From contig DATIWM010000050.1 of the NCBI GenBank assembly GCA_035519355.1, positions 1-34,538 of the forward strand: a DNA stretch of 34,538 nucleotides, given 5' to 3'. The number at the start of each line of letters is the position of its first letter. Position 1 is the stretch's first letter. Position numbers and translations under genes: made by a program. The notes under the pieces were generated by a model. That model was given only the letters and a program-made list of their open reading frames with translations. It was not told the DNA's origin and did no database searches. Origin of the DNA: Thermoanaerobaculia bacterium. GTDB taxonomy: Bacteria > Acidobacteriota > Thermoanaerobaculia > UBA5066. This document shows positions 1 to 34,538 of this stretch, in pieces.

Positions 1-49
1 GAATGACGGGAATGTCCTCGAGTATCTAGGCGGAACTGAGCACGACACG

Positions 50-643
50 ATGACCCCCACGGATTCCCGCGTGACGATCCACATGGCGGCGAGCCTCGAC
101 GGCTTCATCGCTCGCAAGGACGGGCGCGTCGACTGGCTCGAAACCTCCGACGAATTCGTCGACGGCGACACCATGGACCCGGAATTCGTCGAGGCGTTCC
201 TCAGGACGATCGACTGCTACGTCATGGGATCGCGAACCTATGAGACCGCGCTTCGTTTTGAAGCCCAGGGGTTCGGGTGGTCGTACGGCGACAAACCCAC
301 CTTCGTCCTCACGAGTCGCGAACTACACCGGACCCGGGATACCGTCACATTCCACTCAGGCGATCTCGCGCAGTTCGTGAAGGGGCGCCTACGGCCCACG
401 TTCCGTGCCATCTGGTTTGTCGGAGGTGGTGCCGTCTCCGGCGAATGCCTTCGGCTCGGGCTGGCGGACGAAGTGCGTTATTCGATCCTGCCGATCCTGA
501 TTGGCGACGGGATCCCGTTCTTCGAGAAGCTCGAGAGAGACATCGCCCTCCATCTGGCGGAGGTCAAAGCCTACAAGAGCGGCATGGTGGAGCTTCGGTA
601 CGAGGTTCAAGGTCATCGCGGCGAGTCACGGAACGCCATCTGA
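50..643 (+). CDS. dihydrofolate reductase-like (RibD C-terminal domain) family protein
   Basis: 197-aa ORF with ATG at 50. VTIHMAASLDGFIARKDGRVDWL, YVMGSRTYE and WFVGGGAVSGECLRLGLADE resemble the RibD_C/DHFR-like reductase fold. GC3 is high. Confidence 0.8.
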   Translation: MTPTDSRVTIHMAASLDGFIARKDGRVDWLETSDEFVDGDTMDPEFVEAFLRTIDCYVMGSRTYETALRFEAQGFGWSYGDKPTFVLTSRELHRTRDTVTFHSGDLAQFVKGRLRPTFRAIWFVGGGAVSGECLRLGLADEVRYSILPILIGDGIPFFEKLERDIALHLAEVKAYKSGMVELRYEVQGHRGESRNAI

Positions 644-670
644 CAACAGCCAGCAGCGGACGGCGCTCCG

Positions 671-697
671 CTCGCCGCGGAACGCGATTTCGTCGGG
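671..697 (+). repeat. recurrent intergenic motif, degenerate copy E
   Basis: ctcgccgcGGAACGCGATTTCGTCggg, preceded by GCAGCGGA (653-660) and hairpin AGCGGA/TCCGCT (655-672). It lies between convergent genes, so no plus-strand gene follows closely. Confidence 0.5.
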
Positions 698-714
698 CGC
701 CGAATGTTTCCCCT

Positions 715-1119
715 TTATCCGGGACCCGGCTTGCTCTTGCCCTTGAGATTGAGCGTCACGGCGGCGCGGATGAGATCCCTCAAGGCCGTTTCATCGACCT
801 TGTCGCCTTCGTGGATGTCGATGGCGCGCCTGACATTCCCGTCGAGACTGGAGTTGAACAGTCCTGACGGGTCCTTCAACGAAGCTCCCCTGGAAAACGT
901 CATCTTCACGACGTTCTTGTACACTTCTCCCGTGCAGACGAGGCCACCGTGGGACCAGACGGGAGTCCCCATCCACTTCCACTCTTCGACGATCTCAGGG
1001 TCTGCCGCGAGGATGATTTGACGCACTGTCGCGAGCGTCTTTCCGCGCCAGTCTTCAAGTGCCTTGATCTTCTCGTCGATCAATGCAGAAGCAGATTTCA
1101 CCGCGACGGGCCGTTTCAT
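715..1119 (-). CDS. DUF1801 (YdhG-like) domain protein
   Basis: ORF 715..1131. The ATG at 1119 is preceded by GAGGTGGAG, so I prefer it over the GTG at 1131. DWRGKTLATVRQIILAADPEIVEEWKWMGTPVWSHGG is typical of the DUF1801/YdhG family. Confidence 0.75.
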   Translation of the reverse strand: MKRPVAVKSASALIDEKIKALEDWRGKTLATVRQIILAADPEIVEEWKWMGTPVWSHGGLVCTGEVYKNVVKMTFSRGASLKDPSGLFNSSLDGNVRRAIDIHEGDKVDETALRDLIRAAVTLNLKGKSKPGPG

Positions 1120-1168
1120 CTGCAGCTCCACCTCTTGCAGCCATTTTAACTGAAGGCGACGCCTGCCG

Positions 1169-1870
1169 ATGCCGCTCCATATCGGAATCGTGGCCTGTAG
1201 CGCCGAGGGAGCCGCCCTCTGCTATCGCACCATCTGCGCCGAAGGTCCAGCTCTCATGGGCGCGCACCGGCATCCCGAGGTGTCGATGCACACGCACTCG
1301 CTTGGCGATTACATGGACTTCATCCGTCGAGACGACTGGTCGGGCGTCGCCCGCCTCATGCTGTCCTCGGCGGAGAAGCTTAAGAGAGTCGGCGCCGATT
1401 TCCTCATCTGTCCCGACAACACCATTCACCGGTCCTTCCCCCTGGTCGTGGAGCGTTCGCCCCTCCCCTGGTTACACATTGTGGAAGAGGTCGCGGCCGA
1501 GGCAAGGCGTAGAGGGTTCAGGCGGCTGGCGATCACGGGCACGACGTATACCATGGAGGGCCCGATCTATCCCGACGTCCTCACGCGAAACGGTATCGGC
1601 TTCCGGATACCCTCCACGGCGGACCGCCGAGCCCTGAACGACATCATCTTCGACGAACTGGTCAACGGCATCTTCAAGCCCGAATCCGTCGAGGTCTTCC
1701 GCACCGTCATCGGAGCAATGAGAGCCGAGGGCTGTGACGCCGTGGTTTTGGGATGCACAGAGATTCCTCTACTCATCACGCCGGAAGACTCACCGTTGCC
1801 CGTGCTGGACTCCACTCGGTTGCTTGCTCGCGCGGCGTTACAGAGGGCCATCCACCGACCGCCTGAATGA
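1169..1870 (+). CDS. aspartate/glutamate racemase family protein
   Basis: 233 aa. IGIVACSAEGAALCY near the N-terminus and VVLGCTEIPLL near the C-terminus are the two Cys-containing motifs of Asp/Glu/hydantoin racemases. Confidence 0.8.
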   Translation: MPLHIGIVACSAEGAALCYRTICAEGPALMGAHRHPEVSMHTHSLGDYMDFIRRDDWSGVARLMLSSAEKLKRVGADFLICPDNTIHRSFPLVVERSPLPWLHIVEEVAAEARRRGFRRLAITGTTYTMEGPIYPDVLTRNGIGFRIPSTADRRALNDIIFDELVNGIFKPESVEVFRTVIGAMRAEGCDAVVLGCTEIPLLITPEDSPLPVLDSTRLLARAALQRAIHRPPE

Positions 1871-1889
1871 AGAGTGCCAGGAGAGTGGC

Positions 1890-2300
1890 ATGGTATTCGC
1901 GATCAAAGCCAAGGTTGGCGATTCGTCGGCGGAGATCTTCGCATTCCGCGCGCAGAAGACGATGTATGGGGGCAAGCACATAGCCAAAGGCGACGAGATC
2001 TTCATCTTCGCGAGCGAAAACGAAGGCGGACCGGGTCTCATCGCGAGCGGCGTCGTCACCTCCGCCAGAGCGATCCCAAGGGAAATCGGGATCGCCCGGC
2101 AGACGCCGCGCGTCAGTATCACCATCAGACGCGCCGCGCTCGCAAGGCGACGCCTGGGACGGAGCGAGCTCAAGCGGTATTGCGACTGGAACGACGGTCG
2201 ACCCGGGACCGAGCTGAACTTCAAATTCTACCGTCAGGCAACAAACAAGATCATTGGCATCTCGGATGAGGCCGCGGCGTTCCTCCGCCGATTCTTCTAG
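1890..2300 (+). CDS. hypothetical protein (136 aa)
   Basis: Internal ATG at 1890 of ORF 1734..2300; the upstream part overlaps the racemase gene. GC3 is high. I recognise no family (MVFAIKAKVGDSSAEIFAF...). Confidence 0.55.
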   Translation: MVFAIKAKVGDSSAEIFAFRAQKTMYGGKHIAKGDEIFIFASENEGGPGLIASGVVTSARAIPREIGIARQTPRVSITIRRAALARRRLGRSELKRYCDWNDGRPGTELNFKFYRQATNKIIGISDEAAAFLRRFF

Positions 2301-2301
2301 G

Positions 2302-2336
2302 GCCGCCGATTTCGACAGGAAGACGCGGTATTGTCT
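2302..2336 (+). repeat. recurrent intergenic motif, copy F (two tandem half-cores)
   Basis: gccgccGATTTCGACagg aaGACGCGGTATTGTCt. It ends 37 nt upstream of ATG 2374. Confidence 0.6.
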
Positions 2337-2373
2337 GAGGATCGCGGCCTGCTCACGGAGACGGCCTCGACCC

Positions 2374-2832
2374 ATGCTGGTACCTGCTGCGCGTCCCGAT
2401 CGGCCGACTCGAACCCACGGCTGGGCGTGGCTGGTCCTCACGGCGTGCCTCGCTCTTCACGTTGCGGACGAGGCCGCGCACGACTTCCTCGCCCTCTACA
2501 ACCCCGTTGCGGTCCGCATCCGAGCGGCCCTGCCCTTCCTCCCCCTGCCTGTCTTCTCGTTCCCGGTCTGGCTCGGGGGCCTCGTCCTGGCGGTCATCGT
2601 CCTGGCTGCCCTCTCTCGCTACGCCTTCACGGGTCGCGCCTGGATTCGGCCCGCCTCGTACGTCTACGCCGTCTTCATGCTCTTCAACGGCCTCACCCAT
2701 ATCGTCGGTTCGCTGTATACCCAGCGCCCCCTGGCGGGTGTCCTCACCGCGCCCCTGCTCGTCCTGGCTTCGGCTTTCCTCGCGTGGAGCGTTCCGCGGG
2801 AGCCCGCGACCCGGGCGGGGCCGGTACCTTGA
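2374..2832 (+). CDS. integral membrane protein, unknown function
   Basis: ATG at 2374 within ORF 2254..2832. About four hydrophobic helices (WAWLVLTACLALHV, VWLGGLVLAVIVLAAL, VYAVFMLFNGLTHIVG, LTAPLLVLASAFLAW). Confidence 0.6.
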   Translation: MLVPAARPDRPTRTHGWAWLVLTACLALHVADEAAHDFLALYNPVAVRIRAALPFLPLPVFSFPVWLGGLVLAVIVLAALSRYAFTGRAWIRPASYVYAVFMLFNGLTHIVGSLYTQRPLAGVLTAPLLVLASAFLAWSVPREPATRAGPVP

Positions 2833-2874
2833 GCACGGTGTCTGGCCCCCCCGCTGCGGCGGTCTCGCTCTGCT

Positions 2875-2898
2875 CGCCGCTGAGCTTGATATTGTCGG
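2875..2898 (+). repeat. recurrent intergenic motif, copy G
   Basis: cgccgcTGAGCTTGATATTGTCgg. It ends 20 nt upstream of ATG 2919. Confidence 0.65.
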
Positions 2899-2918
2899 TG
2901 GCGCTAAGGACTTCGCAG

Positions 2919-3611
2919 ATGCTACTCGGCGCGTCGTACGGCTACCTCGCCCTCCTGCTCCTGGCCGGAATTGCGTTCTGGCCGCGGTATCTCTCCCGAC
3001 TCACCGAGAGTATCGATCCCTACACCCACGCCCATGCGGTGCTCGCCCTCTTGTGGTGTCTCCTCCTGATCTGTCAACCATTCCTCGTCCGCAGGAACCG
3101 CCAACTGCACCGACGCGTCGGCGCACTCTCGTATGTCCTCGCGCCATCCTTTGTCGTGGCCTCGCTTCTCCTCGCCAACGCGCGTTTCAGAGCCATGAGT
3201 GACACCACTTTTCGACAAGAGGCGTCCACCCTGTACCTGCCTCTATCCGCGGCCGTTCTGTTCGGTGTTTCCTATGGCCTCGCAATCTATTACCGCCACG
3301 ACGTGGCCCTGCACGCGCGCTTCATGGTGGCGACGGGTCTTCCCATGATCGATCCCGTGGTTGGCAGGGTGTTGTTCTACTACGGGCCTCCGCTCGCTCA
3401 CCCCCTCTACATTCAGGCGATCACGTTCGGGTTGACCGACCTCATCCTTCTCGGGCTCTTCGCCTACCCTTCTCTCCCTCTTCGCTCGCGGGCGACTTTC
3501 GCTCTCCCGGCCGCAGCGTTCCCCGCGCTACACCTGGCATGGTTCACCGTCGTTCAGAGCAGCGCGTGGGTACCCTTCGCGTCCTGGTTCCGTAACCTGC
3601 CCTTGTCATGA
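2919..3611 (+). CDS. integral membrane protein, unknown function
   Basis: ATG at 2919 within the 426-aa ORF 2331..3611; the first 196 codons overlap the previous gene in another frame. There are multiple TM helices from MLLGASYGYLALLLLAGIAFW onward. Confidence 0.6.
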   Translation: MLLGASYGYLALLLLAGIAFWPRYLSRLTESIDPYTHAHAVLALLWCLLLICQPFLVRRNRQLHRRVGALSYVLAPSFVVASLLLANARFRAMSDTTFRQEASTLYLPLSAAVLFGVSYGLAIYYRHDVALHARFMVATGLPMIDPVVGRVLFYYGPPLAHPLYIQAITFGLTDLILLGLFAYPSLPLRSRATFALPAAAFPALHLAWFTVVQSSAWVPFASWFRNLPLS

Positions 3612-3650
3612 GCGGGCTGGGCCTGACCCGCCGTTGCAGCGGGCCCGCTT

Positions 3651-3679
3651 CGCCCGCGGCGGAACGCGGCATCGTCAGG
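3651..3679 (+). repeat. recurrent intergenic motif, copy A
   Basis: cgcccgcggcGGAACGCGGCATCGTCAgg, preceded by GCAGCGGGCCCGC (3636-3648). It ends 8 nt upstream of ATG 3688. Confidence 0.7.
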
Positions 3680-3687
3680 TGTCCAAG

Positions 3688-4233
3688 ATGCCCACGTTCG
3701 TAGCTCTCCTGCGCGGCGTCAACGTCGGCAAGGCCAACCGCGTGCCCATGGCAGAGTTTCGTGCCCTTCTCTCGAGCCTGGGCTACGGGGGCGTCGTCAC
3801 TCTCCTTAACAGCGGTAACGCGGTCTTCCGCGCCGCACGGGGCACTCCGGCGACGCATTCAGCTGCCATCGCGGTAGCCCTCTCACGCGGGATGAATGTC
3901 GAAGTGCTCGTGGTCGTGAAGTCGGCCAAAGAACTCACCGCAATCGTCGCCGAGAGCCCCATCCGGGTTCAAGCAGCCGATCACTCCCGCCTCCTGGTTG
4001 CATTCACCCAGGAGAGCCGGGCCCTGGCGAGCCTGCACACCATCCAGCCGCTCGTCGCGCCGCCAGAGCAGTTTGCGATCGGCAAGAACGCTGCCTACTT
4101 CTTCTGCGCGCGAGGCATGCTGCAGAGTCAGGCGGGCGCGGCGCTCCTCGGAATGGCCGGTCGCGCTGCCACCACGAGAAACTGGGCTACCACACTCAAG
4201 CTGCAGGCGCTTGCGAACGGGGGCGACACCTGA
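3688..4233 (+). CDS. DUF1697 domain protein
   Basis: The N-terminus MPTFVALLRGVNVGKANRVPMAEFRALLSSLGY...LNSGNAVF is the characteristic DUF1697 opening. ATG at 3688. Confidence 0.8.
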   Translation: MPTFVALLRGVNVGKANRVPMAEFRALLSSLGYGGVVTLLNSGNAVFRAARGTPATHSAAIAVALSRGMNVEVLVVVKSAKELTAIVAESPIRVQAADHSRLLVAFTQESRALASLHTIQPLVAPPEQFAIGKNAAYFFCARGMLQSQAGAALLGMAGRAATTRNWATTLKLQALANGGDT

Positions 4234-4282
4234 CCCGTCGCTCGAGCGTCACGCCGTTAAACCGGAAGGATCGGAGAACGGA

Positions 4283-4549
4283 ATGAAGATCGAAATCGTC
4301 TATTGCCCGACGTGACAGAACAACAAGGCCAAGGTCACGAGTCTCGTGGCCATCATCAAGGAACGCCTCGGCATTGAGGCGGTGACCAGGCCGGGCAAGA
4401 CCGGTCAGTTCGACGTGATCGCGGATGGCAGGAGAATCGCCGAACGCGGCGGAAACTGGTTCACTCGAGGCTTCGGCGCCGGCTATCCCGATCTGGATGG
4501 CGTGGTCGAGCAGCTCGAAAAGCACCGGTCGAGCGACGCCGCCCGATAG
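4283..4549 (+). CDS. SelW/Rdx-family thioredoxin-like selenoprotein candidate (in-frame TGA at 4313-4315 read as Sec)
   Basis: ATG 4283 is preceded by GGAGA. MKIEIVYCPT is followed by TGA, and the reading frame continues in the same frame into ORF 4346..4549 (QNNKAKVTSLVAIIKERLGIEAVTRPGKTGQFDVIADGRRIAERGG...). This gives a CxxU motif at the position of the Rdx CxxC/CxxU redox centre. A hairpin follows the TGA. Confidence 0.7.
4327..4351 (+). promoter_or_regulatory. candidate bacterial SECIS hairpin
   Basis: GGCCA(4327-4331) pairs with TGGCC(4347-4351). An alternative register is G4333-C4351 through G4339-C4345 with an AGUCU loop. The stem begins 11-17 nt after the UGA, the usual SECIS position in bacteria. 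Confidence 0.5.
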
Positions 4550-4648
4550 AGGGCACGCCTCGAGACGTCCCGATCGGCCAGGGACTCATCGCTCTCGCTG
4601 GACGACCTCCGGGGGGAGCAGCCAGGCCCTCGTCGAAGCGGACTCACT

Positions 4649-4678
4649 CCGCCTGCCGCTGATCTTGGTATCGTCAGG
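4649..4678 (+). repeat. recurrent intergenic motif, copy B
   Basis: ccgcctgccgctGATCTTGGTATCGTCAgg, preceded by GCAGCCAGGCC (4618-4628). It ends 36 nt upstream of ATG 4715. Confidence 0.7.
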
Positions 4679-4714
4679 CGGCGGGAACAGACGCACCGGC
4701 AAATCGGAGGCCCC

Positions 4715-5131
4715 ATGATTCGTCGTCTTCTGCCTGGAATCCTGGTCGCCCTCGCGCTCGCAGCCTGCTCGAGCACTCCAACCGCGGGTCCCACGCTGGC
4801 CGGCCGATGGGCGCCCCTCAGCGCCGAACTGGGCGGCCAACCGTTCCCCATCGCGAGCCTCGGGGACGCACCCCTCCGGTTGACGAGGGACGCCTACGAG
4901 TTCGGCGGTGACAAGGGGACGTACGCTGTTCTCTCCACGAGTCCGCCATCCAGGATGGACATCCACGGACGAGAAGGGCCGAACGCCGGACGCACGATCC
5001 AGGCAATCTACGAACTCGCCGGCGGCCAACTCACCGTCTGCTATCAGCTGGGGCCGGGAGAACGCCCGACTGAATTCAAGACCACGAAGGGCTCGCAGCT
5101 TCTGCTGATCCGCTACCTGCGCGTTCCATGA
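4715..5131 (+). CDS. TIGR03067-type lipoprotein
   Basis: GGAGG lies upstream of ATG 4715. The signal peptide has lipobox LAAC. LAGRWAPLSAELGGQPFP...IYELAGGQLTVCY...RPTEFKT matches the TIGR03067 pattern known from Planctomycetes and Acidobacteria. Confidence 0.75.
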   Translation: MIRRLLPGILVALALAACSSTPTAGPTLAGRWAPLSAELGGQPFPIASLGDAPLRLTRDAYEFGGDKGTYAVLSTSPPSRMDIHGREGPNAGRTIQAIYELAGGQLTVCYQLGPGERPTEFKTTKGSQLLLIRYLRVP

Positions 5132-5191
5132 ACGCTTCGCCTACTCGCCGCAGCGGGCCGGCGCCTCGCTTTTCGACCCGGCAGACTCGAT

Positions 5192-5220
5192 CCGCCCGCC
5201 GCTGAACGCGATATCGTCAT
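5192..5220 (+). repeat. recurrent intergenic motif, copy C
   Basis: ccgcccgccgctGAACGCGATATCGTCAt, preceded by GCAGCGGGCCGGC (5150-5162) and CGCTTTTCGAC. It ends 49 nt upstream of ATG 5270. Confidence 0.75.
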
Positions 5221-5269
5221 ACCCGCACTGCGGTCCAACCTTGAGGCCATGACCACTGTCTGACGGCGC

Positions 5270-6235
5270 ATGACCCGAAGAACGCTCGCCGACCTCCCCG
5301 GCATCCCCGCCCTGGCCGTTCTCGCGTTCCTCACGACCGTTGCACGTGCCGGTCCGGCGGATTCCACACTGCAGGTGGTTTCCGGTACGACGGATGCGGG
5401 TGATGCCACGGACCAATGGCTGGCCATGCTCCGGAAGAGGCTCTCACCGGCCGAGTACGACTCGGTGGCCCGGCTCCGCAAACTCCGAACTGTTGGGGAA
5501 CAGGCCTGGGCCGCCCTCATCCAGTCGCGGATCGCCTCCTGGGAGCGCGAAATCCCCGCCCTCGCAGCCCCTTTTCACCCGGTCTCTCCCCCCGGCCGGG
5601 TACTCATCGTCCTCGGCAACCGCGACGGGGGCGATGCCTTCACCCACGATCCCACTACCATCGGCTTCGATCTGGCCGAGCTCGCGGCCAACTATGGGGT
5701 CGCCGATCAACCGCAGAATCCCGCGTTGATCGACCGCCTGTTCCGGCATGAGTTCACGCACCTTCTCCAGAAGGCCTGGTTGCCGACGCACCCGTGGTTG
5801 GCGGACTCCCCGCTTCGCGCGGCCCTCCTCGACATATGGCTCGAGGGGCTGGGAAACTACTACTCGCTGTCGGAACGCTGGCGCGGCGAAGACGGCCGGC
5901 GCCCTGAGGCGGCGCAGCGTGCGCTGGCCAGCCTCGAGCCCCGATTCGTGACCCGACTCGCCGCGCTCGCCTGCGCCGACCCCGACAAGGCGGGCGCGTT
6001 ACTGGCCGGCAGCTCGTCGGGCCCTCTTGATCGCAAGTGGGGAGCCATGCCGGCCGCTCTATGGCTCGAGGAGGACCAGGAAGCCTCCCCCATGGCCCTC
6101 CGAAACTTCATCGTGGCGGGTCCCGCCGGGGTCTGGGCGCTGGCTGATCGCCATCTCCCCGAACCGCTCCGCCTCGTGCTCAAGGAGGCTCAGGTCGCGG
6201 ACTCCCTCTGTACAAGCAGGCACCGGTCGCCGTGA
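5270..6235 (+). CDS. secreted HExxH-motif protein (putative zinc metallopeptidase-like)
   Basis: 321 aa with an N-terminal signal-like segment LPGIPALAVLAFLTTVARA and an HEFTH motif (LFRHEFTHLLQKAW). The family is not recognised with certainty. Confidence 0.55.
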   Translation: MTRRTLADLPGIPALAVLAFLTTVARAGPADSTLQVVSGTTDAGDATDQWLAMLRKRLSPAEYDSVARLRKLRTVGEQAWAALIQSRIASWEREIPALAAPFHPVSPPGRVLIVLGNRDGGDAFTHDPTTIGFDLAELAANYGVADQPQNPALIDRLFRHEFTHLLQKAWLPTHPWLADSPLRAALLDIWLEGLGNYYSLSERWRGEDGRRPEAAQRALASLEPRFVTRLAALACADPDKAGALLAGSSSGPLDRKWGAMPAALWLEEDQEASPMALRNFIVAGPAGVWALADRHLPEPLRLVLKEAQVADSLCTSRHRSP

Positions 6236-6286
6236 TTCCATGCGCCACCTGACGACCGCACGAAGGGTCAGCACCCCTCGCTTCCA

Positions 6287-6313
6287 CCCGCCTCCGAACG
6301 CAGCGGCGACAAG
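6287..6313 (+). repeat. recurrent intergenic motif, degenerate copy H
   Basis: cccgcctccGAACGCAGCGGCGACAag. The left half is exact and the right half diverges. It ends 13 nt upstream of ATG 6327. Confidence 0.4.
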
Positions 6314-6326
6314 AGGAGAACGGATC

Positions 6327-6815
6327 ATGAGACCAGCCCGGCGCACGAGCCCCGTAGCTGCCGATGCCGAGGATCAACTCAAGTCCTTCATCGGCAAATT
6401 CGACGCGAAGGATCAACAGCTCATTCGCGCCGTCCGAAGGGCGCTGCGCAAACGGTTTCCGACCGCCAACGAGCTCGTATGGGACAACTACAACTTCTTC
6501 GTGATCGGATACTCCCCGACAGAACGGTCGTCGGATTCGATCGTTTCGATCGCCGCTCGGGCGAACGGCGTCGGTCTCTGCTTCATCCATGGCGCGGCCC
6601 TTCCCGATCCGAAGAAGGTCCTTCTCGGCTCCGGCAACCAGACCCGCTTCATTCGCCTCGAGTCAGCAGCCGTCCTGGCCCGTCCGGAGGTTGAAGCGCT
6701 CTTCGCCGCCGCGATCGCACGGGCGAAGACACCGCTGTCAGCCGCCGGCCGCCGTAAGGTCATCATCCGGTCCGTGTCGGCAAAGCAGCGCCCGCGACGA
6801 AAGCCGGCGAGTTAG
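6327..6815 (+). CDS. DUF1801-like / hypothetical protein
   Basis: ATG 6327 is preceded by AGGAGA. 162 aa. DQQLIRAVRRALRKRFPTANELVWDNYNFFVIGYSP resembles YdhG-like proteins. The upstream part of ORF 6027..6815 overlaps the previous gene. Confidence 0.6.
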   Translation: MRPARRTSPVAADAEDQLKSFIGKFDAKDQQLIRAVRRALRKRFPTANELVWDNYNFFVIGYSPTERSSDSIVSIAARANGVGLCFIHGAALPDPKKVLLGSGNQTRFIRLESAAVLARPEVEALFAAAIARAKTPLSAAGRRKVIIRSVSAKQRPRRKPAS

Positions 6816-6858
6816 ACCCGGGCGTACCGATGGCCGCGGCGCTGGCGGTCCATGTCGT

Positions 6859-6885
6859 CGCGCCGCCGAACGCGGTATCGTCATG
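6859..6885 (+). repeat. recurrent intergenic motif, copy D
   Basis: cgcgccgccGAACGCGGTATCGTCAtg. It ends 50 nt upstream of ATG 6936. Confidence 0.75.
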
Positions 6886-6935
6886 CGGGCACGTCGATCG
6901 AAAACCCGTCGTTCATCTCTCGAGGAGGTCTCGCG

Positions 6936-7328
6936 ATGAAAGCCAAACCTCGGACCATCGACGAGTATCTCGATTTTCAGAGCCCCGAGAAGCGGGCTGC
7001 GCTCGAGAAGCTTCGAAGGGCCATCAAGTCTGCGGCGCCGACGGCCGAAGAGTGCATCAGCTATCAGATTCCGGCCTTTCGTCTCGGCGGGAGGATGTTG
7101 GTCGCCTTTGGCGCGGCTGCAAACCACTGCGCCTTCTACCCCGGAGCCTTCCCCGTGAAAGCCCACAGGAAGGCGCTCAGGGCCTACGACACCAGCAAGG
7201 GCACGATCCGTTTCGATCCGGAGAGTCCTTTGCCGGCCTCCCTCGTCCGCAAGCTGGTCAAGACGAGGATCCTGGAGCACGCCGCCCGACGATCGGGTGA
7301 ATCGTCCGGCCCCAGGCGCCGCCGCTGA
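6936..7328 (+). CDS. DUF1801 (YdhG-like) domain protein
   Basis: ATG 6936 is preceded by GAGGAGG. IDEYLDFQSPEKRAALEKLRRAIKSAAPTAEECISYQIPAFRLGGRMLVAFGAAANHCAFYP is a typical YdhG/DUF1801 sequence. Confidence 0.8.
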   Translation: MKAKPRTIDEYLDFQSPEKRAALEKLRRAIKSAAPTAEECISYQIPAFRLGGRMLVAFGAAANHCAFYPGAFPVKAHRKALRAYDTSKGTIRFDPESPLPASLVRKLVKTRILEHAARRSGESSGPRRRR

Positions 7329-7364
7329 GCCAGGGCGCCGTTCGACGCCTCGAGAGCACACACC

Positions 7365-7835
7365 TTGAATCCGGAGTCGCAACGGCTCGCCGAATGGTCG
7401 AAGGCGGTCCGGGGTTCATCACTCAAACGCCTCTCCCTCGTCCGCCCGGGCCTCGAAAACTGGCGGCTCACCGCCGGTTCCATGAGCTTCGCGGACGTCG
7501 CCTTTCACCTGATCGAAGCCGATCTCTGGCTATTCCGCAAGCTGGCCGACCCCGGCTTGTCCCCCATGGTCGGCCGCGCAGGCACCACGAACATCTCGGC
7601 TCGGGATCAGTTCACGGCTCTGTGCGACAGATTGGAGGCCCTGGGTCAGGAGCGTGCGGCCCTTCTCGGGTCTCTCTCCCCCGCTCAACTCGACGCCACC
7701 GTTCTCGATCAGCGCTTCGGCGGCGTCGTCACCTGCTGGTGGGTCGTCGTCCGCGGCAACCTCGATCACGAGGTGCATCACAGGGGCCAGGTCGTCGCGT
7801 GGCTTCGGGCGGCCGGCATCACGAGCGGTCCATGA
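7365..7835 (+). CDS. DinB family protein
   Basis: 156 aa with a TTG start at 7365. FHLIEADLWLF and the C-terminal DHEVHHRGQVVAWLRAAG form the DinB four-helix-bundle His signature. Confidence 0.75.
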   Translation: MNPESQRLAEWSKAVRGSSLKRLSLVRPGLENWRLTAGSMSFADVAFHLIEADLWLFRKLADPGLSPMVGRAGTTNISARDQFTALCDRLEALGQERAALLGSLSPAQLDATVLDQRFGGVVTCWWVVVRGNLDHEVHHRGQVVAWLRAAGITSGP

Positions 7836-8001
7836 AGGGCGATTGACCACGCACTCCAGCGGACCATGTCGCGCATGTCACCGCCTTGCGCCAGCGGATG
7901 GGGTGGTGACCGCCCGGGAACCCGGCCCCGGCACACCGCGAACCCGGTCGACCTCCCCGTCGGGCGCGGTAGAGTCGGGCTGACAAGGCGACGGAGGTCC
8001 C

Positions 8002-8388
8002 ATGAAAGTGAAGCTGAGCAGCGTCCTCGTCGACGATCAGGAGAAGGCCCTCCGCTTCTATACGGAGGCTCTGGGCTTCGTCAAGGCGAAGGACGTTCCG
8101 ATGGGCGTGGCGCGATGGCTGACCGTCGTCTCGCCCGAGGCGCCGGACGAAGTCGAGCTGCTCCTCGAACCCAACGGCAACCCGGCCGCCCGGACCTTCC
8201 AGCGCGCGCTCTTCGAGCAGGGAATTCCGTTGACGGCCTTTGCCGTCGAGAACATCCAGGAGGAGTACGAGAGGCTGAGGAGACGGGGTGTCGTGTTTCG
8301 TTCGGAGCCACGACGCATGGGACCGGCGACCGTCGTCGTCTTCGACGATACGTGCGGAAACCTGATCCAGCTCTATCAGGTCGGATGA
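8002..8388 (+). CDS. VOC (glyoxalase/bleomycin resistance) family protein
   Basis: 128 aa. VLVDDQEKALRFYTEALGF...VVFDDTCGNLIQLYQ is typical of VOC-fold proteins. Confidence 0.8.
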   Translation: MKVKLSSVLVDDQEKALRFYTEALGFVKAKDVPMGVARWLTVVSPEAPDEVELLLEPNGNPAARTFQRALFEQGIPLTAFAVENIQEEYERLRRRGVVFRSEPRRMGPATVVVFDDTCGNLIQLYQVG

Positions 8389-8425
8389 TCACCGGCCGGC
8401 CGGAAGGCAGCCAGGAGACAGAGCC

Positions 8426-8785
8426 ATGAGCCAGGCGACAACCAGCATCCGTGTTTTCGCGGTCTATCTCGTGATCCTCGGCGCGACCCTCGTCGCGGCG
8501 CCCGACCTCGTCCTGGCGCCGTTCGGCATCCCCCACTCGCCGGAGGGCTGGATACGGGTCATCGGCGTTCTCGCCGCCGTCCTCGGCCTCTACTACTTCG
8601 TCGCCGCGCGGTTCGAGCTGGTGCCGTTCTACCGCGCCACGGTCTTCGGCAGGATCTTCGTCTTCCTCTCGTTCGGAGCCCTGGCGCTGTTCGGCTTCGC
8701 GCCCACGTCTCTCGCGCTGTTCGGGACCGTCGACCTCGCGGGAGCGGTCTGGACGGCGGCCGGCCTCCGCGCTGCGGCGAGGTAG
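8426..8785 (+). CDS. small integral membrane protein
   Basis: 119 aa with four hydrophobic segments and high GC3. No family recognised. Confidence 0.6.
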   Translation: MSQATTSIRVFAVYLVILGATLVAAPDLVLAPFGIPHSPEGWIRVIGVLAAVLGLYYFVAARFELVPFYRATVFGRIFVFLSFGALALFGFAPTSLALFGTVDLAGAVWTAAGLRAAAR

Positions 8786-8799
8786 CCGAGGAGGCCCCG

Positions 8800-9855
8800 A
8801 TGACCGCAACGGTCCCCGCCTGTGCCGCGCCGTCCGCCAGGGCGCCGCTCGTTCCCCACGCGATCACCCGCCGCGAGCCGGGACCGCACGACGTCCAGAT
8901 CGAGATCCTCTACTGCGGCGTCTGCCATTCGGACATCCACCAGGTCCGCGACGAGTGGGCTCCCGGGATCTTCCCGATGGTGCCCGGCCACGAGATCGTC
9001 GGACGCGTGACGCAGGTCGGCGAGAAGGTCACGAGATTCACCGCCGGCGACCTCGCCGGCGTCGGCTGCTTCGTCGACTCGTGCCTCGCCTGCGACCCCT
9101 GCCGGCGGGACCTCGAGCAGTTCTGCCTGAAGGGCGCCGCATTCACATACAACGGGACCGAGATGGACCGGAGGACGCCGACGTACGGCGGCTACTCCAC
9201 GCGGATTGTCGTCACGGAGCGGTTCACGCTGAAGGTCCCCGCGGGACTGGACCTCCCGGCGGCGGCGCCGCTGCTCTGCGCCGGGATCACGACCTACTCG
9301 CCGCTCCGGCGGTGGAAATGCCGGAGAGGCGACCGCGTCGGCGTCGTGGGCCTCGGCGGGCTTGGCCACATGGCGGTGAAACTGGCCGCCTCGATGGGGG
9401 CCGAGGTGACGATGCTCTCCACGTCGCGTTCGAAGGAAGCCGACGCGCGGCGGCTCGGCGCCCACGCCTTCGAGCTGACGACGGAGCCCAGGGCGCTGAA
9501 GAAGCTGTCGGGGCGGTTCGACCTTCTGATCGACACGGTTTCGGTCGACCACGACCTGAACGCCTACCTCGGCCTGCTCCGTCCGGAAGGGGCGATGGCG
9601 ATCGTCGGCATCCCGCCGACGCCGGTCCCCCTCACCGCCATGTCGCTGGTCTTCGGGAACAAGAAGCTGGCGGGCTCCATGATCGGCGGCATCGCCGAGA
9701 CGCAGGAGATGCTCGACTACTGCGCGGCGAAGAAGATCGTCGCGGACGTGGAGATGATCCCGATCGGGATGATCAACGAGGCGTACGAGCGGATGATCCG
9801 GAGCGACGTCCGCTACCGCTTCGTGATCGACATCGCGAGCCTGAGGGAATCCTGA
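8800..9855 (+). CDS. NAD(P)-dependent zinc alcohol dehydrogenase (cinnamyl-alcohol/YahK-like)
   Basis: 351 aa with GAGGAGG upstream. It has CGVCHSDIH, GHEIVGRV, the structural-Zn Cys cluster CLACDPCRRDLEQFC, and the Rossmann motif VGVVGLGGLGHMAVK. Confidence 0.9.
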   Translation: MTATVPACAAPSARAPLVPHAITRREPGPHDVQIEILYCGVCHSDIHQVRDEWAPGIFPMVPGHEIVGRVTQVGEKVTRFTAGDLAGVGCFVDSCLACDPCRRDLEQFCLKGAAFTYNGTEMDRRTPTYGGYSTRIVVTERFTLKVPAGLDLPAAAPLLCAGITTYSPLRRWKCRRGDRVGVVGLGGLGHMAVKLAASMGAEVTMLSTSRSKEADARRLGAHAFELTTEPRALKKLSGRFDLLIDTVSVDHDLNAYLGLLRPEGAMAIVGIPPTPVPLTAMSLVFGNKKLAGSMIGGIAETQEMLDYCAAKKIVADVEMIPIGMINEAYERMIRSDVRYRFVIDIASLRES

Positions 9856-9891
9856 GGAGCCCCGGCGCCCGGCCCCGCTAGACTTCAGAAG

Positions 9892-10116
9892 ATGAAAGAG
9901 CCCGGGAACATCCGTGACGCCGTCCCCGCCCCCTCCGTCGGGCGCGTCCACGAGGACGGCTCCGTGACATTCCGCGGCGTCCGGTATCGATCCCTGAAGG
10001 AGGTCCCGCCCGGGTGCCGGATCCTGCGGGCCGACCTCGCCGCGGAGACGCAGTGGCGCCGCCTCTATCGGGCCGTCGACCCGCGCCGTCGAAAGTCGGG
10101 GGAGAACGGCGGATGA
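9892..10116 (+). CDS. small hypothetical protein (74 aa) coupled to purU
   Basis: It fills the ADH-purU gap exactly. Its TGA (10114-10116) overlaps the purU ATG (10113-10115) as ATGA. GC3 is high. No recognised family. Confidence 0.5.
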
Positions 10117-10997
10117 GCGCTCCACCCCTCGAGGCCGCCGAGCCCCGGTCGGTCACGCTGCTTCTGCACTGCCCCCTCCGGCTGGGGATCGCGGCCAGCC
10201 TGACCCAGTTCGTCTACAAGCACGGCGGACGGATCCTGTACCACGAACAGTACGTCGACCCCGAGATCCAGCATTACTACACGCGCCTCCGGTGGGACCT
10301 GTCGTACTTCTCCCTGTCCGACGCCGATACGGCCGCGGGACTCCGGGGAGTGATCGGGTTCGCCCCCGACGCCGTCTGGTCGATCCATTTCTCGGACGAG
10401 ATTCCCCGGATGGCCCTCTTCGTCTCGAAGGACCCGTGGTGCCTCTACGACATCCTGGCGCGCAGCCAGTCCGGGGAGTGGGCCGTGAAGGTGCCGGTCG
10501 TCATCGGCAACCACCCCGATCTCGAGCCGGTGGCGACACGGTTCGGCATCGAGTTCCGCCACTTTGCGGTCACGAAGGAAAACAAGGACGTGGTCGAGAC
10601 CGAGCAGCTGACTCTCCTCGAGCGGCGCCGGGTCGAATTCGTCGTCCTCGCCCGCTACATGCAGATCCTCTCGAGCCGGTTCGTTCAGGCGTTTCCGCAC
10701 CGGATCATCAACATCCACCACGCGTTCCTGCCCGCCTTTCCGGGAGCGCGGCCGTACCACTCCGCGCGCACCCGGGGCGTGAAGATGATCGGCGCCACGA
10801 GCCACTACGTGACGGAGACGCTGGACGCCGGGCCCATCATCGAGCAGGACGTCCGGCGCGTGACGCACCGCCAGTCGGTCAAGGACCTGATCCGGATGGG
10901 CCGCGACCTGGAGAAAGTGGTCCTCTCGCGGGCGATCTGGAGCCACATCCGCCGGAAGATCATCGTTCACGAGGGGCGGACCGTCGTCTTCGACTAG
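10113..10997 (+). CDS. purU: formyltetrahydrofolate deformylase
   Basis: 294 aa from ATG 10113. There is an N-terminal ACT-like segment ([26 protein letters not shown]) and a formyltransferase core ([46 protein letters not shown]). Confidence 0.9.
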
Positions 10998-11095
10998 CTT
11001 CTGGCCCGAGGTCGCCGGCGCAAGGCGCCGCCGGGAGTAGCATTCGGCGGGACAGAAGCCCGACGCCCGTCCGGGCGAAGCACAAGGAGGTTGAG

Positions 11096-11656
11096 ATGGT
11101 TCCCGTGATGTCGCTCTGGGTTCCGATCCTGCTCTCGGCGGTGATCGTCTTCGTCGCCAGTTCGATCATCCACATGGCCACCCCTCTCCACAAGAAGGAC
11201 TACCGGAAGCTCCCCGACGAAGACGGCGTGATGGACGCCCTCCGGAAGTTCGGCCTCACCCCCGGCGACTACGTCTTCCCCTGCGTCGGGAGCATGAAGG
11301 AGATGAAGGACCCCGCCTTCGTCGAAAGGAGAAAGAAGGGGCCCGTGGCCCTCCTGACGGTCATGGAGAGCGGAGAGGTCTCGATGGGGCCGAGTCTCGC
11401 CCAGTGGTTCCTCTACTGCGTCGTGGTCGGCGTCTTCGCGGCCTACGTCGCGGGCCGGGCGCTCGGGCCGGGTGCCCATTACCTCAAGGTCTTCCGGTTC
11501 GCCGGCGTCACCGCGTTCGTCGCGTACTCCCTCGCTCTCTGGCAGAACACGATCTGGTACAAACGGGCCTGGACGACCACCCTGCTCGCCAACGCCGACG
11601 GCCTCGTCTACGGGCTCCTGACGGCGGGGACTTTCGGCTGGCTCTGGCCCAGATGA
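11096..11656 (+). CDS. integral membrane protein, unknown function
   Basis: ATG 11096 is preceded by AAGGAGG. 186 aa with N-terminal [22 protein letters not shown] and three more C-terminal helices. Confidence 0.65.
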
Positions 11657-12162
11657 GTCAGGAGGCGGCCCAGGTGGACCCGAAAGAGAGAGCGGTCCGG
11701 GACTACTTGAGACACACCGTGGCCACCGTCGCCTACCGCGGCGGGAAGGCGATCCGGGGGGCGCCGGCCGGCTTCCCGGAATTCCGGCCGACGCCGACGA
11801 GCCGCTCGGCGGGAGAGGTGCTCGCGCACGTCGGCGACCTCTTCGACTGGGCCCTCAACCTCGCGAGGGGACGGCCGGTCTGGAACGACTCGAAGCCGCA
11901 GGCGTGGCCGGAGGATTCCGGCCGGTTCTTCCGGGCGCTCGAAGCCTTCGACCTCCTGCTCGCGTCGGACGAGCCGATCGCCGCGAGCCCCGAGAAGCTC
12001 TTCCAGGGGCCCGTGGCCGATGCCCTCAGCCACATCGGCCAGATCGCGATGCTCCGGCGGATGGCCGGCGCCGCCATCAAGGGAGAGAACTACTTCAAGG
12101 CCGACATCGCGGCCGGCCGGGTCGGGACCGACCAGCCGCCGCCGCGGGTGGAGTTCGACTGA
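11653..12162 (+). CDS. DinB-superfamily-like protein
   Basis: ATG 11653 overlaps the previous stop as ATGA. 169 aa. [21 protein letters not shown] and [12 protein letters not shown] are consistent with a DinB-like helical bundle. Confidence 0.55.
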
Positions 12163-12193
12163 GCCGGCCGGCGGCGGGCTTCCGAAAGGGCGC

Positions 12194-12862
12194 GTGCCGT
12201 TTCCGGCGGCTCTCGCCGCGCTGAGCGCTGCCGCCGCCGCCTCGGCGGCCCTCGCCGTGCGCGGCCACTACGGCGGGCCGCGCCGGACCCTCGTCTACGT
12301 CTTCAAGCCGCTGACGACCCTCCTCCTCCTCGCGATCGCCCTGCGCGGAGGCAGCGGCCCCGCGGCCCGTTACGGCGGCGCCGTCGCCCTCGGGCTGCTC
12401 TTTTCCCTGGCCGGCGACGTCTTCCTCATGCTGCCCCGGGACCGTTTCCGCGAAGGGCTCGCGTGCTTCCTCGCCGCGCACGTCTGCTACATCGCCGCCT
12501 TCACGTCGGGGACCGGGTTCGTCCTCGACCCGGTGCCGACCGCCGCCTTCGCCGCGCTCGGGCTGGTCCTCCTCCGCCTTCTCTGGCCGGGCATTCCAGG
12601 CCGCCTCCGCGCGCCGGTCGTCCTCTACGTCGCGGTGATTCTCACGATGGCGGTCCAGGCGACGGGCCGCGCGCTGCGAATCCACGACGAGCCCTCGCTC
12701 CTCGCCGCCGCCGGAGCGGCGCTGTTCGTCGCCTCCGACGCCCTCCTTTCGTGGGACCGTTTCCGGACCTCCTTCCGCGCCTCGCGGGGCGCCGTCCTCT
12801 CGACCTACTTCCTCGCCCAGTGGCTGATTGCCCTCTCCGTTCAGGGCGTCCCGGCACGCTGA
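12194..12862 (+). CDS. lysoplasmalogenase (YhhN/TMEM86 family) membrane protein
   Basis: VFKPLTTLLLLAIAL, LLFSLAGDVFLM and FLAAHVCYIAAF are YhhN motifs. The start is uncertain; I chose the GTG at 12194. The ORF opens at 12020 inside the previous gene. Confidence 0.7.
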   Translation: MPFPAALAALSAAAAASAALAVRGHYGGPRRTLVYVFKPLTTLLLLAIALRGGSGPAARYGGAVALGLLFSLAGDVFLMLPRDRFREGLACFLAAHVCYIAAFTSGTGFVLDPVPTAAFAALGLVLLRLLWPGIPGRLRAPVVLYVAVILTMAVQATGRALRIHDEPSLLAAAGAALFVASDALLSWDRFRTSFRASRGAVLSTYFLAQWLIALSVQGVPAR

Positions 12863-12891
12863 GCGCCCGCCCGGCTCACGGGACGATCCGG

Positions 12892-12913
12892 CCGCGCCGG
12901 ACCGATATCATGG
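12892..12913 (+). repeat. recurrent intergenic motif, degenerate copy J
   Basis: ccgcgccgGACCGATATCATgg. It matches the core with a 1-nt gap, and TATCAT is -10-like. It ends 37 nt upstream of ATG 12951. Confidence 0.35.
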
Positions 12914-12950
12914 CCGGCGCGGCCCCCGGGGCCGGGGGCGGAGGTGGTGC

Positions 12951-13250
12951 ATGCTCGTCTTTCCGCAGATTCTCCTCTCCGTGATTCTCGTGTCGTGCCC
13001 GACGCCCTCTCCGGCGCAGCAGGGCGGCGCGCCCGCGGGGCGGCCCGTGACCTGCACGTTCTCGAATCCGTCGTATTCGGGCTACTGCAAGGCGTCGGCG
13101 TCGGCCGCGAAGGAGCAGTCGGCGGCCGACGCGTGTCAGGAGATCCTCGACTGCCTGAACAACGTGCAGTGCTCGAAGACCTACTGCAACGCGACGCAGA
13201 TCCGGGGCGGATGGAACCTGGTGTCGGCCGAAGAGGGACCGGGAAACTAG
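12951..13250 (+). CDS. small cysteine-rich lipoprotein, unknown function
   Basis: GGAGGTGG lies upstream of ATG 12951. 99 aa with a signal peptide and lipobox-like LVSC. The mature part has six more Cys (CTF, YCKAS, DACQEILDCLNNVQCSKTYC). Confidence 0.6.
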   Translation: MLVFPQILLSVILVSCPTPSPAQQGGAPAGRPVTCTFSNPSYSGYCKASASAAKEQSAADACQEILDCLNNVQCSKTYCNATQIRGGWNLVSAEEGPGN

Positions 13251-13281
13251 GCCGGTCGAACCGGCCGCGAGGAGAGCCTTG

Positions 13282-13821
13282 ATGACCCGTACGCCCGGCG
13301 CCGCCCGGTTTCTTCCGGTCCTTGCGATCCTCCTCGCCGCGGCGGCGGCGGCCCAGCAACCCTCCGCACCGCCGCCGCCGTCGCCGACGAGCACTCCCGA
13401 GGGCCTCGTGGCCGAGTTCTACAGGACCGTCTCGTGGAAGGCCGGGGAGACAGCCGACTGGGCGAAGGTCCGCTCGCTCTTCTTCCCGAACGCCGCGATC
13501 TTCCTCCGGACGAGCCGGACGGCATCGGCCGCCTTCACGGTCGAGGGGTTCATCGACGACTTCGTCACCTTCGCCAACCGGGACGAAGTGAGGAAGAACG
13601 GCTTCGGGGAGCGAATCGTGACGATGAGGCCGACGGTCTTCCGCGACATCGCGCAGATCCTGGTCCTCTACGAGGCGCAGATCCCGAACAGTCCGCGCGG
13701 GCCGCAGCAGGGAGTCGACAGCTTCCAGCTCGTGAAAACCGAAGGGCGCTGGTGGATCCTCGGCATCGCGAACGACATCGTGACGGCCGAGAACCCCGTC
13801 CCGCCGGCCCTCCGGAACTGA
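13282..13821 (+). CDS. secreted NTF2/SnoaL-like fold protein (hypothetical)
   Basis: Signal peptide FLPVLAILLAAAAAAQQ followed by a Pro-rich linker. The roughly 130-aa domain ending GRWWILGIANDIV is typical of NTF2-like proteins. Confidence 0.55.
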   Translation: MTRTPGAARFLPVLAILLAAAAAAQQPSAPPPPSPTSTPEGLVAEFYRTVSWKAGETADWAKVRSLFFPNAAIFLRTSRTASAAFTVEGFIDDFVTFANRDEVRKNGFGERIVTMRPTVFRDIAQILVLYEAQIPNSPRGPQQGVDSFQLVKTEGRWWILGIANDIVTAENPVPPALRN

Positions 13822-13877
13822 CGCGTCCCGGCGCGCCCGACTGACGGAAACGCCCCTCCCCTGCTATCGTTTGGGGA

Positions 13878-14240
13878 ATGGCTCATCCCGTCCCCGCCCG
13901 CCGGATCGCCCGGTGGCTCCTGCCGTCGGCCTTCGGTCTGGTCCTTCTCTTCCTGCTCCCGGAGCCGATCTGGCCCATCGCCTTCCTGCCGGCCCTCGCC
14001 GGAATGGTGCGTTCCAGCCGGAAGGACGACCTCTACCGGCCCCTGAAGTTCGGGTTCGTTCTCGCCTGCATGAGCCCGATCCTGATCCTGAGCGGGATCG
14101 CGCTCCTTTTCTACGTCGTGCCGTCGCTTCGCGACGGCCTGCCGCCCGACGGGGTCGTCCGCCTCGTCCTCTTCCTGGGCTGGACCCTCTCGGCCTACAA
14201 CCTCTGGCGGCACTCCCTCCGCCCGCGCGACGCGGGCTGA
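13878..14240 (+). CDS. small integral membrane protein
   Basis: 120 aa with three or four TM segments. A TATCGT -10-like hexamer lies 8 nt upstream of the ATG, and CTGACG lies 18 nt further up. The mRNA may be near-leaderless. Confidence 0.55.
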   Translation: MAHPVPARRIARWLLPSAFGLVLLFLLPEPIWPIAFLPALAGMVRSSRKDDLYRPLKFGFVLACMSPILILSGIALLFYVVPSLRDGLPPDGVVRLVLFLGWTLSAYNLWRHSLRPRDAG

Positions 14241-14256
14241 CGTCCGCCGGTAGGCG

Positions 14257-14850
14257 CTACTTCTTCGCCGGGGCCTTCGACGCCGGCTCCACCGAGATGG
14301 CGAGCGCCTCGGAGTAGGTGATCTCGACGAGGTCGCCCACTTTCACCTTCTTGAGGTTCTTCGGGTCGCGCGCGGTCACCTCGACGCTCTTGCCTTCCGG
14401 TCCCTTGAGGGTCACCGTCCCTTTCTTCAGGTCGATGGCTTCGATCGTCGCGACGACGGTAACCGTCTGGCCGCTGACACCGGGACCCTTCGGGCCCCCG
14501 GCCGCGGGAGCGACCCCCTCCTTCACGGACTTGCCCGGGACGGCCTCGCCCGGCTTCTTCAGCTCGAAGGCAATCGCCTCGTAATACTTCGCGACGACCT
14601 CGTCGCCGACCTTCAGCCCGGAGAGGACCTTGGCCTTGTCCTCGACGCTAACGGTGAACGACTTCCCGCGAGGCCCCTTGAGCGTGACCGTTCCGGCGGC
14701 CAGGTCGATCGCTTCCACGGTCGCCTTCGCCATGACGACCTCGCTGTGGCCGATCTTCCCGGGCGCCGCCTTCGGGTCCTCGGCCTGCGCCGGGAGGGCG
14801 AAACCCAGCGCGAGCGCGACGGCTCCGAGCGGCGCCAAGATCTTCTTCAT
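14257..14850 (-). CDS. secreted two-domain beta-barrel-like repeat protein (paralog A)
   Basis: 197 aa with signal peptide MKKILAPLGAVALALGFALPAQA. It has two internal repeats: ATVEAIDLAAGTVTLKGPRGKSFTVSVEDKAKVLSGLKVGDEVVAKYYEAIAFELKKPG and ATIEAIDLKKGTVTLKGPEGKSVEVTARDPKNLKKVKVGDLVEITYSEALAISVEPA. Confidence 0.75.
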   Translation of the reverse strand: MKKILAPLGAVALALGFALPAQAEDPKAAPGKIGHSEVVMAKATVEAIDLAAGTVTLKGPRGKSFTVSVEDKAKVLSGLKVGDEVVAKYYEAIAFELKKPGEAVPGKSVKEGVAPAAGGPKGPGVSGQTVTVVATIEAIDLKKGTVTLKGPEGKSVEVTARDPKNLKKVKVGDLVEITYSEALAISVEPASKAPAKK

Positions 14851-14926
14851 GGCCTCTCCCTTCGAGACGAAGGCCCCACGTCAGGACGGGCGTCCCCGCG
14901 CGGGGCCTCGATTTGGCGAATGACGG

Positions 14927-15517
14927 TTACTTCGACGCGGGAGCTTTCGGGGCCGCCTCGACCGAGATGGCGAGGGCCTGCGTGTAGGTCACCTCGACTT
15001 TGTCGCCGACCTTCAGCCCCTCGATCTTCTTGGGGTCTTTCACCTTCAGGTCGTAGAGGTTCCCCTCGGGGCCCTGCACCGTGACGGAAGGCTTCTTCGT
15101 GTCGATCGCCTGGATGACGACCGTCACCTTGACCTGGGAGGCGATCACGCCTGCGGGCTTCTCGCCGGGGGCGGCCTTGGCGGCCGCCTCGGTCAGGCTC
15201 GCGCCCGGTCCGGCCGCGCCGGGCTTCTTCAGGTCGAAGGCGATGGCCTCGACGTAGCGGGCGACGACGAGGTCACCCACCCTGATCTGCGGGAAGTTCT
15301 TGACGGCCTCGGGGACCTGGAGGGAGACGACTTTTCCCCCCTCGCCCTTGAGCAGCAGGACGCGCGTGTCCGGAGCGATCGCGCCGACGGTGGCCTTCAC
15401 CGTGACGGCCTCGACGGCGCTGGCCCCGGCGAAGGTCTTCTGGTCCTCGGCCGCCGCGGTCGTCGCCCATACGGCGGCGACGGCGAATACGACGAGGGCG
15501 GTGACGGCTTTCTTCAT
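14927..15517 (-). CDS. secreted two-domain beta-barrel-like repeat protein (paralog B)
   Basis: 196 aa with signal peptide MKKAVTALVVFAVAAVWATTAAA. The architecture matches 14257..14850 (VKATVGAIAPDTRVLLLKGEGGKVVSLQV...RVGDLVVARYVEAIAFDLKKPG; VIQAIDTKKPSVTVQGPEGNLYDLKVKDPKKIEGLKVGDKVEVTYTQALAISVEAA). Confidence 0.75.
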   Translation of the reverse strand: MKKAVTALVVFAVAAVWATTAAAEDQKTFAGASAVEAVTVKATVGAIAPDTRVLLLKGEGGKVVSLQVPEAVKNFPQIRVGDLVVARYVEAIAFDLKKPGAAGPGASLTEAAAKAAPGEKPAGVIASQVKVTVVIQAIDTKKPSVTVQGPEGNLYDLKVKDPKKIEGLKVGDKVEVTYTQALAISVEAAPKAPASK

Positions 15518-15537
15518 TGAGTTTCCCCTTTCGCTAT

Positions 15538-15549
15538 TTCTGAACAGAA
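15538..15549. promoter_or_regulatory. inverted repeat TTCTG-AA-CAGAA upstream of paralog B (possible operator)
   Basis: It lies 21-32 nt upstream of the minus-strand start at 15517, in the AT-richest part of the 200-nt divergent intergenic region. Confidence 0.3.
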
Positions 15550-15644
15550 GTTGGCTTTGCTTTCCGACCGGCCAATCTATGCGCCCCTCCTGCGCCTGTC
15601 AACGTCCGCTCCTGCCGGCGAAGGGCTCCGCGGCTCCCCCGGAG

Positions 15645-15667
15645 ACCCCTCCGAGGGGTATGCTTTT
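15645..15667 (+). terminator. intrinsic-terminator-like hairpin with T-tract in a 5' leader or sRNA context
   Basis: ACCCCT ccg AGGGGT followed by ATGCTTTTGG. It is plus-oriented, 51 nt upstream of the GTG at 15718. No plus-strand gene ends upstream of it. Confidence 0.35.
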
Positions 15668-15717
15668 GGTGCGGCGGACGCGCCCGCCGCGGGTCCCGCC
15701 GCGGCAGTTGAAAGGCG

Positions 15718-15918
15718 GTGATCCACGTGGTCGACCTGACCTTCGACGAAACCCGCTACCTCATCCACGTTCTCTCCCAGGCCCGGAAGGATCTCCTCCA
15801 CGAGATTCATCACGTGGCGACGCACGACTTCAGGGACCGGCTCAGGAAGGAGCTCGAGATGAACGAGCGCCTGGACACGAAGCTCCTCCCGGCCGAGCCC
15901 GAGAAGAAATCCGCCTGA
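15718..15918 (+). CDS. small His-rich hypothetical protein (66 aa)
   Basis: GTG start preceded by GAAAGG. GC3 is high. The sequence looks helical with HEIHHVATHDF. No recognised family. Confidence 0.45.
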   Translation: MIHVVDLTFDETRYLIHVLSQARKDLLHEIHHVATHDFRDRLRKELEMNERLDTKLLPAEPEKKSA

Positions 15919-15940
15919 CCGGCCCTCCCGCCGCGCCCCG

Positions 15941-16870
15941 TCAGTAGAACTCGACGCCGGTGGCGGCCGTCGTGATGAGGGTGCCGGCCTCGCCGAGGAC
16001 GATGCGCCCGACGTCGGCGAGGGCCCCGATCGCGGCCGTCTTCCCGGTGGCGACGGCGAACTCGACCGCGGACTCGACCTTGGGGCCCATCGAGCCCGCC
16101 GCGAACGGCCAGGCCGCAAGGGCGGCGGGGTGGGCCCGGCGAATGCCCCGCTGGGCCGGCGTCCCCCAGTCGACGTAGACGGCGTCGGCATCGGTCGCCA
16201 TGACGAAGAGGTCGCACTCCAGCTCCCGCGCCATCAGCGCGCCGGCGCGGTCCTTGTCGACCACGGCCTCCACGCCGTGGAGCTTGCCGTCCTTCCCGTA
16301 CATCGTCGGGATGCCGCCGCCCCCCGCACAGATGACGATGCACCCCTTCTCGAGGAGCCACCGGACGGGCCGCGTCTGGAAGATCCGCTTCGGCTTCGGC
16401 GACGGGACGACGCGCCGGAAGCCCGCCCCGTCCGGAGCGACCGTCCACCCCTTCTCCGCGGTGAGCCGGTCGGCTTCCTCCCTCGTGTAGACGGGACCGA
16501 TCGGCTTGTCGGGACTCGCCCAGGCCGGGTCGGCCGGATCGACCTCGGTCATCGAGAGGAGCGTCGCGAAGGGCTGCTCGAACGGGAGGATGTTGCCGAG
16601 CTCCTGCTCGATCATGTAGCCGATCATCCCCTCCGTCTCCGCGCCGAGGACGTCGAGCGGGTAGATCTCCGCCTTCGAGTAGGCGGCCCCCTGCAGCGCG
16701 AGAAGGCCCACCTGCGGGCCGTTGCCATGGCTGACGATGAGCTGGTGGTCCCGCCCGATCGGCGCGAGCGTCCGGGCGGCGATCTGGACGTTCCTCCGCT
16801 GGTTCTCGGCCGTCAGCGGCTCCCCGCGTTTCAGGAGAGCGTTGCCGCCCAGAGCCACCAGGATGCGCAT
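15941..16870 (-). CDS. arcC: carbamate kinase
   Basis: 309 aa starting [45 protein letters not shown] and KDRAGALMA are carbamate kinase / amino-acid kinase motifs. The 650-aa track ORF is this gene plus a shadow frame. Confidence 0.9.
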
Positions 16871-17868
16871 CAGGACAGCGTCGCCACGAGGAGAGCCTTG
16901 ATCGTGTGCATCCGGTTCTCGGCCTGGTCGAAGACGGCGGAGGCGGGCGACTCGAAGACGTCGTCCGTCACCTCGAGCCCGTCGAGCCCGTACGTCCGGA
17001 AGAGTTCTTCGCCCCGGGTCGTCTCGCGGTTGTGGAACGCCGGGAGACAGTGAAGAAACTTCGCCCGCGGGTTTCGCGTGGCCGCCATCAGCTTCGCGTT
17101 GACCTGGTATTTCTTCAGGAGGCGGATCCGCTCGGCCCACCTCGCCGCCGGCTCCCCGAGGGAGACCCAGACGTCCGTGTAGAGGAAATCGCACCCCTTC
17201 ACGCCCTTTTTCGGGTCTTCCGTGACCGTGATCGAAGCGCCGGAGCCCGCCGCGAGGGCCCGCGCGCGGGCCAGGGCCGGCTCCTCCGGGAAGAGCGCTT
17301 TCGGCCCGCAGAGGCGCACGTCCATCCCGAGGAGGGCGCCCGAAAGGAGGAGCGAGCCGGCGACGTTGTTCCGCGCGTCGCCGAGGAACGCGAACGACAC
17401 CTTCCGAAGCGGTTTGTCGGCGTGCTCCTCCATGGTCAGGATGTCGGCCAGTACCTGGGTCGGATGCGACGCGTCGGTCAGGCCGTTGTACACCGGGACG
17501 CCCGCGTACTTCGCCAGGATCTCGACGCTCTCCTGCGAGAAGCCCCGGTATTCGATGGCGTCGTACATCCGGCCGAGGACCCGGGCCGTGTCCTTCATCG
17601 ATTCCTTGTGCCCGATCTGGGATCCGGACGGGTCGAGGTACGTCACCCCCATCCCCTGGTCGTAGGCGGCCACCTCGAAGGCGCAGCGGGTCCGGGTGGA
17701 GGTCTTCTCGAAGACGATGCAGATGTTCCTTCCGCGGAGGCGGGGCCGCTCGGTCCCGGCGCGCTTCGCGCGCTTCAGCTCGCGGGCGAGGTCGAGCAGG
17801 AAGCGGAACTCGGCCGCCGAGAGGTCGGTGACGTCCAGCAGGCTGCGGTTTTTCAGGTTGACGGCCAT
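16870..17868 (-). CDS. argF: ornithine carbamoyltransferase
   Basis: 332 aa from ATG 17868. It has [37 protein letters not shown] and [21 protein letters not shown], closely resembling E. coli ArgI/ArgF. Its stop overlaps the arcC ATG by 1 nt (TGATG). Confidence 0.9.
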
Positions 17869-17996
17869 TCGGATCTCCTTCGGACTGCCCCATTGTGCCC
17901 CGGTCGGCGCGCGCCGGCGATCTCGCGTCCCGGTGACGGGAAGCACGCGGCCCGGCCGCGCGCGGCTCCTATACTGGGCGGGCCGGAAAGATCCCG

Positions 17997-18434
17997 ATGA
18001 GCCGTGCCGTCGCGACCTACCCCGTGGAGGTCCCCCGGATCGCCCGCTTCCTGGGCCTGGCGGCGCTCTTCCTCCTCGCGGCCGCCGGCCTCGCCCTGCT
18101 CGTCCTCGCCCTGTCGAGCCCCACGTCGCCGGCGTGGCTTCTCGCCTTCGCGCTGGCCTGGCTCGCGGGCACCTGTCTCCTCGGAATGCAGTTTCTCTCC
18201 TTCCCCACGCGCGCCGAGCTCGGCGGAGACGGCGTCCTCCGGTTCGTCTGCCCCACCCGGATCGTGAAGGTCCCCCTCTCGACCATCCGCGCGATCCGGC
18301 CGGGGCCGATCGGCTTCCTGCTCGTCGTGCACGACCGGGGCACGCTGCGGCTGCCGGGGCGCCCGACCGGTCTCGAGGACCTCGTCACGCGCGTCCGCGC
18401 CGCCTCGACGCGCGCCGTGGTCGTGGGGCTCTGA
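17997..18434 (+). CDS. membrane protein with C-terminal soluble (bPH-like?) domain
   Basis: 145 aa with two TM helices followed by [32 protein letters not shown] -10-like hexamer is at 17969-17974. Confidence 0.55.
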
Positions 18435-18464
18435 AGGCGCCCGGACCGGGGATAGACTTCCGCC

Positions 18465-19124
18465 ATGACGATGTTCTTTTCCGTGAAGAAGCTGGAGCTC
18501 CCGTCCCCCGAGGAGGCGCTTCCCGGCCGCGCCGAGCCACTGGTCGTCCCCGCGAGGCATTTCGTGAACGGACACCCCCTCGTCCCGCCCTTTCCGGACG
18601 GGCTCGCGCGGGCCGTGTTCGGCATGGGGTGCTTCTGGGGCGCCGAGCGGGCCTTCTGGCCGCTTCCCGGCGTCTTCACGACGGCGGTCGGCTACGCCGG
18701 AGGCCACACGCGGAACCCGACGTACCGCGAGGTCTGCACGGGAAGGACGGGACACGCCGAAGTCGTCCTCGCGGTCTTCGACCCCGCGGCCGTGAGCTAC
18801 GAGGAGCTGCTCCGCGTCTTCTGGGAAGGGCACGACCCGACCCAGGGAATGCGGCAGGGAAACGACGCCGGGACGCAATACCGCTCGGTGATCCACGCGT
18901 TCGACGAGGCGCAGCTCCGCGCCGCCGGGGCGAGCCGCGAGGCCTTCCAGAAGGTGCTCTCCCGGGCCGGCTGGGGCGCGATCACGACCGAAATCCGCCT
19001 GGCCCCGCCCTTCTACTACGCCGAGGAGGACCACCAGCAGTACCTCGCGAAGAACCCCGGCGGTTACTGCGGCCACGGGGGGACGGGGCTCTCCTGCCCC
19101 GTCGGGGTCGCGAAGGCGCGCTGA
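18465..19124 (+). CDS. msrA: peptide-methionine (S)-S-oxide reductase
   Basis: 219 aa with the GCFWGAE active-site motif, [26 protein letters not shown] and [13 protein letters not shown]. Confidence 0.92.
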
Positions 19125-19159
19125 CGCCCGGAGGGAGTCCGCGCCCTTAGAATGCGCGT

Positions 19160-19780
19160 ATGAAGCGCGCCCTCACGGTCTCCCTCGCCGCCGCCCTTCT
19201 CGCCGCCGCTCCGGCCGGCGCCCAGTCGCCCGGCAACCCGACGCTCTTCGAGCGTTACGCACAAAAGCTCCAGAACAACCCCGCCCTGGGGAAGCTGGTC
19301 GAGGCGCCTCCCGGGGGGATCGAGAAGCTGAAGTGGATGGTCGGGACGTGGGACGCGACGTCGCGCCGCTACGCCACGCCTTCCCTCCCCGAGCGGGTGC
19401 AGAAGGGAACCCGGAAGACGAGCTACGAGCTGAAGGGCTGGTGGCTCGCCTCGATCGACGACATCGGCGACCTGAAGGCGGCCTCGCTCATCACCGAGGA
19501 CCCCTACTCCCAGAAGCTTGCCCGCCTGTTCCTGAGCAGCTGGGGGGGAGGCCTCGCCCGTCCGATGATCTCTTCGAGCGGACTGCAGGACGGGAACGTC
19601 GCCTTCGAGGGGGCGATCGTCCTCTTCGGCGACGCGGTGAACGTCCGCCTCCGGATCTCGAAGGCCGACGAGAACACCTACTACGAGGTCTGGGAGGAGA
19701 AGGTCCTCGAGGACCAGATCGTCCCCATCTTCGAGGTGAAGCTGACGCGCCAGAAGCCGAAGCCCGCGCCGGCGAAATGA
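19160..19780 (+). CDS. secreted hypothetical protein (DUF1579-like?)
   Basis: Signal peptide MKRALTVSLAAALLAAAPAGAQ. WMVGTWDATS is reminiscent of DUF1579-type proteins. The family assignment is weak. Confidence 0.55.
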   Translation: MKRALTVSLAAALLAAAPAGAQSPGNPTLFERYAQKLQNNPALGKLVEAPPGGIEKLKWMVGTWDATSRRYATPSLPERVQKGTRKTSYELKGWWLASIDDIGDLKAASLITEDPYSQKLARLFLSSWGGGLARPMISSSGLQDGNVAFEGAIVLFGDAVNVRLRISKADENTYYEVWEEKVLEDQIVPIFEVKLTRQKPKPAPAK

Positions 19781-19822
19781 CGCCGGGCGGATAATCGGAC
19801 GGCCGCCCCGGGAGGTGCGCCG

Positions 19823-20197
19823 ATGCTGAAGCTGGCCGGTTTTCTCCTCGTCGTGGCGGGGACGCTCGCGGGCGTCGCCCTCATCCTCGGCCCCTTCGCC
19901 GCCCTCGGATTCACGCCCGGGCTCGCCACGTGGCTCCTCTTCCCCTTCGGCGTCCTCGCCGGACTTCTCCTGATGGCGCTCGGGGTCGAGCGCGAGAGCC
20001 TGCCGACGGTCCTCCACGCCGCGGGCGGCATCCTCCTCGCCCTCGCCGGGGCGGCCGCGATCTTCCTCGTCCTGCCGGCGTTCGGAGCGCTCGGCTCGTC
20101 CGGGGGCGTGGCCTCGATCTGGTTCGTCCTGGTCGTCGCCACGATCCTCGGCACACTCTTTCTCGTCACGACCGGAAAGGGCGCCCTGAAGGTCTAG
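19823..20197 (+). CDS. small integral membrane protein
   Basis: GGGAGG lies upstream. 124 aa with four hydrophobic helices. Confidence 0.6.
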   Translation: MLKLAGFLLVVAGTLAGVALILGPFAALGFTPGLATWLLFPFGVLAGLLLMALGVERESLPTVLHAAGGILLALAGAAAIFLVLPAFGALGSSGGVASIWFVLVVATILGTLFLVTTGKGALKV

Positions 20198-20212
20198 GCG
20201 GAGCCGCGACCC

Positions 20213-20782
20213 GTGACGGACCCCCGGACGCTGGCGTCCTTCCTCTCGGGCCGGGTCACCGTCCGGGTGGGCGACCTGACGCGCGAGGACGCGGACGCGG
20301 TCGTCAACGCGGCGAACTCGTCGCTCCTCGGGGGCGGCGGCGTGGACGGCGCCCTCCACCGCGCGGCGGGGCCGGCGCTTCTCGAAGCCTGCCGCGAGGT
20401 CCGGCGAACGCGTTTCCCCGACGGCCTTGCGGCCGGCGAAGCGGTCGCCACGCCCGGAGGGAATCTCCCGGCTCGATTCGTCATCCACACCGTGGGTCCG
20501 GTCTGGGGCCAGCACGCGGGGCGGGAGAGGGAGCTTCTCGCCTCCTGCTATTCGAGGTCCCTCGCGATCGCGGCCGCAAGCGAGCTCGCGACGATCGCGT
20601 TTCCCGCCATCTCGACGGGAGTCTTCGGTTTTCCGCGCGAGGGGGCGGCTTCGATCGCCTCGATGGCGATCACGGAGTTCCTTTCGCGGCAGAGTCTCCC
20701 CCGGGAGGTCCGGCTGGTCTTCTTCTCCGAGGAGGACGCCCGGGTCTTCCTGGCGAACCATCGCTTCGAGGCGGGCGCCTGA
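20213..20782 (+). CDS. macrodomain protein (O-acetyl-ADP-ribose deacetylase, YmdB-like)
   Basis: VGDLTREDADAVVNAANSSLLGGGGVDGALHRAAGP and FPAISTGVFGFP are canonical macrodomain motifs. GTG start at 20213. Confidence 0.88.
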   Translation: MTDPRTLASFLSGRVTVRVGDLTREDADAVVNAANSSLLGGGGVDGALHRAAGPALLEACREVRRTRFPDGLAAGEAVATPGGNLPARFVIHTVGPVWGQHAGRERELLASCYSRSLAIAAASELATIAFPAISTGVFGFPREGAASIASMAITEFLSRQSLPREVRLVFFSEEDARVFLANHRFEAGA

Positions 20783-21358
20783 ATGAGGGCCGCCGGCCCT
20801 CTCGTCCGGTGCGGCTGGGCCCGGACCGAGCTGTCCATTCCCTATCACGATGCCGAGTGGGGCGTGCCGCAGCACGACGACCGCGTCCTCTTCGAGTTCC
20901 TGATTCTCGAAGGGGCGCAGGCCGGGCTGTCGTGGGAGACGATCCTGAAGAAGCGCGACCGCTACCGCGAGGTCACCGACGGCTTCGACCCGGAGAAGGT
21001 CGCCCGCTGGGGCGCCCGGAAACGCGCCGCCCTCCTCGCGGACGCCGGCATCGTCCGGAACCGCCTCAAGGTCGCCGCCGCCATGACGAACGCGCAGGCG
21101 TTCCTGAACGTGCAGGGAGAGTTCGGCCGCTTCGACTGGTACGTCTGGCGCTTCGTCGGCGGGAGGCCGAAAGTGAATCGCTGGACGTCCCCGGGCCAGG
21201 TCCCCGCGACGACGCCCGAGTCCGACGCGCTGTCCAGGGACCTGAAGAAACGCGGCTTCACCTTCGTCGGCTCGACGATCATGTACGCCTTCATGCAGGC
21301 GGTCGGGATGGTGAACGACCACATGGAGAAGTGTTTCCGGTGGAACGAGATCCGCTGA
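20783..21358 (+). CDS. tag: DNA-3-methyladenine glycosylase I
   Basis: RCGWA...YHDAEWGVPQHDDRVLFEFLILEGAQAGLSWETILKKR is the Tag signature. The ATG directly abuts the macrodomain stop (TGAATG). Confidence 0.9.
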   Translation: MRAAGPLVRCGWARTELSIPYHDAEWGVPQHDDRVLFEFLILEGAQAGLSWETILKKRDRYREVTDGFDPEKVARWGARKRAALLADAGIVRNRLKVAAAMTNAQAFLNVQGEFGRFDWYVWRFVGGRPKVNRWTSPGQVPATTPESDALSRDLKKRGFTFVGSTIMYAFMQAVGMVNDHMEKCFRWNEIR

Positions 21359-21368
21359 CTGCCCTCTA

Positions 21369-21397
21369 TTGACTTACGTCTGACTTACGACTACCGT
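21369..21397 (+). promoter_or_regulatory. candidate sigma70-type promoter with embedded direct repeats upstream of dnaE2
   Basis: TTGACT (21369-21374), a 17-nt spacer, then TACCGT (21392-21397, fits TAnnnT). TGACTTACG occurs at 21370-21378 and 21381-21389, with a degenerate GACTACCG at 21389-21396. The ATG is only about 10 nt after the -10 and has no SD. Confidence 0.4.
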
Positions 21398-21407
21398 TTC
21401 AGGCCCC

Positions 21408-24400
21408 ATGGGAGAGGGCTCGGAGCGGTTCGGACCTCCCTCGCGCGACCTCTTCGTCGCCGGAGGGACACGCGAGTACCTCTCGCCCGGGGCGCGGAAG
21501 GAGAGGCTCCGGAAACGGAGCTTCGCGGCGGCGGCGGCGAAGGGACCGCGCTACGCGGAGCTGAGGTGCGCCTCGGCCTTCTCGTTCCTGAACGGCTCCT
21601 CCCTTCCGGAAGACCTCGTCGAGCGGGCGGCGGCGCTCGGCCTCGCGGCCGTCGCCCTCGTCGACGCGAACGGCCTCTCGGGCGCCCCGCGCTTCTGGAA
21701 GGCCGCCCGGGCGGCGGGGCTCAAGGCGCTCGTCGGGGCGGAGGTCACTCTTTCATTCGAAGCACAGCGGCGCGCAGCGCCGCTGCGGGGTTCTTCTCTT
21801 CTCCCGGGTCCCCTGGGCCTCGTTCCGCCGCCCTTGCCGCCCGGCACACCCCCCGCGCGGCTGACGCTGCTGGCCGAGAGCCGGACCGGTTATCGCAATC
21901 TCTGCCGGCTCCTTTCGGCCGGAGCGCTGGGAAAGCCGAAGGGCGAAGCGTCCGTGACGTGGGAGCAGGTGGCGGCGCACGCCGAAGGGCTCCACGTCCT
22001 GACCGGCGGCGAGGAGAGCCCGGTCCACCGCGCGCTCGCCTCGCGTCTCCCTTCCGCCGCGCGACGGCTCCTCGCGAAGCTCGCCGGACTCTTCCCGGGC
22101 CGTCTCCACGTGGAGCTTCAGCGCCACGGCCTCCGCGAGGAGGAGCACGCGAATCGCGCGCTCGTCGATCTCGCCGAAGCGCTCAGGCTCCCCCTTCTCG
22201 CCACGAACGGCGTCCGTTATGCGAAACCGGAGGGGAAGGAGCTTCACGACGCTCTCTCCTCCCTCCGCTTCCACACGACGCTCGACGGCGCGGGAGCCCG
22301 TCTTCATTCCCATCGCGAGCGGCACCTGAAGGGCGCGGAGGAGATGGCGCGCCTCTTCGCCGACCTCCCCGGGGCGCTCGGACACGCGGCGGATCTCGCC
22401 GGGCGGCTCGACTTCACGCTGGCCGACCTCGGCTACCGCTTCCCCGACTACCCGCTCCCGCCGGGCGAGACCCCCGCGTCGTACCTCCGCCGCGCGACGT
22501 GGGAGGGGGCGCGCGTCCGTTTCCGGCCGCTCACCGGGCGGGCGCAGGCCCAGCTCGAGAAGGAGCTGAACCTCATCGAGAAGCTCGACCTCGCGGGCTA
22601 CTTCCTCATCGTCCGGGACGTCGTGCAGTTCTGCCAGCGGGAGAAGATCCTCGTGCAGGGGCGCGGTTCGGCCGCCAACAGCGCCGTCTGCTACGCCCTC
22701 TCCATCACGGCCGTCGACCCCGTGAAGATGGAGCTCCTCTTCGAGCGCTTCCTCTCGGAAGAGCGGGGCGAGTGGCCCGACATCGACCTCGACCTCCCCT
22801 CGGGCGACCAGCGGGAGAAGGTGATCCAGTACGTCTACGGCCGGTACGGCCCGCACGGCGCCGGGATGACGGCGAACGTCATCACCTACCGCGACCGCTC
22901 GGCCGCGCGCGAGATGGCGAAGGTGCTCGGCTTTTCGGGCGAGCAGGTTGACGTCCTGGCGAAGGTATTGGGAAGTTGGAGCTTCGGCGAATACAGGGAT
23001 GCGAATCGCGATGTTCTCAAGGAACTCGCAGACGCGGGCTTCGATGCCGAGGATCCGCGAGTTGGTCACTTCGCGCGGCTCTTCGCGAGCGTCCAGAACC
23101 TGCCGCGTCACCTCGGACAGCACTCGGGAGGGATCGTCGTGGCGCAGGGACGGCTGGACGAGGTCGTCCCGCTCGAGCCCGCGGCGATGGAGGGGCGCGT
23201 CGTCATCCAGTGGGACAAGGACGACTGCGCCGACCTCGGCATCGTGAAGGTGGACCTCCTCGGCCTCGGGATGCTCAGCGCGATCGAGCGGATGATCCCG
23301 ATGATCCGGACGCACGAGGGGGTCGACGTCGACCTCGCGCACCTCCCGCCCGACGACCCGGCCGTCTACCGGATGCTGAACGAGGCCGACACCGTCGGCG
23401 TCTTCCAGGTCGAGAGCCGCGCGCAGATGGCGTCCCTTCCGCGCAACGCGCCGTTCTGTTTCTACGACCTCGTCATCCAGGTCGCCATCATCCGCCCCGG
23501 CCCGATCGTGGGCGGGATGGTCCATCCCTTCTTCGACCGGCGGCAGGGGCGCGCGCCGGTCACCTATCCGCATCCCTCGCTCGAGCCGATCCTGAAGAGG
23601 ACGCTCGGCATCCCGCTCTTCCAGGAGCAGCTCCTCCGGATCGCCATGGTGGCCGCCGGCTTCACGGGGGGCGAGGCCGAGGAGCTGCGCCGCGCCATGG
23701 GCTTCAAGCGCTCGGCCGAGCGGATGGCCGTCATCGAGAAGCGGCTCCGCGACGGGATGACGGCGCGCGGCATCACGGGCGAGGCGCAGGAGCAGATCGT
23801 GAAGTCGATCACCTCCTTCGCTCTCTACGGCTTTCCCGAGTCGCACGCCGCCAGCTTCGCCCTCATCGCCTACGCGAGCGCGTGGCTGCGGGCGCACCAC
23901 CCGGCCGCCTTCCTCACGGGACTCCTCAACGCCTGGCCGATGGGCTTCTACCACCCCGCCACGCTCGTGAAGGACGCCGAGCGACACGGCGTGACGGTGC
24001 TCCCGATCGACGTCGGCTTCTCGGGATGGGAATGCCGAATAGAGAGGAGGCCGGAGATTTCTTCGAAAGGGGGCCCGGACGGCGGAGTGCCTCGCGACGC
24101 ACGCGCGTGCTGTCTGAGCGAAGCGAGTTCACGCGCGAAGGAGCGAGGTACCCCGCCGGCCGAGGGCTCTCCCCTAGCCGTCCGTCTCGGGCTTCGATTC
24201 CTCAAGGGACTTCGTGAGGAATCCGGAAGAACCCTCGAGCGCGAATCCGCCCGGAGGCCGTTCGCCGACGTGGCCGATCTCGCGCGCCGCGGCGCGCTCC
24301 GGCCGGACGAGCTGGACCGCCTCGCCTGGGCCGGGGCGCTCTCGTCGCTCGGCCTGACCCGCCGCGAGGCGATGTGGCAGGTGGCCGAGATCGGCCGTCG

Positions 24401-24872
24401 CGTCGGGCCCCTCTACGAGGCGCTCCCCCCCTCGCCCGCCGCCGCGCCGCTCCCGCCGATGTCGGCGCTCGCCGAGACCGAGGCCGACTACGACGCCACC
24501 GGGATGACGGCCGGGCCGCATCTCCTTTCGTACCTGCGAGGCCGCCTGAGACAAGAGGGGGTCCTCTCGGCCGCCGAGCTCGCGGCGCGCCGGAACGGGG
24601 AGCGCGTCCGCGCGGCGGGGGCCGTCATCGTGAGGCAGCGCCCGGGCACGGCGAAGGGGTTCGTCTTCCTCTCGCTCGAGGACGAGAGCGGCATCGTCCA
24701 GGCCATCGTCCGCCCCGACCTCTTCAGGGAGAACCGCTCCCTCATCGTCGCCTCCCCCGGCCTCGTCGTGGAGGGGAAGCTCCAGACGACCGACGGCACC
24801 CTCTCCGTCCGCGCCGACCGCTTCTGGCCGCTCCCTTCCCTCCCCGATGTCCCGAGCCACGACTTCCGGTGA
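21408..24872 (+). CDS. dnaE2: error-prone DNA polymerase (DNA polymerase III alpha subunit, DnaE2 type)
   Basis: 1154 aa. PHP-domain opening YAELRCASAFSFLNGSSLPEDLV. Polymerase core GRGSAANSAVCYALSIT, DIDLDL, HSGGIVV, VKVDLLGLGMLS. OB domain FVFLSLEDESGIVQAIV. No beta-clamp/tau C-terminal extension, as in DnaE2. Confidence 0.9.
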   Translation: MGEGSERFGPPSRDLFVAGGTREYLSPGARKERLRKRSFAAAAAKGPRYAELRCASAFSFLNGSSLPEDLVERAAALGLAAVALVDANGLSGAPRFWKAARAAGLKALVGAEVTLSFEAQRRAAPLRGSSLLPGPLGLVPPPLPPGTPPARLTLLAESRTGYRNLCRLLSAGALGKPKGEASVTWEQVAAHAEGLHVLTGGEESPVHRALASRLPSAARRLLAKLAGLFPGRLHVELQRHGLREEEHANRALVDLAEALRLPLLATNGVRYAKPEGKELHDALSSLRFHTTLDGAGARLHSHRERHLKGAEEMARLFADLPGALGHAADLAGRLDFTLADLGYRFPDYPLPPGETPASYLRRATWEGARVRFRPLTGRAQAQLEKELNLIEKLDLAGYFLIVRDVVQFCQREKILVQGRGSAANSAVCYALSITAVDPVKMELLFERFLSEERGEWPDIDLDLPSGDQREKVIQYVYGRYGPHGAGMTANVITYRDRSAAREMAKVLGFSGEQVDVLAKVLGSWSFGEYRDANRDVLKELADAGFDAEDPRVGHFARLFASVQNLPRHLGQHSGGIVVAQGRLDEVVPLEPAAMEGRVVIQWDKDDCADLGIVKVDLLGLGMLSAIERMIPMIRTHEGVDVDLAHLPPDDPAVYRMLNEADTVGVFQVESRAQMASLPRNAPFCFYDLVIQVAIIRPGPIVGGMVHPFFDRRQGRAPVTYPHPSLEPILKRTLGIPLFQEQLLRIAMVAAGFTGGEAEELRRAMGFKRSAERMAVIEKRLRDGMTARGITGEAQEQIVKSITSFALYGFPESHAASFALIAYASAWLRAHHPAAFLTGLLNAWPMGFYHPATLVKDAERHGVTVLPIDVGFSGWECRIERRPEISSKGGPDGGVPRDARACCLSEASSRAKERGTPPAEGSPLAVRLGLRFLKGLREESGRTLERESARRPFADVADLARRGALRPDELDRLAWAGALSSLGLTRREAMWQVAEIGRRVGPLYEALPPSPAAAPLPPMSALAETEADYDATGMTAGPHLLSYLRGRLRQEGVLSAAELAARRNGERVRAAGAVIVRQRPGTAKGFVFLSLEDESGIVQAIVRPDLFRENRSLIVASPGLVVEGKLQTTDGTLSVRADRFWPLPSLPDVPSHDFR
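21765..21785 (+). repeat. perfect inverted repeat (9-bp stem, 3-nt loop) inside dnaE2 insertion 1
   Basis: CAGCGGCGC gca GCGCCGCTG, followed by GGGGTTCTTCTCTTCTC. It lies within a low-complexity in-frame segment of about 36 aa. Confidence 0.85.
24099..24110 (+). repeat. perfect 12-nt palindrome inside dnaE2 insertion 2
   Basis: GCACGCGCGTGC, embedded in a segment of about 45 aa (ECRIERRPEISSKGG...AEGSP) that uses A/T-ending and rare codons (ata, agg, agg, att, tct, aaa, agt, tca, cta). Confidence 0.85.
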
Positions 24873-24876
24873 GGGC

Positions 24877-25224
24877 CTATGGAGCGAAAAACTCCTGAAG
24901 GGTCTCGAGGAGGCGGGAACGAGTCCCCGGAGACAGAGTGCCCAGACGGCGGACGACCCGGCTCTTGTCGATCACCCGGATCTGATCGATCGCGACGAAG
25001 CCGTCGCGGTTGCGGAAGCGGCATGGAACTCGAAACGGATAGGCTCTCCCGCTCGTCGTCATCGGTGCCACGAGGACCGTCCGGAGAACGCCAACCAACT
25101 CGTCCGGGCTGACGACGGCGCAGGGACGCGTCCTGGCGATCTCGCTCCCTTCGACCGGATCGAGGCGGACGAGAACGACGTCGAAGCGCCTCAGATCCGA
25201 ACGGGCCTTACCAGCGCCATTCAT
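24877..25224 (-). CDS. type II toxin-antitoxin system PemK/MazF-family toxin
   Basis: 115 aa from ATG 25224. RRFDVVLVRLDPVEGSEIARTRPCAVVSPDE...VLVAPMTT...FRVPC...GFVAIDQIRVIDKSRV is a typical MazF/PemK sequence. Confidence 0.85.
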   Translation of the reverse strand: MNGAGKARSDLRRFDVVLVRLDPVEGSEIARTRPCAVVSPDELVGVLRTVLVAPMTTSGRAYPFRVPCRFRNRDGFVAIDQIRVIDKSRVVRRLGTLSPGTRSRLLETLQEFFAP

Positions 25225-25462
25225 CCCGGTCGAAACGGGTCCGCCCCGTGTCGTCCGAAAGAAGCGGCGTGTCGTCGCCCCTCTCCGCCATCTCCCTCGC
25301 CGCCTCGGCCCATCCCTCCCGGGTTTTCCGCCCCGGGCGGAGCAGCAGCCCGCCGGAGACGATCTGGAGTTCCACCACCTCGCGGAATCCCGTCTCTTCG
25401 AGGATACTTTTCGAAAGCCGAATTCCACGGGAATTGCCGATCCGGACGATCTGCGCCTTCAT
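25208..25462 (-). CDS. AbrB/MazE/SpoVT-family antitoxin
   Basis: 84 aa from ATG 25462 with GAGGAGG upstream. MKAQIVRIGNSRGIRLSKSILEE is the SpoVT-AbrB swapped-hairpin motif. It overlaps the toxin start by 17 nt. Confidence 0.8.
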   Translation of the reverse strand: MKAQIVRIGNSRGIRLSKSILEETGFREVVELQIVSGGLLLRPGRKTREGWAEAAREMAERGDDTPLLSDDTGRTRFDRDEWRW

Positions 25463-25480
25463 CGACCCGGGCCTCCTCAC

Positions 25481-25488
25481 GTAATTAC
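25481..25488. promoter_or_regulatory. palindrome GTAATTAC upstream of the antitoxin gene (possible autoregulatory operator)
   Basis: An 8-bp perfect palindrome in the only AT-rich patch of the 46-nt gap between the M28 gene stop and the mazE-like start. Confidence 0.3.
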
Positions 25489-25508
25489 ATCGGATCTACA
25501 GTGGAAGG

Positions 25509-27503
25509 TCAAGGAGACTCTCCCGTAGCCTCGGTGAGGATTCCCGAAGCCCGGTCGAGCGCCTGCTCGAGCGCCCGGGTTTCGGCTTCGACGCGGGCTG
25601 CATCGCCGCTCCGGAGGGCGCGGGCGAGGCCCGGGAGGGCCTCCGCTCCGCAGCCGTTCGCCTCCGACGGTCCCACGAGGAGGTGGGACGACCCGAAGGG
25701 CGCCTCCCCCCGGAAGAAGGCCGCGCGGGCGGCGAGGAGGCTCTTCTCGGTCCCGGCCGCGCGGGGCGTTTCGCCCTTCCAGGCGGCGCTCGCCTCCAGC
25801 GCGAGCCCGGCGGCGCCCAGACGGCGGGCCGCCTCGTCGAGGCGCTTTCTCTGGGACGAGCCGCGCCAGAGGGGGTGCTGGTCCGAGAGATCGTGGAGAG
25901 CCTCCTCGACGCTCGAAGCCACCTCCGAGAAGCGGTATGGAACGACTGGAGCCTCCGCGAGGCTCGCTACGTAGAGCGAGAGGATCCGGGCGAGCAAGGC
26001 CTCGTACCGGTAGCCGGGATCGATGAAGCGGCGGAACAGATCCGGCCCGTCGTAAACCGAGTGGTAGAGCGGATAGGTCCGCTTCCCGAACCCGAGCTCG
26101 ACGCACGGGACGCCCGCGAGCCCCTGGAAGGGCGACGTGTCGCCGCTGAAGCCGGGAAGGCCGTGCGCGCCCCGGACCTCGGAGAGCACTTTCTCCGAGA
26201 CCGGATCCCGGAGGAGGGAGAGGATCTCGTCCAGCGGGCGGCGCAGTCCGGGCGCGACGTCCGCGGTGAAGTCGGGCGCGCGGACGGCGGAGTCGACGTA
26301 GACGAAGGCGGCCGCGCCGGCGAGCGCGGGAAGGCGCGCCGCCACGAAGGCCGTCGAGCCGAGCATGCCGTACTCCTCGCCGTCGAAGAGAACGAAGACG
26401 ACGTCCCGCCGGAGCCGGAGTCCCCCCTTCACGAGGCCCGCGACCGCCTCCGCCGTCTCGACGACGGCCGCCGTCCCCGAGAGAGGATCCACCGTCCCGA
26501 AGACCCAGGCGTCGGTGTGCCCGCCGACGATGACCGGCGCGGCCACGGGAAATCCGCTCCGGAGCGTGGCCGAGAGGTTCGAGAGCGTCCGCCGTTCCAG
26601 GCGCTGCCGGGAGACGAGGCGCGCGACGGCCGGGCCGGGGCCGAGCCTGTACGGCACGCCGAGTCCGCCCGCTGCGTCCGGCGGCGCCGGGGGACCGTCG
26701 AGCCGCCGCAGCAGCTCGGCGGCCACGCCGGCCGAGATCGGAAGGGCCGGCACGCGGGGCCGCGTCTCGAAGCCCTTCGCCGCCGCCGCCGCCGGATCGC
26801 CCGGGTAGAGGAAGTACCCGAGCATCGAGCCGCGCTGCACGGTCCAGGCGTTCGCGTGCGGCCCGTCGGGATACGCCGGCTTCCGGAACCCCTGGTCGCG
26901 CGGATCGGGATAGAGGAGCAGGCCCGCGGCACCCTCTTCCGCGGCGAAGAGCGCCTTCTGGCTCCGGCAGATCCCCTGCCCGCGGAGGAGGACGAGCTTC
27001 CCCGCCGGGGAGACGCCGCTCCGCTTCAGGAGCGCGTAGTCCTCGCGTGTCCCGTAGTTGCCGTAGACGAGCGGGGCCGTGACATCGGCGTCGGGCGCCC
27101 AGGCGAAGTAAGGGATCTCCGTCTCCGCGGCCTTCGCGAGGGCCTCGTTTCCGAGAGGTCTCTCGCGCAGGTCGAAATCGAGCCGCTCCGGCGCCACGAG
27201 CGAGAGGGACGACTGCACCGGCTCGGGGAGGTCGGCGGGCACCTCGTCGACGGCGACCTCGGTCCCGATCGAGCGAAGGCGTAAGGCGAGCGCGTCGACG
27301 GCTTCGCGGTTGGCGTTCGTTCCGGCCCGGTGCGGTTTCCCGGCCAGCGCATCCATCTGGCGGCCGAGCCGCTCCGGCGAGATGAGCCCGTCGAGCCGGG
27401 CCGCCCGCGTCATCAGGGGGTCGCGTCCGAATCCCCGGCGCCAGATCGCGGCGGCGACGACGACGACGGCCACGGCGAGGGCGATCCGCCTGGCGAAGGA
27501 CAC
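25509..27503 (-). CDS. M28-family metallopeptidase, PSMA/transferrin-receptor-like (PA domain plus TfR-like dimerisation domain), paralog 1
   Basis: N-terminal signal anchor RIALAVAVVVVAAAIW. Zn-ligand motifs GGHTDAW, TVDPLSG, FDGEEYG, YVDSAV and LYHSVYD are all present. The GTG at 27503 is preceded by GGAGG just after the upstream stop, so I prefer it. The alternative ATG at 27560 would overlap the upstream gene by 49 nt. Confidence 0.85.
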   Translation of the reverse strand: MSFARRIALAVAVVVVAAAIWRRGFGRDPLMTRAARLDGLISPERLGRQMDALAGKPHRAGTNANREAVDALALRLRSIGTEVAVDEVPADLPEPVQSSLSLVAPERLDFDLRERPLGNEALAKAAETEIPYFAWAPDADVTAPLVYGNYGTREDYALLKRSGVSPAGKLVLLRGQGICRSQKALFAAEEGAAGLLLYPDPRDQGFRKPAYPDGPHANAWTVQRGSMLGYFLYPGDPAAAAAKGFETRPRVPALPISAGVAAELLRRLDGPPAPPDAAGGLGVPYRLGPGPAVARLVSRQRLERRTLSNLSATLRSGFPVAAPVIVGGHTDAWVFGTVDPLSGTAAVVETAEAVAGLVKGGLRLRRDVVFVLFDGEEYGMLGSTAFVAARLPALAGAAAFVYVDSAVRAPDFTADVAPGLRRPLDEILSLLRDPVSEKVLSEVRGAHGLPGFSGDTSPFQGLAGVPCVELGFGKRTYPLYHSVYDGPDLFRRFIDPGYRYEALLARILSLYVASLAEAPVVPYRFSEVASSVEEALHDLSDQHPLWRGSSQRKRLDEAARRLGAAGLALEASAAWKGETPRAAGTEKSLLAARAAFFRGEAPFGSSHLLVGPSEANGCGAEALPGLARALRSGDAARVEAETRALEQALDRASGILTEATGESP

Positions 27504-27511
27504 CGCCCTCC

Positions 27512-29587
27512 TCAGTTCCGCGTCCGCCGGTCCGGCCCGCGCGGGCCGATCGCGATCCACTCGGCCGCCCGGAGGAGCTGCTCCGCCTGGATGAACGCCC
27601 GGGCGCGCTCCTCCCCCTCGGCCCGGATCGCCTCGAAATCACGCGAGCGGATCGCGTCGACCAGGGAAGCGTGCGCCTCGGCGTCGCACCGGTCCTCTTC
27701 GGAAGGTCCGATCAGGACCGATCCGCGGCCGTAGGTCACCGGCCGGCCCCGCCCGCCGGCTGCGAACGCGGCCATCGCCTGCTCGACGAGCGGGGCGGCC
27801 TCCCGGACCTCTTTCGAGGAGAGGTTCGCGAGACGGCGCTCGTCGCCATCCCAGCGCCGGGCCATCGCCTCGTAGGAATCGAGCGCGTTCCGGAGAGAGC
27901 GGGTGAAGGGAGCCCATTCGCCGAACGAAGCCACCCGGCTCTCGAGTTCGCGAAGCGATTTCCGGGCGTCGTCCGAAACCTCGGAAAACCGGTAGGGAAC
28001 GATCGGGTCGTTGGCCAGCCACCCGACGTAGAGGGCGACGACCCGGGCCAGCAGGGCGGCCCGCACGAAGCCCGGGTCGCCGAAGCGCCGGATCCACTCC
28101 ACGGTGTCGGCGCGCGTGTGGTAGACGGGATAGTGCCAGCCGAAGCCGACTTCGGCCACCGGCGTCCCGGTCAGGCCGAGAAAGGGCGAGGCGTCGCTCG
28201 AGAACGAGGGAAGCTGGAACGCGCCATCCGTCCCGGCGAGCGTCTTGCCCGTCGCCGGATCGCGAACGGCCGCGAGGACCCTTCCGAGCGACGCCCGAAG
28301 CCCGGGCATGACGACTCCGACGAATTCGTCCCCCCGGACCGCGGAGTCGATGTTGACGTACGCGGCGAGCCCGGGGAAGCGGTCGCGGAGCGCCTGCTCG
28401 ACCCATCTCGCGGACCCGAAGATCCCGGCCTCCTCGCCGTCCCAGAAGGCGAAGAGGATGCTGCGCTCCGGTCGCCATCCGTCCGCCCGGAGCTTCGCCA
28501 GGGCCTCGGCGACCTCGAGAACGACGGCCGTGCCGGAGCTGGCGTCCACCGCGCCCCGCTCCCACGCGTCATAGTGATTCCCGAGCATCACGGGGCGGGT
28601 GTCGCCGCTCCGGCCCGGGAGGATCGCGAAGACGTTCCGCAGGTTCTTCCGGACGAGCTGACCCTTCACGACGAAGCGGACCCGGGGTCCCTCCGCCGCC
28701 AGGACGTACGGAGCCTTCAGTCCCCCCTTCCACGGTTCGGGGACGGCGTCGCCGCGCATCCGCGAGAGGAGGTCTTCGGCCACGGCCTGCGAGACGCCGA
28801 GCGCCGGAACCGGCGGAAGATTGTCGATCCCCTTCTCCCTCGCCGTCGAAGGGTCCCCGGGGTACCGGTAGAAGCGGAGCAGCGTGCCCCGCGGTATGGC
28901 CCACCGCGGCGTGTTGGGTCCCTCGGGAAACGCCGGCGTCGCATCGCCCTGGTCGCGCGGCTCGGGGTAGAGGAGAAGGCCCGCAACGCCCCGGGAGCCC
29001 GCAATCTCAGCCTTCATGCTCCGGCAGATTCCCTGCGCCCGGACGAGGGCGAGCTTCCCGCGGACGTCGATCCCCTTCTTCCGGAGCAGCTCGTAGTCGG
29101 CGCGCGACCCTTCGTTGGCGTAGATCACCGGGGCCGCGAGGTCGGCGTCGGGCGAATAGGCGAGGAACGCGGGCTCCCCGTCGCCCGGCTCCGAGAGGTC
29201 GTAGGCCTTCTGCCCCCCGCGCTCCTCGAGCGAGAGCCGCACCGCCAGCGGCTCGTAGACCTCGGCTTCGAACGGGGTGTTCCAGACCTTGAGGCCCGCC
29301 CGTTGGAGCCTCTCCCCGATGAACCCGGCCACCTCGGCGTTGGCCGGGGTGCCCGCCCGGTGGGGCCGCGATGCGATGAGCGCCGTCTGCTCCCCGATGC
29401 GCGACGCATCGATGAGGCGCGTCAGCGGACCCTTCTCCCGCCCGACGAAGCCGGCGCGCCGCCGCGCGGTCCAGATCTCGACCCCGGCGGCGGCCAGCAC
29501 CGCGGCGACGACGAGGAGGGCGGCCGTCGTCTTCTTCAGCGCGCCTCCGGAGCGGAAGGTCTCACGCCGGAGCGAAACTCCGTCCAC
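27512..29587 (-). CDS. M28-family metallopeptidase, PSMA/transferrin-receptor-like, paralog 2
   Basis: Signal anchor KKTTAALLVVAAVLAAAG. Motifs GNHYDAW, AVDASSG, WDGEEAG, NIDSAV and PVYHTRAD are present. The start is ambiguous: the GTG at 29587 has no SD, while the CTG at 29539 is preceded by GGAGG-CGCG. Confidence 0.85.
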   Translation of the reverse strand: MDGVSLRRETFRSGGALKKTTAALLVVAAVLAAAGVEIWTARRRAGFVGREKGPLTRLIDASRIGEQTALIASRPHRAGTPANAEVAGFIGERLQRAGLKVWNTPFEAEVYEPLAVRLSLEERGGQKAYDLSEPGDGEPAFLAYSPDADLAAPVIYANEGSRADYELLRKKGIDVRGKLALVRAQGICRSMKAEIAGSRGVAGLLLYPEPRDQGDATPAFPEGPNTPRWAIPRGTLLRFYRYPGDPSTAREKGIDNLPPVPALGVSQAVAEDLLSRMRGDAVPEPWKGGLKAPYVLAAEGPRVRFVVKGQLVRKNLRNVFAILPGRSGDTRPVMLGNHYDAWERGAVDASSGTAVVLEVAEALAKLRADGWRPERSILFAFWDGEEAGIFGSARWVEQALRDRFPGLAAYVNIDSAVRGDEFVGVVMPGLRASLGRVLAAVRDPATGKTLAGTDGAFQLPSFSSDASPFLGLTGTPVAEVGFGWHYPVYHTRADTVEWIRRFGDPGFVRAALLARVVALYVGWLANDPIVPYRFSEVSDDARKSLRELESRVASFGEWAPFTRSLRNALDSYEAMARRWDGDERRLANLSSKEVREAAPLVEQAMAAFAAGGRGRPVTYGRGSVLIGPSEEDRCDAEAHASLVDAIRSRDFEAIRAEGEERARAFIQAEQLLRAAEWIAIGPRGPDRRTRN

Positions 29588-30957
29588 GGCCGGGCGGGAC
29601 GGCTCTTCAGGCGTCCGGTCAGGTGGGCGAACTGCGGATGCTCGGCCAGGAACCGCTCCGCGTCGAACGGAATGTCGCAGCCCGAACCCCACTTCCCGGC
29701 GAACGACATCCTCTTCGCCATCGCGGAGTCGACGACCTTCGCGTCGAAGGTCCCTTCCGGCGAGAACGGTTCATCCGGCCCGCCGAAGGACTGCGGGTCG
29801 AGCTCGAAATGCCCGCAGAGCGAGCGGCCGGACGGGTTCACCCGCCCGAGATAGGCGTCCCAGTGGTCCGCTTCGAACGCCTTCGCCTTCTCGACGTCGA
29901 TCCGTCCCGCGTTCTCGGCCATCAGCTGGCGCCACCGGACGCGGCGGGCGACCGACGAAAGCCGGATGTCGGTTTCCTTCCGGGTCGTCTCGAACCGGAG
30001 GAGCTTCACGTCCTCGGCGACGTTCGAGCCGGTGTAGGCGCCGTCGCGCGTCCGCTCGAGCGCAACGACCTTCAGCCCCAGCTCGAGGCGGGCGATCTCG
30101 TTCGTCTTCACGTCGCCGACGAGCCAGGCGTTGGCGTAGCCCCCGTTGTTTCCCGCCTTCATGACGGCGACCCACTCGTCGATGGAGTCGGCGCTCTGCG
30201 TGGCGCGGCGCATCCGGACGAACTCGGGGATTCCTCCCTCGTCGAATCCGTCGAAGTCGCCGATCGTCGTCTCGGCCCCGACGAGGCCGGCGTCCGTGAG
30301 GAAGAAGTCGGTTCCGCTGTGGATCCAGCCGGGCTCCGCCTGCATCAGGATCCGGTGCCCCTTCGCCGGCGCGATGTCGAGGACGACGCGCGCCGTGGCT
30401 TGCGCGTACGAGGACATGGTGTTGTGGCCGAGGACGATGCCGCCGTCCGCCGTCATCCTCCCCGTCGCGATGAACGCGCTGCACGACTGCTTCTTCGGCC
30501 GGACCGGCGGACCTCCCAGCTTCTTCTTCTCGAGGGGCCACCAGTATTCCGAGAGCTCGATGAGGGCGTTGTACGCCACCATTTCGTCACGCGAGGTCTT
30601 CACGCCCGCGGCGGCCAGCCCCTCCACGAGGCCGTCGAGCTCCGCGAGGCTCTCCGCGTCGACCTTCGGCGTCATGAACGCGGCGACCCGGCTCACGAGC
30701 CAGGGCCACTCGGTTCCCGTCTCGTAGGCCCACCCGGCGCGGCTGTCCGACAGCGATTCGGCGATCTCACGGGCCAGCAGGAAGCCGTGCTGGAAGCCGA
30801 GCTGGCGGGAGGGTCCCTCGATCCGGAGGTGGATCCAGCCGTTCTTCTCGTACCGCCACGCCGTCGCGAGGCGCGGGTCGGGGGGGGGCGCCGCGCAGAG
30901 GCTCCCGGCCTGGACGAGGAGCAGGACGGCGGCGGCGGACGCGACACGGTGTCTCAA
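29536..30957 (-). CDS. phospholipase B-like / C45-type Ntn-hydrolase fold protein, secreted
   Basis: TTG start overlapping the upstream stop (TTGA). Signal peptide RHRVASAAAVLLLVQAGSLCAA. KKQSCSAFIATGRMTADGGIVLGHNTM resembles the autoprocessing Cys nucleophile region (CSAL...H-x-T-W) of phospholipase-B-like (LAMA) and C45 proteins. Confidence 0.6.
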   Translation of the reverse strand: MRHRVASAAAVLLLVQAGSLCAAPPPDPRLATAWRYEKNGWIHLRIEGPSRQLGFQHGFLLAREIAESLSDSRAGWAYETGTEWPWLVSRVAAFMTPKVDAESLAELDGLVEGLAAAGVKTSRDEMVAYNALIELSEYWWPLEKKKLGGPPVRPKKQSCSAFIATGRMTADGGIVLGHNTMSSYAQATARVVLDIAPAKGHRILMQAEPGWIHSGTDFFLTDAGLVGAETTIGDFDGFDEGGIPEFVRMRRATQSADSIDEWVAVMKAGNNGGYANAWLVGDVKTNEIARLELGLKVVALERTRDGAYTGSNVAEDVKLLRFETTRKETDIRLSSVARRVRWRQLMAENAGRIDVEKAKAFEADHWDAYLGRVNPSGRSLCGHFELDPQSFGGPDEPFSPEGTFDAKVVDSAMAKRMSFAGKWGSGCDIPFDAERFLAEHPQFAHLTGRLKSRPARPWTEFRSGVRPSAPEAR

Positions 30958-32549
30958 TTCGGCCCCCGGGCGGGTTCCTCGATGTTAGCAGCGGCCTGCG
31001 GGCGGAACGGGGGCCGGAGGACGGCGAGCACGTAGAAGACGTAGAAGGGCAAGAGGTGGATTGTCATCCGCCCGAGGCCGACACGGACGAAATTCCGGTA
31101 GCAGAGGCGGTAGTCGGTGAATTCGTACGGCTGGACGGCGGCCACGGGATCGGAGATGAACGGGAAGACCGCGAAGCACGCCACGACCGCCGCGAGCGAC
31201 GCGAGCGTCACGAGGCCGTAGAGCCGCTTCTCCGCCTCGAGAGCGCGGTCCGCCGGCCTCTCCGAGAAGCCGAGCCAGAGGTCGGCCACCGCCGCGGCGG
31301 CGACGGCGTAGAGGGTCGCCCCGAGCCCCTTGTGCGACAGCCACTGCCCCTGCCACGAGGAGACGAACTCCGACAGAACGACGCCGGCCGCCTGAGCGGG
31401 ACCCGGGGCCAGAGCGCGCCATCCGCCCGACGAGCCCTCCAGAAAGCTCCCCATCGACTTGAGCCAGTCCGGACGGAGGAGCCAGGCGGCCCCGGAGGCC
31501 GCGGCCGCCGCGAGCGGAAGAAGAGGGAGGCGCGGGCGGCCCGGAAGGCGCGCGAGGAGCAGGGCCAGCGAGGCCGCGGCGAGATAGTAGATGCCGTCCG
31601 GCCGGACGAGGACCGCGCCGGCGAGACAGAGCGCCCCCCAGGCCCGGTCCGTCCCCGGCGCCGCCGCGACGCTCTCTGAGGGAAGACCGAGGGCGAGAAG
31701 GAGCCCCCCCGAGAGGAAGGCCATCAGCGGTACGTTCGCGTAGTACATCGCCGCGCCCTGCCAGACGTGAACCGTCGAGAGGACGAAGAGAAGCGCCGGG
31801 GCCGCCCCGGCGGGCCAGAGCCGTTCCAGGCGGTCCCGGAGAAACAGCGCGAAGAAGACGACGACGAGGACGGAGGAGAGGCGTCCCTCGAAGAGCGGGT
31901 CGGAGACGCCGAGCGCCAGGAGCGTCGAGAAGAGGGGCGGGTAGTTCGGCTGCCAGCAGGTCGCCAGGGCCTCGAAGAATCCCGACGGCATCCCGAAAGC
32001 CCGGCAGGCCCAGATCGCCTTGGCGTCGAAGTGGACGTAAGGGAAGAACGCGGGCAGCAGAAGCGTCGCGACGGTCAGCGCGGACAGGACGTCCCAGGGG
32101 GAGCGGCGGATTCCCGCCGGCGCCGGCGCCGCCCGATCTCGCCCGGGCGCGAGAGCGGCGGCACCCGAGAGAACGAGGGCCACGGTGCCCGCCCCCGGAA
32201 CGAATCGCCCCGTCACGAGAGCCACCCCGACGGAGACGAGGCCGAGGAGCGCCATCTGCGCGAGGCCGGCCGCGCCGAGGCGTCCGGCGAGAGAGCCGCT
32301 CCCCGTGCGGCGCGCCCAGAGGAGCGATACGGCCACCGCCCCGAGGAGGAGAGGCACCGAGCTTCCCGGCGCCGAGGAGCCCTCCGCGCCGAGGCGCGAC
32401 GGGACCGTGAGGAGATGCCGGAAGAAACCCGACTGCTGGGCGCCGAGGATCGTGACCTGCGCCGCGAGCGCGACGAGGAGGAAGCCCCGGAGGCGGGCGC
32501 GGATGCGCCCGGGCCGGGGGTCGCTCAGACTTTCTTCAGCAGGAGGCAC
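30954..32549 (-). CDS. large polytopic membrane protein (possible GT-C-fold glycosyl/lipid transferase)
   Basis: At least 10 predicted TM segments. FPYVHFDAKAIWACRAF and QPNYPPLFSTLLALGV loops are reminiscent of ArnT/PMT-like enzymes, but this is weak. The track ORF starts at ATG 32639, deep inside fabF. I prefer the GTG at 32549, with GGAGG 9 nt upstream. Confidence 0.55.
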   Translation of the reverse strand: MPPAEESLSDPRPGRIRARLRGFLLVALAAQVTILGAQQSGFFRHLLTVPSRLGAEGSSAPGSSVPLLLGAVAVSLLWARRTGSGSLAGRLGAAGLAQMALLGLVSVGVALVTGRFVPGAGTVALVLSGAAALAPGRDRAAPAPAGIRRSPWDVLSALTVATLLLPAFFPYVHFDAKAIWACRAFGMPSGFFEALATCWQPNYPPLFSTLLALGVSDPLFEGRLSSVLVVVFFALFLRDRLERLWPAGAAPALLFVLSTVHVWQGAAMYYANVPLMAFLSGGLLLALGLPSESVAAAPGTDRAWGALCLAGAVLVRPDGIYYLAAASLALLLARLPGRPRLPLLPLAAAAASGAAWLLRPDWLKSMGSFLEGSSGGWRALAPGPAQAAGVVLSEFVSSWQGQWLSHKGLGATLYAVAAAAVADLWLGFSERPADRALEAEKRLYGLVTLASLAAVVACFAVFPFISDPVAAVQPYEFTDYRLCYRNFVRVGLGRMTIHLLPFYVFYVLAVLRPPFRPQAAANIEEPARGPN

Positions 32550-33787
32550 GCGTTCGTGCCTCCGAAGCCGAACGAGTTCGAGAGCGCGACGTTCACCGCC
32601 CGCTCGCGGGCGACGTTCGGCGTGTAGTCGAGGTCGCACTCGGGGTCGGGTGTGACGTAGTTGATCGTCGGCGGAACGACGCCGTGGCGGATCGCGAGAG
32701 CGGTGATCCCGGCCTCGAGGCCCCCGGCGGCCCCGAGGAGGTGCCCGGTGCTCGACTTCGTGGAGGAGACCGCGAGCTTCCGGGCATGGTCGCCGAAGGA
32801 CCGCTTCAGCGCGACCGTCTCGATCTTGTCGCCGTGCGGGGTGGAGGTGCCGTGCGCATTGACGTAGTCGACCGAATCGGGCGGGAGTTCCGCGTCCCGG
32901 AGGGCGTTCCGCATGACGCGGTACGGGCCGTCGCCGTCCTCCGACGGGGCCGAGATGTGGTAGGCGTCGCCCGACATCCCGTAGCCGGCGACCTCCGCGT
33001 AGATCGGGGCGCCACGCGCGACCGCCCGGCCCATCTCCTCGAGGATGAGGACGCCGGCGCCTTCGCCGAGGACGAAACCGTCCCGGTCCCGGTCCCAGGG
33101 GCGGGAGGCGGCGGCGGGGTCGTCGTTCCGTGTCGAGAGGGCCCGCATGGCCGCGAAGCCGCCGATGGCGAGCGGCACGACGACGGACTCCGTGCCCCCC
33201 GCGATCATGACGTCCGCGTCGCCCCGACGGATGATGTTGGCGGCATCGCCGATCGCGTGCGCCGAGGTCGCGCAGGCGGTTGCGACGGCCGTGTTGGGCC
33301 CCTTGGCCCCGGTCAGGATCGAGATCAGCCCGGCCGGCATGTTGACGATGAGGCCGGGAATGAAGAACGGGCTGATGCGGCGGGGACCCTTTTCGAGGAC
33401 CGTCCTGTGCATCTCCTCGATGAGGGGCAGGCCGCCGATCCCGGCGCCGATGCAGACGCCGACGCTCTCCGCGTTCGACTCGTCGATGACGACGCCGGAG
33501 TCGGCGAGAGCCTCCTTCGCCGCCGCGACGGCGTAATGGACGAACGTATCGAACTTCTTGATTTCCTTCTTCTCGAAGAACTTCTCCGGCTCGAAACCCT
33601 TCACTTCCGCCGCGATGCGGCAGGTGTAGTCCGTCGCGTCGAAACGGGTGATGGGGCCGGCGCCGGATCGGCCCGCGAGGAGGCTCTCCCAGGTCTCGGG
33701 AGCCGTCAGGCCGACCGGGGAGACGAGGCCGATGCCGGTGACGGCGACCCGCCGGCGGCTCCGTCCGTCGAGAAGAGGAGCGGACAT
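32525..33787 (-). CDS. fabF: beta-ketoacyl-ACP synthase II
   Basis: 420 aa from ATG 33787. RRVAVTGIGLVSPVG, active-site ATACATSAHAIG, NAHGTSTPHGD and SSTKSSTGHLLGAAG give the Cys-His-His triad context of FabF. Confidence 0.92.
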   Translation of the reverse strand: MSAPLLDGRSRRRVAVTGIGLVSPVGLTAPETWESLLAGRSGAGPITRFDATDYTCRIAAEVKGFEPEKFFEKKEIKKFDTFVHYAVAAAKEALADSGVVIDESNAESVGVCIGAGIGGLPLIEEMHRTVLEKGPRRISPFFIPGLIVNMPAGLISILTGAKGPNTAVATACATSAHAIGDAANIIRRGDADVMIAGGTESVVVPLAIGGFAAMRALSTRNDDPAAASRPWDRDRDGFVLGEGAGVLILEEMGRAVARGAPIYAEVAGYGMSGDAYHISAPSEDGDGPYRVMRNALRDAELPPDSVDYVNAHGTSTPHGDKIETVALKRSFGDHARKLAVSSTKSSTGHLLGAAGGLEAGITALAIRHGVVPPTINYVTPDPECDLDYTPNVARERAVNVALSNSFGFGGTNACLLLKKV

Positions 33788-33800
33788 CGGGGCGAGAGGC

Positions 33801-34046
33801 TCAGGCCGACTTCGCCTTGCTCTCGATGTAGGCGATGGCGTCCTTGACCTTCTGGATCTTCTCGGCGTCCTCGTCGGGAATTTCGATGCTGAACGCCTCC
33901 TCGAAGGCCATGACGAGCTCGACCGTGTCGAGGGAATCGGCGCCGAGATCATCGACGAAGGAGGCGTCGGGCTTGACCTCCTCGGCCTGCACGCCCAGCT
34001 GCTCCACGATGATGCCCTTGACCTTCTCTTCAACCGAGTTCGACAT
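33801..34046 (-). CDS. acpP: acyl carrier protein
   Basis: 81 aa with GGAGGAG upstream. It has the [17 protein letters not shown] phosphopantetheine attachment motif. Confidence 0.95.
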
Positions 34047-34129
34047 CAGACTCCTCCGTTCAGAGTCCGGGGTCGGCGGCCTTCAAAGAACCGCCACCTC
34101 CGGCGCTTTTCACCAGTCCGGCGGCGAGT

Positions 34130-34538
34130 CTACCCGATGTAAAGCCCGCCGCTCACGTTGAGGCATGTACCCGTGACGTACGCGCCGAGATCCGACGCCA
34201 GGTAGAGGACCGCGTCGGCCACCTCCTCGGGCGTCCCCAGGCGGCCGAGAACGATCTGCCGGATCACGGCCTCCTTCGCCTCGGACGGGAGGACGTCCGT
34301 CATCGCCGTGGCGATGTACCCCGGGGCGACGGCGTTGACGGTGATCCCCCGCGAGCCGATCTCGCGGGCCAGGGCTTTGGTGAAGCCGACGACGCCGGCC
34401 TTGGCGGCCGCGTAGTTCGTCTGGCCCGCGTTTCCCATCAGGCCGACCACCGAGGTGATGTTGACGATCCGGCCGGCGCGCGCCCGCAACATCGGTTTGA
34501 GCGCCGCTTGCGTGCACAGGAACGTCCCTGTGAGGTTC
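34130..34538 (-). CDS. fabG: 3-oxoacyl-ACP reductase (partial; 5' end beyond the window)
   Basis: The C-terminal part of an SDR: NITSVVGLMGNAGQTNYAAAKAGVVGFTKALAREIGSRGITVNAVAPGYI...GRLGTPEEVADAVLYLASD. The open frame continues to the window edge. Confidence 0.9.
   Translation of the reverse strand, partial: NLTGTFLCTQAALKPMLRARAGRIVNITSVVGLMGNAGQTNYAAAKAGVVGFTKALAREIGSRGITVNAVAPGYIATAMTDVLPSEAKEAVIRQIVLGRLGTPEEVADAVLYLASDLGAYVTGTCLNVSGGLYIG

Follow-up and report, generated by a model that had tools for sequence, protein, structure and literature searches.

Gene Content of the Block

The window (the whole stretch of 34,538 nucleotides that we analyzed) opens with a block of 8 kb whose composition is foreign (GC3 of 0.79 vs 0.90), the array ranging from 0.71 to 0.82 and the flanks, with core-like genes on either side, from 0.88 to 0.93. 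The first gene of this block, for a RibD_C/DHFR-like reductase (50..643, plus strand; Pfam PF01872; GC3 0.79), of which copies with 86–91% nucleotide identity are present in other arrays and genomes (L108–L110), is followed by a three-gene unit on mixed strands with no internal attC site (715..2300; GC3 0.74–0.78), in which Pfam and the reading frames indicate a DUF1801 protein (715–1119, minus), an Asp/Glu racemase (1169–1870, plus) and a 136-aa hypothetical protein (1890–2300, plus). The remaining genes are all on the plus strand, and encode an HXXEE-like membrane protein (2374..2832; PF13787, 24.4 bits, slightly below the cutoff); a 230-aa membrane protein (2919..3611; an ORF with GC3 of 0.76 and a weak DUF2306 match); a DUF1697 protein (3688..4233; PF08002, 113 bits), whose gene is 77% identical in nucleotides to a cassette of L007; and a SelW-like (Rdx) protein (4283..4549) with an in-frame TGA at 4313–4315 (CPT-U motif), both the TGA and the reading frame being conserved in L016. 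Further to the right are the ORFs of a 138-aa putative lipoprotein (4715..5131; GC3 0.75) and of a 321-aa HExxH-type protein (5270..6235; GC3 0.80), neither of which produced a match in the Pfam search; two DUF1801 genes (6327–6815 and 6936–7328; PF08818); and, both assigned by Pfam, a DinB-family gene (7482–7835) and a gene of the glyoxalase/bleomycin-resistance family (8002–8388), which gene is the last one. The array ends at approximately 8389–8425, without a terminal attC site, and the GC3 passes from 0.82 to 0.92 at 8426.

A Recurrent Motif in the Spacers

The spacers between these genes share a motif that is, very probably, the conserved right-hand end (L'-spacer-R') of integron attC sites, or "59-base elements," in an Acidobacteriota-type array. 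The motif belongs to a well-known kind of element, the attC sites that part mobile gene cassettes, here in a chromosomal array. The six strong copies that the first-pass annotation had listed were all found in their places, on the plus strand and within spacers, and the recurrence of the 25-nt motif in the plus-strand spacers of positions 1–8000 is well beyond chance: we counted 13 matches to GAACGCGRTATCGTC with at most three mismatches against 3.6 expected, a number reached in none of 100 shuffles, together with nine matches to the core GRYATYGTC against 1.8 expected. The GCAGCGG(G/A)C block reported upstream of the motif proved to be real. REP/BIME-type dispersal in both orientations was not observed, the good copies being one-stranded and located in the 8-kb block out of the 34.5 kb examined.

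The motif is just the 3' third of a larger palindromic site, of approximately 59–140 nt in the window, that follows the layout R''(RYYYAAC)–5 nt–L''...L'–8 nt–R'(GTTRRRY) and forms an imperfect hairpin whose L''/L' stem is GC-rich and itself imperfect, with a pair of bases bulging out of the R''-L'' arm. The R'' box starts 6–12 nt past the upstream stop codon, and the R' box ends 8–50 nt before the next start codon. The sites number 9–10 across 8 kb, all on the plus strand; and since each spacer holds one attC site, positions 1–8400 are therefore an array of approximately 11 gene cassettes. Cassettes of the window were found again in other arrays, with the similarity beginning or stopping at an attC site.

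To score the individual sites we used a covariance model (R1) trained on the sites of relatives alone, with no sequence from the window, which model detected six sites in the window with 57 to 19 bits, all of them intergenic and on the plus strand. The stretch at 671–697, considered degenerate in the first-pass annotation, is instead a good copy within the site at 638..698 (40.3 bits, E 2e-10; PWM score 31.3), whose R'' box ATCTGAC overlaps the RibD_C stop codon and whose right-hand end reads L' GCCGCGGAAC, gcgatttc and R' GTCGGGC. The site at 2840..2900 (48.3 bits, E 4e-13) extends from R'' GTCTGGC to L' CGCCGCTGAGC, ttgatatt and R' GTCGGTG. The best preserved of all, at 3621..3680 (57 bits, E 6e-16), reads GCCTGAC-ccgcc-GTTGCAGCGGGC...GCCCGCGGCGGAAC-gcggcatc-GTCAGGT, and was the only one to give a full R-box plus L-box hairpin on both strands (approximately −19 kcal/mol), the other window sites folding no better than shuffles in that GC-rich context. 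At 4621..4679 (38.7 bits) R'' GCCAGGC is followed by L' GCCGCTGATC, ttggtatc and R' GTCAGGC, and this site plus the SelW-like gene are 81% identical to L016:3085-3504. The site at 5138..5222 has a long variable loop between R'' CGCCTAC, tcgcc and L'' GCAGCGGGC on the left (an arm recognized by eye) and L' GCCCGCCGCTGAAC, gcgatatc and R' GTCATAC on the right, with the model scoring the core at 5163–5222 (34.8 bits). Between the two DUF1801 genes of the right-hand part, at 6822..6886 (18.9 bits, E 2e-3; PWM score 33.6), R'' GCGTAC precedes L' GCGCCGCCGAAC, gcggtatc and R' GTCATGC.

The other sites appear decayed. A remnant at 2310..2339, read from the sequence as an R''-like TTTCGAC (2310–2316), gacgcggtatt and R' GTCTGAG (2333–2339), has its L boxes deleted and matches the motif with three mismatches; the plus-strand search with the covariance model gave no match there. 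The reported degenerate copy at 6287–6313 is plausible as a decayed one, belonging by eye to a site at 6247..6314 (R'' ACCTGAC ... CCGCCTCCGAAC, gcagcggc, GACAAGA) for which the model gave no significant match. Two further copies on the plus strand add to those previously listed: a possible remnant at 7320..7346, recognized by eye as CGCCGCTGAGC, cagggcgcc and GTTCGAC and overlapping the DUF1801 stop codon; and a long site at 7841..7980, likewise by eye, with R'' GATTGAC, cacgcact and CCAGCGGAC ... GCGCGGTAGA before R' GTCGGGC, whose counterpart in the L005 strain still reads GGTATCGTCGGGC and has a PWM match at the homologous place. The copy that had been proposed at 12892–12913 and the TATCGT before the ATG at 13878 are both placed among the core genes of high GC3, and the best match to the model in their vicinity reached 9.4 bits (E ~2); with no support from the model, both are therefore probably chance matches. 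Separately, a GTTAAAC at 4256–4262, 3' of the DUF1697 gene, could be a lone R' remnant.

Structure, Distribution, and Association with an Integrase

In an alignment of 32 sites from relatives the consensus was GCCTAAC-nnCGC-GTTGCAGCGGAC...CGCCGCTGAAC-GCGATATC-GTTAGGC, with unpaired spacers of 5 and 8 nt and 89% of the cells paired, as opposed to 26–37% when the partners were slid; the sites of the relatives measure 57–88 nt. The L helix was 94% paired and its bulges (columns 16 and 23) were restricted to the 5' arm, while one L-box pair switched between T-A and C-G in 11 of the 32 sites. The window sites, when fitted to that structure, formed 11–15 of the 17 pairs.

When 185,579 species genomes were scanned for the exact pattern, 22 loci emerged where, by our own estimate, we would have expected about two; nearly all of them are in Acidobacteriota MAGs. 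The copies of the relatives form same-strand arrays, mostly with the canonical end TATCGTTAGGC (GTTAGGC core): L011 has 15 copies spaced at 350–640 nt, and L006, L008, L009, L021, and L023 have 4–9 sites each. In the window as well as in the relatives the sites keep one orientation, with one or few ORFs between them. L024 has a bona fide gene for an integron integrase, intI (TIGR02249, 459 bits for a cutoff of 265), with the array following immediately 3' of it, and by eye the attI-side GTTGGGC matches the R'' GCCCAAC of the first site. Matches to the covariance model also adjoin IntI relatives in approximately 20 metagenome loci. The exact 25-mer occurred in none of 80 loci of IntI relatives (59–79% identity), and the integrase link for the exact family therefore consists of L024 plus a partial resemblance in L030, L031, and L034.

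The junctions between cassettes carry a further signature. Among the relatives the R'' box of a site complements the R' tail of the preceding site, perfectly so in 23 of 45 junctions and in all 14 of L011; R'' is matched better by the tail of the previous site than by that of its own site in 20 cases, the reverse holding in 6, and the observed mean was reached by none of 5000 permutations. This complementarity is the footprint of cassette recombination at G|TT. By analogy with established integron biology, the bottom strand of attC would fold into a bulged hairpin; the tyrosine recombinase IntI would then bind that hairpin and cut the R box between the G and the TT of R', so that cassettes might be excised as circles or inserted at attI. 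In the window itself good complementarity was seen at only about two of six junctions, which weakness fits an erosion of the sites.

State of the Array

The R' boxes of the relatives carry GTT in 44 of 57 instances, in the consensus GCCTAAC...GTTAGGC. As against this near-universal GTT, the window lineage has GTC in five of the six sites scored by the model (eight of nine by eye, counting the window and L005), and its R'' boxes carry GAC or TAC, most sites having GAC/GTC in place of AAC/GTT. The bases of R' and R'' covary (T-A 33, T-G 5, C-A 3, C-G 7; Fisher p 9e-4), so that the GTC variant would be compensated by GAC in the partner box and not the result of random decay. That the conserved attC triplet has shifted in this Acidobacteriota lineage to a compensated GAC (R'')/GTC (R') box recombined by a cognate integrase seems to us doubtful; if it were true, natural integron integrases would differ in the triplet specificity of their cleavage site, and cassette pools could be partitioned between lineages.

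We lean toward considering the array a CALIN, a cluster of attC sites that lacks an integrase, here sedentary and with eroded sites, which call, with 1.4 kb of the left flank known, rests on an incomplete flank. No similarity to IntI was found across 26 kb on the right and 1.4 kb on the left, at which side the contig ends; and tblastn with two IntI proteins against the window, L005, and L001 returned nothing. Recombination of such an array would probably be rare or absent and at most occur in trans, the cassette genes apparently remaining under purifying selection. In a comparison of two strains with 99% identity, changes affected 2.0% of the attC positions vs 1.06% of those in cassette genes, and thus the sites give no sign of constraint, within the small counts involved (8 changes in all, of which a single site accounts for 6).

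It is less likely, though deserving of some weight, that what we see is the distal portion of an active, complete integron whose intI and attI lie just beyond the assembled sequence, the GAC/GTC boxes being functional substrates. The compensation of those boxes would suit such an arrangement, as would the increasing decay of the sites from left to right, which gradient is expected with an integrase on the left; the repeated breaking of assemblies at the left-flank gene; and the divergence of three assemblies immediately upstream of RibD_C, at which place the L001 strain has a non-attC sequence of lower GC, ending in CAATCG|TTAGGCG, that looks like an attI junction. IntI1, moreover, tolerates a third-position change in one partner site, but with that enzyme T-to-C at the triplet costs 10–100 times more than T-to-A and the mutation of both partners is strongly deleterious (PMC2811028). 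The left-flank gene, for its part, is core-like (GC3 0.88), and its L112 homologue is an ordinary chromosomal gene in a context without attC; the overlapping contigs contain no fragment of intI; and both the weak junction signature of this lineage and the unconstrained sites speak against an active system.

Other Readings of the Motif

The first-pass annotation had favored a shared promoter, with TATCGT as the −10 element and an operator or alternative-sigma determinant that would define a regulon of small genes. Some integron cassettes do carry promoters of their own, so that a secondary promoter role is conceivable; the TATCGT obeys the TAnnnT rule; and the copies stand on the same strand as the start codons that follow at 8–50 nt. 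As the explanation of the motif, however, a promoter is highly improbable: a scan of positions 1–8500 for sigma-70-like promoters, a class marked by −35 and −10 hexamers spaced at 16–18 nt, found none against 0.9 expected, and at 3680/3688 the 8 nt from the end of the motif to the ATG provide no space for a leader and a ribosome-binding site. The pairing and the R'/L' boxes of attC account for the conserved bases, whereas neither the adjacency of IntI nor the covariation at the cassette junctions would be expected of a promoter; and the downstream genes, functionally unrelated and each occurring singly in other arrays, are a typical cassette cargo and no regulon.

The other proposal of that annotation, a cassette-boundary module that had spread with the small genes, was essentially right as to the kind of element, the module being nevertheless a recombination site and not a terminator plus promoter or a REP-like unit. 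That the motif has nothing to do with integrons and is a REP/BIME- or MITE-like dispersed intergenic repeat or a group of intrinsic terminators is most unlikely, since its GC-rich hairpins shortly 3' of stop codons and the T-run after one copy (5146–5172) are set against good copies on one strand restricted to the foreign 8-kb block, a T-run in only one of nine sites (the supposed terminator at 5146–5163 being a single case inside the variable loop of the site at 5138–5222), terminator-like matches with no enrichment (4 vs 4.8 expected), ends that are integron core sites covarying across cassettes, and an integron integrase adjoining the array in L024.

Comparison with Known Systems

With the attC sites of mobile integrons, such as the 60-nt site of aadA7, the family described here shares the layout R''(RYYYAAC)–5 nt–L''...L'–spacer–R'(GTTRRRY), the length of approximately 60 nt, the position of the bulged bases in the R''-L'' arm and the G|TT crossover footprint. 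The sequence of the L boxes is unrelated, and the right-hand unpaired spacer, of 5–6 nt in aadA7, has 8 nt here and varies little, reading GCGATATC or TTGATATC. Unlike in mobile integrons, intI runs in the same direction as the cassettes, and not divergently, in L024 and approximately 11 other loci. The VCR superintegron of Vibrio cholerae is likewise a chromosomal array of one homogeneous attC family between many small same-strand genes, differing in sequence, in length (approximately 120 nt), in host phylum and in that its arrays adjoin an active IntIA.

CALINs are a defined and common class, in which two or more attC sites follow one another at distances under 4 kb and intI is absent, whether intact or as a pseudogene, over some 10 kb around them (Cury et al., 2016; PMC4889954). 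The window array likewise has at least two sites at less than 4 kb and a cargo other than resistance genes, with no intI or pseudogene found nearby in a 10-kb check that covers the right side and 1.4 kb of the left. For Acidobacteria phylum-specific covariance models of attC exist (Ghaly et al., 2021; PMC8352920), and these sites of sedentary chromosomal integrons are among the closest in kind, on the basis of phylum and structure and not of consensus. Most window copies are eroded and of the GAC/GTC type, in which they differ; the two share the phylum distribution, the structural conservation within the taxon and the arrays of small cassettes whose function is mostly unknown.

Structure of the repeated spacer sequence

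Within the window, 13 matches to GAACGCGRTATCGTC with up to three mismatches were found against 3.6 expected, along with nine occurrences of the core GRYATYGTC against 1.8 expected. The six strong copies of the first-pass annotation were borne out, all of them lying on the plus strand in the spacers that separate small plus-strand genes; the copy at 671–697 (plus strand) also exists, but is a good copy and not, as had been stated, a degenerate one.

The motif lies within a longer imperfect palindrome, of which it forms the right-hand third. In the window sites, the first 7-mer of that palindrome (..TGAC or ..TAC) begins 6–12 nt past the upstream stop codon and is followed, 5–8 nt later, by the block GCAGCGG(G/A)C—this block, likewise reported at first pass, is present and forms the left arm—then by a variable loop, by the right arm CGCCGCTGAAC, which is complementary to that block, by a conserved 8-nt spacer, GCGrTATC, and by a closing GTCRRRY located 8–50 nt ahead of the next ATG. 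The order is that of the integron attC site, R''(RYYYAAC)-L''...L'-R'(GTTRRRY). The full sites of the relatives, 60 nt long, read GCCTAAC-aacgc-GCTGCAGCGGAC...CGCCGCTGAGC-ttgatatc-GTTAGGC; and in an alignment of 32 such sites, which contained no window sequence, the attC-type structure was 89% paired versus 26–37% with slid partners, both bulges were confined to the R''-L'' arm, and the L-box pair 14–53 switched between T-A and C-G in 11 sites.

When this alignment was turned into a covariance model, the model recovered six window sites, each of them on the plus strand and in a spacer: 3621–3680 (57 bits), 2840–2900 (48 bits), 638–698 (40 bits), 4621–4679 (39 bits), 5163–5222 (35 bits), and 6822–6886 (19 bits). 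Only 3621–3680 formed the full hairpin in single-sequence ssDNA folding, the z-scores of the others being uninformative in this GC-rich context, and a scan of the window at the Rfam gathering thresholds matched no family to the sites. Two further elements that had been assigned to the motif, the copy at 12892–12913 and the TATCGT at ~13864, upstream of the ATG at 13878, lie where the base composition differs and lack support from the model, and were dropped. An isolated model match at 32567–32621 (minus strand; 19 bits, E ~1e-3; GCCGAAC...GTTCGGC), far from the array and situated where two long minus-strand ORFs meet, may be due to chance or be a lone palindrome.

Occurrence in relatives and association with integrases

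Scanning one genome of each species for exact pattern matches, we obtained 22 loci carrying GCSGCNGAACGCGRTATCGTYA, against a chance expectation that we ourselves estimate at ~2. Nearly all were MAGs of the Acidobacteriota (Thermoanaerobaculia, Vicinamibacterales, Holophagae, Terriglobia, and Bryobacterales), and in these loci the motif formed same-strand arrays, mostly closing with TATCGTTAGGC, the canonical integron core site GTTRRRY. One locus, L011, contained 15 copies spaced 350–640 nt apart, and five others (L006, L008, L009, L021, and L023) contained 4–9 each. In L024, a 2.98-Mb Acidobacteriota contig, a protein scored 459 bits on the NCBIfam model TIGR02249 'integron integrase' (cutoff 265); the motif array starts ~225 nt downstream of this intI gene in the same orientation, and the attI-side GTTGGGC is, by eye, complementary to the R'' of the first attC, GCCCAAC. 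At ~3560–4790 (minus strand) of the same contig an IS3-family insertion sequence splits an integrase-linked attC into two halves.

From metagenomes we also examined 80 loci with IntI relatives of 59–79% identity, in which a weight matrix of the 25-mer found no match. A generic geometry scan together with the covariance model located attCs adjoining intI in ~20 of these 80 loci; those sites had the R boxes in common and other inner sequences, with L030, L031, and L034 sharing a GCAGCGGAC...CGCCGCTGA core. Since the exact 25-mer was missing from these loci and the inner sequences differed, the attC sequence is lineage-specific, which specificity fits the published taxon-specific attC models, Acidobacteria included (PMC8352920).

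The junctions between cassettes provided a further line of evidence. IntI crosses over between the G and the TT of R', so that a cassette holds the TTRRRY of the upstream site together with its own R'', and the two must pair. Perfect complementarity of R''(n) to the tail of R'(n-1) was observed in 14 of the 14 L011 junctions, among them those with the rare pairs GTTAGAA/TTCTAAC and GTTAGGT/ACCTAAC, and in 23 of 45 junctions overall in the relatives; there, the previous tail was the better fit to R''(n) in 20 cases and the site's own R' in six, and the observed complementarity exceeded all 5000 permutations. No promoter, terminator, or REP element would make this pattern, which is mostly lost in the window array.

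That the motif copies are attC sites of an integron cassette array of the Acidobacteriota, an element of a known kind, is thus very probable. The first-pass annotation, whose observation of the motif itself is confirmed, had preferred a shared promoter defining a small regulon: that proposal is not sustained and now appears highly improbable, because the scan detected no sigma-70-like promoter, at 3680/3688 there is no space for a leader, and the conservation is wholly accounted for by the attC structure. Its secondary reading, a cassette-boundary module, came close to the outcome. A REP or terminator element, in turn, is scarcely to be credited when the copies occupy one strand only and are limited to the foreign block, a T-run follows only one copy, and terminator-like matches are not enriched.

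Cargo genes and probable erosion of the array

Positions 1–8400 have a GC3 of 0.74–0.82 and a GC content of 61–67%; from 8426 onward those values are ~0.90–0.93 and ~70%. The genes of the first block are small and functionally unrelated, as is typical of cassette cargo: RibD_C, three DUF1801, an Asp/Glu racemase, an HXXEE membrane protein, DUF1697, a SelW-like gene, DinB, and a glyoxalase; downstream are the housekeeping genes ADH, formyltransferase, OTCase, MsrA, and DnaE. Cassettes of the window recur elsewhere with the edges of similarity coinciding with attC: DUF1697 matches a cassette of L007, a DUF1801 matches L010, the SelW-like gene with its attC matches L016, and RibD_C shares 86–91% nucleotide identity with copies in L108, L109, and L110, the L108 array having a longer attC of another type and L109 being a genome of 5.9 Mb. 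The RibD_C/DHFR-like gene (within 43–678) is very widespread, with >7999 proteins at E < 1e-40, many 85–91% identical, and with copies beside different attC types and in the genome L109; the opening 42 nt of the window have no match in any other RibD_C context.

The 88-codon gene at 4283–4549 (plus strand; counterpart L016:3098–3360) has an in-frame TGA at 4313–4315 (MKIEIVYCPT*QNN...), which codon, along with the reading frame on both sides, is kept in that Holophagae MAG at 81% nucleotide identity; a conserved hairpin lies ~14 nt downstream of the TGA, and the readthrough product scored 20.9 bits on Pfam Rdx (SelW/T/H), under the cutoff of 22.6. Judged from its sequence, this gene is probably an integron cassette that encodes a CxxU selenoprotein. 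The inter-attC unit at 715–2300 comprises a DUF1801 (minus strand), the racemase, and a 136-aa ORF with no attC between them, and either has lost internal sites or is a multi-gene cassette.

The window sites scored 19–57 bits versus 60–88 bits in the relatives, and those at 2310–2339, 6247–6314, 7320–7346, and 7841–7980 show visible decay or have internal deletions. In a comparison of two strains of 99% identity, which rests on small counts, substitutions amounted to 2.0% in attC, 1.06% in cassette genes—~8 times the 0.13% of the adjacent core flank, for positions 1–9960 against the other-strain assembly L005—and fell in the cassette genes at codon positions 15:17:42. From this bias and the substitution rates of the sites it follows that the genes are maintained, with the sites under no detectable constraint.

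Overlapping assemblies extended the array to the left by 0.3 kb (L001) and 1.4 kb (L005), the latter containing two more cassettes, with sites closing with GTCAGGC and GTTACGC, and beyond them a gene of core-like GC3 (0.88), 585 nt into which the contig stops; in L112 the homologue of this gene has an ordinary chromosomal setting, in whose vicinity there is no attC. A tblastn search with IntI gave no match in the window, L005, or L001, nor any intI remnant at the position past dnaE that intI occupies in some relatives; the putative attI region of L001, compared with all loci by blastn, showed no meaningful similarity; and tracing homologues, both of RibD_C and of the gene at the L005 end, brought up other arrays or ordinary chromosomal surroundings and no integrase. 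Directly after dnaE (21408–24872) there is a MazE-like/PemK-MazF toxin-antitoxin pair (24877–25480, minus strand); in metagenome loci L059, L054, and L040 intI immediately follows the dnaE homologue. The array is probably sedentary and integrase-less, and on present evidence, with the left flank known for 1.4 kb only, probably corresponds to a CALIN, a cluster of attC sites without an integron integrase (PMC4889954).

The annotation accordingly changes from a putative new regulon to an integron-type cassette cluster in the genome of an uncultured soil Acidobacteriota, with ~14 genes marked as mobile cassette cargo and not as core metabolism, among them the RibD_C/DHFR-like, the glyoxalase/bleomycin-resistance-family, the DinB, the three DUF1801, and the SelW-like selenoprotein genes. 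The array, which is probably a natural case of attC erosion, accounts for the metagenome assembly breaks at this locus.

Comparison with known integrons

In class 1 integrons intI is divergent from the cassettes, whereas in loci such as L024 it has the same direction. The gene lies upstream of the array and codirectional with it in L024, L030, L031, L034, L047, L069, and others; the classical divergent layout occurs in the IntI relatives L076, L068, L089, and L078.

The window sites differ from the canonical attC layout in one respect: their R' begins with GTC instead of GTT. GTC occurred in five of six boxes of the window's lineage versus 13 of 57 in the relatives, and GTC in R' accompanies GAC in the partner R'' (T-A 33, T-G 5, C-A 3, C-G 7; Fisher p 9e-4, with counts that are not phylogenetically independent); L007 has perfect GCCTGAC/GTCAGGC junctions. 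A strict-regex census of other lineages gave no GAC/GTC against 10 canonical sites, though with little power, as the filter misses known GAC/GTC sites of this family. The attC positions with the strongest conservation are AAC/GTT (PMC4889954); IntI1 tolerates a change at the third position when it affects one of the partner sites, T-to-C being among the worse substitutions and the mutation of both partners strongly deleterious (PMC2811028). The possible function of GAC/GTC sites is the sole, and mildly, new aspect of the finding, and the compensated GAC/GTC R box could probe how strict the AAC/GTT requirement is beyond IntI1.
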